Source: Planctomycetota bacterium
GTDB taxonomy: Bacteria > Planctomycetota > UBA1135 > UBA2386
DNA: 64,000 nucleotides
Direction of reading: 5' to 3'
Assembly: GCA_965228735.1 (NCBI GenBank)
Contig: OZ245838.1
Span: 544,001 to 608,000 of the forward strand
Shown one piece after another: positions 1 to 64,000 of this stretch. The position numbers were made by a program, and so were the translations under genes. How positions within the stretch are numbered: the first letter of the stretch is position 1; each line of letters starts with the position of its first letter. The notes beneath the pieces were generated by a model. The model did no database searches, had not been told where the DNA came from, and worked only from the letters and a program-made list of their open reading frames with translations.

Positions 1-1
1 G

Positions 2-1930
2 CAGCACCTGCGTGAGAGCCGTGGGGAGTACTCGGCGCGGTGCCCTGCGCATCCCGACCGCAATCCGAGTCTGACCATTCGCGAGGGCGACGATGGCCGT
101 GCGCTGTTGTGCTGCCATTCGGGATGCTCCGTGGAGGACGTCGTTGCCGCCCTCGATCTGACGATGGCTGACCTTGCGCCGCCGAGTAGCAACGGCGTCG
201 CGCCCATCAGCAAGCCGCGCCCGGTGCCGCAGCGGCCGACGAGGACGTTCGCGAGCGTCGAAGACATCGTCAAGGTCGCCACGAAGCGCGGCGAGACGCT
301 GGTCGCGGCGTTCGTGTATCGGGATGCCGACGGTGATGACGTCGGCGCTGTCCTGCGCTTCTCGACGAACGACGGCAAGAGGATCACACAGACGCGGTGC
401 GTGGACGGCCGCTGGTCGTTCGGTGGGCTACCGCGTCCTGCGCCGCTGTTCAGGCTTCCCGAGCTCCTCGAAGCCGAGGCCGACGAGCCCGTCGTGCTCC
501 TTGAGGGCGAGCAGAAGGCCGATCTCGCAGCCTCGCTCGGGTTCGTGGCGACCTCGTGCTCTGGCGGCGCGGGCAAGGGCAATCTGACGGCCCTGGAGCC
601 GCTTGCCGGCCGGGACGTCGTCCTGCTCGCCGACCACGACGACGCGGGCCGTGCTCACGTTGAGGATCTCGCGGAGCGACTGCGGCGGATCAAGGCGTGC
701 TCGGTCCTGCTGGCGACGTTGCCCGACCTCGGCCCGAAGGAGGACATCGTCGACTACGTCGAGCGACGGCGGGCGTCCGGTTGGGATGACGAGCGGATCC
801 GGCAGGAGATCGCAGGTGTGGTCGCGATGGCCGACGAGATGCCGGAGGAGAAAGAGCCGGACTCGGAGACCCCTGCGGCGACGGCCGACTCAGAGACTCC
901 TGCGGAGTCGGCGGAGTCGGTAGCGCAGGTGCGGACGTTGGCCGACATCGAGCCCCGAGAGATCCGGTGGCTGTGGCCGGGTCGCATCGCCCGCGGCCGG
1001 ATCACGCTGCTCGTCGGAGTCCCGGGCGCGGGGAAGTCGTTCATGATGGCGGACGTCGCGGCTCGATTGTCTGCTGGTCGCCAGTGGCCCGACGGAGGTG
1101 CATGCGAACGCGGCAACGTGCTCCTGATCTCGGCCGAGGACGATCCCGCTGACACGATCCGGCCGCGGTTGGATGCCAACGGTGCCGACGTGCGCCGCGT
1201 GCAGTTGCTGACGATGGTCAAGCGTGGCGCAGCGTCGAAGCGGCGGGAGATCCCGTTCACGCTCGAAGACGTCGACGCGCTGGAGGAGACCCTCGTGAGG
1301 TTCCCCGGTACCAAGCTGATCGTCATTGACCCGATCGGCTCGTTCCTCGGCGGTCAGACCGACGCGCATCGAGACAACGGCGTCAGAGCCGTCTTGGCGC
1401 CTGTCGCAGCCTTGGCTGAGAAGTATGACGTCGCTGTCCTCGTGGTCTGCCACAAGCGAAAGGGCGTCGCGGGCAACGCAGATGAGACCGCGATGGGCAG
1501 CGTCGGGTTCGTCGGGCTCGCACGTCAGGTCTGGCACCTGTCCGCCGACACGAAGAATGCGGACCGCAGGCTGTTGCTGCCGGGGAAGTCGAACCTCGCC
1601 AAGCGCGCGGAGGGGCTGGCGTTCACGATCGCCGGCAACCCCGCGGCCGTGCAGTGGGAGTCGCAGCCGGTCGCGATGACCGCGGACGAGGCGCTGGCCG
1701 AGGAGCGCTCAGCGCAGAGTCGCCGTGGCCCAGATCGGCAGGCTCGTGAGCAAGCGGCGTCGTGGTTGGAGCAGTACCTCGACGGCCGGTGGCGCAGCGT
1801 CGCCGAGGTGAAGAACGCAGCCGAGTCCGAGGGTCATAGCTTCCGGACTGTCGAACGCGCCAAGAAGGATCTCGGGGTTCGGTCTCGCCGTAGATTCGAT
1901 GGCGGACGTGAGTGGGGGATGTCCGAATGA
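2..1930 (+). CDS. Primase-helicase of a mobile element (Zn finger + Toprim + RecA-like AAA_25/RepA helicase); 5' end lies outside the window
   Basis: Frame is open from base 2 (QHLRESRGEYSARCPAHPDRNPSL...CHSGC, CHC2-like Zn finger). Toprim motifs LLEGEQKA and LADHDDAG, Walker A GVPGAGKS, Walker B LIVIDP. Confidence 0.85.
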   Translation, partial: QHLRESRGEYSARCPAHPDRNPSLTIREGDDGRALLCCHSGCSVEDVVAALDLTMADLAPPSSNGVAPISKPRPVPQRPTRTFASVEDIVKVATKRGETLVAAFVYRDADGDDVGAVLRFSTNDGKRITQTRCVDGRWSFGGLPRPAPLFRLPELLEAEADEPVVLLEGEQKADLAASLGFVATSCSGGAGKGNLTALEPLAGRDVVLLADHDDAGRAHVEDLAERLRRIKACSVLLATLPDLGPKEDIVDYVERRRASGWDDERIRQEIAGVVAMADEMPEEKEPDSETPAATADSETPAESAESVAQVRTLADIEPREIRWLWPGRIARGRITLLVGVPGAGKSFMMADVAARLSAGRQWPDGGACERGNVLLISAEDDPADTIRPRLDANGADVRRVQLLTMVKRGAASKRREIPFTLEDVDALEETLVRFPGTKLIVIDPIGSFLGGQTDAHRDNGVRAVLAPVAALAEKYDVAVLVVCHKRKGVAGNADETAMGSVGFVGLARQVWHLSADTKNADRRLLLPGKSNLAKRAEGLAFTIAGNPAAVQWESQPVAMTADEALAEERSAQSRRGPDRQAREQAASWLEQYLDGRWRSVAEVKNAAESEGHSFRTVERAKKDLGVRSRRRFDGGREWGMSE

Positions 1931-1934
1931 CCTA

Positions 1935-2237
1935 CCCGCCAAGTTACTCGCCAAGGCCAAACAACTTGGCGGGGTGGCGGATGGCCGATATCGGCCTCCA
2001 TTTGGCTATCCGCCACGTTATTGGCCAAAAACAACTTGGCGGGAAGCGATTGGAGCCCCCTGGCAGGCTCTATTTGCCTATCCGCCACGTTTCAGGGTCA
2101 AAACAACTTGGCGGGAAGGGAATAGACCTCGGTATCGGGCTCTATTCGGCAATCCGCCACTCCGCCAAGTTAATTGAGTTGGGAGAAACGTGGCGGGTGA
2201 CCCCCGGCACACGGGTTTTCCACAGCGGCTTTCCACA
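1935..2237. repeat. Iteron-like repeat array with DnaA-box matches; putative replication origin
   Basis: AAACAACTTGGCGGG at 1959, 2029, 2101; ATCCGCCAC at about 2008, 2080, 2152; inverted CCGCCAAGTT at 1936 and 2162; TTTTCCACA 2216-2224 and CTTTCCACA 2229-2237; directly after the primase stop. Confidence 0.7.
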
Positions 2238-2328
2238 TTCGCACGCGGCGTCGGCTTCGGTCCATCGCCTCGCTGCGGCCATGGTTTCGGTTACGTCGAA
2301 GCGTAACTATGTCACGAACGGAGGATGA

Positions 2329-3510
2329 TTGATGCTACTTGACCCCCTGTTGGGCACGGCCGCGCTGGGGTTCGGCGCGTCCGAGCTCTACAACGAGCTA
2401 GAAGGCGGCGGCGGTGACTACTGGTTCCCTGAGCTCGAAGATACGGGCTCGCCGTATGAGGAAGGCGCACCTGGATGGGACGCCGACGGCATGCCGATTG
2501 GTCGGATGCCCCGTGGCGAGAACGCCTTGCTCTGGCAGTACGAGGCCAACCGCCGCGCGCGCACCCGCCGACAGGCGCTCTGGAACGACGCCACCGGTGC
2601 GCTCGACCAAGGCGCCAACCTGCTTCAGAGCTACCGTCCTGGTGGCTCCGCTGCGCTCGCCAGTGGCATCCATCGCCAGAAGGCGCAGATGTTCGGCACG
2701 CAGGCGCTGAACTACAGCGCACCTGACCTGCTGATCGGTTACCGCGAGGAGCAGCGCCAGATCGCGTTGAAGAAGAACGAGGACGCACTGCGCGACGCGA
2801 CGATGCTCGCTGCGTTCAAGCCGCTGTCCGGTGGGCTGTCGGCCTTGCCGCAGCAAGACCAAGGTAGTCCGGCTGCCGGCGCCGTCGACACCGCGGGAGG
2901 CGGCCCCGCGCCGGGCGGCGGCGGTGGTCCTGGATCAGTCCCGGGTGGTGGGGCTGGTGCAGGCGCATCGGCGCAGTTGGGGCCAGCGGCGAGTCAGCCC
3001 GCTGCGCTTGGTGGTGGCGCTGCCACCGCTGGGCAGGCTGCTGGCGGTACAGCGGCACCCGCCGCGATCGGCGGCGGTAGTGCTCTCGGCGCAGGTGGTG
3101 CGGTAGGTGCCGCGCTCGGTGCTGTCACGGGCGGCGTCGGTGCAGCCGCGGGTGCGGCAGGAGGCGCCGCAGCTGGCGGAGCAGCCGGCGGAGCGGCCGC
3201 GGGAACGGCGGCGGGCGCCGCGGCTGGCACTGCCGCTGGTGGTGCTGCCGTTGGCGGTGCCGCGGCCGGTGGCGTCGGCACGGGGGCGGGCATCGGTGCT
3301 GGCAGTGCGCAAGCTGCTGCGGCTCAGGTTGGCTCGCAGTCCGCGGTGCGGTCGTTCGCCCAGGACGCTGCGCGCAACGCGAGCGTGAAGATCATGGAGC
3401 GGTCCGCGATGCAGCGTCTCGAAGAGGCTGCGTGGCTTGAGAACGCCGACCGTCTCGAAGCACTACGACGTGAACAAGGCGGCCGAGTGATGCTGCCGAG
3501 GGGGCGATAA
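2329..3510 (+). CDS. Hypothetical protein with a long Gly/Ala-rich low-complexity tract
   Basis: 393-aa ORF with GGAGG RBS just upstream; G/A-rich tract in the C-terminal half. Confidence 0.7.
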   Translation: MMLLDPLLGTAALGFGASELYNELEGGGGDYWFPELEDTGSPYEEGAPGWDADGMPIGRMPRGENALLWQYEANRRARTRRQALWNDATGALDQGANLLQSYRPGGSAALASGIHRQKAQMFGTQALNYSAPDLLIGYREEQRQIALKKNEDALRDATMLAAFKPLSGGLSALPQQDQGSPAAGAVDTAGGGPAPGGGGGPGSVPGGGAGAGASAQLGPAASQPAALGGGAATAGQAAGGTAAPAAIGGGSALGAGGAVGAALGAVTGGVGAAAGAAGGAAAGGAAGGAAAGTAAGAAAGTAAGGAAVGGAAAGGVGTGAGIGAGSAQAAAAQVGSQSAVRSFAQDAARNASVKIMERSAMQRLEEAAWLENADRLEALRREQGGRVMLPRGR

Positions 3511-3513
3511 GCC

Positions 3514-4503
3514 ATGCAAGACGACATCGCATTGAGATCTCAGCAGTACGCCTTGCAGGCGGACTCCACTCGCATTCCCTACGACATGGCCAAGGCACGC
3601 GCGGCAAGCGAAGCCGGCGGCGCCGTCGGCATGGGCATTGGCCGGACGTTCGATCGCATGCAACGCCAGAGCATGTTCGATGCTCGGCGTGCGATGGGCG
3701 AACAGTCACTGGCTCTGGATCGAGCCCGCGTCGTCTCCGAACTGGAGAGCGATCGGCTGCGGCAACAGCAGGCGCAGGAGAACCTCCAATGGGCCCGAGC
3801 GCTGCACTCGACCGACATGGTCCGCTACCAGAAGGACATGGTGAAGGCCGACAGAGACCTTCACGTCGCCCGTGCGCAGAAGGAGATGATGGAGCTCCAC
3901 AGCACGGACGCGGACCTCGGCGACGTCAACTCGTACGAGGAGATGATGGCGATCCGTGCGCAGGGCCTCACGGCCAAGATGGTCGGAGGCCGGCTGCGAA
4001 TCGAGCCGCTTGGCGACCCGAAAGCGCAGGCTGAGGCGAAGCAGGCGTTGGGGTTGTTGCGCAGCCGGATGGCAGGTCGCAGTGGCGATCTCGGGCAGCA
4101 ACTGCGCTACGTGAACCAGTCGATCCTCGACATGGTCGACGCTGGCCAGGACTCCGTGCCGACGGGCGAGAAGGACGAGAAGGGACTCGATATCCACGAG
4201 CCGAGTCCGACGTTCCAACGGCTCCAGAAGCTGCGTGACGCCCTCACGGAGCGCTACACGCAGGGGCTTCAGGGTGGCAAGCCTGGGCCGTCGACCGCTG
4301 GTAGCGACAACCAGGGAGTCGACAGAGATGGCGATGCGCCGAACCCGGCGGCTGACGACAACCAAGTTGATCTCGGCAAGGCTGGCGGTGTCCGCAACTT
4401 CGATCAGGCTTGGAAGGACGCCGTTCCCGATGCCGAGAAGCTCGCATCCGAGTTGATCAGCGAGGACGTCATGTCTGCCGCGGGCGCGGGGTACGGCAAG
4501 TGA
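3514..4503 (+). CDS. Hypothetical Gln/Ala/Met-rich helical protein
   Basis: 329-aa ORF starting 3 nt after the previous stop. Confidence 0.7.
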   Translation: MQDDIALRSQQYALQADSTRIPYDMAKARAASEAGGAVGMGIGRTFDRMQRQSMFDARRAMGEQSLALDRARVVSELESDRLRQQQAQENLQWARALHSTDMVRYQKDMVKADRDLHVARAQKEMMELHSTDADLGDVNSYEEMMAIRAQGLTAKMVGGRLRIEPLGDPKAQAEAKQALGLLRSRMAGRSGDLGQQLRYVNQSILDMVDAGQDSVPTGEKDEKGLDIHEPSPTFQRLQKLRDALTERYTQGLQGGKPGPSTAGSDNQGVDRDGDAPNPAADDNQVDLGKAGGVRNFDQAWKDAVPDAEKLASELISEDVMSAAGAGYGK

Positions 4504-4727
4504 CCGAACTCACCCCACCCGGTGAACGAACCCGAGCCCTCGTGTTGGAGATCGAGGGATTCCTCGAAGAGTGGGCAAGAGAGCCCGCGGACCGTGTTCA
4601 TCTCGGCCGTGGGCATGACGCAGCGACTGCGATCGTCTTCGCCTGCACGAAGCACCCGAGGCTCGGCCCCATGCTGCACGACTACATCGCGGACGGTGTC
4701 GTCCCGGCCGGGGGCAAAGAGGCGTGA
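4500..4727 (+). CDS. Small hypothetical protein
   Basis: GTGA overlap with the upstream stop and GTGA overlap with the downstream start. Confidence 0.55.
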   Translation: MTELTPPGERTRALVLEIEGFLEEWAREPADRVHLGRGHDAATAIVFACTKHPRLGPMLHDYIADGVVPAGGKEA

Positions 4728-5092
4728 TGGAGGAGCCAACGTACATCTGGTGTCCGACCACGTTCGCGCAGCTGCGTCTCGGCCTTGAGGTTCGACTACG
4801 TCCCTCGATGGGGGCGGACGTGTCGTTGAAGGGTGAGCCAGCGAAGCGACTGCGTGCTCTAACCGAGGCGTTCGAGCACTTCATGCAGTTGCCGGTCATC
4901 ACCCCGGACGGTCGCGAGCACCACGACATCGTGTCGGCCGATGACGCCTACCTGTGGACCCTCGAACTGATCGGTGAGTTCGTCTCTACCGGTCGTCGCA
5001 GTCTGCCGTTCCTGCGCCGCTACCTGTTCGACGACGGCGTCGGTCTCGCCGAAGCGTTTGAGAAGATCGACGGTCCGTGGCATAGCTGGTAG
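4724..5092 (+). CDS. Hypothetical protein
   Basis: 122-aa ORF translationally coupled to the previous gene. Confidence 0.6.
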   Translation: MMEEPTYIWCPTTFAQLRLGLEVRLRPSMGADVSLKGEPAKRLRALTEAFEHFMQLPVITPDGREHHDIVSADDAYLWTLELIGEFVSTGRRSLPFLRRYLFDDGVGLAEAFEKIDGPWHSW

Positions 5093-5242
5093 TGCGCACG
5101 GAGGGCATTGGTCCATCGGTAGAGCCTCCGTGAAGCGGATTGGCTTGCTCGTCGCCGCTTGATCACCCACGATCGGACGCATCGCAAGGGCCAGTGCCGT
5201 CGGAGAGCATGCCCCGCCCTCGCGACCCAATCGTACCCTCTT

Positions 5243-5884
5243 ATGCGACGCGCCACTCTCCTCGCCGGTCTTCTAGTCTTTCACGGTTGCGTTGCCGCGA
5301 ACGCGGTCCAGGGATGGGTCAACTCGTCCCGCATTGGTTCGCTCCAGCGCCGGATGGCGATCAATGTCTGGCGATCTGAGGAGGAGGTCGCGAAGGCGAC
5401 GGTGACGATCACGAGCAACGCGAAGGCGACTGCGGCGATAACTAGGAACAGGAGCTCTCGGCCCCTACGACTTGGATTCGCCGCCCCTGCGTGGAGTAAC
5501 GGCGGAATCGCAGTTCGGCTAGCGTGGATGTCGGAGCGGGCAGGCAACAGGATCGTGGACACCGGAGGTAAGCCCCTGCCCGAGGACGAGACGTTGCCTG
5601 AGCTTCAGGTCGGAGCGTATTCGGAGACGGGGCTCCAGCTTTCGGTGTCGTTCGATGGACAGACTCTGCCGCTGCTCGCCGACGAACTCCAGCGCGACGA
5701 TGGCTGGAGCAGGGCCCCGTTGACGTTCGCGCAAATGGAAGCCATGCGCAGCGGCCCGGTGCTCGTCGAGGTCGCCTGCGAGGTTGGTGAATGGAAGTTC
5801 CGCCTGCCGCCGTCGTACATGCGGGGATTTGAGGCTGCGCTTGCGCGGAATCGGCTGGAACTACCGGGAAGTGCCAGTCGGTAG
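5243..5884 (+). CDS. Putative exported protein or lipoprotein
   Basis: N-terminus MRRATLLAGLLVFHGC resembles a signal peptide with a lipobox. Confidence 0.6.
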   Translation: MRRATLLAGLLVFHGCVAANAVQGWVNSSRIGSLQRRMAINVWRSEEEVAKATVTITSNAKATAAITRNRSSRPLRLGFAAPAWSNGGIAVRLAWMSERAGNRIVDTGGKPLPEDETLPELQVGAYSETGLQLSVSFDGQTLPLLADELQRDDGWSRAPLTFAQMEAMRSGPVLVEVACEVGEWKFRLPPSYMRGFEAALARNRLELPGSASR

Positions 5885-6004
5885 TCCCGGATGGAGCCGG
5901 ACTCCGTTCGGCTCCCCCGGGGGTTGGAGTGACGGGCTTGTGTAGCGACGCGGGATCGCTCACGATCGGAACTCGACGCCACTCTGGCGCTGAAGGAGCC
6001 GCCC

Positions 6005-7183
6005 ATGCAGAAGACTCTCGTCCCGTTCCTGTTGTGCCTATCGGTGTCCCCCGCGGTCGGGGCGCAGGCAGGGCAGCTCATCGGTGCGCGAATCGATGCG
6101 ACTACCGCGATCCGCGGTGCGCTGGGATTCGGCGGCGCCGATGACTTCGCAGGCGTGTGTCGCGATAACGCCGGCAACTACTGGACGTCGTGCCGCAGCA
6201 ACGGCCAGAGGTTTCTGATCCGGCTCGACCCAACGGGCGCCTTCAGTGGGTTCATCACGACAGCGATCGGCATGAACGACCTTGTTCGCGATTTCGCCTT
6301 CGACTCCGCGAACGGGCATCTTTGGGTCGCCTATCGCTTCTCCGGTTCGAATGCGTCCACCGCTCGCGTCTACGATGTAGGCACCGGGGCATTACTCGGC
6401 GATGTCAACCAGTCGTTTCCGGGTGGGGCTGGAGGGATTGCCTGGGACGGCGCGAACCTCATCCGCGTAGCGGGTACGGCGCAGTCCTATTCAACAGCAA
6501 CGCGACAAGGCACCACCGCAGCGAGCGGAATCCCGTACGCCTATCGCGGGCTCCTCTACGATCCGACCGCCGACAAGTACTGGGGCGGCCAGAACAGCGC
6601 CGCAGACCCGATGAGCGTGACTGCGGAGAAGCTTGAGGAGTTGCCAGCGGCGGTGACCTTGCCCCCTCACCTCGAAGGGATCTCCATCGGGAGTCGCGCT
6701 GGCGGACGCTTCGCCGGCTGCGAGCAATGGTTCGACCCGGCCTTGAGCGAATGGGTTGGAGTGTTCGCACAGCGCGGCGACAACGATGCGTTCATGCTCT
6801 ACACGGCGCACCTTAGTCGCCCGACAGGTCCCGGTTGTGGCGGCCCCATGTTCACGAATGGCCCGGCGATCGTGCAGACGCAGGTCTACAGCAGCGCGTC
6901 GAACGCACAGAGCCTCGCGTGGCTGCTCATCTCACTGGCGCCAGGAGCCGTGACCGATCCCTTACTAGCGCCGGGCTGCGTTGCGCACCTCGATCCGCTC
7001 GCGGTCATCGCGCTCGGGCCGCTGTTTCCAAGCGCTAGCGGCAATGTCGACGCGGCGACGACCATTCCGGTCAGTGCCTCGTTCCAAGAGCTGCCGCTCT
7101 GGTTCCAGTGGGGGACCATCGCGTCGATCGCGAATACTGCGACGCTCGGCGAGGCTCGCTGCACCGTCATCAAGCAGTTCTAG
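6005..7183 (+). CDS. Secreted protein, beta-propeller-like N-terminal region plus C-terminal beta-sandwich-like domain
   Basis: AAGGAG RBS; signal peptide MQKTLVPFLLCLSVSPAVGAQ; repeats such as DFAFDSANGHLWVA, GIAWDG, GLLYDPTADKYWG; C-terminal LWFQWG motif. Confidence 0.75.
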   Translation: MQKTLVPFLLCLSVSPAVGAQAGQLIGARIDATTAIRGALGFGGADDFAGVCRDNAGNYWTSCRSNGQRFLIRLDPTGAFSGFITTAIGMNDLVRDFAFDSANGHLWVAYRFSGSNASTARVYDVGTGALLGDVNQSFPGGAGGIAWDGANLIRVAGTAQSYSTATRQGTTAASGIPYAYRGLLYDPTADKYWGGQNSAADPMSVTAEKLEELPAAVTLPPHLEGISIGSRAGGRFAGCEQWFDPALSEWVGVFAQRGDNDAFMLYTAHLSRPTGPGCGGPMFTNGPAIVQTQVYSSASNAQSLAWLLISLAPGAVTDPLLAPGCVAHLDPLAVIALGPLFPSASGNVDAATTIPVSASFQELPLWFQWGTIASIANTATLGEARCTVIKQF

Positions 7184-7197
7184 GGGCATATTGACCG

Positions 7198-7806
7198 ATG
7201 GTCGATGATCGCCAGAAGGGCCGCGAAGCGGTCCACGAGTTCCGTCGGCACCATGAGGGAGTGAACCGGAGCCTCAAGCTGCTGAGTGCGGCCGCGCTGC
7301 ACTTTCAGGACACCTGTACCGAGGACTCTCGATCGTTGATATCGTCCTTGATCTCCCGATCTTCGTCGAACTGGGGGGAAGCGAATCTGAGTGTGGGAGC
7401 CGTCCCCGATGCTCTCCGTTTCGCGGCCACGAGTGGGCTAGTCGCGGTGCTGTCTGCGTTCGAAGACCTTGGAGATAAGCTTGAGCAAGCGAACCTGATC
7501 GTTGTCCCGAGCAAAGAAGAGGCGGACGGCACGAAAGCCGGTCGAGTGGCTTTTGCGATTTCCCAGGCTGCGGGTCACGGTGCCGCAGAATCCGTGCTGA
7601 TCAACTACTTCGGTCGAGTGCGTAACCGAATTGCGCACCCTGGAACCAGCCTGACCCCGGGGCCTGCCGAGCGACTCGCTCACAAGAAGCTATCGAGCAC
7701 CAAGACGCGGCCGAGCTTGCCGGTCATGCCCGGCGGGATGGCCTGCGACCAGACGTTGCTGGCAAGTTCGCTTTGCCTGTGCATCGCTGTTCGACTCGTG
7801 GAGTGA
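7198..7806 (+). CDS. Hypothetical protein with a HEPN-like RxxxxH motif
   Basis: Helical 202-aa ORF containing SAFED and RNRIAH. Confidence 0.5.
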   Translation: MVDDRQKGREAVHEFRRHHEGVNRSLKLLSAAALHFQDTCTEDSRSLISSLISRSSSNWGEANLSVGAVPDALRFAATSGLVAVLSAFEDLGDKLEQANLIVVPSKEEADGTKAGRVAFAISQAAGHGAAESVLINYFGRVRNRIAHPGTSLTPGPAERLAHKKLSSTKTRPSLPVMPGGMACDQTLLASSLCLCIAVRLVE

Positions 7807-7898
7807 AGGTCGGAAAGGAAGAGGAGGGGGATCCGGAGTTATGTCCAAGGAGTCCCACCAATCCGTTCGGCTCCCCCCGGGGTTGGGGGTGGGTGGGG

Positions 7899-8435
7899 TC
7901 ACTCGTTCAGCAGTTGCAGAACAACGTCCGTCGCGTCGCCTGCTCCACCCGCTTCGGTCTCGTCCATGGGGGCGTGTAGCGCGAACGTCGCCGTTGCGTC
8001 GATCAGCGCCTCGCCAACGGGTCGACCTGATCGAGACCGTAGAGTCTCGTCGAGCCACGCCTTCGCTCGTGCCAACGCATGCGGCCTAAGCGACTGAGAC
8101 TGCCGAAGGTCTCGGAAGGCGACGAGCAGCGCGCCCTTGTAGCGCAGGGATGATTCAGTGAGCTGGTCGCGTCCGGCGGCTATCCAGTCGGCCAGCCTAG
8201 CGGCGCACACGTCGATCTCGTCGTTGGTCATCGCGTGCGCGAGTCCGAGGAACCGGCGAACCTCGGCCTGGTGCGCTTGTCTCGCGCGTACTTGCTGTTC
8301 CAACGTCGGCGGTGCTGCCGCTGCGGGTGGTTGCCGTTTCGTGCCGCAGACCTTGCAGGACAGACTCTCGTCGATCCACAGCTTGGTGAACGGCTGGCGC
8401 TTCTTGCATCTCTCGCAGTGGAAGATCTCGTCCAT
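7899..8435 (-). CDS. Hypothetical protein with N-terminal Zn ribbon
   Basis: MDEIFHCERC...CKVC (two CxxC). Confidence 0.55.
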   Translation of the reverse strand: MDEIFHCERCKKRQPFTKLWIDESLSCKVCGTKRQPPAAAAPPTLEQQVRARQAHQAEVRRFLGLAHAMTNDEIDVCAARLADWIAAGRDQLTESSLRYKGALLVAFRDLRQSQSLRPHALARAKAWLDETLRSRSGRPVGEALIDATATFALHAPMDETEAGGAGDATDVVLQLLNE

Positions 8436-8715
8436 GTCCCGGCGAGAGCCTAGGCCGGACAGCGCTGCGGTCATGGCCCGAGGTCGCGAAGTCGCAAGAT
8501 TCTCGAACGCGCGTAGCGAATTCTGATCACGCGACTTGCGACGATCACGGAAGGTGAATCCAAAGAATCTCCTTCATTCCGCGAAACCTTCGGCCGATCT
8601 CGCACGTAGTTAGACCACCGCGTGCGGCACGTCGTCGCACGAAGTGAAACAGCCCCTGCCAGCGTTGGCGCGCTGACAAGGGCCTAGACAACCCCTGATT
8701 GCTCCAGGAGATGCC

Positions 8716-9354
8716 ATGGCTCCCAAGCCTACCGGCGACCGTTCGCCGTTCTACGCTCGTACAGAGCGCTCTCAGCCGACCCGCGAAGAATGGCTCGGCC
8801 GTCTCGTCGACCTGTTGCGCGTCGACTTCACCGCAGCCGGTCATCCGTTGCCCGAACGTATCCGCGTGTCGTGCGGCTGGCCGTCGCGCTCGGCGATGTC
8901 CGGCAGCAACCGCAGGATCGGCGAAGCCTGGTCCGCGAGGGCATCCGGTGACGGTGCGCACGAAACGTTCATCACGCCGGCTCTCTGCGATCCGATCGAC
9001 GTCGGCGCCGTGCTCGTCCACGAACTCGTTCATCACGCCGTCGGTCTGGAGTGTGGGCACAAGGGCCCATTCCGCCGGCTGGCCCTCGCCCTCGGTCTCG
9101 AAGGCAAGATGACCGCGACGGTTGCCGGCGAGGAGCTGCGAGACCGTTTACACGCGCTCACGAATCACATCGGTCCGTACCCGCACGCGGCTCTCGAAGG
9201 GTCGACCAACAAGAAGCGGCAGACGACGCGCATGCTCAAGGTGACGTGCTCGGCGTGCGGTTGTCTCGTCCGGATGACTCGTCAGTGGCTCGACACCTGC
9301 GGCGTCCCAACGTGCGGCTGCGGTGGCGAGATGATCGAGGAGGGCAACCGATGA
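8716..9354 (+). CDS. SprT-like zinc metalloprotease with C-terminal Zn ribbon
   Basis: HELVH, downstream GHKGPF, CSACG...CGCG; AGGAG RBS. Confidence 0.8.
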   Translation: MAPKPTGDRSPFYARTERSQPTREEWLGRLVDLLRVDFTAAGHPLPERIRVSCGWPSRSAMSGSNRRIGEAWSARASGDGAHETFITPALCDPIDVGAVLVHELVHHAVGLECGHKGPFRRLALALGLEGKMTATVAGEELRDRLHALTNHIGPYPHAALEGSTNKKRQTTRMLKVTCSACGCLVRMTRQWLDTCGVPTCGCGGEMIEEGNR

Positions 9355-9809
9355 GCGCTCGCCACGTTCGCGTTGTCGCCGGCCCCGATGCCGTGCGGAA
9401 GGTTCGCAGCTCGGTCTCTCCGCGATCGCGGTGGCCGCATCACTCGTGCTCGACTGTCTCCATGGTCGGCCGGGTGTCCGTCGACGAGTCCGGGGCGCTT
9501 GCTCTCGCTCTCGGAGAGTGTGTGTTGGCCAACGGTGCAACGCTCGTGCTCTCCGACTTGCCCGAGTGGCGTCGGGAGACGGTCGAGGCTGTCGGCCATG
9601 CGTGGCGCGAACAGTCCGTGACCCTGCGGGGTGCATCGCAGCCGGTTCGCGTGCGGTCGTACTTCGATGTCGTCGCCACTCACGAATTCTGCCCGTGCGG
9701 GATGCGTGGTCGAGATGGCGCTACGTGCGCATGCACGCCGTCGATGATCCAACGATGGGAGACGCGTTGCAGCGACTTCCTGCGCATGCTCGAAGGGGGT
9801 GCCCGATGA
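9351..9809 (+). CDS. Degenerate ComM/YifB (Mg-chelatase-like) AAA+ core fragment, 152 aa
   Basis: PHHS, GECVLANG, LSDLPEW, CPCG..CACTP..IQRW follow YifB motif order; ATGA overlaps on both sides. Confidence 0.6.
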   Translation: MSARHVRVVAGPDAVRKVRSSVSPRSRWPHHSCSTVSMVGRVSVDESGALALALGECVLANGATLVLSDLPEWRRETVEAVGHAWREQSVTLRGASQPVRVRSYFDVVATHEFCPCGMRGRDGATCACTPSMIQRWETRCSDFLRMLEGGAR

Positions 9810-10279
9810 CTGGCACCCTCGCCGTGCGTCGCTCCTGGCGCCGCGTGCGCTTGTCCCTCGTCAGGGAGCAGGCGATTGCCCCGTACGCAGTTCGTCACGC
9901 AGGGGATGTGGTTGGGCTCGTGAGCGAGTTCCTGCGCGACGATCCCCGGGAACGGTTCGTGGCCGTCTATCTGGACAGCCGACACAAGACGATTGCCGTC
10001 CACGATGCCCACGTCGGGACGTGCGACTCCTCACCCGTGCATCCGCGCGAGGTCTTCGGGCCGGCGGTCGCGTTGTCGGCGACGGCCGTGATCGTGGCGC
10101 ACAACCATCCGAGCGGAGACCCGACACCGAGTCCTGAAGATCGTTGCGTGACCGAGCGACTGCGCAAGGCCGGCGACCTGCTCGGTGTCCCGGTGCTCGA
10201 TCACCTCGTGATCGGGGATGAGCGGTACTACTCGTTCGCCGAGGAGGCGTTCCGCAACATGCCCGGGGGTGCGTCGTGA
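9806..10279 (+). CDS. radC: RadC-family JAB domain protein
   Basis: RERFVAVYLD, VHPREVF, AHNHPSGDPTPSPED, VLDHLVIG. Confidence 0.92.
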   Translation: MTGTLAVRRSWRRVRLSLVREQAIAPYAVRHAGDVVGLVSEFLRDDPRERFVAVYLDSRHKTIAVHDAHVGTCDSSPVHPREVFGPAVALSATAVIVAHNHPSGDPTPSPEDRCVTERLRKAGDLLGVPVLDHLVIGDERYYSFAEEAFRNMPGGAS

Positions 10280-10962
10280 CCGGCAAGGCGATCGGCTACC
10301 TACGCGTCTCGTCTGCCTCGCAAGCTCAGGACGGTAAGGATGGCTTCCCGCGACAGCGGGCGGCCGTCCGGGCCTACTGCACGAGCAAGCGTCTCGAACT
10401 CGTCGAGGAGCATGCAGACGCAGTGTCCGGGACGACGCCGCTCGAAGGCCGTGAGGCGCTCTCAGAAGCTCTCCGGCGCTGTGACGTTGTCGGGGCCAGT
10501 GTCCTCGTCGTCGAGCGCGTGGACCGTCTAGGACGCGACCTCGTGGTCTCTGAGATGATCGTGAAGGCGTTCCGCGATGCTGGCGTGTCGATCGTCTCAG
10601 CTGACACCGGGGAGAGCCTGACCGACGCGGAGAACGATCCGAGTCGGAAGCTCATCCGCCAGGTGCTCGCTGCGCTTGCCGAGTACGAGCGCAGTGCGTT
10701 GGTGGCGAAGCTCCGTGCAGCTCGAGACCGCAAGAAGCGCAACGGTGGTCACTCGGTCGGGTGCTACCGGTTCGGGGAGCATCCCGAGCGTCCTGGCGAA
10801 CGAGAGACGTTGGCCAGGATCCGTGAGCTACGTCGGGTGCGTGGTGGACGTCGCCGGTCGTCGATGGCCGACGTGGCTGCGGTGCTCAATGACGAAGGGC
10901 GTGAGAGCCGCAGTGGGCGGACGTGGTCGGCTGCGATGGTGCGAGACGTGGTGGCGCGTTAG
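10276..10962 (+). CDS. Serine recombinase (resolvase/invertase family)
   Basis: GYLRVSS catalytic motif, VERVDRLGRD, LAALAEYER. Confidence 0.92.
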   Translation: MTGKAIGYLRVSSASQAQDGKDGFPRQRAAVRAYCTSKRLELVEEHADAVSGTTPLEGREALSEALRRCDVVGASVLVVERVDRLGRDLVVSEMIVKAFRDAGVSIVSADTGESLTDAENDPSRKLIRQVLAALAEYERSALVAKLRAARDRKKRNGGHSVGCYRFGEHPERPGERETLARIRELRRVRGGRRRSSMADVAAVLNDEGRESRSGRTWSAAMVRDVVAR

Positions 10963-11035
10963 CGCTCCGATGTGTTCGCGTGCAGGGTGGAGCACGCTGC
11001 CGTGCAACACGCACCCAGCCGGAGGCGAATTGCTG

Positions 11036-11488
11036 CTACGGAATCGGGCCGCACGTCGAGCAAACGGCCTCGACGGTGGCGATGCAGATGAGGTCGCAGT
11101 CGTGCTTCTTCTTCACAACGATGTCAGTCTTCTTGGTCTTGCCGCAGCCGTCCACTTTCACCGGTACTGTGATCTCGCGCTTGGTGCATGGAGCGCCAAG
11201 ACCTGTGCCGACACGCTGTCCTGGCTCCGCCGTGGCGTAGATGTCGATGTGGACATGGCAGCAGTTGAGTGGTGGGCACTCACAGGATTGGCTAGCGGGA
11301 AGCCAGTCGATGTAGATGAACGGGGCATCTTCATCGTCGCAGTTGCTCGTATCAACGACCACGTCAGCGACGCAGACCGCGACGGCATGGGCCGGAGCAA
11401 CCTCCGGTTGCTCAGGTAGTGACAGCAGGGGCGACGCCGCGACAGCGAGCCCGGCGCCAAGGATTGCACTGATGGAAGGGTATTGCAT
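11036..11488 (-). CDS. Secreted Cys-rich hypothetical protein
   Basis: Signal-like N-terminus, about 12 Cys, AGGAG RBS. Confidence 0.6.
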   Translation of the reverse strand: MQYPSISAILGAGLAVAASPLLSLPEQPEVAPAHAVAVCVADVVVDTSNCDDEDAPFIYIDWLPASQSCECPPLNCCHVHIDIYATAEPGQRVGTGLGAPCTKREITVPVKVDGCGKTKKTDIVVKKKHDCDLICIATVEAVCSTCGPIP

Positions 11489-11562
11489 GCTCAGCTCCTA
11501 TATCGGCGAGTTGACTTGGTCGGAGATTGGGCCGATCGCAAGCCCCGACAACCGTGAGTCCT

Positions 11563-12486
11563 TTATCGTTCCCAGAACGCCGGGCCGGCCCTCGCAGCTT
11601 CTAGACGCGATGTGCCTCCTGACGCGAGGATGGCTGCTTGGTCGTTGCTCGTAATGGTCCCTGCTGAGAGGAACCAAGTGGAGACAACGCCCAGAGCATC
11701 GAAGGCGAAGAATTCCATCACCTCATGTGCGCGGTCGGTACGGGGAAGATGAGTGAAACTCGCATAGCGATACACGCGGCCCTTGTGGACAACGCTGTTC
11801 GCTCGAACTGATCTAAACCGCCTCTCCTTCAACTTGGCGAGGATCTGGTCCTCGGAGAGGCCGGGATACTCCCCGGATTCGAGGCGGCTCCGAGCCATTG
11901 CGCGCAGAGTCGTTTCTGCGGGTAGCTTGTCGGGTTCGGGTTCAACCTCTCCGGCCTTGATCGCAGCCCGCATCTCACTGCCTCGCACCGAACGGTACGC
12001 GGCGTGCAGGTCTTCGAGGTTCGAGTTGAGAAGTTCAACGAGTGTGCGTAGGTCGTCGATCTTCTTTTCAGAGAGGGGCTTGTCGGTGGGGTTTAGCTTC
12101 TCGTGTCTGACCAGATCGGGAACGTCAAGCCGACCCATTCCGGCGACAAAGTACTCCATGAGCGCGAAGTCCGTTCGGGCGTAGTCTCGCGGCCAATCGT
12201 CGTCGCTAGCGGCTGTTTGCGGCGCGTCTGTCGGCTGCCGAGCGTGGAGCGCAATCGCCAAGGTCTCTGCAATTTTCTCCGCGCACGCCTCGAACTCCAT
12301 GTCAACCGAGGTGCGCTTCTCTGACGCTTCTGCGGAAGCCGCGCTCGGGGGAGAGCTCGTGGGCGTTGGCTGCGCAGGAGATGGAGTTGCTACGGGCTCC
12401 GAGGGGGTGAGTGACCGGCCCCACCAAACGAAGATCAGTCCGATGATGATGACTAAGGCGATTGCGTAGAGACCGTTGGTGCGCAT
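11563..12486 (-). CDS. Membrane-anchored hypothetical protein
   Basis: N-terminal TM helix followed by a Pro/Ser/Thr linker; GGAG RBS. Confidence 0.7.
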   Translation of the reverse strand: MRTNGLYAIALVIIIGLIFVWWGRSLTPSEPVATPSPAQPTPTSSPPSAASAEASEKRTSVDMEFEACAEKIAETLAIALHARQPTDAPQTAASDDDWPRDYARTDFALMEYFVAGMGRLDVPDLVRHEKLNPTDKPLSEKKIDDLRTLVELLNSNLEDLHAAYRSVRGSEMRAAIKAGEVEPEPDKLPAETTLRAMARSRLESGEYPGLSEDQILAKLKERRFRSVRANSVVHKGRVYRYASFTHLPRTDRAHEVMEFFAFDALGVVSTWFLSAGTITSNDQAAILASGGTSRLEAARAGPAFWER

Positions 12487-12558
12487 TCTCCGTCCTCTTC
12501 CTTGGGTTCACCGAACGGAGTCCGGTGGCCAGCATCCCGATGGTGTAGCGGCTGGCTC

Positions 12559-13029
12559 ATGGTGTCAATCCCCTGCGGTGCGTCCGCTCGATGTAGCATC
12601 CGATTCGTGGGCAAGCCAGCCGGAACCAAGAACGTCACCGACGAAGAGCGCGAACGAATTCGGGAGCTCTACCGGCAGGGCGTGCGCTTGGTGGACATCG
12701 TGGAGGCCGTGGGGCGCTCAGAGTCCGTCGTCTACCGCACCGTGCGCGGCATGAAGCGGCCGCGCCTACCGTTTCGGCACTACAAGAACGACAAGCGCAA
12801 CGATCGCATCCTGCGGCTCATCGAGAAGGGGCGAACGCATGCCGACGTAGCGCGCACCGTCGGGCTATCGCCTCGCCAGATCGGCTACATCGTCGAGCAC
12901 CACCCGAGGATCGCGGAGTTGCTCCATCACGAGGACTGGAAGCCGTCGGAGGTGTCTGAGGTCTACCGGATCTCCATCGAGAAGGCGCAGCGCGTCAAGC
13001 GTCGGAAGTCGGTGCCTCACGAGCGATGA
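12559..13029 (+). CDS. Multi-HTH DNA-binding protein (start uncertain)
   Basis: HTH-like segments LVDIVEAVGRSESVVYR, HADVARTVGLSPRQIGYI, PSEVSEVYRISIEKAQR. Confidence 0.65.
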   Translation: MVSIPCGASARCSIRFVGKPAGTKNVTDEERERIRELYRQGVRLVDIVEAVGRSESVVYRTVRGMKRPRLPFRHYKNDKRNDRILRLIEKGRTHADVARTVGLSPRQIGYIVEHHPRIAELLHHEDWKPSEVSEVYRISIEKAQRVKRRKSVPHER

Positions 13030-14320
13030 TGTACTTGGTCAAGCCTTGCGCGAGTTCGACCATGCGCAGCAACTCATCCGGGTTGTCTGGCTCCTCCACG
13101 ACGCCGTGAAGCACGCCGTGTGCCACCCGATTGCGAACCGTGTTCCATGCCGTGACCTGTTCATTCGTGATGTGGCCTGCTGCCGCAAGAGCCTTGAGCT
13201 GCGAACGGGGCGAAGGCCGAGCCAGGTGGCCGATGCTGGCGCACAGCCTGTCTCTCAACTTTGGCGGTAGCTCAGATACGGCCTTCTTGGCTGCGTCGAT
13301 GTCTGCTGGCGAGAACTCTGGCACATTCTGCGTCTCATCTACAGCGAGCCGGATCAGGCCCTCGGTTGCGCTGGCAAGTGCGAGGGAGAAGACCCAGTTC
13401 GAGTTGGTCGATGCCTGGATGATCTCGTGGTGCAGCAGCGTGAGCGTGCATGGGGCGAGCACATCCATGCGCCGGTGCTTGGTCACGTAGACAAGACACG
13501 AACGGTAGGAGCCCCAAAAGTCCGAGCGGTCAGACGTAGGGGCGAGGCCACCGATAGTTGATCTGAGTGGGTAGATGCGACTCAGAGAGACTTGCGCGTC
13601 GCCGTTTCCGAGGTTCCTGGCGACCAGGCGGGGGTAGAGCAGTTTCCCGGTCAGCAGTTGGAGTGGTTCGAAGACGGAGCCCTCGAACCACGGGTGCTCA
13701 AGCGCATTGGAGGTTGTCGCAGTAACCCAGAGGCCGCCAGTTTGGGGGTCGCGGAAGATCTCAAACTGGCTGCCCAGATGCTCGAAACGCTCTCGCCCGG
13801 CGCCCCACTGTTCAAACACGCAGTCGGTGCCGAAGCGGATCTGCGTGTGCATGGCCTCCGACAACGGAATGCGTGGGGCTGGGTCGAAGTACAACTCGAT
13901 CCCGCGTTCTTGGCTCACATCCTCGCTCGCTCGCGGGTGAGTCGTGATGCGTTGCAGGTGTCCGACTACTTGGAGTCTCTCGTCGCCGGAGGTAGTCAGT
14001 GTTGGGTGAACCCAACCGCAGTGCCACTCGGTACCGAAGTGGTCGGTTGCAACAAGGCGGAAATCAGCGGCCTCGTCGTGGATCGCGATCAGCGAGTGCT
14101 GTGAGTAGTTGTCGATGTTGACCGTGAACCTGGGTAGGCACTCGTCTTCGAAACTCACCTCGCCCGTCCCACGGACGGATGGGCATACATCGTCTCGCCC
14201 GATGTAGATCAGCATCTCGGCGCAGTCGATGCGGCGAAGGCGATTCGTGAGCTGGGAAACCCACGGGCGAAGTGTGCGCAAGCCACTCCGGTCTGGACGA
14301 CGGTCAGGTGTGTCTCTCAC
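12995..14320 (-). CDS. ApeA-like protein with C-terminal HEPN domain (candidate defence nuclease)
   Basis: Beta-rich N-terminal region, helical C-terminus with ASATEG and VRNRVAHG (RxxxxH). GTG at 14320 overlaps the upstream TGA. Confidence 0.55.
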   Translation of the reverse strand: MRDTPDRRPDRSGLRTLRPWVSQLTNRLRRIDCAEMLIYIGRDDVCPSVRGTGEVSFEDECLPRFTVNIDNYSQHSLIAIHDEAADFRLVATDHFGTEWHCGWVHPTLTTSGDERLQVVGHLQRITTHPRASEDVSQERGIELYFDPAPRIPLSEAMHTQIRFGTDCVFEQWGAGRERFEHLGSQFEIFRDPQTGGLWVTATTSNALEHPWFEGSVFEPLQLLTGKLLYPRLVARNLGNGDAQVSLSRIYPLRSTIGGLAPTSDRSDFWGSYRSCLVYVTKHRRMDVLAPCTLTLLHHEIIQASTNSNWVFSLALASATEGLIRLAVDETQNVPEFSPADIDAAKKAVSELPPKLRDRLCASIGHLARPSPRSQLKALAAAGHITNEQVTAWNTVRNRVAHGVLHGVVEEPDNPDELLRMVELAQGLTKYIIAREAPTSDA

Positions 14321-14604
14321 GGCTGAAGCGGCGGCATCTCGTTCGAACCATTCCGGTACGCCAACCGAAGCTCCCACCACTCAGGAACGCGAACCCCCTT
14401 CCTGATGGCGTCTGCTCGACCGCGAAGAGCACCCTTCCTCTGAGCGTCTGTGAGCCTTGCTCCCGTCGTCTTCGCCATGAGGCTCATGCACATGGCTCGA
14501 TGATCATTCGTCGCACACAGAGCCTTCTCGAACCTTCTACGCACATCTCCCAGATCAGGCACCGTATCCCGGTCTGAACCGCCCCGGGTTCTCCGGAGGC
14601 TCGG

Positions 14605-15830
<1,226 letters not shown>

Positions 15831-15956
15831 CGCTACATCCTCTCACGTCTGGGAGCCTCCGAGAAACCCGGGGCGGTTCAGTCTCTTAGTGGGATACCGA
15901 GTCCATGCCATCGATCGATACCCTTGGGGTCCTTGGTCCTGGGCATGGGGGTGATT

Positions 15957-16652
15957 CTATCGCGCTCCCTTCGGCTCGGGTGGGGGATGCCAACGGCAGA
16001 AGTCCGCAGGTCTGTCGAGCTGTAGATGGACGTGTGTTGGGGCGGTCTTCCTCATGTCGAACGATGCGAGCACAATCCGAACCTCTCGCTCCTGTTCGAA
16101 CGCGATCGGCTTGGATGCGAGATAAGACTGCCAAGATCGGGCCTCTGCCGCAGACCTGACACTGCCATGGTCGTAAGTCACGGTGAAGCACTCGATCCAA
16201 CTCCAACGCGGCCCTTTGGCTTGGTTTCGCGCCGCTTGGATCAGGCGCTCAATGAACAGGGCCGTTTCGAAGATGCTGACGACGTGACGTCCGAGCTTCT
16301 CCGCCTGATAGGTTTGGTCGACCTCAGGGAGGGAGCAGCAGAAGACGTAGTGCGCCTGAACAAGCGACCCTTGGAAGTTGAGATGCCCCTCGACTGGGGA
16401 AATCTCGCGCGACTCGTCGGTCTCCACATCGACGGCAACGCGCCGGACCTCTGAGGGAACACGAGACTGCGCGATGCCTTCGCTTTGGTCAGATCGGATG
16501 TTCCCCGCACCCGGGATCGACCCGAAGGTCGCGATCTCCGAGAGGCGTAGTTTGCCCTTGTCGACGAATTCCTGGGCGAACTGCTCCTCGTCAAACGCAC
16601 GCAGCAAGAGAGGCGGAGCCTTGCCTAGTAGTGGTAGTTCTCGTGCGCTCAT
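15957..16652 (-). CDS. DUF2971-like protein (possible ADP-ribosyltransferase fold)
   Basis: YVFCCS, VTY and K-x3-F-x2-EREVR motif pattern. Confidence 0.5.
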   Translation of the reverse strand: MSARELPLLGKAPPLLLRAFDEEQFAQEFVDKGKLRLSEIATFGSIPGAGNIRSDQSEGIAQSRVPSEVRRVAVDVETDESREISPVEGHLNFQGSLVQAHYVFCCSLPEVDQTYQAEKLGRHVVSIFETALFIERLIQAARNQAKGPRWSWIECFTVTYDHGSVRSAAEARSWQSYLASKPIAFEQEREVRIVLASFDMRKTAPTHVHLQLDRPADFCRWHPPPEPKGAR

Positions 16653-16661
16653 GGGCCTCGG

Positions 16662-16871
16662 TCAGTTCCTCGACACGTCCTGCTCGTCCCTCACCCAGCC
16701 CTTCAACTGCTCGGCTGCGGTCTGCGCTGCCCGTAGGTCTCGGAGAGCATCCCGGACCGCTTCCCGTAGCTGCGGGATCTGCTGCCGGTAGACCGTTGCC
16801 CGGTGTCGCAGCTCGGCGAGGAACACCTCTGGGTGTCGTTCACCGTCGTTGCTGATCGTGCCTCTGACCAT
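16662..16871 (-). CDS. Small coiled-coil hypothetical protein
   Basis: 69-aa ORF ending about 10 nt before the next start. Confidence 0.45.
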   Translation of the reverse strand: MVRGTISNDGERHPEVFLAELRHRATVYRQQIPQLREAVRDALRDLRAAQTAAEQLKGWVRDEQDVSRN

Positions 16872-16962
16872 GGGGGTTGGATGACGTGCTCGCGTGCGGC
16901 TTCGAATTCTACCAGGTGCGAAGTTATCGGCGCGGTAGGCTCTATCGGATGGGAAGTCAAAA

Positions 16963-17599
16963 CATGGCTCGCATCGAGAAGGAGATGCAGGAAGCGGCGA
17001 ATGGCCGGTTCCGAGTGCCGCTTGACCACGCGCTCCGCCGTGATGTCGCTCTAGTTTGGTCCTTGCGTGCGCGCGCCCTGCAAGCAGTTGATGCGGCAAC
17101 CAACGGAGAGCCCTGTGGCTCGACGAATGAGATTGACAAGACCGTTGAGGCAATCTGGACAGCCGAGCGATCATGGTTGGACTCCATGCTGCACGGCGTG
17201 TGGCGCCGGGAGCGCAGGGAGCTACTCAAGATTGAGGCGGTTGCGCGGGAGGCTCGGCCTGAGTACTCGGGCGTTGAGCCACTCGACGAGTACTACCGTC
17301 GTGCGTCCGGATGGTTGGACAAGAAGCGAGTCAGCAAGGGTACGCCGCACCTGTCCAGCTACGAGAAGTTTGAGGCGTCGCCGGTGGAGGGGCAGGATGG
17401 CGAGAGTACGGACCGTCGTGACGCTGTGGTCGGGTACTTGATCTTGGCGTGCTCGGCTTTGGGCGCCGTTGTAGGGGGAGTCTTCGGTTCCCAGCTTGGG
17501 TCTGAGGCCTTGGGCGCGGGGCTTGGTCTTGGTGTCGGCGTTGCTCTCGGATTCGCGCTCGTGCCGTCTACTTCGTCAGGCATCCGGCGGCCCAAGTGA
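16963..17599 (+). CDS. Hypothetical membrane protein (start uncertain)
   Basis: C-terminal Gly-zipper-like hydrophobic hairpin. Confidence 0.5.
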
Positions 17600-17748
17600 G
17601 GTCGAGTTGTTCGAGTGGCCACATTCTCGATGGCGGCTGACAGCGTTGCTCATCCCGTGCCTCAACGGGGCCAGTGACGTCCGCTGGGAGTTGCCGGACT
17701 GGTTGGTCTGCTGAGGTTCTGGGCATTGAGTTGCAAAGACCGTTCGCG

Positions 17749-18216
17749 CTATCCCATGCTCGCGATGCCACGCCTGATCGGGCCGAGAAGCTGGCTCTCT
17801 GCCCAGTCTTGAGTGTACGCACCGCGCCGAACCATGGAGTCGACCGCAAAGTCGAGGATTGCTTCGTAGGCGTGGCCAACGTTGGACAGCACGCCACGGT
17901 AGACGTGGTGATGTCCCGATTCGAGTTGGTCGCCCGTGGCGTGCACCAAGTAGTTCGCAACGTATGCGAATGGGGTGAAGTTTGGATCGTGCGGGTGGCT
18001 ACGGACAGCGGCTTCGTAGTCTTCGGCCTCGGCCTTGCTCCAGGCTTTCACTTGCTTCGCGAGCGAGTCGAGCAGGTCTCTTCCGATCTTGCCGAGATGC
18101 AGTCTCGCCAGCTCGTCGGCGGGGTGCGTCTTCGGGAGTTGGACCCTGACGCGGTCGATCTCCGCAAGTAGTTCTTCCACGGCTGGACTCTTGGCTCCAA
18201 ACATCTTCCCAAACAT
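17749..18216 (-). CDS. Hypothetical protein
   Basis: About 155-aa ORF with a GHHHVYRGVLS segment. Confidence 0.6.
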   Translation of the reverse strand: MFGKMFGAKSPAVEELLAEIDRVRVQLPKTHPADELARLHLGKIGRDLLDSLAKQVKAWSKAEAEDYEAAVRSHPHDPNFTPFAYVANYLVHATGDQLESGHHHVYRGVLSNVGHAYEAILDFAVDSMVRRGAYTQDWAESQLLGPIRRGIASMG

Positions 18217-18353
18217 GGTTCGCACTATACGGAATCCGATGGAGGTGCGCTGGGAAGCTGCTTCTGAATCTCCTCGCAGAGCAGTTGACAGGTGTTGTCG
18301 GCGGCAGCGAGGTGGTCTCGGGCGGAGTCTAGCTCATCCACGAGGAGTGTGAA

Positions 18354-18728
18354 TTGACAGCAGCGATCGTCGTCTTCACCGTGTACCAGGCCTTTTACGG
18401 TCTCCTGAGCTTCTACTACTCGAACGCAATGCAGAAGCACCCGGAAGACCTATCGGAGATGGAGTGCAAGTTGTGGCGGGAGAACACTGCGCTTTCGGCA
18501 GGCGCCACGCTGTTCGTGCTTGCCGCTCGAATCACCGGGGTGGCATGGCTCGTGTGGTTTGGAATTCGAACCGAGTGGTACTATCCCGCCCTACTGTTCG
18601 TGGTGACTCTGCTGGGAACGGTCGTGATCAACGGCTTCATCCGAGCGTCCTTTGGCGTCGCCGTTCCGGCGCTGCTTGGATTCGTCGTGCTGCCGGCGTC
18701 CGGTACTGCTCTCTGGTTCCTCGCGTGA
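18354..18728 (+). CDS. Small multi-pass membrane protein (start uncertain)
   Basis: Four hydrophobic segments. Confidence 0.6.
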   Translation: MTAAIVVFTVYQAFYGLLSFYYSNAMQKHPEDLSEMECKLWRENTALSAGATLFVLAARITGVAWLVWFGIRTEWYYPALLFVVTLLGTVVINGFIRASFGVAVPALLGFVVLPASGTALWFLA

Positions 18729-18785
18729 GGGAGAGCGAGGCAGCCGATTCGAGCTAGAGCGATGTAGCTCTCGTGCGAATTGCGC

Positions 18786-19277
18786 CTACGGGGTGATCGT
18801 CATGCCGACGACAGCGCTGGGATAGAACGGTACGCTGCCAAGTCCGGGTTGCAGTTCAAACGACTGAAACGCGAGCGTCGTTCCGATGAAGGTTGGCTGG
18901 TTGGGGACGTAGAGAAAGAAGTTGAACTCACCCGCGACGAACACGGTTGAGAGGGGAGTGACATGGAGCGTGTTGACAGCGGTCCCGCTGTAGCACGAGA
19001 CGACGGCTGGCGGGATTGGCGTGGGCGCAGTCGCTGGGAGTCCAATGAAGAGCACTGTCAGTGGGCTCGCAAGCGATCCCGCCTGGACACGGATGGTGCT
19101 GTTGATCGTGCTGACTCCGCTCACGTCTAAATCGGCGGAGAAGGTCCCTCCTGAGCTGCCGGGACAGGGGCAGGTGATGTGGAAGGACGGCGGTGGCGGG
19201 GCGGAGTTGACGTTGCACTGGTACTGGGCGGTGGCCAGAGAAGCGGTGAGCGCGAACGACAAGAAGGAGTGGTGCAT
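18786..19277 (-). CDS. Secreted hypothetical protein
   Basis: Signal peptide MHHSFLSFALTASLATAQ; C-terminal GTTLAFQ...VGMTITP resembles the end of 6005-7183. Confidence 0.7.
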   Translation of the reverse strand: MHHSFLSFALTASLATAQYQCNVNSAPPPPSFHITCPCPGSSGGTFSADLDVSGVSTINSTIRVQAGSLASPLTVLFIGLPATAPTPIPPAVVSCYSGTAVNTLHVTPLSTVFVAGEFNFFLYVPNQPTFIGTTLAFQSFELQPGLGSVPFYPSAVVGMTITP

Positions 19278-19437
19278 GGTCGTCTTCAGGGCCAAGTGTC
19301 ATCCAACATCGTATCTGCGCCACGCACTGCTTTGGACTGGGTCGAATGCCGGCGCTTCGCATCTCCGCATCGTCATTTGCGTTCGTCGGTAGGTCCGCCT
19401 TGGTCAGAGCGCCGAAGGGTGTGATCTTGGACAAGCT

Positions 19438-20712
19438 CTAGCCGAGGTCGCGCATCACCTCGGTCGCGAGCTTCTGCTGTGCGGCCCTCGTGTAGAGCTG
19501 GGTGACATCCAGCGTCCAGTGGCCGCCGATCGCCGCGGCGGCCTCCAGCCCGCGCTTCTCGCGGATCCTTGACAGCGCGGCGTGGCGCAGCATGTGAGGT
19601 GTCCACCGACCAACCTTCGCTTTCTCGCATGCGCGGCGGATGGCGACCTGCACGGCGTTCGTCGTGTAGGTGTCCCCCGGGATTCGCTTTGGCTGGGCTT
19701 GCCTGCGTCGAGCGTTCTTGGCTTGGCGGGTGGCCGCCTTGGCGTCGTCCAGGTCGGGACGTCGGCGCCCGTTGGCTTCGGTAACGGCGTCGCAGGGGCG
19801 GAACCAGGGGCGGTCGGGGGAGATCTGGAGGAAGGGGCGCAGGATCGCTTGTGCCTCGGATCCGATCGGGATCACGCGGTCCTTCCCGCGGTGGGTGGTC
19901 TTGTGCTGCGGGGGAGAGAACAGCCAGACATCACCGCGCATTTCGACGTGCTCGCGAGCGAGCTGCACGGCCTCGCCCATCCGCGCGCCGGTGTGCCAAC
20001 AGAACCAGACGAGTGCAGCGACTGGTCGCGGCAAGTGGGTGACCGTGGCCTTTACCTGGTCCTCGGTGACGGGTTCAAGGCCGCTCGTCTCTCGAGCTCC
20101 ACTGCGGCCCGCCTTGAGTGCAGGCACCGTCGCGAGGCGGTGGTAGGTAGCCGCAGGGACCAGCTCGTTGGCCTCGGCCCATCGGAACATCTGCTTGATA
20201 CGACGGACGACGCCGTTGATGTAGTTCCGGCTGAAGGTCTTGCCGGTGCCGGGGATCTCACGGCCAAGCTTGTCGTGCTTCTGGCCGTAGCGGCGCCCGG
20301 TGAGTCCATCCTGGAACTGCGCCAGCTTGCTCGGTCCGAACTCCTCGGGGTGGACCTGGCCGAACGACTCGGTCAGCATGAGGCACGCTCGCTGGATCGA
20401 GAGGTGTTCGCCAGTGTGCGAGCCGTCTGCTCGACGGTAGTAGCTCTCGGCGTGGGCCTCGAAGCGATCGGCGAGGTCCCGCAGGTTGCGGGGGCGCGCA
20501 CCTGGCTCGGCGGCCCGGGCGACAGGGAACTCGTTGCCGCCTGCGATCCACTCGGCGAGGAGCTTGCGGTAGCGCTTCTCGGACTCCTCTCCAGGACGGC
20601 CGAGGTAGTAGTCGCGGCGCGAACCGCGAGGGTTGGTCAACGTGACGACAGACTGCCCCGTGCGCTTGTGCAGACGCAACTTGGGCAGGGAGCCAGCAGG
20701 GGTGCGGGCCAT
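19438..20712 (-). CDS. Tyrosine recombinase / phage-type integrase
   Basis: HTGARMGE (R), HKT (K), PHMLRH (HxxR), IGGH, TQLY (Y); adjacent to a tRNA fragment. Confidence 0.93.
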   Translation of the reverse strand: MARTPAGSLPKLRLHKRTGQSVVTLTNPRGSRRDYYLGRPGEESEKRYRKLLAEWIAGGNEFPVARAAEPGARPRNLRDLADRFEAHAESYYRRADGSHTGEHLSIQRACLMLTESFGQVHPEEFGPSKLAQFQDGLTGRRYGQKHDKLGREIPGTGKTFSRNYINGVVRRIKQMFRWAEANELVPAATYHRLATVPALKAGRSGARETSGLEPVTEDQVKATVTHLPRPVAALVWFCWHTGARMGEAVQLAREHVEMRGDVWLFSPPQHKTTHRGKDRVIPIGSEAQAILRPFLQISPDRPWFRPCDAVTEANGRRRPDLDDAKAATRQAKNARRRQAQPKRIPGDTYTTNAVQVAIRRACEKAKVGRWTPHMLRHAALSRIREKRGLEAAAAIGGHWTLDVTQLYTRAAQQKLATEVMRDLG

Positions 20713-20829
20713 GCGGAACCTCTCGAATGCGGTAGGGATTGCGGTAGTCGCAACCCGAAGAGGCCGCACGACGCCCGCCGCTCGGCGGTTCGCGGTGATC
20801 GAACTAGCGATCGACGGCAGGGTTAAGAA

Positions 20830-20876
20830 TGGAGCGGGTGATCGGGATCGAACCGACGACATTCAGCTTGGGAAGC
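20830..20876 (-). tRNA. 3' half of tRNA-Gly(CCC); att-site remnant, not an intact tRNA
   Basis: Minus strand reads GCTTCCCAAGCTGAATGTCGTCGGTTCGATCCCGATCACCCGCTCCA (anticodon loop, T arm, acceptor 3' strand, CCA). No D arm or acceptor 5' strand upstream. Confidence 0.88.
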
Positions 20877-21157
20877 GCGTCTGACGGTCCGGGGGCAGGT
20901 GAGGGCGATCGCGGTCGGACGCGGTCAAGTCAAGACAATAGCACGACCTGCGATCACCAAGATGAACCGACTTGTGATGAGGATGGGGACACCTGAGGGC
21001 ATGCGCGGGGCGAATTGTCGGCACTAAACTGGCACACGAGACGGCGTGGGTCGCTCCATGGAGGTTCCCTTGTTCGCCCACCTCTGGCACGCCGCGGTTG
21101 CGGTGAGGCAAGGCCCAGGGGCAACTGAGCGTGGAACTCCGCCGCGCGGCTACTTCG

Positions 21158-21520
21158 CTACTTCCCCTTCTCCGGTTGCTTGACCGGGGGTGGCGCGGGC
21201 TTCTTACTGAGTGCCTTCAGGCGCGCGAGGAACGGTTTGGCCTCCTCGAACTTCCGCAGCTTGTCGACGACCAACCCCTCGGTGCTGATGAAGAACACAT
21301 CGGGGATACCCTTTACTCCGAAGGCCTTGGCAAGCTCCGGGTTCTTGTCGAGGTCTTACGAGTATGAGCTCGACACCGTCGAGGGCTTTTGCGACCTCTG
21401 TCTCCGCCAGCGTGATCTTCTTTAGCTGCTTGCACGGTCCACACCACTCAGCCCAGAAGTCGATCACGATCGGCTTGCCGGCCGCGCGCGCCTTGGTGAT
21501 GGCGGTCGTGAAGAACTCCG
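21158..21520 (-). pseudogene. Thioredoxin-family protein, frameshifted and apparently 5'-truncated
   Basis: IVIDFWAEWCGPCKQL; an extra A near 21356 shifts to DLDKNPELAKAFGVKGIPDVFFI...EKGK*. Confidence 0.75.
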
Positions 21521-21628
21521 GGGGGCTTCGGAGCGGGCATCTGCTGCGGCTTGGGAGTCGGACTTCCGCTACGATAGGCCGAAATGTACTCAACTGTTGT
21601 CGGGAAGGTGCCCGATGCCTAAACTGAG

Positions 21629-22126
21629 ATGATGACCATGGGCTCCCACACGCAGCGCGCGGCGGCTTGGCTAAGCCTGCTGGTTGCCGTGTTCATCGCC
21701 CTGGTCCCGGCAAGTGGGGTGACGGTGTGCCTGGGCCATGATGGTCATCTTGGACTGGGCGTCGGTGTGCCATCGGTCGGAACCGGTGACTCCGTGACTC
21801 CGTGCCCTTGCCAGCACGACACGGCGCATTCGATGACGGCGCATTCTGCGCCGTCACAGGTAGTTGATGCAGAGCACCCACCGTGCGATGACCTGGTTCT
21901 TGACTGTTCGGAGGTAGTCAGGGAGTCCAGTTCCGGTTCGCCGCTTGCAGCGGCGATAGGAGACCTGGACGGGCATGATCTGCCGCCGTTGCCGTCAACG
22001 AGATGGGGGCGTGGAGGCCTCTGGCCTGACCGCGACTGCGTGCTGGTGGAGTCGTGGGTAGACGCCGCACGTCACAGACCGAGCCAGCAGCTTGAGCTGC
22101 GGCGGTCTGTCGTCCTTCTGATCTGA
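21629..22126 (+). CDS. Cys/His-rich exported protein leading the RND operon
   Basis: Signal/TM segment, CLGHDGH, CPC, PPCDD, C-terminal RSVVLLI. Confidence 0.7.
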   Translation: MMTMGSHTQRAAAWLSLLVAVFIALVPASGVTVCLGHDGHLGLGVGVPSVGTGDSVTPCPCQHDTAHSMTAHSAPSQVVDAEHPPCDDLVLDCSEVVRESSSGSPLAAAIGDLDGHDLPPLPSTRWGRGGLWPDRDCVLVESWVDAARHRPSQQLELRRSVVLLI

Positions 22127-22191
22127 GTTCTCCTGAGTTCCATGAGTGCGCCGCCATGTCGGTGGCGTCTTGAGAACCTCAGGAGGACAGT

Positions 22192-23649
22192 TTGGAATCA
22201 CGAAGTAAATCCGTCCCAAGGGCGGTGCAGAACATCACATCACCGAGGCGCGTTGCGCTCTCGGTAGGGCTCGCATTCACGTTGTCGGGTTGCGCTACGC
22301 AATCCTACGAACCCGACCCTATTCTCCGGGAAGAACTCGTTGTCCTCTCGAACGAGCGGGAGGGTCCGTCGGCCGATGCGAAGCCGGGAAAGCTGACTCT
22401 TTCCAGGGCAGCTCAGTGGCTCCGCGAGCGTGGTCCCCGAGTGCAAGAAGCAATAGCTCGCTATCGCACAGCTGCTGCCAAGGCTAGGGTCTCGACACCG
22501 TGGCCGAACCCTGGGATCTACGCGGGACCCGAGTTTGGCTTCGGGCGGGAAGACCCGATCAACAAAGTCGTTCCCTTCGGCGGGCTCACGCTCACGATTC
22601 CAATCAGTGGGCGACTGGGAAGGCAGGACGACGTGAACGCGGCTCTGGCAGGGGCGGCTCGCGCCGAAGCGCTCGCGACCTTCAGGGAACTCTATCTGGA
22701 TCTTCGCGCGGCCTACGTTCGCCTTGCCGTTGCCGAGAAACGCGCGTTGGTGCGTGAGTCCGTGCTGGGGGCTGCTCGAGCCTCGTTGACTGTCGTCAAC
22801 GACCTGGTCGTTGCCGGTGGTGCGACAGCGCTCGATGTCTCCCTATTTCAGCTCGAGCATGCTCGGGAATGCAGTCGCGTGCTTGGAGCTCGATTGGACC
22901 GAGTCAATGCTGCGGCCGATATGTCGCAGCTTGTGGCCATCCGTGCATCGCGATTGGGAGTGCTGCCCGAGCAGGCATTGCCCGAGCTTCCTGCACAGGT
23001 TCCGGGCGCCGAGGATTTGCATGAGTTGGTTGTGAACGAGCACCCACGCCTGTTCCGTATTCGCGCTGAGTACGAGGTCGCTGAACGCCAGCTGCATCTT
23101 GAGGTGGTCAGGCAATACCCTGATCTTGTCTTTGGGCCATCCATCGGGGGAGAGACAGGTGAGCGGGGCACGATCCTCGGTCTGAGCCTGGGCATAGAAC
23201 TCCCAATCTTCGACCGCAACCAGCAAGCGATTGCCCAGGCCCGCAAGCTCCGAGAAGAGACTCGTACACGTTATGAAAGCGAGGCACATCGGGTCTTGAA
23301 CGCAGTCGAACGCGCGCGCGCAACTGTCGAACTCGCATCGGCACAGCACCGAATTCTCCGTGACGAGGTGCTTCCGGCCGCGCAGACCAACGTCAGAATT
23401 GCGGAGCAATCACTCGCTGCTGGCGCCGCCGGTGCACTTCAGTTGATTGACGCCGAACGCAGCCTTCGACAGGTGCAAGTCGAAGTCCTCGAGGCTCGGC
23501 TTGCGCAGCACTTGGCGTGGTCGGACCTCGAGAAGGCAGTCGGAATGCCTCTAGTCCGATTCGGTTCGGACCCTGAAGCAGGCGGTCGTACGCCGCCAAG
23601 AGAGCTCATCAAAGACAACGCAAGCGAAGAACAAGGAGTAGAGAGATGA
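22192..23649 (+). CDS. TolC-family outer-membrane factor (CzcC-like lipoprotein)
   Basis: Lipobox LSGC, PNP, IELPIFDRNQ; AGGAGG RBS before TTG. Confidence 0.88.
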   Translation: MESRSKSVPRAVQNITSPRRVALSVGLAFTLSGCATQSYEPDPILREELVVLSNEREGPSADAKPGKLTLSRAAQWLRERGPRVQEAIARYRTAAAKARVSTPWPNPGIYAGPEFGFGREDPINKVVPFGGLTLTIPISGRLGRQDDVNAALAGAARAEALATFRELYLDLRAAYVRLAVAEKRALVRESVLGAARASLTVVNDLVVAGGATALDVSLFQLEHARECSRVLGARLDRVNAAADMSQLVAIRASRLGVLPEQALPELPAQVPGAEDLHELVVNEHPRLFRIRAEYEVAERQLHLEVVRQYPDLVFGPSIGGETGERGTILGLSLGIELPIFDRNQQAIAQARKLREETRTRYESEAHRVLNAVERARATVELASAQHRILRDEVLPAAQTNVRIAEQSLAAGAAGALQLIDAERSLRQVQVEVLEARLAQHLAWSDLEKAVGMPLVRFGSDPEAGGRTPPRELIKDNASEEQGVER

Positions 23650-25271
23650 GAAAGCACAGGTGGGAGATCACCGTTGTGGCCGCCTTGTGCACCGTCGCAG
23701 GGCTCCTTACTGGCGGAATGGTAGCTGGAGGTGACGCGGCAAAGCCGGCAGAAGATGCGGGCGCCGCAAGTCACGGGCCGCATCTTCCGGCTGCAACGAT
23801 TACGAACCTAGGGATTCGTATCGAGGAGGTTGAGCCGTCGACCTACTTTCGCAAGGCCTCCGTTGCGGCCGTGATCGTCGATACGCCCTCCACCGAGCAG
23901 CCGGTGTTTGCACCGATTGGTGGCCGCGTCGAGAGCATCGAGGTGGAACCCGGTACTATCGTGGCCCCGGAGAAAACAGTGGTCACGTTGGTGCGTGATC
24001 CTCTTCCCCGTCCAACGCTAACGCTGACCGCCGATGTGCTGCGCCCGGCCCAAGAGCGTCTGCATGAGAACGTGTTGCTTCTGCGCAAGTCTGCTGAGGA
24101 CGTGCGCATCGCAAGCACAGAGCTCAAGCGCGTGGAGAAGTTCACCGGCAACGTCGGGGGGCGTGAGCTTCCCATTCTCCCGCGGCAGCGCGCTATCGAT
24201 CTGCGCTACCAGCTCTCGAGATCGACGAAAGAACACGAACAGGCTCGGCTGGAGCTTCAGAAGCACGGGCTCTCGGACGAGCAGATTCGCGATGTTGAGG
24301 GAGGGGCGACTCTGCCCGAGTTCACGGAAGAGACTTGGCAGCGTGCGCTAGCGAGGAACGGGCTCTGGCCCGCGGCGGCGCAGAAGCTGAACGCAGTTCT
24401 TCCGGAAGCGATTCGCGAACTACCTTGGGCAACTGCAACTGTCGGTGAACTCGCCGCGAGCGGTCTTGCGACCGATGAGCTCACGGAGTGGGTCAAGTCA
24501 GAAGACGTTGCCCAACACTTTCTCGACATCGGCGTGTTGTTGCAGCGTGGACACACACTTGCTGACCTCAAGCGACTCCACAAACTCAACGCTTTGGAGC
24601 CTGTCGTTCGTGTCGAAGCCCCGACCAACGACGGGACGTGGGACGTCCTCGATGTGCAGGTGAAGCGCGGAGCAAAGGTCAGCGAAGGTCAAGCGCTGAT
24701 CGTCCTGCGAGACCCGCGGCGTCTGCTGTTGCGCACTGAACCCGTTGGAGGAGAAGTGGCGTCGGTGCTTGCTGCGGCAGGAGATGGCCACAGCATCACT
24801 GCGACGCCACTCGTAAAGGGGTCCGGGCCCGTCCTCGAGGGGCTTCGGATCAGCTACGTCGAGAGCTCCACCAAGAACGAGGGCACACTCGCTTTCGTTG
24901 AGGTCGCTAACACACCGCAGTCTGAGATCGACCGCGGCGGCGGTCGGAAATCTCGCACGTGGAAGCTGCGCGAGGGGCTGCGCTATCTGCTGAACGTGCC
25001 CACGCAGAAGATGGAGAACGTGTACGTGCTACCTGCTTCGGCTGTAACTGAAGACGGGCCGAACAAGGTTGTCTTCCTCCAAGACGGCGACAGCTTCAAG
25101 CCGGTGCCGATTGTCGTGGCGTACCAGGATCACGAAGTCGTGGTTGTTCCAGCCTCGAAGGAAGTCGCGCTGTTCCCGGGCGATCCTGTGGTGATGTCCG
25201 GAGCGTTCGAGCTCGGGCTCGCCATGAAGAGCGGCGATGCGGTCGACGCTCATGCGGGTCACAACCACTAG
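23646..25271 (+). CDS. RND membrane-fusion/periplasmic adaptor protein
   Basis: APIGGRVESIEVEPG, VLPASAV, C-terminal HAGHNH; lies between OMF and RND genes. Confidence 0.85.
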   Translation: MRKHRWEITVVAALCTVAGLLTGGMVAGGDAAKPAEDAGAASHGPHLPAATITNLGIRIEEVEPSTYFRKASVAAVIVDTPSTEQPVFAPIGGRVESIEVEPGTIVAPEKTVVTLVRDPLPRPTLTLTADVLRPAQERLHENVLLLRKSAEDVRIASTELKRVEKFTGNVGGRELPILPRQRAIDLRYQLSRSTKEHEQARLELQKHGLSDEQIRDVEGGATLPEFTEETWQRALARNGLWPAAAQKLNAVLPEAIRELPWATATVGELAASGLATDELTEWVKSEDVAQHFLDIGVLLQRGHTLADLKRLHKLNALEPVVRVEAPTNDGTWDVLDVQVKRGAKVSEGQALIVLRDPRRLLLRTEPVGGEVASVLAAAGDGHSITATPLVKGSGPVLEGLRISYVESSTKNEGTLAFVEVANTPQSEIDRGGGRKSRTWKLREGLRYLLNVPTQKMENVYVLPASAVTEDGPNKVVFLQDGDSFKPVPIVVAYQDHEVVVVPASKEVALFPGDPVVMSGAFELGLAMKSGDAVDAHAGHNH

Positions 25272-25283
25272 GAGGGATGGCAG

Positions 25284-28200
25284 ATGCTGAATCGAATCAT
25301 CGCAGCGGCTTTGGCCAATCGCGCCATCGTACTTCTCTTTGCTCTGTTGGTTGGCGGGTATGGGTTGTTCAAGGCCGCGAATACGCCGATCGACGTGCTT
25401 CCAGACCTGAATCGACCAATCGTCACGGTCATGACGGAAGCCCACGGCATGGTGCCCGAGGACGTGGAGCGGCTCGTCACTTGGCCCATCGAACAGGTGA
25501 TGAACGGTGCCACGGGGGTGTTCCGAGTACGCTCTGCAAGTGGGCTCGGTCTCTCCGTTGTCTACGTCGAGTTCGACTGGGGAACCGATATCTACCTGGA
25601 CCGGCAGATCGTTGCCGAGAAACTCCAGAGTGCGGTACCGGCATTGCCGCCCGACGTCCAGCCGATCCTCGCCCCGATCAGCAGCATCATGGGGCAGGTG
25701 CAGATGATCGGGTTTCAGAGCAAGACCGGGGAGACCGACATCCTCGAGCTGCGCCGCACGATCGACCGAGACGTTCGACCTCGGATCTTGTCCCTCTCAG
25801 GTATCGCGCAGGTCATCACTATTGGCGGCCAGCCATCGGAGCTGCAGGTCGTCGTCGACGCAGACAAGCTCCGTGTGTTCGACGTAACCCTGCAGGAAGT
25901 CGCGAAAGCCACGGAGGGTGCGAACATCAATGTGGCAGGCGGCTTCCTTAACATTGGTGCAAAGGGACCCCTCGTGGCTGTCTCGGGCCTCCTGGAGAAA
26001 CCCGAGGAGCTGACCGGAGCCGTAGTGCGAGAAGACCCGGTTCGCCCGATTCGGATCGAAGACGTTGCGGATGTCGTCTTCGGACCTGCGGCAATTCCGA
26101 CGGGCACTGCCGGGATCAACGGAGAGCCAGGCATCGTGATGGTGATCATGAAGCAGCCTGGTATCGACACTCTGGCACTGACCGAGCGTGTCAACGCAGA
26201 GCTGCGGCAGATTCAGCGAGAGCTACCGAAGGACGTCGTCGTGGACGACGGAGTGTTTCAGCAAGCCGCATTCATCGAGCGCGCCATCGACAACGTGCTC
26301 GAGGCGGTGCGGGACGGTGCCATCCTCGTCGTCATCATTCTGTTCCTGTTCCTGCTGAACTTCCGGACAACGTTCATCACGCTCTCCGCGATTCCGCTCT
26401 CTGTCGCGATCGCCTCACTCGTCTTCGCCGCATTCGGGCTGACGATCAACACGATGACCCTCGGTGGTCTCGCCGTGGCCATCGGGACACTCGTCGACGA
26501 CGCAATCGTCGACGTGGAGAATGTGTTTCGGCGTCTGCACGAGAACTCGCGCAGGGAGCGCAAGGAACCCGTGCTCTGGATTCTGTTCGTGGCATCGAGC
26601 GAGGTTCGCAAGCCCGTCATGTACGGCACCCTTCTCGTGACAGTCGTCTACCTGCCCCTGTTCTTCTTGAGTGGCATCGAGGGAAGGCTCTTCGCTCCAA
26701 TCGGGCTTGCTTACATTATCAGCGTGTTCGCGTCGACCCTCGTGGCCCTGACGGTCACGCCCGTGCTTTGCTACTACCTCCTGGGGCGACGCGCACAGCA
26801 AGCTTCCGAAGAGAGATACGGCGGCTGGTTGGTCACGCGCTTGCGTGCTGCCGCGGCCTCTGGTGTGCACGTCAGCACCCGACACGTGGAACGCATCCTT
26901 GCGGTATGCGTCGTTGCGTTCCTGATCGTCGGAACTCTGTTGATGAACACAGGGTCGACGTTCTTGCCGCCGTTCAACGAAGGAACGGCCCAGGTGAACA
27001 TCGTGCTTCCTCCCGATGCGAGCTTGAAAACGTCTGACCGATTCGGCCGCCGCATGGAGGATCTGATCAAAGACATCGAGGGCGTCGGCAGCGTGGCTCG
27101 AAGAACCGGTCGGGCTCCGCAGGATGAGCACGCGATGCCGGTCAGTGTGAGCGAAGCAATCGTGAACTTCGACCCGAACTCGACTCGGTCTCGAGAGGAG
27201 GTCATCGAAGAGATTCGCGACAAGATGTCCTACGAGTTCCCGGGCGTGGCGTATTCAGCAGAGCAACCGCTCGCTCACTTGCTAAGCCACCTACTTTCGG
27301 GCGTCACGGCGCAGGTCGCGATCAAAATCGCCGGCCCGGACCTTGACGTTCTTCGGGACACAGCGGCCGAGGTCGAAGCCAAGGTCAAGGCGATCGATGG
27401 GGTTCGGGACCTCTACACCGAGCCACAAGTGCTCATCGATCAAGTGGAGGTCAAGCCGCGGCGTACCGAGCTCGCGCGCCAAGGCATCGGTGTCGACACA
27501 CTAGCGGAGACTGTCGAACTTGCCATGGGAGGTCAGGAGGTCTCCCGACTGCAGGTCGGCCAGATCGCCTACCCGATCAAGGTGCGTTTGCGAGAGGAGG
27601 ACCGACAGAACCTCTCCCAACTGGCAGGCCTCTACTTGCGGCGCGGAGACGCGTCGTTGGTCCGAATCGCCGACGTTGCCGATGTCCGGGTGTCGAAGAC
27701 TCCGAACAACATCAACCGAGAGAATGTGCAGCGCCGGATCGTGGTCCAGCACAACGTAGGAGGGCGCTCACTGGGCGAGGTCGTCACCGAGGTCACCGCG
27801 GCGCTGGAGCCTGTACGCGAGAAGCTCGCGGCCATGTCCGGCTACACAATTCGAATCAGCGGTCAGTTCGAGGCACAGCAAGAGGCGACGCAACTGATCA
27901 TGTCGCTGAGCGCGCTGTCGATCGTTTTGATGGTGCTGATTCTCTACATGCACTTCCGGTCCATGCGGCTAGCGATGCTTGTGCTGCTTACTCGACCAGT
28001 GGCGTTCATCGGCGCTGGTGCATATGTGGTGCTGAGCGGGCAAGTGATGTCGGTTGCGACGCTCGTTGGCTTCATCGCCTTGCTCGGCGTAGCCGCTCGA
28101 AACGCAATCCTGCTAGTCGATCACTACATGCACTTGATGCGTGAGGAGGGCGAGTCGTTCTCCATAGAGATGCTTGTGCGCGCTGGACAGGAACGAATCG

Positions 28201-28529
28201 TACCCGTGCTGATGACCGCGCTCACAAGCGGCATCGGCCTCGTACCGCTAGCACTTGCTGCCGATCAACCTGGCCGAGAACTCCTGTACCCGGTGGCGAC
28301 CGTGATCATCGGCGGCCTCGTCACGAACACGCTACTCGACTTCTTGGTGATGCCTGGCCTGTTCTGGCGGTTTGGACGTGCAGAGGCTGAGAGGCTAGCC
28401 AGCGAGACCGTACGGGACGAAGACATCGAGCACATTCGTAAGCAACTCCTGCCTGACGAGCAGGAGGATGACCAATTGCAACCTGCGTTGGCCGGTGGGC
28501 CACGCCTAACCCCAGAAGGTGAAGACTGA
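25284..28529 (+). CDS. Heavy-metal efflux RND transporter (CzcA/CusA family)
   Basis: IDVLPDL, VDDAIVDVEN, RIVPVLMTA. Confidence 0.95.
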   Translation: MLNRIIAAALANRAIVLLFALLVGGYGLFKAANTPIDVLPDLNRPIVTVMTEAHGMVPEDVERLVTWPIEQVMNGATGVFRVRSASGLGLSVVYVEFDWGTDIYLDRQIVAEKLQSAVPALPPDVQPILAPISSIMGQVQMIGFQSKTGETDILELRRTIDRDVRPRILSLSGIAQVITIGGQPSELQVVVDADKLRVFDVTLQEVAKATEGANINVAGGFLNIGAKGPLVAVSGLLEKPEELTGAVVREDPVRPIRIEDVADVVFGPAAIPTGTAGINGEPGIVMVIMKQPGIDTLALTERVNAELRQIQRELPKDVVVDDGVFQQAAFIERAIDNVLEAVRDGAILVVIILFLFLLNFRTTFITLSAIPLSVAIASLVFAAFGLTINTMTLGGLAVAIGTLVDDAIVDVENVFRRLHENSRRERKEPVLWILFVASSEVRKPVMYGTLLVTVVYLPLFFLSGIEGRLFAPIGLAYIISVFASTLVALTVTPVLCYYLLGRRAQQASEERYGGWLVTRLRAAAASGVHVSTRHVERILAVCVVAFLIVGTLLMNTGSTFLPPFNEGTAQVNIVLPPDASLKTSDRFGRRMEDLIKDIEGVGSVARRTGRAPQDEHAMPVSVSEAIVNFDPNSTRSREEVIEEIRDKMSYEFPGVAYSAEQPLAHLLSHLLSGVTAQVAIKIAGPDLDVLRDTAAEVEAKVKAIDGVRDLYTEPQVLIDQVEVKPRRTELARQGIGVDTLAETVELAMGGQEVSRLQVGQIAYPIKVRLREEDRQNLSQLAGLYLRRGDASLVRIADVADVRVSKTPNNINRENVQRRIVVQHNVGGRSLGEVVTEVTAALEPVREKLAAMSGYTIRISGQFEAQQEATQLIMSLSALSIVLMVLILYMHFRSMRLAMLVLLTRPVAFIGAGAYVVLSGQVMSVATLVGFIALLGVAARNAILLVDHYMHLMREEGESFSIEMLVRAGQERIVPVLMTALTSGIGLVPLALAADQPGRELLYPVATVIIGGLVTNTLLDFLVMPGLFWRFGRAEAERLASETVRDEDIEHIRKQLLPDEQEDDQLQPALAGGPRLTPEGED

Positions 28530-28969
28530 TGATGAAGTTCGTTTCGATCGCACTCCCGATGCTGCTTGTCGTTGCATCTTGTTCCGACGAGAAGCACGAA
28601 GAAAAGCCAGGCAAGTCCGGTGTAGCTGCGCACGGCCACGAAGGCCCGCACGGTGGCCACCTTCTCGAGGTGGGTGACCATGTCGCGCATCTGGAAGTCA
28701 TGCACGACGAATCCGCGGGGAAGATGACCATCTACGTTCTTGGTCCGGACGCGAAGTCAGCCTTCACGGGCGCAAAAGCCCCGCAAGTCAAACTGACGAC
28801 GGACTCGGGACCCAAGGTGCTCTCGACAACTGCGGTCAGCGGTGAGGCCGGAGCCTTTGCCGTGACAGACCCTGCTCTGAAGGAACATGGCCCAGAGGGG
28901 CGGATCTCTATCGAGATTGGCGGGAAGAACTACAACCCCGCACTCGAGCACCACCACGAAGACCACTAG
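28529..28969 (+). CDS. His-rich lipoprotein
   Basis: Lipobox VASC, HGHEGPHGGHLLE, C-terminal HHHEDH. Confidence 0.85.
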   Translation: MMKFVSIALPMLLVVASCSDEKHEEKPGKSGVAAHGHEGPHGGHLLEVGDHVAHLEVMHDESAGKMTIYVLGPDAKSAFTGAKAPQVKLTTDSGPKVLSTTAVSGEAGAFAVTDPALKEHGPEGRISIEIGGKNYNPALEHHHEDH

Positions 28970-28995
28970 TGGGAGCCGGTGGATGAGGAGATGAC

Positions 28996-31413
28996 ATGAG
29001 CGCGAAACTACCGATATCTCTGGCCGTCGTGCTGCCAGATGTTGAGGAAGGACGCGATGCTTGTGTTCGTCGCCTGGAGGAGCTTCTGGAAGCGAAGAGC
29101 GGCGTCAGCAAAGTGCATCGCATCATCGAATGCGATGACGGCACTCCGGAGCGTCTGTGCGTGCACTTCGATCGTCGCCGGCTATCCGTGGCAGATGTCT
29201 GCGACTACGCACGGAGAGCGGGGCTAGAGCTCCACGAGCGGTATGGACACGTCGCCTCACGAGCGCCCTCGATGCATGCCCGCAAGGCCCGGCAGCTGAG
29301 CGAGAGTCTTCTGCGAGAACCAGGTGTCGTTGAAGCGTGTGTGTCTGCCGATGGCTCGGCCCGTGTCGAGTTCGAGCGAGAAGTCACGGATGAAGCAACC
29401 GTTCGCGCGCGTCTCGCCACACTCCTCGGAGACAAACCAGACGCTGTCCAAGAAGAACACGATCATGCACACGCTGGAGGAGGGAAGGTAGAGCTCGTCT
29501 TCGCTGCGCTATCGGGTGCATTTCTCCTTCTGGGCTGGCTGCTTCCGAAGGTTGCTGCAGTGCCACCGAGCTTAGTGCTCGGTGGGTTCATCGCGGCATA
29601 TGTGTTCGGTGGGACCTTCCCGCTCAGGGAGGCTGTTGCGAACCTTCGGCACGGGCGCTTCGAGATTGACTTCTTGATGCTCCTGGCCGCCGCTGGTGCG
29701 GCTGTTCTTGGCGAGTGGGCAGAGGGGGCGTTGCTGTTGTTCCTCTTCAGCCTCGGTCATGCACTCGAAAGCTATGCGATGCGCAGGGCAAAGAATGCGA
29801 TCGAGTCGCTCGCCGAACTTGCACCGGAGACGGCCTGGGTGAGAAGGAACGGCACTGTAGACAAGGTGCCAGTCGAGGAGCTACGCGTTGGAGACACCGT
29901 CCTCGTGAAGCCCAACGAGCGCTTTCCTGCAGACGGGTTCGTCACGAAGGGCGAAAGCAGCGTCAACCAGGCTCCGATCACCGGGGAAAGCGTGCCAATC
30001 GAGAAGCAGCCGGTCGAAGACCCGCGACGAGCACGAGAAAGACCAGGCGCGGTCGGCTCTGAGAGCAGAGTCTTCGCAGGGACCATCAATGGCAGTGGCG
30101 TTCTGGACGTCTACGTCTCCCAAGCGGCAACGGAGTCGACACTGGCTCGTGTCGTGCAGATGGTCAGTGAAGCAGAGACAAGCCGTTCACCGACGCAGAA
30201 GCTGACCGACCGTTTCGAGCGAGTCTTCGTCCCGGCTGTTCTTGGAATTGCCGTACTGATGCTCTTCGGCTGGGTGGTCGTTGAGGAGTCTTTCGCAAAG
30301 AGCTTCTACCGCGCGATGGCCGTGTTAGTGGCGGCAAGTCCGTGCGCGCTTGCCATCGCGACACCAAGTGCGGTGTTGAGTGCGGTAGCGCGGGCAGCGA
30401 GGGGAGGGGTTCTCGTGAAAGGCGGAGGTCCGCTTGAGAACCTTGGGCAAGTAAGCGCGATAGCCTTCGACAAGACTGGGACGCTGACGGAGGGGAAACC
30501 AAAGCTCGTCGACGTGCATCCAGCGTCAGGAGCGACACAGCAAGAGTTGCTACGCGTTGCAGTTGGGGTGGAGGCGCTGAGCGACCATCCACTTGCTGCT
30601 GCAGTTGAGCGAGATGGGATAGAACGGCTCGGTGCAACTACTCCGGCCACCGCCTCCGGACTGCAAAGCGTGACTGGCCGCGGGGTTCGCGCAGAGGTTG
30701 AGGGTCAAGAAGTGCTCATCGGCAAGGATGACTTGTTCGAGGAAGTCCCCGGCGCAGCACTTCCTGAAGAGCTGCAACAACGCGTGGCGGAACTTGAGGA
30801 GAATGGGCGAACCACGATGATCGTTCGGCACGGGGACCAGTACCTCGGTGTCCTCGGGCTGATGGACACGCCTCGCGAAGCTGCCAACCGAACGATCGAG
30901 AGACTGCGGGCCATCGGCGTCGGGCGGATGATCATGATCTCAGGTGACAACCAACAAGTTGCTGCAGCGATTGCTGAAACCGTTGGTCTGGATGACGCCA
31001 GGGGGGATCTAATGCCCGAAGACAAGGTGGAAGCTATCAAGATGCTTCGGTCAGAAGGACTTGTGGCCATGGTCGGCGACGGGGTCAACGACGCTCCGGC
31101 AATGGCTAGCGCGACGGTAGGAATCGCCATGGGAGCTGCAGGGTCGGATGTAGCTCTCGAGACGGCGGACGTGGCTCTGATGGCTGACGATCTTGAACGG
31201 CTTCCATTCGCGGTTGGGCTGAGTCGAGCCGCGAGCCGGGCGATCAAGCAGAATCTCTGGATGAGCCTCGGTGTCGTGGCTCTTCTGGTTCCGGCCACGA
31301 TTCTAGGCCTTGGGATTGGCCCGGCTGTTGTCGTCCACGAAGGGTCTACGTTGGTCGTTGTGCTCAACGCTCTGCGCCTACTGAGATTTGAAGACACCGC
31401 AAGCGTTGTCTGA
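28996..31413 (+). CDS. P1B-4-type heavy-metal ATPase (Zn/Co/Cd)
   Basis: TGES, SPC, DKTGT, HP, GDGVND, HEGST. Confidence 0.95.
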   Translation: MSAKLPISLAVVLPDVEEGRDACVRRLEELLEAKSGVSKVHRIIECDDGTPERLCVHFDRRRLSVADVCDYARRAGLELHERYGHVASRAPSMHARKARQLSESLLREPGVVEACVSADGSARVEFEREVTDEATVRARLATLLGDKPDAVQEEHDHAHAGGGKVELVFAALSGAFLLLGWLLPKVAAVPPSLVLGGFIAAYVFGGTFPLREAVANLRHGRFEIDFLMLLAAAGAAVLGEWAEGALLLFLFSLGHALESYAMRRAKNAIESLAELAPETAWVRRNGTVDKVPVEELRVGDTVLVKPNERFPADGFVTKGESSVNQAPITGESVPIEKQPVEDPRRARERPGAVGSESRVFAGTINGSGVLDVYVSQAATESTLARVVQMVSEAETSRSPTQKLTDRFERVFVPAVLGIAVLMLFGWVVVEESFAKSFYRAMAVLVAASPCALAIATPSAVLSAVARAARGGVLVKGGGPLENLGQVSAIAFDKTGTLTEGKPKLVDVHPASGATQQELLRVAVGVEALSDHPLAAAVERDGIERLGATTPATASGLQSVTGRGVRAEVEGQEVLIGKDDLFEEVPGAALPEELQQRVAELEENGRTTMIVRHGDQYLGVLGLMDTPREAANRTIERLRAIGVGRMIMISGDNQQVAAAIAETVGLDDARGDLMPEDKVEAIKMLRSEGLVAMVGDGVNDAPAMASATVGIAMGAAGSDVALETADVALMADDLERLPFAVGLSRAASRAIKQNLWMSLGVVALLVPATILGLGIGPAVVVHEGSTLVVVLNALRLLRFEDTASVV

Positions 31414-31436
31414 TTCGCCTTCTTCGACTCCCAGTC

Positions 31437-32075
31437 TCAGCAGCACGCCTCACCACGCCAAGCTTCGGTACCCTCGCGAACAACAAGGGCTGCGACCCCT
31501 AGGGCCGCAAGAGGGTCTGCCCACCACCAACCGAACGCGGCGTTGAGAACAATCCCTGACAGGGCGACGATCGAAAGCCACCAGCATGCCAGGGTCTGAA
31601 AGGAGTCGGCTTCAAGCGCTCGGCTCCCCAGAACACGTGCCACGGACGATTTTGCACGCGCTAGCCACCACATGACTGCGATCGAGACTGAGACAAGAAT
31701 GATCCCGACGACGCTCGTCTCAGGGCGATCCCCGTTCCACAGCGCGAATCCAGCATCCACGGAGACGTAGGCAGCAAGGAGAAACAAGGTGCCGGCCACC
31801 AGGCGATGCGCCCGGCGGTCGAGCTTCTCGACAGCTTCCGCCGCAACGGCCGTGTTGCGCCGTTCTCGAGAGAGTCTCCACAGAACGATCAAACCAGAGG
31901 CGCTCTCTACGAAGCTATCAAGGCCAAAGCCGAGCAGCGCGACACTCCCAGCAGCAGCCGCTGCGGAAACGGCGATGACACCCTCGACGACATTCCAGCC
32001 GATTGTCAGGTAGGCGAGGCTCGCTGCGCGCATGAGCGTTGCTGTCCGCGCCTGATCACTTGTCACGATCCGCAT
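31437..32075 (-). CDS. Cation diffusion facilitator-like transporter (TM domain only)
   Basis: WNVVEG, FGLDSFVE, WWWADP; start overlaps the upstream tolC end. Confidence 0.85.
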   Translation of the reverse strand: MRIVTSDQARTATLMRAASLAYLTIGWNVVEGVIAVSAAAAAGSVALLGFGLDSFVESASGLIVLWRLSRERRNTAVAAEAVEKLDRRAHRLVAGTLFLLAAYVSVDAGFALWNGDRPETSVVGIILVSVSIAVMWWLARAKSSVARVLGSRALEADSFQTLACWWLSIVALSGIVLNAAFGWWWADPLAALGVAALVVREGTEAWRGEACC

Positions 32076-33464
32076 CCGTAGCAAGGAGCACGTCGAGCGG
32101 TCGCCCACAAGCAGCCTCCAGCTCGGGGATGCTCTGGGCCACAGACTCAAGCCGTACGACATAGTCACGCCGAGTGGCAAGAAGTCGGTTCTGAGCCTCG
32201 AGGACAGATAGAAAGCCTGTCTTGCCTGCCGCGAACGACTCTCGGGCAAGGTCAAGGCTGGCTTGTTGAAGCGGCAAGAGCTCCTTCTGGTAGAGGCGAG
32301 CGGTTTCCTGCGCCATCGCGTAGCGTTCGTACGCACCCCGTACTTGTTGGGACACGTTCTCGGACACTCCCTCAAGGCGACGTATCGCCTGAGAGAAGCG
32401 CAACTCGGCCTTGGCAATCTGTGCTTGGTTTCGGTCGAAGATCGGAATCTCAAGCCGGAATGCTGGACCCAGTTCTACATCGCTGCCGACCGTTTCGAAG
32501 GCCAAGCCACCACCTAGCTTGCGCAGCTGCCGACGCCGCTCAAGAGGCACTGCGTTGCCTGCGGCCTCGACGGCCTTCTTCGCCGCGCGCAGGTCAAGCC
32601 GGTGTTCTTCGGCAACTGCGAGCAGTCTCTTGAGGTCAACGCTCCACTCCGGTGGCGTGAGTGGTGGACTCGTGAGCTCAAGTTCCTGCGGCGGTACGGA
32701 AACACCCAGCACCATCGCCAGGCGTCGTTTCGCTTCAAACGAAGCGAAGCTTGTGGAACGAACAAGCACCTGTTGCTCGAGGAAACCGGCGCGCGCGGCG
32801 TTCTCGTCAACCTGCGTCGCAGCACCGGCAGCCTTGCGTTCACGCGTGAGTTCGAGGAACTCCTGTGCGGTCTTGAGATTCTCTTCTGCAACAGCGAGAG
32901 AAGCACTCGAAGCAACGGCCGTGAAGTACGCCGACTTCGCCTGAGCCGCGAGCGTGACCGCGCGGCGAGCAACCTCGAGCACGGTTCGGTCTACTTGGCT
33001 TTCCGCAACCCTCGTGCGCGCGGGCAAGTGCCAGAGCTCGATGAGATTGTGGAGAAGTCCGCCCTCCATGTTCGTGCTTCCTCCATCGAGTGGAAGCGCA
33101 CCATCAGTTGGAGCGACGGGTTCGAGAGCAATCCAGCCTGCACTGCATCCGCACGCCGCACACCGATCTCGTAGAGCTGTTGCTGCAGAAGTCGATTGTT
33201 GAGAAGGCAAATCTGGACTGCGTCCTTTGAGGTCAACCCATCCTTCATGAGCTCTGCAACCAGCTTGCGCGCACGCTCTTCCTCTCCGGGCTGATAGAGG
33301 GTGTCTTCGCCGGTCGCTGCCTTTACCTCCTCTCGCGCTAGTTCGTAATCCGGCGTTGGGTCTACAGTGGCACATCCGCTCAAGGTGACTAGCAGCGCCA
33401 CAGCAGCGGCCACGAGCGTTTGCCGACGGAGCCGCCCAGTCTCCAATCTGGTAGTTGTTGCCAT
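32056..33464 (-). pseudogene. TolC/CzcC-like OMF with a 1-nt deletion near 33092
   Basis: N-terminal frame (lipobox LSGC, LLSNPSLQLMVRF) switches frame to PLDGGSTNMEGG...IPIFDRNQ... Confidence 0.8.
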
Positions 33465-33465
33465 G

Positions 33466-36400
33466 CTACGCAACCTCCCCGTCGGTTGTTGCTGGGACCT
33501 TCTTCATGACAAGCAGGTAGAGGATCGGCAGCACAAAGAGAGTCAGGACGGTTGACGTCAGCACACCTGCCACCACAACCGTCGCAAGTGGTCGCTGCAC
33601 CTCGGCACCGACTCCCGTGGAGATCGCCATCGGAAGAAAACCGACAGCATCCGTGATAGCCGTCGCCAGAACGGGACGAAGCCGTTGCTGTGTGGCTTCT
33701 GTGATCGCCGAACGGAGCTCGTTGCCCTGAGCAAGGAAAGAGCGAATGGCCGATACGAGGATCTGTCCGTTCAAGACGGCGATGCCTCCGAGCGCGATGA
33801 AGCCCACGGCGGCGCTCACGCTGAACGGCATTCCGCGCAGCCAGAGCGCCAAGACACCTCCGACAGCGGCGAAGGGAATCCCGGTATAGATCAGCAGGAC
33901 CTCCCGAAGACTCTTCAGGCTGAAGAACAGCAGGAAGAACACGAGAAGGAGCGTGACCGGAACAACGATCATGAACCGCACCTTCGCGTTGGCCAGATTC
34001 TCAAACTGACCGCCCCAGTTGATGACGTAGCCATCGGGGAGCTCCAGTTCGTTGGCGATCCGCGTCTGCGCTTCCTCAACAAACGAGGCAACATCGCGGC
34101 CGGCTACGTTGCACTGGACGCGGATCAGCCTTCGACCCCACTCACGGTTGATCGTCGAGATGCCCTCTTCTTCTGAGACGTCAGCCACGCTTCGCAGAGG
34201 TAGGCGAAGCCCAGATTTCGTTGGAATCAGCGTCGCACGTAGAGCGTCGGCATCGCCCCGGTGGGAATCCGGCAACCGGACAGCCAACGGGAACTTACGT
34301 TGTCCCTCGAAGACTTCGCCGACACGGCGTGTCCCGATGACCTCCACGAACTCGAGCACTTCCCGTCCTGACACTCCAACGCGGGCAAGTGCGTCGGGGT
34401 CCATGCGGATGCGGAGCGTTGGTTGCCCCGTGACCTGATCGACAGCGACGTCTGACTGTCCGGGGATGTCGACAAGAATGCGCTGTACCTCGTCACTGAT
34501 GCGCACGAGCTCGTCGAAGTCGTCGCCGTAGATCTTGATGCCGATGTCTGAACGGATGCCCGACGCCATCTCGTTGAGGCGCATCTCGATCGGCTGGGTT
34601 GCGATGATGTTCACGCCGGGTAGGTCGTCCACCAGGCTCTGCATGGCAGCGCCGAGCTCAGTCTGCGTGCTGGCCCTCTTCCATTCGCTTCGGGGCTTGA
34701 GCGACAAGAAGATGTCGGTCAGCTCGGTGCCCATGGGGTCAGTGGCGATTTCAGCTGTCCCGATGCGGCTCCAGACGTGCCGAACCTCGTCCGGAAAGTT
34801 CTCGAGCAAGAGCTTCTCGATGCGCGTGTTGTAGCGAACGGACTCCTCAATAGAGACACCGGCCAGGCGGATGGTGTTCAAGACCACCGCCCCCTCGCTC
34901 AAGCGCGGGATGAACTCTCCTCCCAGCCGTGTCGCAGTCCATCCGGCGAACACTAGAAGCAGCATCGCTCCGCTGAGAACGAACCACCGCAGCCGCATCG
35001 CTGCCGCAAGGAACCAGGCAAAGGCGCCGTTCATCGCGCGAGCGATAACACCCTCTCGCTCCCGAACACGCTTCGGAAGGAAGTAGTAGCCAAGGACCGG
35101 TGACAGGGTGAGGGCGATCAGCAGTGCCCCGCCAAGGGCGAAGATGAACGTCCACGCCATCGGGCGGAACATCTTTCCTTCGATTCCCTCGAGCGCGAGC
35201 ACGGGGAAGAAGACCACCATGATGATGGCCATGCCGAAGACGATCGGTCGAGCCACCTGCTTGCCCGACTCGGTGATGACCGCGAGACGCTCATCTTTGG
35301 TCAGCGGTCTCTTCAGCTCACGCGCACGCTGAGCCAGGTTCCGCATGTTGGCCTCGGTCATCACCACCGAGCCGTCGACGATGATGCCGAAGTCGATTGC
35401 ACCAAGGCTGAGGAGGCTTGCCGCGATCGCGAAGTGGTACATGCCGATCAAGGCAAACAACATCGCGAGTGGGATGGCGAGGGCTACCAGGAGACCGCCG
35501 CGAATGTTGCCAAGCAGTACGAAGAGCACGACGATGACGAGCAAGGCTCCGGCCAACAGGTTGTGCTGCACGGTTCCGATCACCTCGGTTGTCAGCTCGG
35601 TGCGGTCGTAGACGACTTCAACGACAACGTCTTCGGGGAGCGATCTCCGGACACCTACGAGCCGCTCCTTGAGCTCTTCGGTGACGGCCTGGGCGTTCTC
35701 GCCCATCAGCATGAAAGCAAGGCCTAGCACGACTTCGCCGCGACCGTTCGCCGTGACCGCACCGCGCCGGATCTCGTGGTCGACCCGAACCTCTTGCGCG
35801 ACATCTCGAATGCGGATCGGCGCACCGTCGAATGCGGAGACAACGATGTTCTCGATCTGGTTGACGGTTGAAACACGCCCGAGGCCATGCACGAGCTGCG
35901 ACTGCCCACCCGACGTGAGCACGCCACCACCGACGTTCTGATTGTTTTTCTCGAGCGCTTCGAAGACGTCCCCAAGGGTGAGGTCGTATTTGAGCAACGC
36001 CTCGGGCGAGACAACCACGTGGTACTGCTTCTCGTACCCGCCCCACGAGTTGACCTCAGCGACACCAGGAACCTTGCGGAGCTCCGGTTTGACGACCCAG
36101 TCGTGAAGGGTTCGCAGCTCTTCGAGCGTCCTGCGCGGGTTCTCCGAACGAAGGACGTAGTGGAAGATCTCTCCGAGCCCGGTGGAGATGGGGCCGAGCT
36201 GCGGACGCTCAATGCCTTCGGGAAGCTCTACTGTCGCCAGTCGTTCGGAGACGTACTGGCGCGCATCGATGATCCTCGTGTCGTCATCGAACGTCGCGAC
36301 GACCTGGGACAGTCCAAACTTGGATATGGAACGAACATCGGCCAGACCAGGAAGACCGCCGATCGAGAGCTCGACTGGAAGGGTGAGCTGCTGCTCAATC

Positions 36401-36594
36401 TCTTCCGGATTGAGCGCGGGGGCCACGGTGTTGATCTGGACCTGGACGGGTGTTGTGTCCGGGAAGGCGTCAACTGGCGTACGCGTTGCCGTGTAGATCC
36501 CGCCGCCGACCAGGGCAAATCCCAGCAGCAAGAACAGGAGGCGGTTGCGAAGTGAGAACTCGACGAGGCGCTCAAGCATGGAGTCCCCGTTCAC
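33466..36594 (-). CDS. czcA: CzcA-family heavy-metal RND transporter
   Basis: VDAFPD, LGAIDFGIIVDG, RLRPVLATA, GAEVQRPLATVV. Confidence 0.93.
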   Translation of the reverse strand: MNGDSMLERLVEFSLRNRLLFLLLGFALVGGGIYTATRTPVDAFPDTTPVQVQINTVAPALNPEEIEQQLTLPVELSIGGLPGLADVRSISKFGLSQVVATFDDDTRIIDARQYVSERLATVELPEGIERPQLGPISTGLGEIFHYVLRSENPRRTLEELRTLHDWVVKPELRKVPGVAEVNSWGGYEKQYHVVVSPEALLKYDLTLGDVFEALEKNNQNVGGGVLTSGGQSQLVHGLGRVSTVNQIENIVVSAFDGAPIRIRDVAQEVRVDHEIRRGAVTANGRGEVVLGLAFMLMGENAQAVTEELKERLVGVRRSLPEDVVVEVVYDRTELTTEVIGTVQHNLLAGALLVIVVLFVLLGNIRGGLLVALAIPLAMLFALIGMYHFAIAASLLSLGAIDFGIIVDGSVVMTEANMRNLAQRARELKRPLTKDERLAVITESGKQVARPIVFGMAIIMVVFFPVLALEGIEGKMFRPMAWTFIFALGGALLIALTLSPVLGYYFLPKRVREREGVIARAMNGAFAWFLAAAMRLRWFVLSGAMLLLVFAGWTATRLGGEFIPRLSEGAVVLNTIRLAGVSIEESVRYNTRIEKLLLENFPDEVRHVWSRIGTAEIATDPMGTELTDIFLSLKPRSEWKRASTQTELGAAMQSLVDDLPGVNIIATQPIEMRLNEMASGIRSDIGIKIYGDDFDELVRISDEVQRILVDIPGQSDVAVDQVTGQPTLRIRMDPDALARVGVSGREVLEFVEVIGTRRVGEVFEGQRKFPLAVRLPDSHRGDADALRATLIPTKSGLRLPLRSVADVSEEEGISTINREWGRRLIRVQCNVAGRDVASFVEEAQTRIANELELPDGYVINWGGQFENLANAKVRFMIVVPVTLLLVFFLLFFSLKSLREVLLIYTGIPFAAVGGVLALWLRGMPFSVSAAVGFIALGGIAVLNGQILVSAIRSFLAQGNELRSAITEATQQRLRPVLATAITDAVGFLPMAISTGVGAEVQRPLATVVVAGVLTSTVLTLFVLPILYLLVMKKVPATTDGEVA

Positions 36595-38192
36595 TTGTCA
36601 TCGACACAGCCAGCGCCGAGCCTCGACTTGAGGAACTCGGACATCACGGTGAATGCTCCTGTAGCAACAACAGGTTCGTCCGCGCGCAGACCTTCGACCA
36701 CCGCAACGATGTTGTTCGACGGTCGCTCGACCGTGGCGACGCGACGCAACGAGTAGAGGTCGTCTTCGAGTTTGACGAAGACGTAGAGCTTCTTCTCGAA
36801 CCGCTGGATGGCTTCCTTGGGCACATCCACTGCGCTTCTGGCATCCGAAGTGAAGACGATCGCGTCGCCGAACATCCCTGCGCTGAGCTTCCGGTCAGGG
36901 TTGCCGACCACGGCACGTGCCCGCAGCATGCGAGTCTTCTCGTCGATCGAGGTGTTGACCCATGTGATCTCACCACGTGACGCCTCGCTGGAAAGGCCGT
37001 GGAAGGTCGCCTCCACGCTCAGACCACTCTTGATGAGACCCGCGCGATCGGCAGGGATCGAGAGCGAGAGCCACATCGAGCCGAGATCCGCGAGAGAGAA
37101 TACGCTCTTGCCTGGCTCAACAGCTTCGCCGACCACCGCACTTCTCTCGACCAATGTGCCCTCGTATGGAGCGCGGACCAACAAGCGAGCTGAGGTGTCG
37201 CGATCCTTCTTGATCGCTGCAACCTCATCCGCCGTGAAGCCATAGTTGAGGAGTCTCTGTCTTGCTGTACTCAGCGTGAGCTCAGCGGTCTTGCACGCAG
37301 CATCGGCCTCCTGCACCTCCTTCTCCGAAGAGATGCTCTTCTTCGCCAGGCGCTTCTCTCGCTTGCAGGCAACCTCTTTCAGGTCGAGGTCGACCACGGA
37401 CGAGACGAACGCAGCCTTCGCGCTCGCTACTTCGGTGGAGTGCACTTCCACCAGAACATCTCCCGCCTTCACGTCCGCACCGACATCGACGAGCACTTTG
37501 CGCACGATCCCCGCGGCCAGTGGCGTGATGCGGGCCAGAGCATTCTGGTTGTAGGAGATCTCGCAGATGGCCGGAACGCTTTCCCGCACCGTGGCCTGGC
37601 GGGCGGGAACTGTCTGCACACCTGCCTTCGCAGCTGCACGGGCCGACTCGAAACGCACCTTGAGTTCGTCGCCTGGCTGCAGTTCTGCCGTGCGTTGTGG
37701 TTGGCAGATGCCGCAATCCGCCTCCGGCACCCCGTGTTCCTTACAGAAAAGACCTGGAACAGTGCGGGGGGGAGCATCCAGTTGCGCGCCCTTCTTGTCC
37801 TTCGGCTGCTTCTCGTCCTTGGAGTCTTTCTTCAGCTCGGGATGGCAGAGAAAGCACTCGTCCTCGTAGAGGCCGTGCTCTTCGCAGTAGAGGCGGCCCT
37901 TCTCCTCGAGCTGCGGCTGGCACATCCAGCATCGATTCTCGTAACGGCCGTGCTCCTTGCACCACAGGCGTCCTGACTCACGCTTGCTTGGATCACAGAT
38001 GAAGCACGTCTCGCCGGGTGTGTCGTGCTTGTGTGCGGTGCTCGTCGGATTCCTGCCAGTCGCGGTCGATTCACCTGCAGCAGGTTCGGAACCAGGACCA
38101 GGAGAGGGCTCCTGCCCACAACCGGAAAGGGCAACGCTCAAGGCGAGCATGCCGGCAAGAAACCAAGACCTTCCTCGTTTGTTGGTAGACAT
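36591..38192 (-). CDS. czcB: CzcB-like membrane-fusion lipoprotein with N-terminal Cys/His repeats
   Basis: Lipobox LSGC; three C-x-EH-x6-C-x2-C-x-P repeats; MFP core (VRAPYEG, DEKTR, GMF). Confidence 0.85.
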   Translation of the reverse strand: MSTNKRGRSWFLAGMLALSVALSGCGQEPSPGPGSEPAAGESTATGRNPTSTAHKHDTPGETCFICDPSKRESGRLWCKEHGRYENRCWMCQPQLEEKGRLYCEEHGLYEDECFLCHPELKKDSKDEKQPKDKKGAQLDAPPRTVPGLFCKEHGVPEADCGICQPQRTAELQPGDELKVRFESARAAAKAGVQTVPARQATVRESVPAICEISYNQNALARITPLAAGIVRKVLVDVGADVKAGDVLVEVHSTEVASAKAAFVSSVVDLDLKEVACKREKRLAKKSISSEKEVQEADAACKTAELTLSTARQRLLNYGFTADEVAAIKKDRDTSARLLVRAPYEGTLVERSAVVGEAVEPGKSVFSLADLGSMWLSLSIPADRAGLIKSGLSVEATFHGLSSEASRGEITWVNTSIDEKTRMLRARAVVGNPDRKLSAGMFGDAIVFTSDARSAVDVPKEAIQRFEKKLYVFVKLEDDLYSLRRVATVERPSNNIVAVVEGLRADEPVVATGAFTVMSEFLKSRLGAGCVDDK

Positions 38193-38232
38193 CACAATCG
38201 TTCTCTCCCTCGTCGCGAAAAACGGGCGAGCG

Positions 38233-38631
38233 CTATCTCGCTTCGGCACCCACGAACTTCTCAAGCACGCTCTCGGCAATGTCGAGCCATGACGAGTCGG
38301 CTAGCCGGTAGTAGGCGAGCTTGCCTTCGGCGCGGAACTCAACTGCTCCGAGGTTGCGCAGCTCTCGGAGGACCTGCGAGGTGCCGGACATGGAGATCCC
38401 GAGCACTTCACGGAGGTCGCAGACACACAGCTCCCGACCCTGAAGGGCCTTCAGTACGCGCAACCGGTTCGGGTTCGCGAGGACTCGAAAGGCGTCAGCG
38501 ACTCGTTGGAGCTCTGTGGTTGCGGGAAGCGACGCCTGAGCTTCCGAGACCATCGAGCAATCGACCTGGTTGATCTCGCAGGCCCCCTCGCGGGCCTTGG
38601 GGCTCTTCGACTTCGGCGTATCGTTCATCAT
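38233..38631 (-). CDS. ArsR/SmtB-family metal-responsive repressor
   Basis: FRVLANPNRLRVL, ELCVCDL, SGTSQVLRELR, YYRL. Confidence 0.93.
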   Translation of the reverse strand: MMNDTPKSKSPKAREGACEINQVDCSMVSEAQASLPATTELQRVADAFRVLANPNRLRVLKALQGRELCVCDLREVLGISMSGTSQVLRELRNLGAVEFRAEGKLAYYRLADSSWLDIAESVLEKFVGAEAR

Positions 38632-38647
38632 TTCAGTATATGATGAA
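38624..38647. promoter_or_regulatory. Inverted repeat, probable ArsR/SmtB operator
   Basis: TTCATCAT-N8-ATGATGAA, an AT-rich palindrome overlapping the arsR start codon. Confidence 0.65.
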
Positions 38648-39198
38648 TCGACCGCGCAGGGCAAGTTGCTGAATGAAACTCTCGTGGGAAGTCACCAGGA
38701 GGTGGTCCGAGGGCGGGTCAAGGCCCCTTGGGATCGGGATTTACGCGCTTCTGAGCTGACCATCAGCGATCGCGAGGAGCTCCCTCGTACCTCATGCGCC
38801 GCGCCCATGACGACGAGAATGCGCTTTCGGCCCTCTTCGGGCCGGATGTTGGAGCCCAGAGGCAGACGTGGCGCTTGCGGGGAGGCAGTCGAAGGGCGTC
38901 TCGTTCTAGCGCTAGATCGCGGATGGCCCTAAACTGGCACAGACCACACTTGGCGAGCGGGATCATTCGGGGGAGAAGTCGTTCGTCATGCCGAACCAGC
39001 GGCGATCAAGTGGCCGGCGTGAGGCTAGCTCCGCGCCTGCGGCCGTTGCGCTCGGGTGAGTTTCGCCTACATTGCGGCCCCTGGGACTCCTTCAGGTGGA
39101 TTTCCTGAGCGGCACCTGGTTGTCAGGGTGAGGCGCTTTCGCGTTATCTCGGCCGTGCATCCGCCTAGCCCAGTCGAGAGAGATCCATGAGAGGACAT

Positions 39199-39822
39199 AT
39201 GAGAACCACCGTGCTCGCACTGCTATGCGGAGTCGTCTTTGGAGGCGTCCAAGCAATCGCTCAGGAGACCAAGAACGTTCCTGCGGCGAAGTCGACTACC
39301 CCGGCCACATACGTCGTCGGCGTGACGGGGATGACCTGAGGCGGTTGCGCCTCGGGGGTCCGTGAGACCCTCGCCAAGATCGCAGGCGTGAAGAGCGTCG
39401 AGATCGACCTCAAAGCCAAGACCGCGACCGTAGCCATGAAGAAGGGGGGGCTGACGCGCGAAGCTGTCGTCAAGGCGCTCGTGGACACCAAGTTCAAGGT
39501 GAGCTCCTTCGCGTCGGTCAAGGCTACGCGCATGACTCCGAAGGGCGTCTACGTCGTGGGCGTGACGGGAATGACTTGAGGCGGTTGCGCCTCGGGGGTC
39601 CGTGAGACCCTCGCCAAGATCGCGGGTGTGAATAGCGTCGAAGTCGACCTCAAGGCCAAGGCCGTGACCGTAGCCATGAAGAAGGGCTCGCTCACTCGCG
39701 AGGCTGTCGTCAAGGCACTTGCAGACACGAAGTTCAAGGTGAGCTCCTTCGCCTTGGTCGAGAAGAAACCGGCGGCGAAGAAGGCTGCCAAACCAGGCAT
39801 CAAGGCCGAGAAGAAGCTCTGA
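39199..39822 (+). CDS. Exported tandem-HMA (CopZ/MerP-like) selenoprotein with two in-frame UGA codons (GMT-U-GGC x2), 207 aa
   Basis: GAGGA RBS, signal peptide, TGA at 39337 and 39577 each in the place of the first Cys of GMTCxxC, two ~80-aa repeats in one frame, Lys/Ala-rich tail. Confidence 0.85.
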
Positions 39823-39875
39823 GCTGGGTCGGCTAGACGATCGGGCCCCGGGCGCTGGCTGCGGGCCAATGCAAG

Positions 39876-39900
39876 GCCAACGCCACGACGTGGCGTTGGC
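39876..39900. terminator. Hairpin between convergent genes
   Basis: GCCAACGCCAC-GAC-GTGGCGTTGGC, a perfect 11-bp stem; no U tract. Confidence 0.45.
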
Positions 39901-39957
39901 GCTCAGCTGCAGCCGTGACGCTTCCCACGTCGCGGTTAGCGTCTCGGTTTCGATTCA

Positions 39958-42900
39958 TCAGCCCGTCGTCGTGTGCTGGCTACCGAGCCGCCGCTCCTTG
40001 ATGGTGCAGTAGAGCACGGGTACGACGAATACCGTGAGCATGGCGATCAGCATCCCACCGAAAGAAGGGATGGCCATCGGGACCATGATGTCGGACCCGC
40101 GGCCCGTCGAGGTCAGGACCGGGATGAGTGCGAGGATCGTCGTCGCGCTCGTCATGAGCGCGGGGCGGATACGCTTCTTGGCTCCCTCCACGACCAAGTT
40201 GTGTATGTCTTCGCGAGACCGCGGATGTGCTCCGCGGAAACTCTGTTCGAGGTAGGTCGCCATCACGACGCCGTCGTCTGACGCGATGCCGAATAGGGCC
40301 AGGAATCCGACCCAGATGGCGACGCTCAGGTTGATGGTGTCGACCTGGAAGAGGGCGCGCAGATTCTCGCCGAACAGGTCGATGTCGAGGAAGCCTCCGA
40401 TGCCGTACATCCAGATAAGGAGGAAGCCTCCTGCCCATGCGACCACGATGCCCGAAAACACCAGCAGCGAGGTCGAGACCGAACCGAACTGGAGGTAGAG
40501 GATCAGGAAGATGACGAACAGCGCGACGGGCAAGACCAGCGCAAGCGTCTTTTGGGATCGGATTTGGTTCTCGTAGCTTCCGGAGAAGCTGTAGCTCACG
40601 CCGGCGGGCAGTACGAACTCGCCGGAGTCGAGCTTCTGCTGTAGGAACGCCTGGCATTCTTCAACAACGTCGACTTCTGCGCTGTCCGCTTGCTTGTCGA
40701 AAACCACGTAGCCGATGAGGAACGTGTCTTCACTCTTGATGGCCTGTGGTCCGCGAACGAAGCGAATCTCCGAGAGCTCAGAGAGCGGGACCTGCGCGCC
40801 GGTCGGAGTGGGAACAAGGATCTCTCCGAGGCTCTCGGGCGTGTCGCGCAACTCCCGCAGATACCGGACGCGTACCGGGTACCGCTCACGACCCTCGACC
40901 GTCGTGGTGATTCGCTTACCGCCGATGGCTACCTCGATGACCTGTTGCACCGAGCCGACATGGAGGCCATACCTGCCGAGCGCCTTGCGGTTGAGCTCGA
41001 TCTCGAGGTAGGGCTTGCCAACCAGGCGGTCGGCGGTCACCGTCGGAGCGGATACGCCTGGGACCTGCTTCAGGTAGCGCTCCAGCTGCACGGCGACCTC
41101 CTCGATCGTAGCGAGATCGGGCCCTTTCACCTTGATGCCCATCGGCGCTCGCATGCCGCTTTGCAACATGACGATGCGCGCCGCGATCGGCTGCAGTTTC
41201 GGGGCAGATGTCGTGCCGGGTATCTCGGATGCCGCGACGATCTCGTCCCAGATGTCGTCGGGAGATTTGATGTGATCGCGCCACTGTCGGAACGGGCGTC
41301 CGTTCGTGTCGGGGATCAGGTCGCCTTCTTCGTTTCTCGCAAACTCGCCCGTTTCCTCGTCGAAGCGGAAGCTGATGCGGTCTCCGTCTTTATCGGTGAT
41401 GTATTCGGGCCGATAGTTGATGACCGTCTCGATCATCGAGATCGGGGCTGGGTCAAGAGGAGTTTCAGCTCGACCCAGCTTCCCGACGACTGACTCGACC
41501 TCCGGTATCCTGGCGATGGAGGTGTCCTGATACTGCAGGACCTCCATGGACTCACCGATCGACGCATGGGGGAGTGTCGTCGGCATGAACAGGTAGGAGC
41601 CCTCGTCCAGTGGTGGCATGAACTCCTTGCCGAGCCCCGGGAACACGCTCGCCATCCGTTGCCAGGGTGCACTCTGTCGCATGAACTCGGGCGCAAAGCC
41701 GAAGACGCGATCGAAACCGAACCAGGAGCAGGCGCCGAGAGCGACGATGAGGGTTGGCGCCGACAGGAACAGGAGCTTGTGTCGCAGGCACCATCGCAGG
41801 ACGCGCGGATAAACGCGTTGGAAGGCGAGGAACGTTCCTAGCAGTCCGCCGATCAGAACCCCGACGAATGCCAGGTTCTTGAGGAACCCGCGACTGGGAC
41901 CGAGCGGTAGCCACGATTGCGTTAGTTCGATCAGAACGAATAGCGCAACAGCCAGGCTGACGACGATCGGCCCCGAGTTACCGGTCCAGCGCGGGATCCT
42001 GCTCTTGAGGAGTTGGAATGCCGCAAATGCCAGGAGCAGACTCCCTCCGACGATGCTTGTTGTGATAGCTACGACGAGTCCTGCGGCGGCAAGCCCCGCA
42101 TGCATGAGAGCCTTGGTGCGCGTCGAGCGAATCGAGCCCGTGAACAGGATGTGGGCCGCCGGTGGGATCACCGTCAGTGCGACGATGATCGATGCAACCA
42201 GGGCGAACGTCTTGGTGAAGGCGAGTGGTTGGAAGAGCTTGCCTTCGGCGCCCGTCATCGTGAATACGGGCAAGAAGCTGACGACGGTCGTCGCGACGGA
42301 GGTGATGACGGCGCTGCCAACCTCGCGTGTAGCACGGAAGATCGTCTCGATGGGAGGTGTGTCGGGATCCGCTTCCCTGAGGTGGCGCAGGACGTTCTCA
42401 CAGATGATTACGCCCATGTCGACCATCGTGCCGATGGCGATTGCAATACCCGAAAGCGCGACGATGTTCGCCGCGACCCCGAACGTTCGCATGGCGATGA
42501 AGCACATCAGTACGGCGACTGGGAGCAAAGCGCTGATGAGCAAGGAGCTCCTCAGGTGAAGCACCATGATGAGCATCACGATCATCGTCACGAGGATCTC
42601 CTCGACGAGCGCTGAGTTGAGCGTGCCGAGAGTCTCGTAGATGAGGTCCGTTCGGTCATAGAACGGGACGATGGTCACCTGGCTGAGGTTCACGCCGGTA
42701 GGCCATGCCGACTTCTCATTGGATCTCAAGAACGGCACCCAGGCCGCTTGGTTGAGGTCGTCACCATCGAACGCCTCGAACCCCTGTAGGGCTGCGAAGC
42801 CGCGTAGCGCGTCTTTCGACGTTGCCGTGAAGTCAGCGATTGCCTTCGTCGGCAGTCCAGGGGCGATCTCCGCGATCTTCGCCTTGGTGTTCTTGATCGC

Positions 42901-43808
42901 CTGAAGCGGGTTGAAGCCGTAACGGACCACAACGACACCGCCAACGGCTTCTGCGCCGCCCTTGTCCAACGCCCCTCGACGCAGGGCGGGCCCCTTGGTG
43001 ACATGGCCGACATCGCGGACGCGGATCGGCACGTTGTCGTTGACACGTACGACGGTCTCCTCGATGTCCTCGACGTTCTTGACGAAGCCAAGGCCGCGGA
43101 TCACATACTCGGCTCGGCTGACCTCGATCGTGCGAGCGCCGACGTCGAGGTTCGACATCTTCGTTGCCGCGAAGACCTGATCCAGCGTGACGCCGTGTGC
43201 CCGCATGGCGTCCGGATCGACGTCGATCTGGTATTCCTCGACGAATCCACCGATGGAGGCGACCTCGCTTACGCCTTCTGCAGCAAGCAGCGTGTAGCGG
43301 ACATACCAGTCCTGCACACTGCGCAACTCCTGTGGCCCCCATCCTCCAGTGGGGTTGCCGTCGGGGTCGCGCCCCTCGAGTGTGTACCAGTAGACCTGAC
43401 CCAGTGCCGTGGCGTCCGGTCCGAGCGCTGGCTGGACGTCCGCGGGCAAGGTGCCTCTCGGCAGGCTGTTGAGCTTCTCGAGGACGCGGCTTCTGCTCCA
43501 GTAGAAGTCGATGTCCTCATCGAAGATGATGTAAACGGTCGAGAAGCCGAAGAACGAGTAACTGCGTACCGTCTTGACACCGGGCAGCCCGAGAATACGA
43601 TCTGCTGGTTCTCACCGATGTCGGGGATGGCGTCGACCGGAACCGGATCGCGTGGCAAGCCACCTGCTTTCCAATCGAACGGGGCGACGAGCGCACCCCA
43701 TCCCATGACGCCGAGCACAAGGAGGAAGACGATCAGCTTCTTCCGTAGGCAGAACCAGATCAGGCGGTCCAGGAACGACTTCGGTTCGTTGGTGAGATCA
43801 CTTGCCAC
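39958..43808 (-). pseudogene. cusA: CusA-family Cu/Ag RND transporter with a frameshifting deletion near 43594
   Basis: VDAIPDIGENQQIVF joins out of frame to LGLPGVKTVRSYSFFG; the segment normally between them is missing. The remainder is intact (AIGTMVD, KEFMPPLDEG, RIRPALMT). Confidence 0.85.
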
Positions 43809-46137
43809 GGAGGTCCTCGCGAGGCTCGAGGGTTTCGATGGCGGAGCCGCAATCCAGCATCTTGGCGCCGTAGTAGGGGTTCTGCACCTCGTCCGAACCC
43901 TGCAACCAACGCGCGCCGCGGCCGTCGAATGCCATTGGGCAATGCATGACACGGACCTTCGCAGGCGAACCGAGTGCGCGGAGTGCCGTTTCAATACCCT
44001 TGGACACTTGCTCGAACGCCGCTCGCGCACCTTCGATGTCGTCGCCCTCGGAAATCTGGCGCGCGCTCGTGACCACTGCGTTCGTCAACGATTGCCACGC
44101 GACTTGCGCCGGTGCTGGTAGAGACGTCGACGAAACGCCGTCGGTTGCGGCGGCCAGCTTCGACGCTGCCGACTTGGCCTTGCTGAGATCGTCAGCTGCG
44201 AGGGCCGAATGCAGATCAGAGTAAGCCTCCCAGTTCCGTCGAAGCGCTGAGCGCACCTCCTCCGGCAACTCGACGGGCGTACCTGACGGGGATTCTGCCG
44301 TCGTTTGGAAGTGCTTCCGCATCATCTCGACCGACGTGGTGAGCTTCCCGAGGTTTGACTTCGCGGTCGACGTGTCAGGCGAAGCACTGCCTTCGAATGC
44401 GTCGTTCGACAGGCGCATCGACAGCTCCATCCACATCTTGTGGGAATCCCCCTCGAACAGCTGCATCCGGGTTTCGGCAACGGCCTTGCCGAGTTGCTCG
44501 AACCGTTGTTTTGCTTCGTGGAGGTCGCCTGCATCTACGGACGCGGTGATGTCAGCGTAGACCCGCTCGATCAGCTGCAGTCGAGTCCGCGCGCCCGCCG
44601 AGAGCATGGAAGCGTGGCTCTGACCCGAGGGCATCGTTGCTGGCTTCGTTCCGGCTCCGCCGCCGTGGTTGTGGCCGCCCGCGGGCTGGCCGCCCGCAGG
44701 GCTCATCATGCTCGGTCTGGCCTGCAACTGGAGAGCGCTGTCGATCTTGAAGTTGCCTTCGGCCACCACGAGCTCGTTTTCCTGGAGGCCGTGAAGGACG
44801 ACGTACTGGTCGCCGGCTCTCGGTCCGAGCACGACCTCCCGACCCTCGTAGGTCGGAGTCTCTCGGTCGGGGAGCTCGACGTAGACGATGGCGCGCGTTC
44901 CGGTCACCAAGGTGGCGGAGACCGGCACAACGAGCGGGGCTTCGTCCTGAACTTCAGTTGCGGGGACGTAGCCGAGTTCGTGGGCAGGGACGAGATCCAT
45001 GCCGCACACGTCGCACTTGCCGGGGCCGTCCTTCACGATCTCGGGATGCATGGGGGAGATCCACTTTCCGACGAGGGATGGATCCATGACCTTGCCAGCG
45101 CCAGCGATCCGGGCCGCGACGGTTGCGTGCACGAACATGTCTGGCTTGAGCAGGCCGTCGGGATTCGGCACGTTCACGCGGACCTTGACGGTGCGTGTGC
45201 GACGGTCGAGGACGGGGTCGATGAAGGAGATTCGGCCGTTGAACCGTCGTCCGCCGTAGGCCTCGGTCTCGAACGAGACCTGCTGACCATATCGAAGCCA
45301 CTCCAGGTCGCTCTCGTATGCGTCCAGTTGCACCCAGACGTGACTGAGGTCCGCGATCGTGAAGATGCGCGTTCCCGTCTGCACGTACATGCCCTCCTGG
45401 GCACTACGGTGGATGACGAGGCCGGATGAAGGTGCGTGGATCGTGACGTGCTCCTCGGCAGATCCCCGTTTCTCGATTGCCGAGATCTGCTCCTTCGAGA
45501 GGCCCCAGAGGCGCAGCTTCTCTCGTGCCGAGTCGATGGTGCCCTGAGCCGAGGCTCTCAGTGATTCGAACTCGCTCTTCTGCAGGTCTCCAAGCGATGC
45601 TAGCGCCTGTAGCAGCTCCTCCTGCGCGCTATAGAGCTCAGGGCTGTAGAGCTTCACCATGTGGTCACCCTTGCGCACGGTGACCCCGGTGAAGTCTACG
45701 TAGAGCTCGTCGATTCTCCCTGGAACCCAAGCGGTGATGTAGCCGAGTCGTGTCTCGTCGTAGGTCACCTTGCCGACGAGGCGCACCCTTGCATCGGGGA
45801 AGCGTCGCTCGACGGGGACGGTTCGAACGCGCATGAGGGCTCGCTGTTCCGGACGTATCGTCAGTTGTCGTAGCCCACCCGAGTCGCCGCCGCTCGAGGC
45901 CCGGATGAGATCCATCCCGCAGATGGGGCACTTGCCCTGCGATGGCATGCGGATCTGTGGGTGCATGGAGCAGGTCCACACTTCGGCTGCAGCGGCATGG
46001 CCTTCGTGCGTAGTCGTCGAGTGCTCGGGGTGCGTGGGCGGTGTTGCATCACCCCATAGGAGGTAGCCGACTCCGAGCCCGGCGATGGTTGTGGCGACGA
46101 GCAGCGCGGTCAGACGGGTGGTCTTGCTTACGTTCAT
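43798..46137 (-). CDS. cusB: CusB-family MFP with heavy-metal-binding domains and C-terminal DUF3347-like region
   Basis: WTCSMHP..CPICGMDL, ISPMHP..CDVCGMDL, MFP core, HCPMAF...NPYYG. Confidence 0.9.
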   Translation of the reverse strand: MNVSKTTRLTALLVATTIAGLGVGYLLWGDATPPTHPEHSTTTHEGHAAAAEVWTCSMHPQIRMPSQGKCPICGMDLIRASSGGDSGGLRQLTIRPEQRALMRVRTVPVERRFPDARVRLVGKVTYDETRLGYITAWVPGRIDELYVDFTGVTVRKGDHMVKLYSPELYSAQEELLQALASLGDLQKSEFESLRASAQGTIDSAREKLRLWGLSKEQISAIEKRGSAEEHVTIHAPSSGLVIHRSAQEGMYVQTGTRIFTIADLSHVWVQLDAYESDLEWLRYGQQVSFETEAYGGRRFNGRISFIDPVLDRRTRTVKVRVNVPNPDGLLKPDMFVHATVAARIAGAGKVMDPSLVGKWISPMHPEIVKDGPGKCDVCGMDLVPAHELGYVPATEVQDEAPLVVPVSATLVTGTRAIVYVELPDRETPTYEGREVVLGPRAGDQYVVLHGLQENELVVAEGNFKIDSALQLQARPSMMSPAGGQPAGGHNHGGGAGTKPATMPSGQSHASMLSAGARTRLQLIERVYADITASVDAGDLHEAKQRFEQLGKAVAETRMQLFEGDSHKMWMELSMRLSNDAFEGSASPDTSTAKSNLGKLTTSVEMMRKHFQTTAESPSGTPVELPEEVRSALRRNWEAYSDLHSALAADDLSKAKSAASKLAAATDGVSSTSLPAPAQVAWQSLTNAVVTSARQISEGDDIEGARAAFEQVSKGIETALRALGSPAKVRVMHCPMAFDGRGARWLQGSDEVQNPYYGAKMLDCGSAIETLEPREDLRGK

Positions 46138-46141
46138 CTTG

Positions 46142-47545
46142 CTACTTCTCCTTGTCGGACGATTTCACGTCCGCGCTCTTCGTGGGGATCGCGTGGCCGA
46201 CGAGGCGCTCGAGTACCGCTCGCCACTGTCCGTGGTCGGCACGGGATCGCTCGAATGACAGTTCGAAGGACAGCAGCATCCGCTGCGCATCCACCAGGTC
46301 GGAGAAGCTTCCATTCCCCGCGCTGTAGGCTGTCTGAGTGGTCGCGAGCGACTCGCGCGCCTTGGGAAGCAGTGTGTCGCGATACAAGGCAATCTGTCGT
46401 TCTGCGTCGCGGATGCGGAACAGCGCAGTCGCCGCTTCTGCCTGAAGCTTGTTGAGCAGGTCTCCTCGTCTCAGTGCCGTCGAAAACTGGCGGGCTTTGG
46501 CTTCACGAACGGCCGCGTTGTACTTGCCGCGTGCAATTGGAAGATTGAAAGAGACGCCAGCAATGACGGCATCGTCGCCGCTGCCCGCCACTCCAGGCAT
46601 GCGAGCATCGCCGGTGGCCAGGTAATCGACACCGAAGGTGAAGTCGGGGTAGAAGTCCTTCTCGGCACGCAGGGCGGCTGCCCTTGCGGCGTCGATTTCG
46701 TGCCGCATCGCCATGAGCTCCGGGTTGCTGGTGGCAATCCACCCGAGAACCTCTTCGTCGGGGGCCCCGAGCGGATGGACGTCGGCCTTCTTTGGGAACG
46801 GGATCGGAGTCGATTTGCGTCGATTGAGCGCCGCGTTCAATCGTGCGATGAATGGCGACTTGCGATCGTCCAGGCTGGCCAGCTGGTTCTCCAGCTGGCC
46901 GAGTTCCACCTGGGCGCGGATGATATCGGGGTGGTTGGCGGCTCCTGCCCCGTAGCGGGCGCGGGCTACTCGCTCAAGCTGCTGGATGAGGTCGCGGTTG
47001 CCGCGGACGACTTCGACGGCACGCCCCAGATGGTAGTACTCCAGGTAGGCATCGATGACCTCTGCGACAAGCGAGTCTTTCTTCGCCTCGAACCTCTCCT
47101 TAGCGGCACCTGCAGCGCCCGAGGCGATCTGGCCCTGCAACTCGAGTTTGCCGAACCAAGGCAGTGTCTGTGATAGGCCGAACGCGTGCTGTTGCGGACC
47201 GACGCGGGTCTCGACTTCCTGGATGTAGTACCGGTAGCTGAACCTCGGATCCGGGAGCGCCGTCACCTGGGGGATGCGCTCCATCGCGGCGATGTAGTCC
47301 TGGAACGCGGCTTCCAAGCCGGGGTTGTTCAGTAGCGCGTACCGGATGTAGGTATCGAGATCGGAGTTGATTGTGAAGTCGGGCAGTTGCGGCCGTTCGG
47401 CGCGCATTCCGGCTGGTGCGCTGGTGTACGGACCGATGGGCGTCGTGCGTGGATGCATGCTGCACGCGGCAATCGTGGGTAGGAGGCAACAGAGGGCGTT
47501 GCCGACGCGGACTCGCGTCCACCGACGTTGTGCTGTCGTCTTCAT
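46142..47545 (-). CDS. TolC-family OMF (CusC role)
   Basis: Lipobox-like IAAC, ALPDP, LPWFGKL, DFYPD. Confidence 0.9.
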   Translation of the reverse strand: MKTTAQRRWTRVRVGNALCCLLPTIAACSMHPRTTPIGPYTSAPAGMRAERPQLPDFTINSDLDTYIRYALLNNPGLEAAFQDYIAAMERIPQVTALPDPRFSYRYYIQEVETRVGPQQHAFGLSQTLPWFGKLELQGQIASGAAGAAKERFEAKKDSLVAEVIDAYLEYYHLGRAVEVVRGNRDLIQQLERVARARYGAGAANHPDIIRAQVELGQLENQLASLDDRKSPFIARLNAALNRRKSTPIPFPKKADVHPLGAPDEEVLGWIATSNPELMAMRHEIDAARAAALRAEKDFYPDFTFGVDYLATGDARMPGVAGSGDDAVIAGVSFNLPIARGKYNAAVREAKARQFSTALRRGDLLNKLQAEAATALFRIRDAERQIALYRDTLLPKARESLATTQTAYSAGNGSFSDLVDAQRMLLSFELSFERSRADHGQWRAVLERLVGHAIPTKSADVKSSDKEK

Positions 47546-47635
47546 CGTGAGTTGACTCGATATGTGCGGATCATGAGAGCCGCACCCCCATAGGCGGTGA
47601 CCCGTACCATCTTAGGGGCGCTCGGTTTGGTGGGC

Positions 47636-48638
47636 TCAGTAGCCGGACCCGCTGATGATCTTCGCCTGTAGGATCAACGAGTGGAGTCGGTGGGACCCCT
47701 TGTTCTCCGGGTCGGTCTCGCACGCCTTGTTGCACCACTCGCTTGCGTCCGACAACGCCTCTCGTTCGAGGTAGATTTGACCGAGTGCGAGGTACGCCGC
47801 GGTCAGGCGGCTGCGTAGCTCCGCTTGGGCGGCCGCAAGGCGGTCGGCGGTGCTGGAAGCATTTGTCGACGCTTGTTCAGTTTCTGATGCTTCAGGGCCG
47901 ACCAGGTCGTGCACGGCCTTCCAGGTCTTCTCCATGCGCGCGATCCCTCGTTGTAGGCGGCGTTGATCTCGCATCTTTCCGTGGGCGGGGGGCGCAGAGT
48001 CAGACGCGCTCCGCTCCAGCGCGCGCCTGACCTTCTTGATGGCCGCTGTTGCTTCCTTCTCGGTGACGACGCGCGCGAATGGTGTGGCGACCGAGCGGAC
48101 CTTCTTGAGCAGGGCTCGTGCGGCGGCCGCGGCGTCCGTGTCTGAGTAGTCCCGGACGATCGTCTGTGCAGCGAGCTTTGCGGAGCCGTAGAGACCCGCT
48201 TCTGCGTCGGAACTGGCAGCGCGCAGGAGTTGCGTCGCGATGGATTGCCTGAGAGCCTTGATGAGGCGATTGCTCGCATCGGTCAGGGCAGGGTCGCGAC
48301 GTGCAGATTCACGTGCCTCGGCAATGCCGAAGGCAAACAGACCAAGTTCACGACACGTCTGAGCAAGCTCGAGATGAGCCGTGCCGCTTGTTTGATCCAT
48401 GCGTCCGGACAGGATCGCATACATCGACCGAGGCTTGATGTCGCCGCGCTTGAGAACGCGCGTTTCGACGCGTGGAAACGTAACGGCGATTTCGATGGTC
48501 GATGCCTGCACGTTCACGACTCGTCCGATAACGACCTCGCCGGTTCGAAGCGCGATCCCCTGTGCTGGAATGGCTGCAGCGATGAGGAAGAAGGCCGCTG
48601 TGAGCGCTGGGCCGACCATTGGGGAGGTAGGGTTCATG
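47636..48638 (-). CDS. Secreted helical/TPR-like hypothetical protein (start uncertain)
   Basis: Signal-like segment and TPR-like AYLALGQIYL...ETDPEN. Confidence 0.6.
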
Positions 48639-48856
48639 GTGTTCCGGGGACTGTCCGCAGTCGTCGCGTGTTGATGTCCTGACTGCGGAGAGCAACATGC
48701 ATGCCGTTTCGCAGCAGCCTGAGGTACGGTCGTTGCACACACTGCGACGACGAAAGCCATTGCCTTGCCGCGGTAGGGGCAGCATGTTCCCCTCCGGCGA
48801 CGCCCAATTGGGCGACTTGAACGAAGCTGGCCCCGTTGCGGCGCGACCAGATCCTG

Positions 48857-50710
48857 ATGCCATCCTCACCAGAAACTGTTCACAGCGAGCGGAGCGATAC
48901 CGTGGCGAAGCCAGCGCACGAAGCCGGTGGGCACCTGCGGCGCCGTCTGTTGCTTTGGTCACTCGGGATCGCCTTGGTGCCGATGATCTTGCTGGCGGCC
49001 CAAGGCTACCACTGTGCCAAGTCGGCCGTCCTGGATGCCGCGACTGCCAGGTTGGCTCAGCTCACCGCTTCGCGCGAGCGCCAACTAGAGCTTTGGTTCC
49101 GCGAACGAGTCGCGGATGCGGGGTTCCTCGCTGGCTGTCCGGCAGTGCGGCATCGGTGTACGACTGACAGTTCTCAGGGGGGCGTGGAGCATGGTGCGAA
49201 CGCTCTGCTAGGTCAGTTCGTGGCGAGGAACGGTTTGTATGAAGCGCTTGGGCTCTACGATCTGAAGTGGCGGGAGCTGGCTGGGGCCGGGACTGATGCG
49301 CACGGAATCGAAGATTTCGAGCGATCAGACATCAAGCTCGCGGTGCGAACCTCAACGTCGGGGGCCGCGGGGCGAATACACCGGCATGAGAACGGGCAGC
49401 TGGGCATGCACTTCGGTGCTGCAGTGATGCGTGATGGCGTCATCACTGGGTATGTCTTGACGGCTCTCGACGAATCGAAGCTCGAAGACATCTTGTCGGA
49501 TGTAGGCGCAGGGCTATCCAACAGTCGCTGCTACTTGGTGTCGTCGGAAGGGGTACTGTTGACTTCGTCCGGACTGCGAGATTCCGGGGATGCTCTCCAA
49601 GCCGAGATTGACACCGTTGGGTTTCGTCGCGCGAAAGGAGGAGACTCGGGCGCGGCGCTCTACTCCGACGCCAGCGGCCGCGAGGTGGTAGGTGGCTTCA
49701 CCGCGCTTCCCCAGATGGGGTGGGTGCTGCTGCTCGAGCAGGACGCTGCAGAGGCCTTGGCGTGGCTCCCCGAGCTCAGCTCGAGGGCGGCGCTCACGGC
49801 GCTCGTCGTCGCCCTGATCGTTGTTCTCATCGTGCGCGTGGGGGCTCGGCAACTCACGACACCACTGCAGCAGTTGGTCCGGGTCGCACATCGTGTCGGT
49901 GGCGGGGATCACGCAGCCCGCGTCGTGCCCTTGGCTCAGCCCGAGGTAGATGCTGTAGGTCGTGCGTTGAACGGCATGCTCGACGAGTTGTCGCAGGCTC
50001 GGCAGCGAATCGTGCATTCAGAGACCCTAGCTGCGATGGGGGAGATGAGTTCGGCCGTCGTTCATGAGATGCGCAATCCGCTTTCGTCGATCAAGATGAA
50101 CCTCCAAGCAATCCGGTCGGGTCTCGCAGCCGGTAGCAGGCATGTCGAGCTTGCCGATATTGCACAAGAGCAGGTTTCTCGCCTTGAGCGGATGTTCACT
50201 GACCTGTTGTCGCTGAGCCGTCCGTTGTCGATGGACTACCGCGTGCATCGACTTCGGGACGTGATCGTGGCGGCGCTCGAGGCGGTCGAGAATGAGGCCG
50301 GGGAGCTGCGCTGTCGCATCCGTGTCGAGGATGGTCACGAGGACCTTGAACTCCGGATTGATTCGGAGCGGATCCGGCAAGTGTTGGTCAATCTGTTTGA
50401 GAACGCGATGGCCGCGACCGGGCCTAACGGGCAAATCGACGTTGCGGTCCTGCTCGACGAGCGAGCGAGGATGGTGGCGCTAGAGGTTTCGGACGACGGT
50501 CCGGGGATTCCAGAAGACAACCGAGAGCGACTGTTTCAGCCATTTTTCACCTCCCGGGAGCAGGGCACGGGGCTCGGGCTGGCGATCGTTCGGAAGATCG
50601 TCGATTACCATGGGGGCCGTGTCAGCGCAGCGAACCGCGTGGATGATCGCGGAGCGGTCGCTGGTGCCGTGTTCCGAATCGAGTTGCCCAATGAGCCAGA
50701 GCCAGCATGA
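48857..50710 (+). CDS. Sensor histidine kinase (periplasmic sensor, HAMP, HisKA, HATPase)
   Basis: Two TM helices, HEMRNPL, NLFENA, DDGPG, GTGLGL. Confidence 0.93.
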   Translation: MPSSPETVHSERSDTVAKPAHEAGGHLRRRLLLWSLGIALVPMILLAAQGYHCAKSAVLDAATARLAQLTASRERQLELWFRERVADAGFLAGCPAVRHRCTTDSSQGGVEHGANALLGQFVARNGLYEALGLYDLKWRELAGAGTDAHGIEDFERSDIKLAVRTSTSGAAGRIHRHENGQLGMHFGAAVMRDGVITGYVLTALDESKLEDILSDVGAGLSNSRCYLVSSEGVLLTSSGLRDSGDALQAEIDTVGFRRAKGGDSGAALYSDASGREVVGGFTALPQMGWVLLLEQDAAEALAWLPELSSRAALTALVVALIVVLIVRVGARQLTTPLQQLVRVAHRVGGGDHAARVVPLAQPEVDAVGRALNGMLDELSQARQRIVHSETLAAMGEMSSAVVHEMRNPLSSIKMNLQAIRSGLAAGSRHVELADIAQEQVSRLERMFTDLLSLSRPLSMDYRVHRLRDVIVAALEAVENEAGELRCRIRVEDGHEDLELRIDSERIRQVLVNLFENAMAATGPNGQIDVAVLLDERARMVALEVSDDGPGIPEDNRERLFQPFFTSREQGTGLGLAIVRKIVDYHGGRVSAANRVDDRGAVAGAVFRIELPNEPEPA

Positions 50711-52055
50711 CGCCCTCCGCATTCTGATCGTCGATGACGATGCGGCCATCTGTAGGTCGCTACAGATCCTCCTTGAAGAGCAGGGACACGCCGTCGCGAC
50801 GCGCACGAAGGGCGGAGCTGCCGGCGAGGCGGTGCGAGAGTTCGAACCTGACATCGTCTTCCTGGATCTCCGCTTGCCCGATCGCGATGGGTTGAGGGTT
50901 CTGAAGGACCTGACCGACGCCGCGGACGCGCCCGAGGTCGTCATGATCACGGGGGTTCAGGACATGAAGTCGATGATCGAGGCGATCCAGATTGGAGCAC
51001 TGGACTACGTCCGCAAGCCGCTGGCGGTAGAGGATGTGCTCGTGGCGATCGAGAAGTGTCGGCAACGGCGCCGGCAGCGGCGGCCAATGGCACAGCGGGC
51101 GGACCTCGTCCCGATCACTCCCGGTGCGGAGCACCCGGATGAAATCGTCGGGTCAGACCGACGTATCCTCGAACTCCTGAAGCAGGTCGGCCTTCTATCA
51201 AGGAGTCAGGTTACGGTCCTGATCGAAGGCGAGAGCGGCACGGGAAAGGAGCTTGTCGCCCGGGCGATTCATAACGCGTCATCGCCTGCTGAGCCCTTCG
51301 TGGCAATCAACTGCGCGGCGATCGTGCCCACACTCCTCGAGAGCGAGCTCTTCGGTTATGAGAAGGGGGCATTCACTGGAGCGGATTCCAAGAAGCAAGG
51401 GAGGCTCGAGGATGCAGGGGGCGGAACGCTGTTCCTCGACGAGATCGGCGACATGCCACTCGAACTCCAGGCCAAACTCCTACGGGCCTTGCAGGAGCGC
51501 ACATTCGAACGCGTAGGGGGCAACCACAGCGTCTCCTTCGAAGCGCGAGTGCTTGCAGCTTCCCATCGAGATCTCGGAGAAATGGTCGAGCGCGGTGAGT
51601 TCCGGGAAGACCTGCTATACCGCCTATCCGTTGCGCGGCTCGAAATCCCGCCGCTTCGAGAGCGTCCCGGAGACATTCGAATCTTGGCGACCCACCTTCT
51701 TCATCGGATCCGGCGGCGCCTGGAAAGCGAGGTCACTGCCATCTCTGAGACAGCGTTGAAGCAGCTCGAGTTGCACTCGTGGCCTGGCAACGTCCGCGAA
51801 TTGGACAACGTGCTCACCCGTGCCGTGGCGCTCGCTCGTGCAGACGTGATCGAGGAAGTGGATATTGCGCCGGCTAGGCCTTCTCACGAAGCCGTCGCCG
51901 AGGATGGTCCGGTCAAGAAGCTCTGGGAGGTCGAGCGGGATCACGTCCGCCACGCACTTGACAGTACGGGATGGAACATCACGCGAACGGCGCAGGTCTT
52001 GGACATTTCGCCAACCACGCTGCGGAAGAAGATCGTCGACTACGAACTGCGCTAG
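50691..52055 (+). CDS. NtrC-family sigma54-dependent response regulator
   Basis: Receiver domain, GESGTGKE, GAFTGA, WPGNVREL, Fis-type HTH. Confidence 0.95.
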   Translation: MSQSQHDALRILIVDDDAAICRSLQILLEEQGHAVATRTKGGAAGEAVREFEPDIVFLDLRLPDRDGLRVLKDLTDAADAPEVVMITGVQDMKSMIEAIQIGALDYVRKPLAVEDVLVAIEKCRQRRRQRRPMAQRADLVPITPGAEHPDEIVGSDRRILELLKQVGLLSRSQVTVLIEGESGTGKELVARAIHNASSPAEPFVAINCAAIVPTLLESELFGYEKGAFTGADSKKQGRLEDAGGGTLFLDEIGDMPLELQAKLLRALQERTFERVGGNHSVSFEARVLAASHRDLGEMVERGEFREDLLYRLSVARLEIPPLRERPGDIRILATHLLHRIRRRLESEVTAISETALKQLELHSWPGNVRELDNVLTRAVALARADVIEEVDIAPARPSHEAVAEDGPVKKLWEVERDHVRHALDSTGWNITRTAQVLDISPTTLRKKIVDYELR

Positions 52056-52127
52056 GGGAGCATCCGTTGCGCCGCTGTCGAGCGGATGGCGGGGGCTGTG
52101 CACACTCGCCCGGCTGGGAGGCTTGCC

Positions 52128-52673
52128 TCACTGGGCTGTCGCACGCGACAGGATGCGTTCGGCCATCTGCTCGATGCGCCAATCACGCGCGTGCCCCGTT
52201 GGGATGAACTCCGTGCGGCCCAGTCGCTCGCTTCGAGAAGCGATGCGGAGCGTATGCCGACATCTGCCTGTCCAGGCTTCTCCTTGATCTCTGTCGAAGA
52301 ACGTAATGGTCAAGGAACCCAGCTCGTCTTTCTGGACGGCGTAGAGATCGTAGTCAGGGTCGTTCAGGCGTCGCCGTGTCTCAATACCGAGGGTCGCCGT
52401 GAGGAGGACCTCCGCCTCGCTCTCCGTAGATGGCCTGGCTCCGAGCTGCTGCAGGTAGTTGTCGATCGCGCGTTGCGCCTGGGCGAGCAGGCTTTCTTGA
52501 GAGTGCTCGCTTACGTCGCCTGTGAAGCTCGGTGCGTTGATCCACGCATAGCTCCGGATGTTCTTCAGGTCGAAATCGGGGCGTCCGCTGGTTCGGATCG
52601 TCGAGCAACCGCCGACCAAGGAGGCTACGAGCGCCAGGAGCAGCAGTGCCACGTAGTTGGGACGGGGGCTCAT
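52128..52673 (-). CDS. DUF4136-like lipoprotein
   Basis: Lipobox VGGC, SYAW, GSLTITFFD..WTG. Confidence 0.65.
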   Translation of the reverse strand: MSPRPNYVALLLLALVASLVGGCSTIRTSGRPDFDLKNIRSYAWINAPSFTGDVSEHSQESLLAQAQRAIDNYLQQLGARPSTESEAEVLLTATLGIETRRRLNDPDYDLYAVQKDELGSLTITFFDRDQGEAWTGRCRHTLRIASRSERLGRTEFIPTGHARDWRIEQMAERILSRATAQ

Positions 52674-52782
52674 GGAGCTTGGTGTGTGTAGGTGGTTGGT
52701 GGGCGGTTCGGCCCTCTGGTGGCCACGGTGTGGCAAGCGAGGCCGATGTTGATGCACCGGCTTCTCACTCACTTGCCGATAC

Positions 52783-53031
52783 CTACTTTTTCAGCTTCGC
52801 AAGGAACCGCTCCTGGTCCTCTTCGAACTCCTTCACGCACGGACGGCAGCAGAACTTGACCTCCTGGTTGCCGTAGACCTTGACGACGGGATCGCCCATC
52901 GAGCCGAGCTTGTTGTCGGTGACGATGCAGAGGTCACTCGTGTAGGGGATGACGTCTGCGCTTGGGCCCGAAGCGCACGCCGCGAACAGGACGAGTGCGA
53001 GAACGGGAAGCTTGGAACGGAGCGTTTTCAT
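52783..53031 (-). CDS. Small YHS/TRASH-like lipoprotein
   Basis: Lipobox FAAC; CIVTDNKLGSMG..VKFCCRPC. Confidence 0.8.
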   Translation of the reverse strand: MKTLRSKLPVLALVLFAACASGPSADVIPYTSDLCIVTDNKLGSMGDPVVKVYGNQEVKFCCRPCVKEFEEDQERFLAKLKK

Positions 53032-53063
53032 TTTGGAGATGCCTCGCTAAGAGATGTTGGCCA

Positions 53064-55166
53064 TCAGAAGGTCAAGACCAGGCCAAGGCCATAGCCATGG
53101 TCGGAGTGATACGAGGTCGAGAAACCCAGGTTCTGCGTGATCGTGTAATCGATGCCGACGAGCCACTCGAATTGCGTATTGGTGTCGTATTCGACGGAGG
53201 TGCCGATCCCAAGACGGTCGGTAAGCTGGAGCCCCTTGTCGAGTGAAAGTCGGAAGTCTCCCCGGCTGTCTACGCTGAGGTTTGACATCACGAGGTAGGG
53301 CAGGCGATAGCGCACGCCCGCGAATGCGCGACTCGTTGCCCCGTCACCATCAGCGTAGCGCCAGCCCAACTCGGTGGCGAAGTTCTGATCGATGTAGCGT
53401 GACCATCCGAAATCGACCTCGATGTTGTCCTCGTGTCCACCGTCTCGGTGGTCGTCGCCGAACGCCGATGGCAGTCCGATGTCCCACCGGGTGAAGAAGT
53501 CGTTCCGCCCCTTCATGAGCATGGCACGGCCCATGGTCATGTGGTTCTGTACCGTTGCATCGAAGAATAGGTAGGCCGGTTCGAGGAGCTTCGGGTCTAC
53601 GGTGGGTTGATACGTCGGATCCTGCTGGTAGCTGAACACGCGGGCCATGCCGGCATCCATGTGGTAGAGCAGGTGGCAGTGGAAGAACCAGTCTCCGCCC
53701 TCTTCGTCGGCGACCCACTCGATCGTGCGCTTGCCCATCGGGGGGACGTCCACGGTGTGCTTGAGCGGGGAGCGTTCGCCCTGCCCGTTGAGCACGCGGA
53801 AGAAGTGACCGTGCAGGTGCAGCGGATGGTGCATCATCGTGTCGTTGATGAGCTGGATGCGCAGCACCTCGCCCTTGCGGACGCGGATCGTCGAGTTCTC
53901 GGCCAAGGTCTCGTTGTCGAAGCCCCACAGATACCGGCGCATGTCGCCGGTGAGGCGCATGGTCAGCTCGCGGACTTCGGTGCCCGGTCCGGCGATGGTA
54001 GTGTCGGAGACTGCACGCAGCAGGCCGTAGGGCGCGAATGGGCGTTCCGCAGTAGCGGCTTCCAGCGCGCGCTTTGGCATCTGGCTTGCGAGCCCCGCGG
54101 CAAGCATCTCGTCCATCACGTATAGGTTCGCCCGCGGCGGGTCGACGGCCTCGATCAGCGGCCCATCCCCCAACAGCATCGAAGCGTGTCCGCTGCCATC
54201 TTGCGCCGTGGCTCGGATCTCGAGCGTGGACCGGGTCTCTGGCATGGTAACCACGACGTCGTACGTCTCCGCCATGCCGATGAGGAGGCGCCGGACCTCG
54301 ACCGGCTCTACGCGAATGCCGTCGCTGCCCACGATCGTCAGGTTGCCTTCGCCAGCGCCGAGGTAGAAGTAGGTCGAGGCCCCGGCGTTAACGATGCGCA
54401 GCAGGACGCGTTCACCCGGGCGGGCATCGAGCTTCAGTGCTCGCTTGCCATTGGCCAGGAACGCGTCGTAGCCCACGTCCGACAAGTCCATCGCCGGCAT
54501 GCGGTCCCCCTCGCGCTCGAAGTAATCCGAAACGGCGCCTCGCCGCCAGGCTCCGAGCAGCGACTGTTGCGTCCCCTTCTTCACCGAATACCACTCGCTG
54601 CCGCGCATCAGCCAGCGCATGACCGTGGTCGGATCATCGTCGGTCCAATCGGCCAGGACGACGACGTGCTCACGATCGAACGCAACATCGGGCTTTCTGG
54701 GTTCGATGACGATCGCACCCTGGACGCCCAGTTGCTCCTGCAGCCCTGTGTGCGAGTGGTACCAATAGGTGCCCGATTGCCGCAGCCGGAACTCGAATGT
54801 GTGTTCGCCGCCAGCAGGGATTGGAGGGGTGGTCAGGTATGGGACTCCGTCCATTTCGTTGGGCACGAGCAGCCCGTGCCAGTGGATCGAAGTCTCCTCG
54901 GATGGTAGCCGGTTCTTGACCGTGATTTGGGCGAGGTCGCCTTCTCTGAATCTCAAGACCGGGCCAGGGGAGGTGCCGTTGACGGTGAGCACGGTAGTCG
55001 CTGTGCCCGCGGGTGCGCCCGGAGTCTCCGCGATTACGAGCTCGTAGCGGACGACGTCCTTGCCCGAGGGAACCTCAGAGCCCGTGGCCTGCGCAGTGCA
55101 CTCTTGGGCTGCCGTAAACATGATGAGTGCAAAGACGGGGAGCAGGCTCCATGGAGGTCGGTTCAT
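53064..55166 (-). CDS. Multicopper oxidase (CopA/PcoA-like) with a C-terminal beta-barrel-like extension
   Basis: HWHG, WYHSH, HPLHLHGH, HCHLLYHMDAGM. Confidence 0.93.
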   Translation of the reverse strand: MNRPPWSLLPVFALIMFTAAQECTAQATGSEVPSGKDVVRYELVIAETPGAPAGTATTVLTVNGTSPGPVLRFREGDLAQITVKNRLPSEETSIHWHGLLVPNEMDGVPYLTTPPIPAGGEHTFEFRLRQSGTYWYHSHTGLQEQLGVQGAIVIEPRKPDVAFDREHVVVLADWTDDDPTTVMRWLMRGSEWYSVKKGTQQSLLGAWRRGAVSDYFEREGDRMPAMDLSDVGYDAFLANGKRALKLDARPGERVLLRIVNAGASTYFYLGAGEGNLTIVGSDGIRVEPVEVRRLLIGMAETYDVVVTMPETRSTLEIRATAQDGSGHASMLLGDGPLIEAVDPPRANLYVMDEMLAAGLASQMPKRALEAATAERPFAPYGLLRAVSDTTIAGPGTEVRELTMRLTGDMRRYLWGFDNETLAENSTIRVRKGEVLRIQLINDTMMHHPLHLHGHFFRVLNGQGERSPLKHTVDVPPMGKRTIEWVADEEGGDWFFHCHLLYHMDAGMARVFSYQQDPTYQPTVDPKLLEPAYLFFDATVQNHMTMGRAMLMKGRNDFFTRWDIGLPSAFGDDHRDGGHEDNIEVDFGWSRYIDQNFATELGWRYADGDGATSRAFAGVRYRLPYLVMSNLSVDSRGDFRLSLDKGLQLTDRLGIGTSVEYDTNTQFEWLVGIDYTITQNLGFSTSYHSDHGYGLGLVLTF

Positions 55167-55346
55167 CAGATGCTGTGCGCGCTCGTTTCGTCACGGGTTC
55201 TTGAGTGACGATGTTGTGGGTAGTGCCGGGAACCACCGAATGACGTCGGGGGGGGGCGGAACACGGGGATCCTAGGTTATTTTCGCGGCGGGCCCGAGGG
55301 CCGTTCCCTGGCGCCAGCTTTCGCTGGGCGCAAGGAGCGGCCAAGG

Positions 55347-56060
55347 CTACTTGCCGTTTCGGGCCTTCGGACGGGACTGTTCGGCGGTCGCCTTGTCAAT
55401 CGTCGAGATGAATGTGGAGGGCGTCTTGTCGAGCTTCTTTGCGCAGCTTGAACAGCAGATGCGGATCAAGCGACCGGCGATGACGACATCCTTTGGTTTC
55501 CCCATGCTGTCCAGGGGCTCGTTGCTGACTACGCACTTCTGCAACGGGTAGCTCTTTCCCTGCGCAGAGCTCACGGCGGCGTCCAGCTGCTTCAGGTACT
55601 TCCCGGGTGACTTCAGCGCTGTTGCCTTCTCCTTCGCATCAGCCAACAGGATGAGCCGGTTGCCGAGGACCAGGTTGACAGGCTTCTTCGGGAGCTTCTT
55701 GCCCGAGACGACCGATTTCGACATCGGGTAGATGGGGCGCTGGTCTGCGATGACCTTCTGGTCGAGCTTGGCCAAGCTGCTGTCGAGGTCCTTCTCAAAG
55801 CTGCCGGTGCAACCACCGCAGCAGAAGCGGACTTCGCGCCCTCGGTAGACCTTCACCAAGGGATCGCCCATGGTTCCTAGCTTCTTGCCGGAAACTGGGC
55901 AGGTGGCGAACGGGTAGGGGTCACCAGTTCTCGAGGTCTTGGTGGTCGGTTTCTGGTGAGGCGCCGGGTGGTCGTGGTGGCCGCCATGCTGCGCGGCCGT
56001 CGGTGCGCTCAGTAGCGCAATCGCAGTTACGGCGCAGATCGCGGAGCGGAGCAATGACAT
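55347..56060 (-). CDS. Exported protein with three YHS/TRASH-like repeats
   Basis: Signal peptide, His tract, CPVSG..FCCGGC and CVVS..ICCSSC; the middle repeat lacks Cys. Confidence 0.8.
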   Translation of the reverse strand: MSLLRSAICAVTAIALLSAPTAAQHGGHHDHPAPHQKPTTKTSRTGDPYPFATCPVSGKKLGTMGDPLVKVYRGREVRFCCGGCTGSFEKDLDSSLAKLDQKVIADQRPIYPMSKSVVSGKKLPKKPVNLVLGNRLILLADAKEKATALKSPGKYLKQLDAAVSSAQGKSYPLQKCVVSNEPLDSMGKPKDVVIAGRLIRICCSSCAKKLDKTPSTFISTIDKATAEQSRPKARNGK

Positions 56061-56178
56061 CTTGGGTTTCCTTCTTTTGGGCGGGTTTGGATGAGTGCTG
56101 GCGTACATCGCCATCGTGATGTTGGAGCCGTCGCGGCAGCGTTGGGCTGGCGCGCGCAAGGTGATTCCGACCCGCTTC

Positions 56179-56194
56179 AGCAAGGCGCGTGCCG
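56179..56194 (-). promoter_or_regulatory. Sigma54 (-24/-12) promoter
   Basis: Minus strand CGGCACGCGCCTTGCT, upstream of the YHS-multicopper oxidase cluster. Confidence 0.7.
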
Positions 56195-56282
56195 TCGGAC
56201 GACCAAGGTGAGGTGTGATCCCAGGCGGAAGAAGGAGACTCGATGATGGCGAACAGCCGGTACGGTCACGGGCCTCAACGTC

Positions 56283-56837
56283 ATGACCGATTCCGAAAGC
56301 CATAAGCGACTCTTGATCCTGCTCGCCAGTCGTCGCCAGTTTCTGGCGTTTCTCGAGCGCCGTGTAGCATCGCGGGATGAGGCCGAGGAGATCCTGCAGG
56401 ACGCGTTTGCGCGTGGCGTCGAGCGCGTCGTCGACGTAGGCGAGGAGGGGAACGTCGTTGCCTGGTTCTACCGGATCCTCCGAAATGCCATCGTGGATCG
56501 GCATCGCCGGCGGTCCGAGGGGCACCCAGGCCTAGAGATTGACTCCGACCTCCTCCAGGTAGCTGAGGATGCCGAACGGCAGCGCGACGTCTGCGTCTGC
56601 ATCCAGGGGTTGTTGCCGCTCATCCATCCGGACTATGCAGAGCTTGTCCGGCTCGTAGATCTGGAGGGCCGGTCCGTCGGGGCGGTCGCCAAGGATCGCG
56701 GCGTCAGTGCTGGGAGTGCCCGCGTTCGCCTGCACCGCGCTCGAGCGGCTCTGCGGCGGGAAGTGCAGCTCACCTGTCGCACATGTGCCGAGCACGGCTG
56801 CCTCGACTGCAGTTGCGCGAGGCCGCCGCAGGCCTGA
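56283..56837 (+). CDS. CorE-like (ECF44-type) metal-responsive ECF sigma factor
   Basis: Sigma2 AEEILQDAF..WFYRILRN, linker CVC, sigma4 RVRLHRAR, C-terminal CRTCAEHGCLDCSC. Confidence 0.8.
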   Translation: MTDSESHKRLLILLASRRQFLAFLERRVASRDEAEEILQDAFARGVERVVDVGEEGNVVAWFYRILRNAIVDRHRRRSEGHPGLEIDSDLLQVAEDAERQRDVCVCIQGLLPLIHPDYAELVRLVDLEGRSVGAVAKDRGVSAGSARVRLHRARAALRREVQLTCRTCAEHGCLDCSCARPPQA

Positions 56838-56917
56838 CGGGGCGTCCTCTGGCACGGTAGGTGTAACGTTCGCCCAGTCTGGTCGTCAGCGTGGACATGC
56901 AAAGCGAACGGAATCCC

Positions 56918-59182
56918 ATGTCAGATGAATCTCACCACGACGCCCCAGAGGCCAAGACCTGCTGCCATGGGGGCGAGCACGCCAACGCCGACGGGCATGG
57001 TCATGGCCTCCATCCTGCTAGAGGTCACACCGCGGGGGCCGGTCGACCAGCGCCCCCTGACACCTACACGTGTCCCATGCACCCGGAGATCGAGCAGGCA
57101 GGGCCGGGAACCTGCCCCATCTGCGGCATGGCGCTCGAGCCCGTCGATGCGAGCGCTGAGGCGGACGATACCGAGTACCGCGACATGCGGCGCCGCTTCG
57201 TCTGGAGCGCGGTGCTGGCCGTCCCGCTGCTCGTGCTTGCGATGGGGGACATGGTGCTCCCTGGCGCTCCGATCCATGGACTGTTTGGCGGGTTCTCACG
57301 TTGGCTGGAGCTGGCGTTCGCGACGCCGGTGGTGTCCTGGGCGGGCCTACCGCTGTTGGTGCGGGGCTGGGAATCCGTCAGGCGTTGGCAGCTCAACATG
57401 TTCACGCTGATTGGGCTCGGCGTCTCCGTCGCGTACGTCTACAGCGTGCTGGCGCTCGTGGCGCCCGATTGGTTCCCCGAGGGCTTCCGTGGAGCGCACG
57501 GCGTGGCCGTCTACTTCGAGGCCGCCGCGGTGATCGTGGCGCTCGTGCTGCTCGGTCAGGTCATGGAGCTGCGCGCGCGCAGCAGCACCGGCGCCGCGAT
57601 CCGGGCGTTGCTCGATCTGTCGCCGAAGATGACTCGGCGCATCGGCTCCGATGGCGCAGAGGAGGAGGTCGCTGTCGAGTCCGTCCGAAAGGGGGATCGC
57701 CTGCGAGTTCGTCCCGGCGAGGCCGTTCCGGTCGATGCCATCGTCGTCGAGGGCGGCAGCACCGTTGATGAGTCGATGGTCACGGGCGAGCCGGTCCCCG
57801 TGGCCAAGGCGGCGGGCGATCAGGTGATCGGCGGAACGGTCAACACGACGGGGAGCCTCACCATCGAGGCCGAGAAGGTCGGCGGCGAAACGCTGTTAGC
57901 ACAGATCGTCCAGATGGTCGCCGATGCACAGCGAAGCCGAGCACCGATCCAGCGGCTTGCCGATCGTGTCGCCGCCTGGTTCGTTCCCATCGTGGTCGCG
58001 TGTGCGGCGCTCGCGTTCGTCGTCTGGAGCGTTTGGGGGCCGGAGCCCCGCCTCGCCTATGCGCTGCTCAACGCGGTTGCCGTGCTCATCATCGCCTGCC
58101 CGTGCGCGCTCGGCCTGGCGACGCCGATGTCGATCATGGTGGCGACGGGGCGGGGCGCGCAGTTGGGCGTGCTGTTCCGCAACGCACAGGCGATCGAGAG
58201 CCTTCGTGCCATCGACACATTGGTCGTGGACAAGACCGGCACGCTGACGCTCGGACAGCCGAAACTGACTAACGTGCAGGTCGTCAGCGAAGCCGGAGCA
58301 GACGAGTCCGCCGTCTTGCGACTGGCGGCGAGCCTGGAGACGCGCAGCGAACACCCACTCGCGCGCGCCATCGTCGAGGGTGCGAGTGAGCGCGAGATCC
58401 AGTTGTCGGGCGTCGATGGGTTCGAGTCCGTGACGGGCAAGGGCGTCATGGGCCGGGTCGAGCAACAGGATGTCGCCCTTGGCAATCTCGCGTTGATGGA
58501 AAAGATCGGCGTGGCCGCGTCGGACGCGGACCGTACTCGGGCCGCCCGGCTGCAGGGTGACGGGGCCACGGTCATGTTCTTGGCCGCGAGTGGGCAGCTG
58601 ATCGGCATGCTGGCAGTCGCGGACCCGATCAAGGACAGCGCGCCGGAGGCCATCCGCGCCCTGCACGGTGCCGGTCTGCGCGTCGTGATGTTGACCGGCG
58701 ACAACCGGGCAACGGCCGAAGCCGTCGGGCGAGAACTGGGCATCGACGAGGTGATCGCCGATGCTCTGCCCGATCAGAAGCTCGCGACGATCGAGCAACT
58801 CCAGGAAGGCGGCGCCAAGGTGGCGATGGCCGGCGATGGCATCAACGACTCGCCTGCGCTCGCGAAGGCGGACGTGGGCATCGCGATGGGAACAGGAACG
58901 GACGTCGCGATGGAGAGCGCCGCCGTGACGCTCGTCAGGGGCGACCTGCGAGGCATCGTGCGTGCGCGCGAGCTGAGCGCAGCGACGATGCGGAACATCA
59001 AGCAGAACCTCCTGTTCGCGTTTGGCTACAACGCCGCCGGTGTGCCTTTGGCTGCGGGCGTACTGTTTCCGTTCACGGGTTGGCTGTTGAGTCCGATGAT
59101 CGCGGCCGCTGCGATGAGCCTGAGCTCGGTGTCGGTTATCGTCAACGCGCTGCGGCTACGTGCGTTCGGGTCGGCTGGTTGA
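56918..59182 (+). CDS. copA: Cu(I)-translocating P1B-1 ATPase
   Basis: YTCPMHP..CPICGM, TGEP, CPC, DKTGT, GDGIND, YN, MSLSS. Confidence 0.95.
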
Positions 59183-59342
59183 TGAGGCCGCGCGCGCTGA
59201 GCCGCCACGCGTGGCGGTGCCCTCGGCCGCCATGTGTTTGGCCGGACAGCGACGGCGCTGACAGGTTTCGTTGCCGGGATGGCCGTGCGAATTGGGCTGT
59301 CCCCGTGGTGGTCGGTGGGCGGTGATCGAGGGTTGCGCGGCG

Positions 59343-59358
59343 AGGCACGCACGTTGCT
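59343..59358 (+). promoter_or_regulatory. Sigma54-like promoter
   Basis: AGGCACGCACGTTGCT (GG-N10-GC). Confidence 0.55.
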
Positions 59359-59456
59359 GTCTTTGTGTCGCGATGCGTTGCAATAATGGTTGTCCAGCAC
59401 GCTGGTCTCGGCGGTGCTTCTGGCGCTCGTTCGCACGGTCCCTTTCGGTCTCGGGG

Positions 59457-60137
59457 GTGGCAATCGTGCTCGCCGTGTTCCTTCTTGCGTGCGCGGCGCC
59501 CCGTGGCTCGGGTGCGGGAGGAGTTCGCAACCGCATTGCGCCGAGTGCGTTTCGAGTCTCTCGGCCTTACTTCAGGATCGGTGACCCCTACCCGTTCGCC
59601 ACCTGCCCAGTTTCAGGTGAGGACTTGGCCGTGACCAAGACTGGGCTCATCAAGTCCTACGGCGGTCGCGAGGTGCGGTTCTGTTGCAGTCAGTGTTCGC
59701 GGTTGTTCGGTCAGGATCTGGTGAGCAGTTTTGCAGAGGTTGACCGGTGGATCGTAGCGGACCAGGAGGGGATCTACGCGATGAGGGATTCAGTCGTGAC
59801 CGGGAGGCAGTTGCCGGCACGCCCCGTCGAGTTCGTCGTAGGCAACCGGCTCGTCAGGGTTGATTCGAGCGACGAGAGGGAGGCCGTCATGAAGGGGCCG
59901 AGCAAGTTCCTCGATGCTCTGAGCAGGGCTGCCGCGCGTTCCCAGGCAGACGGCTACGGCCTCAGTAGCTGCCCCGTGAGTGGTCGTCCGATAGGCCTGC
60001 CTGCGCCCCCGTACCTGGAAGCTGTTGTCGCGGGTCGCCTGATTCGGGTTTGTTGTCCAGACTGCCTTGCGAACATCGATGAGAATCCCGCGAAGTACAT
60101 TGCGGTTGTCGATGCAGCGCGCAAGTCGCCGGGGTAG
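59457..60137 (+). CDS. Lipoprotein with three YHS/TRASH-like repeats, paralog of 55347-56060 (start uncertain)
   Basis: GDPYPFATCPVSG shared with the paralog; FCCSQC, VCCPDC; lipobox LLAC. Confidence 0.75.
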   Translation: MAIVLAVFLLACAAPRGSGAGGVRNRIAPSAFRVSRPYFRIGDPYPFATCPVSGEDLAVTKTGLIKSYGGREVRFCCSQCSRLFGQDLVSSFAEVDRWIVADQEGIYAMRDSVVTGRQLPARPVEFVVGNRLVRVDSSDEREAVMKGPSKFLDALSRAAARSQADGYGLSSCPVSGRPIGLPAPPYLEAVVAGRLIRVCCPDCLANIDENPAKYIAVVDAARKSPG

Positions 60138-60162
60138 CAAGTCATGTGCTAGCTGCTCGGCG

Positions 60163-60178
60163 TGGCATGGTGGTTGCG
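60163..60178 (+). promoter_or_regulatory. Sigma54 (-24/-12) promoter
   Basis: TGGCATGGTGGTTGCG, ending about 70 nt upstream of ATG 60249. Confidence 0.65.
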
Positions 60179-60248
60179 GATGGCCTTGTGCAGCCCTGCG
60201 TTTCGGGCTTGCGTCTCGGTTCATCCAACAACACCCAGAACCCTAATC

Positions 60249-60551
60249 ATGAAGCATCTCTGGATTGCCTGCGCAGTCATCGTCGCGCTGTCATTCGCTG
60301 GCTGCAGCACGGTCAAGCACGACTCTCAGCTCACGTCTACCCAAGTCCACCTTGTCCTGGACAAGACGCCGACTTGAGGCGGTTGTGCCGCCACCGTGCG
60401 TGGTGCCGTGACCAAGCTCCCTGGCGTGTCGGGAATCGAGGTCGAGCCTGGTTCGGCCGATATCGTCGTCAGCCTTGACCCCAATGCGACAACTGTAGAG
60501 CAGTTGCTTGCGGGAATGGACGCCGCTGGGCAGTCGGCAAAGCGCAAGTAG
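60249..60551 (+). CDS. HMA-domain lipoprotein with in-frame UGA (TPT-U-GGC), predicted selenoprotein, 100 aa
   Basis: Lipobox FAGC; TGA at 60375-60377; read-through gives GGCAATVRGAVTKLPGVSGIEVEPGSADIVVSLDPNATTVEQLLAGMDAAGQSAKRK*, a complete HMA pattern. Confidence 0.82.
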
Positions 60552-60778
60552 GGGGCCCGCGCAGCGCTGGGGCCGCGAGGTCTCGCCGCTGCGACTGCGG
60601 GGCTACTTACATGCATGTCGCCGCTTTCGGTCCGAAGCCTGATCACTCTGGATTGTGTCGGCGAGACCTCGCCGCTGCGTGAGTCGGCTGGAGTTGCGAG
60701 GCGATAGGGAGCAAGTCATGCCGCGCGGCTGGGATTCATCGGCGGGATGCTGTGCATCCCGGAGCGCTTCCAGGAGGC

Positions 60779-62098
60779 ATGATGAGAAATCGTGAAGTAG
60801 GGTCACAAGGGCTCTTGCGGCGCATTGCGGCTTACGTTCGGAGTCGCCTATGGCTGCAGGTTCTCATAGGGATGGCGCTGGGCGTGGGCGTTGGCTTGGC
60901 CCTCTCCCCCTCGGGAGGTGGTCTCTTTGCGGAGAGCGGCGCGAGACTGATTGCGTGCTGGCTGGCCTTGCCGGGTCATGTCTTCATGGCGCTGATCCAG
61001 ATGATGGTCGTGCCGCTGGTGCTCTCGTCGGTCATCCTGGGGATCGCGTCTGGTGGGTCAGCGGAGTTTCTCAAGCGCGTGGGGCTCCGAGTTCTTCCCT
61101 ACTTCGTAGCGACGACCTGTATCGCGGTGCTGATCGGGATCACCCTTGCTACCCTGATCGGGCCAGGTCACCTCGTCGATGGTGCGTCGTTCGATGGTGT
61201 CACCGATCAGGGGGGCATGCCAGTCGAGACGGGGGCTTCATCAAGACTGTTGCCCGAACGCATTGCAGAGATCATTCCGAGCAATCCGTCGAGCGCTCTT
61301 CTTCACCGAAGCATGCTGCAGTTGGTGGTGTTCGCGATGTTGGTTGGCGTCGCGCTGGTAGGGCTCAGATCCGAGTCCCGCGAACTCCTCATTCGGATTC
61401 TCCAGGCGACGCAGGAGCTTGCACTCAAGGTTGTCGGGTGGGCGATGGCGCTTGCACCAGTTGCGGTTTTTGGGCTCTTGGCGCAAGTGATGACGCGTAC
61501 TGGAGCGAATGCCCTCGCGGGGCTTGGGGCCTACGTGGCGACCGTCCTTCTTGGACTCGTAGCACTGATCGTCGTCTACTCCTTGCTCGTGCGGTGGTTG
61601 GGGAAGCAGGGGCCGTTGCAGTTTCTCGCCCGCATTCGTGATGCGCAGTTGCTTGCGTTCTCCACCTCGAGTTCTGCCGCCGTTATGCCGCTGTCGATGA
61701 AGATCGCAGAGGAAAGCCTGGGGGCGTCACGACCGGTCGTGCAGTTCGTCATTCCGCTTGGAGCGACCGTGAACATGGACGGAACAGCGCTCTATCAGGT
61801 GACTGCTGCCGTATTCATGACCCAGGTGTTTGGTGTGGACCTCAGCCTCGGTGAGATGGCGTTGCTGGCTTGCACGACGATCGGTGCTTCGATTGGATCG
61901 CCGAGCACTCCTGGAGTCGGCATCGTCATCCTGGCATCAGTGCTTCAGGGCATCGGGGTCCCGGCCGGTGGAGTGGCCATGATCTTGGGAGTCGACCGCA
62001 TCCTTGATATGTCGCGAACCGCGGTGAACGTGACGGGAGACTTGGCGGCGACCGTCGTGCTGGAGCGGTTGCTCCAGACTCCGGGACGGCGACATTGA
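60779..62098 (+). CDS. Dicarboxylate/amino acid:cation symporter (DAACS, GltP family)
   Basis: FSTSSSAA, GATVNMDGTA, GVDRILDMSRTAVNVTGD. Confidence 0.93.
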   Translation: MMRNREVGSQGLLRRIAAYVRSRLWLQVLIGMALGVGVGLALSPSGGGLFAESGARLIACWLALPGHVFMALIQMMVVPLVLSSVILGIASGGSAEFLKRVGLRVLPYFVATTCIAVLIGITLATLIGPGHLVDGASFDGVTDQGGMPVETGASSRLLPERIAEIIPSNPSSALLHRSMLQLVVFAMLVGVALVGLRSESRELLIRILQATQELALKVVGWAMALAPVAVFGLLAQVMTRTGANALAGLGAYVATVLLGLVALIVVYSLLVRWLGKQGPLQFLARIRDAQLLAFSTSSSAAVMPLSMKIAEESLGASRPVVQFVIPLGATVNMDGTALYQVTAAVFMTQVFGVDLSLGEMALLACTTIGASIGSPSTPGVGIVILASVLQGIGVPAGGVAMILGVDRILDMSRTAVNVTGDLAATVVLERLLQTPGRRH

Positions 62099-62205
62099 CG
62101 TGCGTCGCCTCAGAGGAGGTTCTCGCTTGGGCTCTGTTTCCGCGTTCGGCCCTCCGGTCGCGTTCGAGACTTCCCCTGGGGCGCCGATGTCGGTTGCTTG
62201 TCGGG

Positions 62206-63342
62206 CTATGATCCCCCGCCGCACTGCCGGATCAGTCTCTTGAGCACTCGTTCGACTGCGGCGCTCTCAGCCGCAAGTTGGGATCTCACGATGGCCTCTG
62301 GATGCGCCGGAGTGACGATGTCGCCGCCGTCTCGTCCGCCGTTGTGCATGTTCACCTGAAACGATGACTGGCCCGGTTGCGCTTCGCCAATCACTCGGGA
62401 TCCCATTCCCGACAGGCAGAACTGAATACGCCCACCGTTGCACCGTCGATCGGAGTCCACGTGGCCGAGCACTGCACCTACGAATGCGAGCAGCCTGCTT
62501 GTTGCTCTGTGGAGGTCGCTCGGCGAGAGGAAGAACATGGGAGTCATCATCCCGTCGTGATTGTGCGAGTGGCCTTGGACGATTCCGACGCAGATAGCAA
62601 TGGAGAGGTCCGTTCCGATCCAGCCACGGAGCATGGGGGGCTCCTGGTCGCGGTTTTGGAGCGCAATTCCGTCCGGCTCGGTCGAATGGGTCGGGCGCGC
62701 GTCGAGGAGTCTGGTTGGGCCGGCGACAAGAAGGTCGCCAGCCACATCGGGGAGGTGATCGAAGACGACGTCTTCGTTGAGCATGAGCGGCTGGCTCGGG
62801 GTCCACGAGATCGCGAGCCGAGGTGGATCGCTTCCGAGGTAGTTTGAGTTGGTCGATGGGACGACCTTGGACAAGTTGCTGCTAACTCGGCGGTCAATGT
62901 CTCCGACCGGTGGGGCGGAGCTCCATTGCAACAGGCTTCGGACAAGCTCCTTCTGCAGCTCAATGGAAGACGAGCACAGCTTGTAGGAGAGTCCGCCTTG
63001 CCACGCGCCAACCTCGGCGATGAATGCAGACTGATCCGATTCGGGGTCGGCGCTTGTCCTGAAGACCAGGATGTCCTTGTTGTGCCGCTTGGCTTCGGCG
63101 AACTCCTCCGCCGTGGCGGATCGCCCGCTGTCTAGTTTCGCCCCGTATCGTTGGCCGAGAAGGAGGATCATTGCATCGGCTTGCGCAACGCCGCGAAGGC
63201 AAGCTCCTCGAGGCGTTGCCCCGTCGGTTACAAAGTCCTCCGCGCGAATGAGGTCGACGCCAACGGACTCGCACGCCGCTACGGCAGCCGCGCGCATGTC
63301 CTCCATGCCACTCATGACGGAACTGATGAAAACGGACGTCAT
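62206..63342 (-). CDS. DUF4062-domain protein
   Basis: VFISSV..DMRAA, CLRGVAQAD..LLGQRYG, SATAEEF..A. Confidence 0.8.
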   Translation of the reverse strand: MTSVFISSVMSGMEDMRAAAVAACESVGVDLIRAEDFVTDGATPRGACLRGVAQADAMILLLGQRYGAKLDSGRSATAEEFAEAKRHNKDILVFRTSADPESDQSAFIAEVGAWQGGLSYKLCSSSIELQKELVRSLLQWSSAPPVGDIDRRVSSNLSKVVPSTNSNYLGSDPPRLAISWTPSQPLMLNEDVVFDHLPDVAGDLLVAGPTRLLDARPTHSTEPDGIALQNRDQEPPMLRGWIGTDLSIAICVGIVQGHSHNHDGMMTPMFFLSPSDLHRATSRLLAFVGAVLGHVDSDRRCNGGRIQFCLSGMGSRVIGEAQPGQSSFQVNMHNGGRDGGDIVTPAHPEAIVRSQLAAESAAVERVLKRLIRQCGGGS

Positions 63343-63956
63343 GCGAGGGGCTCCTCGTTGCCCAAGGCGGGGCCGTGCATCCAGTGTTCATCCAGAACTC
63401 GGTCGATCAGGTGGCCGGGCACGCATTTGTTCGGCCTCGTGTGAAGGGCTTCGGCGACATGCTGGAGCGCAATGCCCTGCAGCGCCAAGATGTCGTGGCA
63501 TCTCCTGTGCGATTCCCAGAGGGCTTTGGACATTCCTCCGAACCCCTCGTCAGGCCGCCTCTCTCTGAAGATGCACATGGCCTCCAGGTGGTCCGGACAC
63601 CTGATGGGAGGAAGGCTCTGGAGGTCGATGAGCTCGGCGGGGTTCGGAGGGGCTAGCTCTTCGCCGATGAGGCACTCTGCAGCGGGGCCGCTCATGTAGA
63701 GATCGAGGTGGGTGCCAAGATCGTCTTGAGGCGGTTCGTAGTGGCTCGCGCGTCCGTCGCCATTCGTCCGGGCGATGGCTGTGCGGATCATTACTCCGTG
63801 ATGCCTCATGACGACAAGGTGGCCGGCCTCGTGGTATGCCGCTCGCTTGAGTTCCGAGTCGATGATGGTGGTTCTCCGTTGATGTTGGCTGCCTTGCATG
63901 CTCCGGTGTGGCGGCGCTTTGCCAAGGCCTTGCGTGTCATGGTACCCTGGTCTCAT
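63339..63956 (-). CDS. HExxH metallopeptidase-like protein (M41/M50-like; start uncertain)
   Basis: AAYHEAGHLVV, MSGPAAE; ATGA overlap with the DUF4062 gene. Confidence 0.65.
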   Translation of the reverse strand: MRPGYHDTQGLGKAPPHRSMQGSQHQRRTTIIDSELKRAAYHEAGHLVVMRHHGVMIRTAIARTNGDGRASHYEPPQDDLGTHLDLYMSGPAAECLIGEELAPPNPAELIDLQSLPPIRCPDHLEAMCIFRERRPDEGFGGMSKALWESHRRCHDILALQGIALQHVAEALHTRPNKCVPGHLIDRVLDEHWMHGPALGNEEPLA

Positions 63957-64000
63957 GGAGCTCCACAGGGGCTCCTCGTCGTCAGAACTCGAAACACGGT

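Follow-up and report, generated by a model that had tools for sequence, protein, structure and literature searches.

A selected, catalytically dead ComM derivative on a planctomycete genomic island, possibly a decoy against host ComM

One benefit ascribed to natural transformation is that it rids genomes of parasitic DNA. One locus in a Planctomycetota genome raises the question of why a mobile island should maintain a gene for a small, dead-looking copy of ComM, the branch-migration helicase of the transformation pathway, in a host whose own comM is intact. The gene, here called mini-ComM, was pointed out in a reading of the letters alone (the sequence-only reading), which proposed that its product mimics ComM and protects the element from being cured. 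We analysed the gene within the window, that is, the whole 64,000-nt stretch of DNA from this genome (G000), together with its homologs, its predicted structure, and more distant relatives on mobile DNA.

The mini-ComM gene and its island

Mini-ComM lies at 9351–9809 on the plus strand and encodes 152 aa, a ComM AAA+ core without the P-loop, the catalytic residues, the Lon domain, or the C-terminal domain. The ATGA coupling described for both of its ends was borne out: the sprT-like stop overlaps the mini-ComM start at 9351–9354, and the mini-ComM stop overlaps the radC start at 9806–9809. The next junction, between radC and a recombinase gene, is a GTGA overlap. A ribosome-binding-like run, GAGGAGGG, is read 5′ of the start (9337–9344, plus strand), and a search for sigma-70 promoter-like sites found none. 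Contigs from four public runs, one of them perhaps the run from which the window itself derives, showed zero base differences or indels over the stretch, so the gene is not an assembly slip. Two longer frames were rejected as genes: the same-frame ORF at 9051–9809, because the homologs begin at the codon equivalent to 9351, and the radC-frame ORF at 9431–10279, because its extension has stops in the other two copies for which DNA is available.

The ComM/YifB motifs quoted for the protein were each found, in the order claimed. Mini-ComM matched Pfam Mg_chelatase (PF01078; E 1.9e-15, exceeding the curated cut-off), the only Pfam domain found in it, and TIGR00368 (E 5.5e-13) at 48 bits, far under the full-length cut-off of 362 bits. 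The ComM sequence of 8rxd was matched at E 2e-12, and a profile–profile comparison with ComM ATPase domains gave a probability of 99.6%. These matches, with the RxPHH motif and the zinc finger, confirm the ComM origin of mini-ComM. Identity to the host ComM core is about 37–40%, and no nucleotide match to host comM was found. PHROGs and PADLOC gave no family matching mini-ComM, and phage and plasmid records gave matches of only about 25–34%, the annotated ones being YifB/ComM-type genes.

The first gene of the coupled run (8716–9354, plus strand) had been read as SprT-like. It has no Pfam SprT match; it does have an HExxH motif, a match to PHROG 6361 (E 7e-48), and Atlas neighbours at 0.98, 36–44% of whose members have PF10263. 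A SprT-like zincin with a C-terminal zinc ribbon is therefore kept as a lead only. Directly downstream of mini-ComM, the radC call was confirmed by a RadC JAB match (E 1.9e-41) in a JAB-only protein of 157 aa (9806–10279, plus strand). It is followed by a small serine recombinase of 228 aa (10276–10962, plus strand; E 2e-29), consisting of a resolvase domain and a short helical tail. A 14-pair hairpin at 8651–8684, about 30 bases 5′ of the sprT-like start, may regulate the four-gene run, although chance alone would be expected to give one hairpin of this kind.

The run belongs to an island of 23 kb that has a 45-bp copy of the tRNA-Gly(CCC) 3′ end on either side. The right copy is at 20830–20874 of the window (564830 of the genome), the matching left copy is at genome positions 541754–541798, about 2.2 kb left of the window, and the tRNA itself is at 643632. 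Family matches identified a tyrosine integrase (19438–20862, minus strand) and a primase-helicase with Toprim and AAA_25 domains (107–1930, plus strand). An insertion sequence with an rve transposase (14574–15883), of which the genome holds four more full-length copies at 99.8–100% identity, is unrelated cargo. The island has a GC content of 64% against 69% for the genome, its cargo is mostly unmatched, and the ORFs scanned gave no match to capsid or conjugation families.

Several features of the surroundings were seen in passing. The tRNA-Gly(CCC) 3′ end occurs in four copies, one near-exact (G000:C1 489186, 541754, 564830, and 643632), which suggests a tandem stack of three islands spanning about 155 kb; the part of the window past 20874 is probably from the next island. 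A degenerate tandem repeat directly after the primase-helicase gene (1932–2088/2006–2160, about 74-bp spacing, 73% identity) is a candidate replication origin. Two ORFs of 393 and 329 aa at 2329–4503, one with a long Gly/Ala-rich run and neither with a Pfam match, look by eye like phage injection or pilot proteins.

Two further copies of mini-ComM are available as DNA. One is in the same genome (5185379–5185828), in a similar island at a tRNA-Pro; the gene upstream of it has a DUF669-like look but gave no match in a Pfam scan. The other, locus L008 of genome G301, was found by a GTDB pattern scan. Its island, also 23 kb long, has a 49-bp direct repeat, and no tRNA gene was found at the island ends. 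This island contains an integrase, DUF1580, a DnaB-N/AAA_25 gene, and a type I restriction system. The proposed conserved order of sprT, mini-ComM, radC, and recombinase holds on the downstream side at all three loci; the sprT-like gene precedes mini-ComM at two of them, and L008 has extra ORFs. A third island of G000 has a close radC (77% identical) and no mini-ComM, which makes mini-ComM an optional cargo.

In that island, at about 1.908 Mb of G000 (L004:7775–9473), a small ORF, radC, and a tyrosine recombinase occupy the slot of mini-ComM, radC, and the serine recombinase, and the constant unit seems to be radC followed by a recombinase of either class. The two mini-bearing islands of G000 have an HTH gene and two short stretches in common, the mini-radC segment being only 73% identical; window positions 12606–13006, 14353–14486, and 16685–16858 match 5199724–5201929 at 86–92% identity, suggesting later exchange between the two islands. 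In the L008 island, a NADAR domain is fused to a type I restriction specificity subunit (L047:10010–12133).

Selection on mini-ComM and what it keeps of ComM

A protein search gave six matches among 126 candidates, namely the query and five homologs, one of which is the second G000 copy and another of which corresponds to L008. The close homologs are 151–154 aa long with 53–75% identity and identical start and end places, and stops and frameshifts are absent from all six. Among the three copies with DNA, dN/dS was 0.23, 0.23, and 0.27, the bootstrap upper bounds of pN/pS were at most 0.49, and the differences were mostly at third codon positions. The neighbouring genes gave values in the same range (radC, 0.18–0.33; recombinase, 0.23–0.31; sprT-like, 0.24). 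Mini-ComM is a selected, maintained protein-coding gene. Both things on which the sequence-only reading hung, likeness to ComM/YifB and intact homologs under selection, were found.

No further close copy was present among the matches listed for 300 genomes of the class (best other E 8e-21 vs 3e-86), among 400 genomes of the phylum (sole match, a 541-aa frame), or in metagenome contigs. The close clade is rare in the genomes searched, and its size as given here is a lower bound. Its members share five invariant clade-specific substitutions (W28, C57, S68, W73, and W136).

The protein had been said to lack Walker A. It has no GxxxxGK[ST] motif, but only the P-loop is gone in the structural model: residues 2–148 superpose on ComM 209–383, so the Walker A strand and the next helix are retained and the P-loop is shortened. 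Residues 5–22 (9363–9416, plus strand) comprise this strand, GP, and the following helix (strand 7–10 and helix 14–19 in the model), and the P-loop core is deleted with direct fusion to the next strand, the exact register of the deletion being judged by eye. The ComM insertion between helix 1 and RxPHH is also cut out in the model. The RxPHHxxS motif, invariant in ComM and the close clade, follows at residues 27–34 (9429–9452, plus strand), and then a constrained helix-2-insert (H2i) hairpin, 7 residues longer than that of ComM, at residues 40–55 (9468–9515, plus strand). The dead Walker B, LVLSD, is at residues 65–69 (9543–9557, plus strand) within the segment 56–74, and the ComM-type four-cysteine zinc finger, CPCG-x8-CxC, is at residues 114–128 (9690–9734, plus strand), with Glu just before it in place of the sensor-1 Asn.

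The reported change of Walker B from LFLDE to LVLSD is true of all six close homologs. None of the six keeps the Walker A Lys-Thr, the Walker B Asp-Glu, or the sensor-1 Asn, the last being Glu in the six columns tabulated and Gly in P0004, which is outside that table. All six also lack the sensor-3 Arg (R316), the C-terminal domain with R463, and the GPLLDR motif, whose Arg we take to be at the usual AAA+ arginine-finger position. Residue roles follow PMC11612176, where the name arginine finger is applied to R463. The N-terminal Lon-like domain (Lon ring) and the DprA-binding domain are absent as well. Catalytic death thus stands, with the Walker A Lys, the Walker B acids, the sensor-1 Asn, and the trans-acting arginines all missing. 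Of 61 positions with a conservation of 90% or more in canonical ComM across the region kept, the six close homologs retain 20, comprising RxPHHxxS, a G, GExxLA, LxL, two Glu, and the four-cysteine zinc finger. With this anatomy it cannot, as judged from sequence, be a motor.

AlphaFold2 gave a model with pLDDT 95.3 from a 62-row alignment that consists mostly of canonical ComM pieces and so biases the model toward the ComM fold; folding with the six close homologs alone gave 46.8. Mini-ComM is predicted to have a compact ComM/MCM-like AAA+ fold, and it is a remodelled small domain rather than a broken end. Over the AAA+ core from the Walker A strand to the CH1 helix, it aligned with ComM (8rxd and 8rxt) at Z 11.9 and rmsd 2.8 Å over 125 residues. 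RxPHHxxS, GExxLA, LPE, and the four-cysteine zinc finger are shared as well. The best structural scores came from MCM cores (8w0f chain 6 and 6mii; Z 13.6, rmsd 3.5 Å, 138 residues), because the short helix-1 link and long H2i of mini-ComM resemble those of MCM. However, identity to MCM is 13–17%, the sequence match is E 0.14 against 2e-12 for ComM, PF00493 (MCM) gave no match at E up to 1, and the N-terminal OB/zinc tier and the MCM sequence family are not those of mini-ComM. Since the zinc finger and PHH are of the ComM type, the likeness to MCM is topological and not one of ancestry.

We compared codon-pair counts pairwise among the three copies, pairs that are not independent of one another. 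Segment 56–74 had 0 amino-acid-changing and 22 synonymous-only codon pairs, the H2i hairpin 8 and 23, the RxPHH segment 6 and 11, PS1-beta 22 and 7, and the CH1 helix with its tail 33 and 16. PS1-beta and CH1 are elements that ComM uses on DNA (PMC11612176). We infer that the strongest amino-acid constraint is on the face around the dead active site and on the zinc finger, and the conservation of 56–74 may simply be that of a hydrophobic core.

Other ComM derivatives on mobile DNA

The profile search for ComM derivatives covered the best 120 of 189 matches. Twenty further degenerate forms of 216–383 aa and one from G301 were hand-picked by their missing motifs, so that the loss of GPLLDR among them is partly due to selection. 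The G301 form is a second dead mini-ComM, divergent and 186 aa long, on a prophage fragment (L042:1498–2058, G301:C118) near DUF6011, AAA_24, and terminase genes; it lies upstream of the AAA_24 gene. A separate form, P0008 (219 aa), is amid small phage-type ORFs with GP88. Among the mobile ComM derivatives found, mini-ComM is the smallest.

An unselected view was obtained from the best 80 of 138 viral loci, 70 of which were parsed: 25 copies lack GPLLDR, 20 are canonical, and 25 end before the end of the zinc finger. The last class mostly looks like host genes cut by insertion, and two counted in the first class (L063 and L089) are probably cut host genes too, while two of the ten unparsed loci (L071 and L078) look derived. 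The sensor-3 Arg is also missing from 20 of the 25 copies without GPLLDR. Among 22 non-redundant copies without GPLLDR, the Walker A Lys is kept by 20, the Walker B Glu by 21, the four cysteines by 22, and the sensor-3 Arg by 5; canonical viral copies keep the sensor-3 Arg in 17 of 17. The search patterns themselves account in part for the retention of RxPHH and of the Walker B letters in the viral set. Judged by these residues, the longer mobile relatives look like proteins intact in cis and dead in trans, the pattern that a poison subunit would show: able to bind ATP, but not to complete the site of a neighbour. Mini-ComM stands at the far end of this series. The neighbours of the derived copies are mostly small genes without a match, with a few mobile-type families, and two canonical viral loci carry dprA. 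Some of the viral contigs with derivatives are 100–300 kb long, and the large phage contigs are probably lytic.

In a FastTree phylogeny of 122 rows and 108 columns, in which long branches may attract, the mini clade (support 0.989) joins the G301 mini, P0008/P0017, and P0027 at 0.937. It falls inside a 44-member group, 42 of them derived (support 0.882), and not among the comM genes of the host class. A few derived forms fall elsewhere in the tree, and more than one origin is possible.

Some viral matches were set aside. L010 and L049 are chance matches in the frames of other genes, and the long ORF of L112, considered as a fusion, is an open upstream frame. At L134:3179–6550, a derived ComM is in a 1124-codon frame with about 500 unmatched C-terminal residues and is possibly a true fusion. 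In the cut-comM class, the gene is cut right after the sensor-1 AMN motif at L087, L090–L095, L097, L099–L101, L105, L106, L110, and L121, a recurrent integration point inside comM that at some loci has serine recombinases.

A proposed decoy against host ComM and other readings

G000 has an intact comM of 525 aa with Walker A and B, the GPLLDR motif, and all other motifs, as well as comEC, dprA, yraN, and a full-length radC. With these host genes and its place on a mobile element, mini-ComM has the setting that a transformation inhibitor would have. In the fragmented assembly of G301, the search gave only the 3′ end of a comM, at the edge of a contig, and no comEC. By its length and its catalytic residues mini-ComM is outside the ComM helicase family, ComM being about 500 aa long, and an ATP-dependent hexamer, helicase, or branch-migration activity is predicted to be absent.

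The reading that we prefer, with a probability of about 0.45, is that mini-ComM works against host ComM without catalysis, as a decoy or as an inhibitor that caps the ring, and would in this way shield the island from removal by transformation. ComM stays a monomer as long as ATP and DNA are absent (PMC11612176), and the assembly of its ring on DNA with ATP would be the stage at which capping occurs. The constrained face around the dead site is where a ring ATPase would take up its neighbouring subunit; mini-ComM might dock there on a host ComM subunit, offer the next subunit no surface, and so cap the hexamer. D13 and E112, acidic residues at the former P-loop and sensor 1, may stand in for the nucleotide phosphates, which is speculation. 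Alternatively, mini-ComM might titrate a partner of ComM such as YraN, which binds ComM (10.1101/2024.02.06.579203). In either case, the island would benefit by being spared deletion by incoming transforming DNA. The DNA-contact elements PS1-beta and the CH1 tail are looser than 56–74 and H2i, which we count in favour of a decoy. A decoy against DprA was rejected, since DprA binds and recruits ComM through the C-terminal domain that mini-ComM does not have (10.1101/2024.10.21.619469).

The step from the anatomy of mini-ComM to ComM as its target is one that we infer, and several points tell against it. With the P-loop, Walker B, Lon ring, and DprA site gone, mini-ComM is not an ordinary poison subunit recruited in the normal way, and most of the normal assembly contacts of ComM are missing. 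The low identity to host ComM and the five invariant substitutions could mean a new partner. Some relatives occur in large phage contigs and one in a prophage recombination cluster, settings in which a pressure from curing is less evident. A complex prediction for mini-ComM with the ATPase part of host ComM scored 0.15 against a mark of 0.32, which speaks neither for nor against the decoy.

Among known inhibitors of transformation, a comM-targeted insertion, RokLS20, RocRp, ComI, PilB inhibitors, and IdeA share the goal proposed here, and RokLS20 and RocRp, too, are host competence factors copied onto mobile DNA (PMC12378983, Table 2). No inhibitor listed in that 2025 review is a dead copy of ComM or a protein that works on recombination; a comM insertion and an sRNA are listed but no protein acting on ComM, comM is said to be often disabled by mobile-element insertion, and the role of ComM in curing is called open. 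A full-text search of openly accessible papers found no report of mobile, catalytically dead ComM copies. Mini-ComM is best described as a further host competence factor copied onto mobile DNA, its function being putative. If the decoy reading is true, a dead copy maintained on an island that spares comM would directly show selection on elements to counter ComM itself, and mini-ComM would be a small expressible tool for testing the idea of curing. The series from near-full-length forms to 150 aa would also reveal the ComM surfaces that count once catalysis is gone, among them the zinc finger, which is poorly resolved.

A broader history can be proposed more tentatively. Phages and islands would have captured comM repeatedly or anciently and pared it stepwise. 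The trans-acting arginines would have gone first, the C-terminal and Lon domains next, and the ATP site last, leaving a ring-capping transformation inhibitor of 150 residues, often with a JAB-only RadC. Mini-ComM would then be the minimal working unit of a widespread anti-transformation system made from the host's own motor.

The main rival, less probable than the decoy, is that mini-ComM instead serves as a non-catalytic partner of the adjacent RadC. The two genes would then travel as a mobile module, and their products would act on nucleic acids or on proteins of the host while the element establishes itself, independently of host ComM. The radC gene is downstream at all three close-clade loci, which share ancestry. 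In the set of 80 viral loci, the best of 138, a radC gene is found at a distance of up to 6 kb from 5 of the 25 copies without GPLLDR, from none of the 20 canonical copies, and from 1 of the 35 other loci (Fisher test, p 0.043 one-sided and 0.056 two-sided). A radC query found 48 places in 2.3 Gb of phage records, for which about 0.006 would be expected in the 291 kb examined, although the loci and this background rate come from different collections. Identity among the five radC-linked copies is only 37–55%, and in Legionella comM and radC are co-repressed competence genes (PMC12378983). However, 20 of the 25 derived viral copies have no radC in the fetched flanks, the G301 prophage mini has none in its 10-kb contig by ORF inspection, and the third island of G000 has radC without a mini; both genes may merely favour early cargo regions. 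In our analysis, the recurring linkage would suit a RadC cofactor as well as a decoy. It also offers a handle on RadC, the function of which is disputed (PMC5512222). The RadC cargo of mobile elements described there resembles this locus in its JAB-only RadC and zincin-type neighbour, and the words chelatase and YifB do not occur in the main text of that paper.

An improbable reading is that mini-ComM is a decoy against a different target, a sponge or mimic blocking a host defence or repair protein that recognises AAA+ or zinc-finger surfaces. Its relatives amid small phage-type ORFs (with GP88, DUF6011, DUF4942, and DUF3560 neighbours), the occurrence of some in 100–300 kb contigs, and the invariant substitutions peculiar to the close clade would agree with this. 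Yet PADLOC has no match for mini-ComM, and the only motifs kept are those specific to ComM (RxPHH and the zinc finger), which points to the ComM pathway.

We regard as distinctly improbable an ATP-independent DNA-binding protein whose long H2i and zinc finger protect or remodel recombination intermediates of the element. Such a role would account for an H2i hairpin of MCM size under constraint, the invariant helix-2 Ser and CH1 Arg (equivalent of R369), a basic predicted pI in five of six close homologs, and the place of the prophage copy upstream of an AAA_24 gene. It sits poorly with PS1-beta and the CH1 tail being least constrained, with a PS1-beta Arg in only two of six homologs, with a net charge that goes from +10 in the host core to −1 to +10 in the minis, and with the requirement of ATP for DNA binding by ComM (10.1101/147660).

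It is very improbable that mini-ComM is what is left, as a decaying scar or a replacement fragment, of a comM gene that formerly served for integration: cut comM genes do occur beside serine recombinases at several of the viral loci, an isolated phage carries a comM piece next to its integrase, and comM fragments may be how the family first arose, but such fragments, although they too are partial comM on mobile DNA near a recombinase, have intact Walker motifs and an abrupt end, whereas mini-ComM has internal, in-frame deletions, full-length homologs under purifying selection, and islands bounded by direct repeats unrelated to comM, beside an intact host gene, so that the earlier rejection of an insertion scar stands.

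One further observation concerns the zinc finger, which is kept in every derived copy. At L082, L084, L085, L102, and L104, its cysteines are replaced (NPSP[ST]G) in otherwise canonical comM genes, apparently showing that the finger is dispensable in some active-type ComMs.

Follow-up and report, generated by a model that had tools for sequence, protein, structure and literature searches.

The window, that is, the whole stretch of DNA analysed here, comprises 64,000 nucleotides of the single contig of a 7.19-Mb, 93% complete planctomycete genome (G000). It contains a gene in which one frame of 207 codons runs from ATG 39199 to a final TGA at 39820-39822 across in-frame TGA triplets at 39337 and 39577, exactly as an earlier note on this DNA had read it. 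Both internal TGAs are set in a GMT-U-GG-C motif (U, selenocysteine, Sec), where Sec would occupy the first metal ligand position of an HMA loop. The features referred to below are the following, in window coordinates unless marked G000:C1.

20827..20876, + strand: attL of a mobile element, a 50-bp direct repeat matching a segment of tRNA-Gly(CCC)
32056..38279, - strand: RND metal-efflux genes in the order B-A-C, czc-like (name inferred; profile search)
38233..38664, - strand: ArsR/SmtB regulator, divergent from the Sec gene (profile search)
39034..39902, + strand: cassette of upstream region, gene and hairpin, 86% nucleotide identity with loci L089, L121 and L163
39199..39822, + strand: candidate exported tandem-HMA selenoprotein gene, 207 aa, U47 and U127 (alternative start 39187)
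39199..39261, + strand: predicted signal peptide with basic start, hydrophobic core and A-I-A before Q22 (read from sequence)
39310..39522, + strand: HMA domain 1 (PF00403, repeat comparison, fold model)
39337..39339, + strand: UGA 1, putative Sec47 of a UxxC motif (reading frame, alignment)
39353..39373, + strand: SECIS-like hairpin 1, 8 bp, loop CGUGA at 39361-39365, 21 nt past the UGA, -12.5 kcal/mol
39550..39762, + strand: HMA domain 2, 88% nucleotide identity to domain 1 (repeat comparison)
39577..39579, + strand: UGA 2, putative Sec127 of a UxxC motif (reading frame, alignment)
39593..39613, + strand: SECIS-like hairpin 2, identical to hairpin 1
39763..39819, + strand: Lys/Ala-rich tail, predicted disordered (sequence, model)
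39876..39900, no strand: perfect 12-bp inverted repeat between the Sec gene and the convergent cusA-like gene
39958..47545, - strand: cusCBA-like RND operon, convergent on the 3' end of the Sec gene (profile search)
53064..55166, - strand: multicopper oxidase
56891..59182, + strand: Cu-type P1B ATPase, 1.1 kb upstream of the Sec-HMA lipoprotein gene
60249..60551, + strand: second candidate Sec-HMA gene of the element, a 100-aa lipoprotein with lipobox F-A-G-C
G000:C1:1929-2510 (-), 3694729-3695055 (-), ~494019-494300 (-) and ~501120-501600 (+): four further candidate exported Sec-HMA-fold genes

The read-through protein matched the HMA model PF00403 over two stretches with 81.9 bits (cut-off 24.8) in a profile search. 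In agreement with this, and with the two repeats described previously, the gene holds two 213-nt copies placed 240 nt apart that are 88% identical and differ by 15 synonymous and 8 non-synonymous codon changes, each with its TGA in place of the first HMA Cys. A single-sequence structure model consisted of two beta-alpha-beta-beta-alpha-beta (ferredoxin-like) units (pLDDT 68, pTM 0.39), with best fold matches to the tandem domains of ATP7B/CopA, MerP (1osd), Atx1 and CopZ. Membership of the HMA family is thus supported both by the PF00403 score and by the predicted ferredoxin-like fold, but in view of the pTM we make no claim about the arrangement of the two domains or the Sec-Sec distance. The N-terminus reads as an export-type start, in line with the signal peptide proposed earlier, and contains Cys10 but no lipobox. 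The proposed start codon and ribosome-binding site held up only in part: the GGA of the claimed site ends just 3 nt ahead of ATG 39199, and the in-frame ATG 39187, chosen by gene callers (P0008), is an equally possible start. The read-through product has no His. The inverted repeat downstream of the gene is likely its terminator (z-score -3.66 for 39870-39910). Contigs from RNA libraries (X15, X17, X19) reach across the first UGA and lie over the gene and not its flanks, but these libraries may hold DNA, and none of the RNA-library contigs listed spans the second UGA; they constitute a weak hint of expression.

The genome sequence GGN-ATG-ACN-TGA-N6-TGY occurs in G000 at just these two sites, and when the 2079 TGA triplets of the mobile element were ranked by coding potential and SECIS hairpin the two internal TGAs came first, which together is more than expected by chance. 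Both TGAs are the same in the genome of another genus (G013) and in DNA sequencing runs from two other studies (X8 and X10), and a further run (X9) spans the first TGA unchanged, ruling out an assembly error. On both sides of each UGA synonymous changes outnumber replacements.

The machinery for Sec insertion is present in the host. In G000 selA is the neighbour of selD, which has an in-frame TGA of its own; selB and tRNA-Sec(UCA) are present as well, so that all of selA, selB, selC and selD are accounted for. In the order as a whole selA scored above cut-off in 60 of 61 genomes; the sole exception (G028, 73% complete) nevertheless has selB and tRNA-Sec, as do all five carriers tested, G028 included. 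UGA is the stop codon of 2042 of 3096 long ORFs in G000, and the only UCA anticodon among its 67 tRNAs is that of tRNA-Sec. A recoding of UGA to Trp was considered and rejected on these grounds; there is no UCA-reading tRNA-Trp, and at the loop UGA aligns with Cys and never with Trp.

Each internal UGA is followed by a hairpin that conforms to the bacterial SECIS consensus given in the consulted part of PMC13188914 (a G at loop position 1 or 2, a distance of 16-37 nt from the UGA and a folding energy of -7.5 kcal/mol or lower). No comparable hairpin follows the terminal TGA (best -4.5 kcal/mol), and read-through past this codon was dismissed, there being no SECIS and an extension that is not coding-like. 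Among 26 domains from 15 proteins 88.5% of the cells pair, with 52 two-sided changes; none of 500 shuffles matched the real value, and slid controls gave 30-45%. The hairpin loop falls on an Arg codon, which reads CGT in 53 of the 59 single-Sec domains and in 2 of 21 Cys domains; CGT makes up 7.8% of Arg codons in the genome and 14.3% in the element. The codon count is based on domains from the protein search, two of them reassigned manually from Cys to Sec, and leaves out pattern-selected metagenome loci and 10 UxxU-type domains; as the sequences are kin and not independent, both it and the covariation count overstate the certainty. Single hairpins had weak folding z-scores (-0.3 to -1.7), folding no better than shuffles, and the SECIS assignment therefore draws its support from covariation and codon choice. 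Searching the whole genome for UGA plus a CGTG hairpin alone proved too noisy to be of use (324 matches). With sel machinery, alignment of UGA with Cys and SECIS hairpins all in place, the gene has the marks of a selenoprotein gene, and both internal UGAs are almost certainly read as Sec by SelB. The Sec decoding claimed in the earlier note is accordingly borne out by machinery, hairpins, conserved UGAs and Cys counterparts alike.

The window gene has many relatives. A protein search of 61 related genomes gave matches in 25, with TGA at the aligned loop in 13 translated loci besides that of G013, and an alignment search across 301 genomes of the phylum gave matches in 142, most of the top ones with TGA; the related records are labelled Planctomycetota. 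Using a DNA pattern containing UGA, 58 metagenome loci were collected, 55 of which stay open for at least 45 codons past the UGA as HMA proteins. The loops of 147 distinct domains comprise 38 UxxC, 37 Sec-only, 21 UxxxC, 5 UxxU and 5 UxxxU, the rest being 26 CxxC and 15 other loops. A second Cys or Sec is missing from roughly one in three Sec domains (37 of 106, plus two misclassed), and what the family conserves is therefore not a site with two ligands. The proteins have one to three domains and one to four Sec (one domain in L121 and L163, two in L089, three in L105 and L144; four Sec in L150). Judged by a crude hydrophobicity heuristic, an N-terminal hydrophobic stretch of export type is found in 73 of 76 Sec-HMA proteins versus 13 of 27 Cys ones. 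Among the Sec-only paralogues, 13 of 23 domains match Pfam HMA, the fold being assigned from Pfam and profile searches.

Homologues with TGA and homologues with Cys at the codon in question were both found. L152 (U) and P0027 (C) form a Sec/Cys pair with 53% identity. Cys forms of the window protein itself are distant relatives only (32%), such as P0104, a counterpart with the same layout of signal, two HMA domains and Lys tail. In a quick tree (74 columns, without starred support) the window domains group with planctomycete Sec forms, in a clade separate from the Sec-MerP forms of mer operons.

In agreement with the claim that gene calling breaks the gene into pieces, public protein sets hold only fragments that stop at the UGAs. 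In a search of 5.8 billion predicted proteins, the 390 candidates 114-364 aa long included no match at E 1e-10, and the nine short matches in this set are pieces between the UGAs. Against 1.84 billion representatives, the best matches of full length had no more than 42% identity, and an exact look-up of nine guessed fragments found no match. Taken by its sequence, the window gene is part of a larger, hidden family of predicted exported Sec-HMA proteins.

Several variants within this family deserve mention. L150, L153, L146, L151, L154, L156 and L149 (in genomes of families f60 and f37) carry UxxU or UxxxU motifs with up to four Sec, beside Cys paralogues; having no CGT loop, such forms must use another hairpin. 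At one and the same locus a single HMA repeat is found in L121 and L163 and two in L089, reflecting either collapse of the repeat in assembly or recombination between repeats. A relative with three UGAs is stored publicly (P0017) with W at each of them, the result of a mis-chosen genetic code.

G000 itself has, in all, six such genes predicted to encode exported Sec-HMA proteins. The second gene of the element, the lipoprotein gene overlooked by the earlier note, has its UGA at 60375-60377 in a PT-U-GG-C motif, followed by a weaker hairpin with CGUG (folding z-score about 0). All 29 matches listed for this gene, from 19 of the 61 related genomes, contain one TGA; copies adjoin CopA in two of nine neighbourhoods (G036 and G025), the others lying among housekeeping genes. 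The four further genes encode one two-Sec protein without a second Cys, two UxxC lipoproteins and one UxxU lipoprotein. Altogether 8 of the 11 HMA-fold matches in G000 carry Sec, while the CopZ/CopA domains keep Cys. About 25 more UGA candidates with hairpins were noted in this genome, among them thioredoxin-, peroxiredoxin-, Grx-, MsrA-, ArsC- and rhodanese-like genes, FG-GAP-like U-C/C motifs and a GHPLGCT-U motif. G000 is a Planctomycetota-type genome with a large selenoproteome; the searched passages of a 2026 review do not mention Planctomycetes.

The gene resides on a 79-kb element extending from window position 20827 to G000:C1:643706, to the right of the window. The element is 99.98% identical in G013, a member of another genus, while the flanks on both sides are unrelated. 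Between the two copies there are 10 substitutions, two indels of 1 nt each, one deletion of 70 bp and an insertion of IS256 type, and so few differences indicate a very recent transfer. Near its right end are genes for a tyrosine integrase, a TrwC relaxase and a TrwB-type coupling protein, and it also carries a ParA-like gene; a crude Walker-A scan of the long ORFs, bearing on whether the element has a type IV secretion system of its own (ICE) or lacks one (IME), returned only the coupling protein, the relaxase and a ClpX-like ORF. Its cargo consists of three RND systems, a CDF transporter, Zn/Cd-type and Cu-type P1B ATPases, a multicopper oxidase, ArsR and a two-component pair. With integrase, tRNA att repeats, relaxase, coupling protein and metal cargo, it is the mobile metal-resistance island that had been suspected. 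It most resembles the integrative mobilisable elements at tRNA genes, with which it shares integrase, att repeats, relaxase, coupling protein and the ParA-like gene, but from which it differs in carrying two putative selenoprotein genes. No plasmid match was found at E 1e-12. No sel gene was seen on the element, the sel loci lying elsewhere in G000, and its selenoprotein cargo would therefore work only in Sec-decoding hosts. On the left it adjoins a further low-GC region (window 1-20826 and G000:C1:470000-544000) with an integrase of its own (19438-20862), primase-like and IS genes, and a second copper gene set.

Two genes of the element are damaged in G000 only: the czcC-like outer-membrane gene is frameshifted by a 1-nt deletion at 33092, and the cusA-like gene lacks about 70 bp at 43593. 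As both are whole in G013 and the missing cusA bases are present in runs X8 and X9, these are strain lesions or assembly errors.

As to the arsR-czc genes, the divergent arrangement described in the earlier note is real, whereas a conserved linkage is not found. The closest orthologues (L089, L121 and L163) have only the ~870-bp cassette in common with the window and adjoin a multicopper oxidase, so a special tie to arsR-czc is unsupported. Co-regulation by the divergent ArsR was rejected, the flanks differing in the orthologues; a promoter scan gave one weak site, pointing to arsR. More generally, of the 31 metagenome loci that are 3 kb or longer, 12 have metal-gene motifs and 19 are untagged, and native planctomycete tandem genes, like most planctomycete relatives, lie among housekeeping genes and not metal genes. 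Single-domain UxxC relatives are found inside merR-merTP-merA-(Sec-HMA)-merB-like operons (L104 and L119). In two sets of loci (L104, L112, L119 and L109; L113, L088, L101, L120 and L127), operons of mer-like type encode an exported UxxC protein with a single domain behind merA, or behind the gene for a CopZ N-terminal-type Fe-S chaperone.

HMA-fold selenoproteins as such are not new, and the novelty claimed in the earlier note is reduced to that extent. Table 1 of PMC13188914, with 119 families, includes the UxxU protein NF041115 as well as MerT-like and UxxC P1B-ATPase selenoproteins, and the consulted part of the GOS survey (PMC2398784) has a table row 'Mercuric transport protein MerP' with 2 sequences, a mercury-transport selenoprotein that could be compared with ours by that row only. 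NCBIfam also has NF045683. What appears to be new is the exported tandem form: none of the 119 rows describes exported HMA proteins of the tandem UxxC or the Sec-only kind, and no exported tandem HMA family appears in the consulted parts of PMC9312934, PMC2398784, PMC1976440, bioRxiv 10.1101/2022.07.06.499078 and PMC13326102. The literature search found no description of the family; Haft and Tolstoy 2025 (mSystems) and the content of BSepDB lay outside it and may list the family.

By score the window protein passes neither of the two relevant selenoprotein models. It resembles NF041115 (UxxU_metal_bind; E 8.7e-20) in its HMA fold and a putative Sec at the first metal ligand, but reaches 70.7 bits against a cut-off of 95, and whereas that model describes a 74-aa single UxxU domain, the window protein has a predicted signal peptide and two UxxC domains with one Sec each. 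NF045683 (MerT_CopZ_Se, MerT/CopZ fusion-like) is likewise a mercury/copper-transport selenoprotein with HMA or MerT parts, but the window protein has no MerT membrane domain and scores 53.2 versus 375 bits. MerP (TIGR02052; PDB 1osd and 1afi) is an exported HMA protein with a GMT-x-x-x-C loop and a TM score of 0.86 by target length; the window protein differs by Sec for the first Cys, by its tandem layout, by score (58 versus 92.55 bits) and by a host without merT or merA. CopZ/Atx1 and the N-terminal tandem domains of P1B ATPases (CopA 2rml, ATP7B 2ew9) share fold and tandem layout but are cytoplasmic, whereas the window protein has an export signal and no ATPase; the CopZ models NF047957 (84.2/85), NF033795 (82.2/91) and NF033794 (70.9/95) all fall under cut-off with scores summed over the two domains.

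We consider the exported protein to be, on balance, a soft-metal binder of the periplasm, most likely for Cu(I)/Ag(I). SelB would insert Sec at both UGAs, and cleavage of the signal peptide would give a basic exported protein of 186 aa and 19 kDa. Each U-G-G-C loop would bind one soft ion through a selenolate and a thiolate, in the manner of the CxxC of MerP and CopZ, and the protein would buffer Cu(I)/Ag(I) outside the cytoplasm for the efflux systems of the element. Hand-over of metal to its RND or ATPase systems may also occur, although we rate this below metal binding. That the loops bind metal is probable from the fold, the loop itself and the repeated recruitment to Cu and Hg clusters. 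Sec is more ionised than Cys and a softer ligand. Among the HMA domains, Sec is nearly confined to predicted exported ones, and it may serve there to hold a soft-metal site in an ionised, usable state under oxidising conditions.

The main rival, which we regard as unlikely, is a periplasmic redox protein with the HMA fold as scaffold, in which U-G-G-C would cycle between selenol/thiol and selenenylsulfide, or the two Sec would form a diselenide, for peroxide reduction or repair of oxidised thiols under metal stress. UxxC is a common redox motif, and G000 is rich in thioredoxin- and peroxiredoxin-like UxxC candidates. The consulted part of PMC13188914 expects most uncharacterised selenoproteins to be redox proteins. 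Many relatives are Sec-only (G-G-U-S/A/G), having lost the resolving Cys and the MT motif, and most lie outside metal gene clusters. However, the GMT-U-x-x-C metal loop is complete in the window copy, extra copies turn up repeatedly in Cu and mer clusters, and no reductase partner is linked.

Soft-metal binding is also preferred to two weaker alternatives. One is the role of MerP, in which Hg(II) is captured and delivered to MerT so that MerA can reduce it; this would fit the exported HMA fold, as in 1osd, and the single-domain UxxC relatives in mer operons with MerA above cut-off (L104, L097). Here it is improbable, with the sub-threshold TIGR02052 score and the separate clade in the quick tree against it; moreover, the near-complete host genome has no MerT match and no MerA above cut-off, making Hg uptake unlikely. 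We give equally little credence to a stoichiometric sink or store, in which Sec repeats trap Hg or Ag for good or hold extracellular selenium: the variable numbers of domains and Sec, and the six Sec-HMA genes of G000, would suit it, but two Sec per 186 aa make a poor store and His/Cys-rich carrier features are missing. Least credible of all, despite the fragments in public protein sets, the other lesions of the element in G000 (czcC-like, cusA-like) and the W residues of the P0017 entry, are UGAs that act as true stops (in a pseudogene or through assembly error) or as Trp codons, given their presence in G013 and independent runs, the excess of synonymous changes around them, their alignment with Cys, the use of UGA as main stop and the tRNA complement.

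The locus thus very likely holds an unannotated double selenoprotein gene on a recently transferred metal-resistance element, with the function proposed on the basis of sequence. It shows selenoprotein genes passing from one genus to another on an integrative element, and a gene class missed wholesale by annotation, which records only fragments cut at the UGAs. To our knowledge, the selenoproteins studied so far employ Sec in redox catalysis with few exceptions. Small soluble HMA proteins with UxxC, together with their Cys counterparts and their Sec-only and UxxU variants, offer a test of Sec as a ligand in metal trafficking, and a test case for Se-Hg or Se-Cu antagonism in marine bacteria. 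Tentatively, they may represent a hidden and diversified class of exported selenium metallochaperones in Planctomycetota and other users of Sec, with Sec as metal ligand and not as redox catalyst, that has been recruited by mobile metal-resistance elements. If so, the full resistance conferred by such an island would depend on the selenium supply and the Sec machinery of its host.

Follow-up and report, generated by a model that had tools for sequence, protein, structure and literature searches.

The loop of the SECIS elements of Escherichia coli and Moorella reads G-G-U-C-U. In E. coli fdhF and in Moorella the element is bound by winged helices 3 and 4 (WH3-4) of SelB (PDB 1WSU). The consensus that Zhang and Gladyshev drew up for the bacterial SECIS (bSECIS), set out in section 5 of a 2026 review (PMC13188914), has a loop of 3–9 nt, an upper stem of 4–16 bp, a UGA-to-loop distance of 16–37 nt and a minimum free energy (MFE) of −7.5 kcal/mol or lower, and the loop has a G in its first two positions, usually followed by G or U. 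A stem of 6–8 bp with a G about 20 nt downstream, and a link of about 13 nt when modelled on the ribosome, has been described (PMC4605307), while the E. coli SECIS has an 11-nt spacer with G23 and U24 (PMC8659212).

Selenocysteine (Sec) proteins with an HMA-type domain or a role in metal transport have been catalogued before. NCBIfam model NF041115 (UxxU_metal_bind) appears as ‘putative mercuric reductase’ in Table 1 of PMC13188914, which also holds a cation-transporting ATPase family with UxxC, and the GOS survey listed two sequences of a ‘Mercuric transport protein MerP’ selenoprotein (PMC2398784, Table 2). The models TIGR02052 (MerP) and NF045683 (MerT/CopZ) also belong here.

The stretch of DNA analysed here (the window, 64,000 nt, positions 544,001 to 608,000 of contig OZ245838.1 of the Planctomycetota genome G000) contains two genes with in-frame UGA codons in HMA domains. 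The first, P0001 (39187..39822, forward strand), starts at 39187, or at 39199 with a better ribosome binding site. With TGA read as Sec it encodes 211 amino acids, or 207 if translation begins at the second ATG. The start of the protein resembles a signal peptide, both of its HMA domains carry the motif M-T-U-G-G-C, and export is predicted. UGA 1 is located at 39337..39339 and UGA 2, in the second copy, at 39577..39579; the last TGA (39820) is the stop, and the homologues L205 and L214 have a TGA at the matching place. The second gene, P0002 (60249..60551, forward strand), encodes a single-HMA protein of 100 amino acids with a predicted lipobox, the motif P-T-U-G-G-C and its UGA at 60375. Both the signal peptide of P0001 and the lipobox of P0002 were called by eye.

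With U read as C, P0001 scored 81.8 bits in two stretches and P0002 38.9 bits (residues 42–94) against the HMA model PF00403, above the gathering cut-off of 24.8, and with their MxCxxC-type motif both proteins are members of this domain family. In alignments with Cys homologues and with solved copper-ATPase domains, Sec falls on the first Cys of MxCxxC. P0001 resembles NF041115 in its HMA fold and in having Sec in the metal-binding motif (E = 9e-20), but P0001 and P0002 score 70.6 and 30.5 bits against a cut-off of 95, the motif is UxxC and not UxxU, and P0001 has two domains. Against TIGR02052 the scores were 57.9 and 32.8 bits (cut-off 92.55), and a further score in the group that includes NF045683 was 53.2 bits against a cut-off of 375; both proteins fall below every NCBIfam cut-off. 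Unlike the catalogued MerP, MerT, CopZ and ATPase selenoproteins, these are stand-alone, predicted exported, repeated domains, although they may overlap with the GOS MerP family. No mer genes were present among the 26 window ORFs scanned, the neighbours being RND pumps, P-type ATPases and ArsR. In a related genome (G022), an HMA domain with a UxxU motif (GITUMGUP) was seen at L040:932+.

Literature searches on HMA, MerP and CopZ selenoproteins and on planctomycete selenoproteomes, which covered listings and passages of 10.1101/2022.07.06.499078 and PMC12013277, returned no description of an exported multi-Sec HMA subfamily. Relative to Table 1 of PMC13188914, NCBIfam 20.0, Pfam and these searches, the subfamily of P0001 and P0002 is uncatalogued. 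On balance we favour the view that they represent an uncatalogued group of exported HMA-repeat selenoproteins with one to three domains, each with its own UGA and SECIS, which is carried between genera on an island, depends on the Sec machinery of the host and, in this host, is part of a set of about 48 selenoprotein genes that includes further uncatalogued families. The newer points are this exported multi-Sec HMA carrier subfamily and the roughly 48 candidate genes; the RNA element itself is ordinary.

Downstream of UGA 1, an upper hairpin was found at 39353..39373 (forward strand) with 8 bp, the loop CGUGA (39361–39365), a 13-nt spacer and a folding energy of −12.5 kcal/mol; the hairpin following UGA 2 (39593..39613, forward strand) is identical. 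This is the GGGTC-(CGTGA)-GACCC fold that the first-pass annotation had placed 22–26 nt past the UGA, with the stem extended to 8 bp. That annotation had also seen a related loop after the third UGA. A hairpin CGCCAC-(CGTGC)-GTGGTG does follow it (60389..60405, forward strand; 17 nt, 6 bp, loop CGUGC at 60395–60399, 11-nt spacer, −6.9 kcal/mol alone and −7.9 in a 32-nt window), but the CGTG loops are not positionally homologous, as the third lies 4 nt nearer to the UGA, at 18–22 nt.

When compared with the bSECIS rules, all three hairpins have 5-nt loops, stems of 8, 8 and 6 bp, a G within the first two loop positions (CGUGA, CGUGA, CGUGC) and UGA-to-loop distances of 21, 21 and 17 nt, and they are located directly 3′ of an in-frame UGA aligned to a conserved Cys. 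For the MFE limit of −7.5, hairpins 1 and 2 pass, whereas hairpin 3 is borderline and misses it when folded alone. Hairpins 1 and 2 therefore satisfy all four rules published for bSECIS; the signal is genuine, yet it belongs to the standard bacterial type. Their 13-nt spacer and the 11-nt spacer of hairpin 3 agree with the figures of PMC4605307 (about 13 nt) and of E. coli (11 nt, PMC8659212). With the consensus (Zhang and Gladyshev; PMC13188914) the hairpins share the site in the coding region right after the UGA and a stem of 6–8 bp, and with the consensus, E. coli fdhF and Moorella alike a 5-nt loop with G second and U third, 17–21 nt from the UGA. The bulged U17 of the narrow E. coli fdhF-type element (PMC8659212) is absent, hairpins 1 and 2 consisting of 8 contiguous pairs. 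In contrast to E. coli and Moorella, the loop reads C-G-U-G-(A/C) with no U17-type bulge, each domain of a tandem gene has its own element, and two registers 4 nt apart occur within the HMA family.

Folding was repeated with the UGA and the next 9–12 nt blocked, as on a ribosome. The upper stem then had a probability of 0.99–1.0 in copies 1 and 2 and of 0.47–0.77 for hairpin 3. Among 20,000 synonymous recodings of copy 1, an equally stable hairpin arose in 1.3%, and no such hairpin was found downstream of the terminal UGA of P0001, which served as an internal control. Shuffle z-scores for folds over the whole window were weak (−1.7 to +0.5), and an Rfam scan of 39000–40000 (E ≤ 10) gave one weak, unrelated match. 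A lower stem, GCGGUU/GAUCGC, ending with the 47-nt identity described below, was considered and rejected: it appeared in the MFE structure of the isolated 45–48 nt only, its probability was 0.0 in longer or ribosome-aware folds, and it was not conserved across 27 same-register domains.

Homologues were collected from 60 relatives, from a genome-contig scan for DNA encoding G-M-T-U-G-G-C and from a search for the Cys pattern in 401 genomes of the phylum; the hairpin sequence was used as a pattern in none of these searches. The contig scan gave at least 119 loci, with an HMA domain in 84 of those listed, while 35 were dropped as non-HMA or too short. The matched Cys pattern gave 15 loci. A pattern scan of metagenomes gave 57 loci, 11 of them with an HMA domain of at least 20 bits and the others chance matches. 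Removal of redundancy at 85% identity left 87 of the 123 Sec domains and 33 of the 36 Cys domains among the matches listed, most of the Cys controls being cytoplasmic CopZ/CopA-type domains and not close orthologues.

A hairpin was called when at least 5 bp enclosed a loop whose first or second position was G and whose next position was G or U, 16–30 nt past the codon, with ΔG ≤ −3. Among the matches listed, 73/87 non-redundant Sec-HMA domains passed this test and 14 failed it, whereas the rate was 5/33 in Cys-HMA domains and 19% when the Sec set was recoded synonymously; a stricter ensemble test retained 47/87 and 1/33 domains. The conservation expected of a bSECIS, present in Sec homologues and lacking in Cys homologues, is therefore found. 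Some relatives combine two or three Sec-HMA domains (L020, L021, L203, L205, L214, L227, L237 and L246); in six of these (L227, L237, L246, L203, L020 and L021) the motif has U-x3-C spacing and the UGAs are followed by GUC-CGUG(A/C)-GAY-type hairpins. In another HMA group with the motif GMTUGGCERxV (L053, L072, L102, L136 and L146), the three members tested had no canonical hairpin, and in four of the group a stem of the GCCUU-GGAGA/GGAAA-GGC type folds at a greater distance from the UGA; it may be a SECIS of a non-canonical kind.

These surveys bear on the notion that the UGAs are real stops or errors in a pseudogene, with the repeat identity a matter of chance, to which we give almost no credence. 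A UGA occupies this codon in the 84 HMA loci listed out of at least 119, with the HMA domain continuing through it; no difference at the first UGA was listed in DNA and RNA contigs; and the gene with the same UGAs recurs in G013, L205 and L214, which largely refutes a pseudogene. Contigs from RNA libraries spanned parts of the P0001 gene in two runs, although they are silent on transcription, strand and level. One related contig of this kind differed from 39118–39548 at 16 positions and by a 3-nt insertion, with none of the 11 listed differences in 39337–39383. A promoter and terminator scan gave nothing useful for the P0001 gene.

At least three hairpin registers were distinguished in the HMA family: the loop at 18–22 nt, the commonest and that of the third UGA; at 22–26 nt, as in P0001 (25–29 nt with an inserted codon); and at 23–27 nt, in a GGUCC type. 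Covariation across homologues, proposed earlier as a check, was found in both registers of the window. For the P0001 register, 90.5% of cells were paired in 24 domains, 21 cells were changed on both sides, six of the seven pairs had two-sided changes, and none of 500 shuffles was as high on pairing and covariation score; slid controls were 39–49% paired. For the register of the third UGA (56 domains), 85.7% of cells were paired and 100 changed on both sides, again with 0/500 shuffles. As rows were picked by register and the sequences are related, these shuffle counts overstate the significance and are upper bounds. The loop core GTG/CGT also corresponds to common codon usage for Val and Arg.

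The first-pass annotation had noticed that 47 nt from each UGA of P0001 are identical while the remainder of the repeat has drifted. The 47-mer at 39337..39383 (forward strand) is indeed identical to that at 39577–39623, with mismatches at 39336 and 39384 bounding the block, and all flanking codon differences it listed were found. The block is located inside a 213-nt repeat with 25 mismatches between the copies. In 100,000 shuffles of these mismatches, a run of at least 47 nt occurred with a probability of 0.033 anywhere in the repeat and of 0.0012 at this place. Synonymous differences between the copies affected 0/14 codons within the block against 15/45 outside (Fisher p = 0.0125).

Constraint over the full 47 nt did not hold up as well as the identity itself, since the invariant part in close homologues is the upper hairpin. 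In seven close domain copies, 0/6 synonymous-capable codons varied in the upper hairpin against 3/6 in the remaining block, and the sole change within the stem (L205 copy b) retains pairing as G-U; for the whole block, synonymous variation was 3/12 against 16/30 elsewhere, which is not significant (p = 0.17). The constrained core is best read as the 21-nt hairpin (39353–39373 and 39593–39613), shorter than the block, which in turn is best read as this selected core with flanks kept by protein constraint and homogenisation. The core is constant in both repeats because each tandem domain needs its own hairpin, and homogenisation from repeat to repeat probably adds the flanks.

A stronger role for homogenisation appears to us somewhat unlikely: the identity would then be due chiefly to gene conversion or unequal crossing-over that took place recently between the repeats, and its overlap with the hairpin would be incidental. 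A run of this length is expected by chance at P = 0.033 when the whole repeat is considered; five sites are common to both copies within a gene yet different between genes, two of them (+37 and +42) inside the block, with one site position-fixed; one-domain forms of the gene exist (L244); and in DNA contig X13 the sequence of copy 1 passes into that of copy 2 across the block, which may be an assembly collapse. Gene conversion does not account, however, for the contrast between Sec and Cys domains, for the compensatory changes or for the hairpins that other phyla have in genes with a single domain. The G000 copies moreover differ at 23/204 nt, more than those of L205 (12) and L214 (8), with the block still intact.

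A stem overlapping the UGA itself had been put forward as a competing fold. It is present in models of the free RNA (39334..39356, forward strand; core GAGGCG-GTTG-CGCCTC, −17.0 kcal/mol in copy 1), but it is not conserved, not enriched over the Cys controls and blocked during decoding; at the third UGA, where such a stem had also been proposed, none of −5 or stronger was found. That this stem acts as a regulatory switch tuning read-through against termination, for example with selenium supply, is in our judgement very unlikely. With −17.0 kcal/mol it outranks every other helix of this kind in the 87 Sec domains of the matches listed, L205 and L214 have nearly the same sequence there, and in free RNA its probability is about 1.0 in copy 1 and 0.1–0.6 in copy 2, where the upper stem reaches 0.46–0.92. 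Helices of −5 or stronger over the codon nevertheless occurred in 14/87 Sec against 12/33 Cys domains (among the matches listed), and in the near homologue L061 synonymous changes weaken the stem to −6.7 while the upper stem is kept. The two structures share one base and both fit in one MFE structure, and the overlapping stem is unable to form once the UGA and the next 9–12 nt are held unpaired. With GGC...GCC codons, such a stem arises easily at high GC.

The host genome encodes selA, selB and selD above cut-offs and tRNA-Sec (selC), and selD itself contains a TGA. The C-terminus of its SelB matches PDB entries for fragments of Moorella SelB, 1WSU among them, and retains the SRK-x-x-x-PLLEY stretch of the Moorella C-terminal fragment. 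The host side of a bSECIS system, being SelA, SelB with RNA-binding winged helices, tRNA-Sec and SelD, is therefore complete. A genetic code with TGA as Trp was rejected: tRNA-Trp(CCA) and tRNA-Sec(TCA) are the only relevant tRNAs present. Together with the Sec-versus-Cys contrast, the covariation and the lack of a hairpin past the terminal UGA, the host machinery bears out the SECIS reading of the first-pass annotation. We are highly confident that each UGA is followed by a conserved, covarying hairpin of 6–8 bp with an N-G-U-N-N loop that is a standard SECIS, to which SelB likely binds so that Sec is placed at the first Cys of the HMA motif.

With a ribosome on the UGA, about 12 nt of mRNA are predicted to lie in the entry channel, where the alternative stem would be melted, and the upper hairpin would fold just outside. 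From known structures, the last winged helix of SelB would read the G/U of the loop and deliver Sec-tRNA. An exported U-x-x-C protein is predicted as the product. It would chaperone or buffer soft metals, for instance Cu(I), Ag(I) or Hg(II), and its fold and neighbourhood suggest that it would work beside the efflux pumps of the island described below. Without selenium, translation would halt after about 50 residues. We infer SelB binding, Sec insertion at each UGA, export and the soft-metal role next to the pumps from these combined data.

The genes belong to a 79-kb integrative heavy-metal island (G000 564827–643706), the left part of which occupies 20827..64000 of the window. At its left end an att repeat of about 50 bp starts at 20827; the tyrosine integrase and the tRNA-Gly(CCC) next to it are located beyond the window. 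The island contains three RND efflux sets, two P-type ATPases, a multicopper oxidase and ArsR, and has a GC content of 63% against 69%. G013, which belongs to a different genus and encodes a selA of its own, carries the island at 99.98–99.99% identity, and the same gene with the same UGAs is present there, as in L205 and L214. Cross-binning of the two assemblies is unlikely because both are single contigs with different flanks. The sel genes are outside the shared island, and the hairpins would consequently have to work with the SelB of at least two hosts. The G000 copy carries an extra 1.4-kb multi-copy insertion relative to G013, and further att-like copies, one at G000 541752 and one at 489186, point to a stacking of islands. 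Beside P0001, a CusA-like gene (window 39958–46137, reverse strand) looks split into two ORFs, of which 43798–46137 contains the membrane-fusion part; with TGA read through, one frame continues into the CusA N-terminus, with a possible frame break near 43500–43800.

A coding-score and hairpin scan of G000 was used to list further candidate selenoproteins. Sixty regions were compared with Pfam, 19 of them also with NCBIfam, and 16 were dropped as gene junctions or unsupported. The 44 regions kept (43 genes), with selD and four HMA genes, give about 48 candidate selenoprotein genes with 52 UGAs. In 30 genes the UGA falls within a known domain match or at its boundary, and the other 18 rely on coding score, motif, paralogues or NCBIfam. 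The candidates are mostly exported and comprise thioredoxin-fold, peroxiredoxin, deiodinase-like, MsrA, AhpD and HMA proteins. This genome-wide scan, which was not aimed at formate dehydrogenase, turned up none. The ten largest selenoproteomes in BSepDB have 63 to 46 genes, without a planctomycete (PMC13326102, section 11), and the host is loosely comparable in size, with the proviso that BSepDB counts known families only. Planctomycetota are absent from the main texts of the 2026 review (PMC13188914) and the BSepDB paper (PMC13326102).

Three candidate families, FG-GAP U-C, MetE-like Sec and GHPLGCTU, are absent from the 2026 catalogue as given in Table 1 of PMC13188914. Across 26 genomes, TGA was present in 17/17 matches of the FG-GAP U-C family, in 24/24 of the GHPLGCTU family and in 5/12 of the MetE-like family, where six other readable matches have Cys. 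The FG-GAP U-C genes of G000 are L259 (3065085+), L260 (5872224−), L261 (406817−) and L276 (5458926+), with the SECIS loop AGUUC (CGUGG in L276), and the 33 nt after the TGA are identical in nine loci from several genera; a literature search on FG-GAP U-C selenoproteins gave nothing relevant. GHPLG(C/Q)TU is the motif of four paralogues of an exported family (L287, L288, L295 and L297) without a Pfam or NCBIfam match. L301 (G000 1762143+) resembles cobalamin-independent methionine synthase (PF01717) and has TGA where homologues have Cys; the five TGA forms share a CGUGAU/C-loop hairpin, and five of the six Cys forms are without a hairpin. Genes with two UGAs were also seen: L256 (G000 2372− and 2123−), whose exported product consists of two HMA-like halves without the partner Cys; L277 (4484882− and 4484867−), a GGGUTGSGUGG protein; and L265/L266, a VPGU-thioredoxin fused to an MsrA-like part. 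Two more single-domain Sec-HMA genes, lipoprotein-like and with CGUGC-loop hairpins, are L012 (G000 3694905−) and L013 (494192−).

The locus provides an unusually clean natural test of the bSECIS model: it offers paired repeats and an internal true stop, homologues with Sec as well as with Cys, and hairpins in two registers. Genes truncated at the UGA by annotation are validated too, both those for Sec metal-binding proteins of mobile resistance islands and those of a large selenoproteome in a planctomycete.

The suggestion of a lineage-specific SECIS did not stand: the hairpin conforms to the published consensus, Sec-HMA genes from several phyla carry the same CGUG(A/C) loop, and another genus has the island almost unchanged. 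In its stronger form, a lineage-specific class read by a specialised planctomycete SelB, we regard it as highly doubtful. CGUG(A/C) makes up 46/68 pentaloops in the HMA set (among the matches listed) and recurs in other genes of the genome. Yet the hairpin fits the general bSECIS consensus (PMC13188914), the same loop was found in loci labelled Acidobacteria, Anaerolineales, Betaproteobacteria and Deltaproteobacteria besides Planctomycetota, the genome's own loops vary (CGGGC in selD, AGUUC, GGUCU, GGUCG), and WH4 of the host SelB resembles that of Moorella. A standard bacterial element is therefore the better description.

An N-G-(U/G)-N-N pentaloop hairpin followed 29/51 candidate Sec sites, a count inflated by the many sites found with the hairpin filter, and 51/1,892 true TGA stops, 97% of which were without such a hairpin. 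Loop positions 1 and 4, whose complementarity was not filtered for, were Watson-Crick complementary in 25/29 pentaloops at candidate Sec sites against 13/51 after true stops, a feature that could be taken in favour of a distinct class. In the SelB-bound loops of E. coli and Moorella, a G is paired with a C between these positions. A pair between two loop positions is mentioned in a figure legend of the review (PMC13188914). Pairing of loop positions 1 and 4 (C-G, A-U or G-C) is supported by the present locus and could sharpen SECIS predictors.

Follow-up and report, generated by a model that had tools for sequence, protein, structure and literature searches.

A predicted selenocysteine-containing HMA lipoprotein and its family in an order of Planctomycetota

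A small planctomycete gene very probably encodes a selenoprotein: an HMA lipoprotein in which, as sequence comparison indicates, the in-frame TGA at codon 43 is read as selenocysteine. The gene lies at positions 60249 to 60551 of the window, by which we mean the whole stretch of 64,000 nucleotides analysed here. This reading is very likely because the host carries the Sec machinery, the TGA is found throughout the family and kept in assembled contigs, the hairpin behind it covaries and dN/dS is low. Gene callers would cut the gene at its internal TGA. The features of the gene are as follows.

60249 to 60551, plus strand: HMA lipoprotein gene, 100 residues, with an in-frame TGA and predicted Sec43 in a UxxC motif
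60249 to 60305, plus strand: predicted lipoprotein signal peptide with lipobox FAGC (Cys19 codon at 60303-60305), from sequence and alignment
60339 to 60545, plus strand: HMA domain, beta-alpha-beta-beta-alpha-beta, residues 31-99, from AlphaFold and Foldseek
60375 to 60377, plus strand: TGA in place of the first Cys of the HMA CxxC, a predicted selenocysteine codon, from family comparison and contigs
60384 to 60386, plus strand: Cys46 codon, second predicted metal ligand, invariant in the 18-member alignment

Results

The read-through product has a predicted HMA fold behind a predicted lipoprotein signal

The frame opens with ATG at 60249, runs from the TGA directly into GGC GGT TGT and closes with a TAG that ends at 60551, just as the earlier note on this DNA had described it, together with the FAGC lipobox and a complete HMA pattern. 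The 100-residue read-through product scores 38.9 bits against Pfam HMA (PF00403), above the gathering cut-off of 24.8. AlphaFold, supplied with an 18-sequence alignment, gave a confident HMA fold with a pLDDT of about 95 across residues 31-100. The top structural matches of this model in Foldseek are MerP (1afi and 1osd, rmsd 1.7-2.2 Å), and ATP7A/B domains and CopZ were also matched. In a sequence search, nearly all of the 42 solved-structure matches to the HMA fold are metal-binding. The N-terminus has the basic region, hydrophobic stretch and lipobox cysteine of a lipoprotein, and the host genome contains lspA (signal peptidase II). Cys19 is present in 17 of the 18 aligned members, these 17 being the ones whose sequence reaches it. 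On the strength of the model and these signals, we consider it highly probable that the product is exported, lipidated at Cys19 and held at the membrane.

The TGA at codon 43 is unchanged in the contigs (assembled contigs, not raw reads) of eight public runs, and neither TGC nor TGT, either of which the earlier note had named as grounds for abandoning its reading, was found in its place. Four of the eight runs have contigs identical across the gene, two of these possibly being the source of the same DNA, and the other four have contigs about 98% identical, with three in-gene differences that read as synonymous. Furthermore, two estuary metatranscriptomes have contigs over this gene only which span the TGA, a weak observation that comes without a DNA control.

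The host encodes the Sec machinery

The host genome (G000) is a single contig of 7.19 Mb with 69% GC. Its selA, selB and selD all score above the profile cut-offs, selD itself with one TGA, and its tRNA-Sec reaches 76.6 bits (cut-off 47), so that the selA, selB, selC and selD required of a host are all present. Moreover, selA was found in all 41 related genomes.

Other frames of G000 also carry a UGA followed by a hairpin with a CGUGN loop. These further selenoprotein candidates, with TGA at 7165651 (minus), 5285933 (minus), 7121632 (plus), 2123 (minus), 5458926 (plus), 5497385 (plus) and 4855623 (minus) of G000:C1, comprise a thioredoxin-like UxxC frame, a peroxiredoxin-like UxxC frame (by motif), a rhodanese UxxG frame, an HMA-like U-x-x-T frame and three unnamed frames, and G000 looks selenoprotein-rich. 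That unrelated frames (thioredoxin-like, peroxiredoxin-like and rhodanese) share the UGA and the same hairpin type supports the selenocysteine reading.

A family with TGA at the same position extends across the order

A search with the single protein found matches in 18 of 41 related genomes, 22 of the 25 matches having exactly one in-frame TGA. With a profile built from 18 Sec members, a search of the kind that the earlier note had proposed, 68 of the 301 genomes of the order were matched; exactly one TGA was present in 96 of the 107 matches and none in the other 11, although Cys forms may be under-sampled as a result of how the profile was built. The argument that a random nonsense mutation is unlikely is thus borne out in both genome sets. 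Beyond the order, a sample of 401 genomes from across the phylum yielded a single match below 1e-15, and this was a Cys form.

From 143 fetched locus rows we kept those that scored 50 bits or more and had a parsable motif (92 TGA, 8 Cys) and excluded 13 rows in which no motif could be parsed, three of them above 50 bits. One mis-parsed TGA row was dropped, leaving 91 Sec genes from 60 genomes, 30 genera and 4 families. Their motif is UxxC, with GG as the intervening residues in 55 of the 91. The proposal of a family of exported U-G-G-C metal-binding selenoproteins therefore stands as regards the family, while the motif has to be widened to UxxC. A loose pattern finds a lipobox-like stretch in 85 of the 91 members, and the length from U to stop is 58-61 residues in 87 of them. 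Behind the hairpin, a comparison with the nearest orthologue (L008) gives a dN/dS of 0.04, and the median over 88 close, non-independent pairs, one of which exceeds 1, is 0.295; the loss of purifying selection behind the TGA, which would have told against the earlier note, is thus the opposite of what we found.

In a quick tree, which is poorly resolved and gives the subclade of the 60249 to 60551 copy weak support (SH-aLRT 85), the Cys forms are nested inside Sec branches; they share the neighbours of the Sec forms and have no hairpin. What protein databases contain of the family is mostly fragments that begin after the UGA, together with full-length Cys forms and one version with W. When 1.84 billion representatives were searched with a profile, an approach blind to TGA-broken genes, most of the matches were multi-HMA ATPases and a few were full-length Cys forms. 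A pattern-based contig scan found only three near relatives.

Several further frames were observed along the way. A third U-HMA lipoprotein of the host (G000:C1:494019-494315, minus strand, loci L024/L041) has PS-U-GGC and the same hairpin, is 47% identical to the 60249 to 60551 product and follows genes for a multicopper oxidase and a small YHS-like lipoprotein. A fourth family member (G000:C1:3694744-3695055, minus strand, L111) sits in a winged-helix/membrane-protein neighbourhood with the stem variant ACCGC/GCGGU and is probably a chromosomal copy. Near G000:C1 501252 (plus strand, L041:17115-17600) there is a lipoprotein with a weak HMA match and two in-frame TGA codons (U-L-P-U). In L143 (G628:C297), a frame from about 1764 carries a UxxC HMA domain that continues into a Dioxygenase_C domain, with 237 residues after U. 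Other exported HMA-like frames in the phylum (L053, L061, L069 and L155-L159) show the motifs U-x-x-x-U, U-x-x-x-C and U-G-G-U, and related HMA-like frames in L107-L110 have C-G-[DE]-C-C motifs and no TGA. This variety suggests that Planctomycetota hold many separate Sec-HMA subfamilies.

A second HMA gene with in-frame TGA lies in the same window.

39199 to 39822, plus strand: exported HMA protein of two domains; an 8-bp hairpin with a CGUGA loop follows each of its TGA codons (39337 and 39577)

This protein reads MT-U-GGC twice and has a signal peptide without an evident lipobox. It had been described as a first gene 21 kb away, and the distance to its first TGA is indeed 21.0 kb. As for its being a paralogue with a stop at the homologous Cys, the two products are distant kin, about 30% identical over the HMA part, but not of one subfamily: the two-domain protein falls outside the lipoprotein clade in the poorly resolved quick tree, and its hairpins are in a register shifted by 4 nt relative to that of the 60249 to 60551 gene. 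Each gene strengthens the case that the other encodes a Sec-HMA protein, although their subfamilies differ.

The hairpin behind the UGA covaries

60389 to 60405, plus strand: SECIS-like hairpin, 6-bp stem and 5-nt loop CGUGC (60395-60399), starting 11 nt after the UGA

Throughout the family the hairpin has a 6-bp stem and a CGUG(C/A) loop, with G also seen at the last position, and in a minority of members it is displaced by four bases. Around such a loop, a stem of 5 bp or more occurs in 90 of the 91 Sec genes, in none of the 8 Cys family members and in none of 24 other Cys HMA domains, counts for which the loop pattern was derived from the same data that it was scored on. Across 86 aligned Sec genes, 95.2% of the cells pair. 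Both partners have changed in 77 cells, compared with 20.8 in shuffles (none of 500 shuffles was as high), and the covariation is 0.47 as against at most 0.09 in slid controls. Synonymous wobble bases match their pairing partner in 74 of 75 Arg and 69 of 69 Gly codons. Protein selection cannot explain why these wobble bases track their partners. RNAalifold returned no structure from all 86 rows because eight of them are register-shifted; with these left out, it recovered the hairpin from the 78 in-register rows (-10.4). A separate observation concerns the second ligand codon (+3 after the UGA), which is TGT in 61 of 92 rows, whereas TGT makes up some 13-15% of the Cys codons of G000; another constraint at the RNA level is possible.

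In DNA as GC-rich as this, the hairpin does not stand out by folding energy alone. That of the 60249 to 60551 copy has -6.9 kcal/mol as an isolated 17 nt and -7.9 with flanks, which is borderline against a -7.5 rule. Folded together with the UGA, the region adopts a competing hairpin instead and does no better than shuffles (z 0.46); the ribosome would be expected to cover the first bases of the competitor. A Cys-codon CopA domain also folds a hairpin at the corresponding position. Since a genome-wide scan of G000 for UGA plus hairpin showed no enrichment at the spacing of the family, such a hairpin has no diagnostic value unless it is conserved.

The minimal E. coli fdhF element has an 11-nt spacer and a 17-nt hairpin, and the geometry of the family matches it. 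The bSECIS model, as given in PMC13188914, has a loop of 3-9 nt with G in the first two loop positions and a stem of 4-16 bp, 16-37 nt from the UGA. With its loop CGUGC, in which a G is followed by a U among five nucleotides, its 6-bp upper stem and 17 nt between UGA and loop, the element at 60389 to 60405 has this geometry, and differs from the model in the borderline free energy of this copy and in a family loop, CGUG(C/A/G), that is fixed in sequence.

Alternative readings of the TGA

The UGA might be decoded as an ordinary amino acid (Cys or Trp), through a suppressor tRNA or a changed code. Eight Cys forms of the family exist and one family protein is translated in a database with W at the UGA position, the latter probably through the gene caller's choice of code. 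TGA is nevertheless the commonest stop of long frames in G000 (2855 of 4228), the selA, selB and EF-Tu matches there are free of internal stops, the sole UCA-anticodon tRNA found in that genome is a bona fide tRNA-Sec, and the hairpin is tied to the TGA forms. As TGA is still the commonest stop, recoding would be site-specific rather than a sign of a changed code. Stop usage and the single UCA tRNA thus led us to reject a changed code or suppressor tRNA, and we rate ordinary decoding as very improbable.

It is hardly credible, in our estimate, that the gene is a pseudogene or the product of a sequencing error with the TGA as a true stop. Such a reading would fit the databases, which hold only pieces of family members, for example fragments of 57-58 residues beginning behind the UGA, and the fact that a fold other than the SECIS has the lowest energy in this copy once the UGA is included. 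However, the identical TGA stands in 91 genes from 30 genera as well as in the contigs of the eight runs, the three in-gene differences of the strains about 98% identical are synonymous, dN/dS downstream is 0.04 and the covariation of the hairpin is strict. These conservation data refute the pseudogene reading, and the contigs of the eight runs (again contigs, not raw reads) rule out a sequencing error.

The gene lies on a probable integrative island

20827 to 64000, no strand: left part of a 78.9-kb island (G000:564,827-643,706), with a 50-bp copy of the tRNA-Gly(CCC) 3' end at 20827-20876

The island is bounded by this 50-bp repeat of the tRNA-Gly(CCC) 3' end, has a lower GC content (61-64%) and runs past the window to a MobF relaxase (195.4, cut-off 100) and a tyrosine recombinase that scores below the cut-offs of named families. 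A stretch of G013, which is a genome of another genus, matches it at 99.98% identity, the differences being 10 mismatches, 2 gaps and a 1.4-kb insertion. The att repeat at a tRNA 3' end, the recombinase, the relaxase and the near-identical copy elsewhere mark it as a putative integrative mobilisable element, and the sequence makes it likely that the island was recently transferred. Cross-assembly of the two MAGs is a less likely source of the likeness between G000 and G013. An extra att-like copy at G000:C1 541748-541798 hints that this tRNA-Gly carries another island in tandem.

Copper genes surround the gene and part of its family

48836 to 52055, plus strand: histidine kinase and sigma54-dependent response regulator (Pfam)
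53064 to 55166, minus strand: multicopper oxidase (Pfam)
56283 to 56837, plus strand: CorE-like ECF sigma factor with CxC between sigma2 and sigma4 and a C-terminal Cys-rich domain (sequence, Pfam)
56891 to 59182, plus strand: copper-type P1B ATPase, CopA-like, with CPC, YN, MxxSS and an N-terminal HMBD (TIGR01511, 590.7 bits, cut-off 397)
59271 to 60137, plus strand: YHS/TRASH-like ORF, start uncertain, Pfam matches below cut-off
60163 to 60177, plus strand: sigma54-type -24/-12 consensus site, 71 nt before the ATG (consensus match, predicted function)

The 60249 to 60551 gene closes a same-strand run made up of the CorE-like ECF sigma factor, the P1B ATPase and the YHS/TRASH-like ORF. Of the copA and YHS genes that had been placed upstream, copA is clear from its TIGR01511 score, whereas the other is no more than YHS/TRASH-like, below the Pfam cut-off. 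The sigma factor was assigned by CorE features described in PMC4937300. We note it as a CorE/ECF44-like metal-sensing sigma factor in a planctomycete, and CorE/ECF44-like homologues recur beside tandem U-HMA pairs, DUF1259 and CopA in G082, G529, G532, G567 and G600.

The sigma54 promoter claimed for the gene holds as a consensus site, with correct spacing between -24 GG and -12 GC, but not as a conserved one. G000 has two rpoN genes and an activator, and contains 33 sigma54-like sites compared with 4-17 at wrong spacings; the window has 2 where 0.29 are expected, a number reached in 5 of 100 shuffles. Upstream of family members such a site was found in only 1 of 100, the 60249 to 60551 copy itself, and it was not seen in the sequence compared for the nearest orthologues, the 72%-identical one included, so family-wide sigma54 control is ruled out. 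The site at 60163-60177 is plausibly a local promoter rather than a family feature, and the response regulator of 48836 to 52055 is a possible activator of it. The second sigma54-like site of the window (56180-56194, minus strand) lies upstream of a minus-strand YHS/TRASH-like gene.

Homologues of CopA/ZntA, multicopper oxidase, CusA/CzcA or CorE were found by tblastn in 11 of 20 subclade loci and in 2 of 40 other loci, against a background of 2.6% of random 18-kb windows of G000. These loci are 6.6-18 kb long, the kin are not independent, and the copper loci of the subclade fall into about three arrangements. Co-occurrence with cop/czc loci, which the earlier note had wanted examined, is thus seen in the subclade but rarely among the other members, and its idea of a Sec-based arm of the copper response is plausible to the same extent. 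Family-wide copper linkage was rejected on the 2 of 40 loci outside the subclade, where a winged-helix/membrane-protein cluster and a GHL10 hydrolase are the most frequent neighbours. Overall, only 13 of the 60 wide loci contain copper or metal-efflux genes. Within the subclade, orthologues 72-82% identical follow a different multicopper oxidase. The island also encodes Zn/Cd-type and CzcA-like exporters (putative, named from sequence reading), and the context therefore does not fix the metal. A general scan, which was not directed at mer, found no mer family among 13 neighbouring proteins of the window or 91 neighbour representatives.

Discussion

We propose that the product is a selenocysteine HMA metallochaperone, tethered to the membrane, that buffers Cu(I) or hands it on outside the cytoplasm for its copper-export neighbours, a role that we regard as probable, with moderate confidence. 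Comparison shows a conserved UGA at codon 43 with a covarying 6-bp hairpin, and a host with selA, selB, selD and tRNA-Sec. SelB would bind the hairpin and insert selenocysteine to give the 100-residue protein, a step of which we are nearly sure from the sequence; without selenium, translation would stop at a 42-residue stub. Export and lipidation at Cys19 would then leave a MerP/CopZ-like fold on a short linker to the membrane, as the model makes very likely. By analogy with other HMA domains, Sec43 and Cys46 are likely to bind one soft metal ion. Selenolate is a softer and more acidic ligand than thiolate. For the subclade, context slightly favours Cu(I) as the ion, received from CopA and passed towards a multicopper oxidase or an efflux system, and the metal or the role may be a different one for chromosomal members that lie away from metal loci.

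The chief competitor, which we hold to be possible though rather improbable, is a true selenoprotein with a job other than copper: extracytoplasmic redox (selenenylsulfide/dithiol) or scavenging of Hg, Ag, Cd or Zn, captured by copper islands. It draws on the 47 of 60 wide loci with no copper or metal-efflux gene, on MerP as the best structural match of the model, and on UxxC as the typical redox motif in the selenoprotein catalogue of PMC13188914. Loop 5 has Gln in 20 of the 22 members of the subclade and mostly Glu elsewhere, a difference that may reflect different metals, and Glu might favour divalent ions in the members outside the subclade. The loop-5 aromatic residue of Cu(I) chaperones is not present in the family by sequence comparison. 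The canonical HMA motif is MxCxxC, and the Met two residues before the first ligand is absent in all 91 Sec members. Against a non-copper job, the subclade retains copper neighbours in its roughly three arrangements, including that of the 72-82% identical orthologues beside another multicopper oxidase, has its near-constant Gln, and belongs to a fold that binds metal in nearly all of the solved structures matched. A copper function is plausible for the subclade of the 60249 to 60551 copy.

More tentatively, the copper chaperone reading can be extended to the whole order, a picture that we would put below even chances. The UxxC HMA lipoproteins, as an uncatalogued family, would form a selenium-dependent extracytoplasmic copper chaperone arm, of which one branch was recruited to copper clusters and moves between genera on an integrative element that has three Sec codons and functions in Sec-competent hosts alone. 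Helix 1 would owe its sequence to the SECIS hairpin (base pairing survives the swaps between A-T-V-R-G and T-A-V-R-G), and copper tolerance would depend on the supply of selenium.

If the selenocysteine reading is true, at least 91 unannotated genes join the bacterial selenoproteome, in Planctomycetota, and a small foldable protein becomes available, in natural Sec and Cys versions, for the study of selenocysteine in a metal-binding rather than a catalytic site. The compensatory changes are unusually clean for a bacterial SECIS and would be useful for training predictors, and selenoprotein genes would be placed on a recently transferred metal-resistance island. The covariation and the mobile island are the strongest parts of the case.

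Comparison with known systems

HMA-fold selenoproteins are already known, so the 60249 to 60551 gene is not new as a kind; they are catalogued as NF041115, as NF045683 and in Table 1 of PMC13188914, which lists NF041115 (UxxU, 'putative mercuric reductase'), a P1B ATPase (UxxC) and a mercuric transport protein. The lipoprotein family reaches none of these cut-offs. We found no literature description of exported UxxC HMA lipoproteins, although Haft and Tolstoy 2025 or supplements may hold one. The main text of deep-Sep makes no mention of HMA, heavy metals, CopZ, MerP, copper or Planctomycetes, and Planctomycetota go unmentioned in the main text of the two selenoproteome reviews that were searched for the term.

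Like NF041115 (UxxU_metal_bind), which all 18 alignment members match weakly, the product is an HMA-fold protein that stands alone and whose metal motif contains Sec; it differs in its score (30.5 bits, cut-off 95), in having UxxC rather than UxxU and in its lipoprotein signal, and G000 has no match to NF041115 above cut-off. With the P1B ATPase selenoprotein of PMC13188914 Table 1 it shares UxxC, and with both that ATPase and the MerT/CopZ fusion selenoprotein NF045683 a Sec in a heavy-metal transport context. Those two are membrane transporters, whereas the present product is a free 100-residue lipoprotein, which scores 16.7 bits against NF045683 (cut-off 375) and lacks the membrane domain.

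MerP (TIGR02052; 1afi, 1osd) is likewise an exported single HMA domain and, at 30% identity and an rmsd of 1.7-2.2 Å, the top Foldseek match. The product departs from it in score (32.8 bits, cut-off 92.55), in Sec for the first Cys, in the predicted lipid anchor and, as far as its neighbours were scanned, in lying beside copper genes instead of mer genes. Finally, the product shares with CopZ/Atx1 (NF033795, NF033794; 2qif, 6ff2, 1cpz) the fold, the two-ligand loop and the place beside copA. It scores below their cut-offs (30.5 as against 91, and 22.6 as against 95), has neither the Met of MxCxxC nor the loop-5 Tyr/Phe, and, whereas CopZ proteins (NF033795, NF033794 and NF047957, all of whose cut-offs lie above it) have no signal peptide, it bears a lipoprotein signal and would be exported rather than cytoplasmic.
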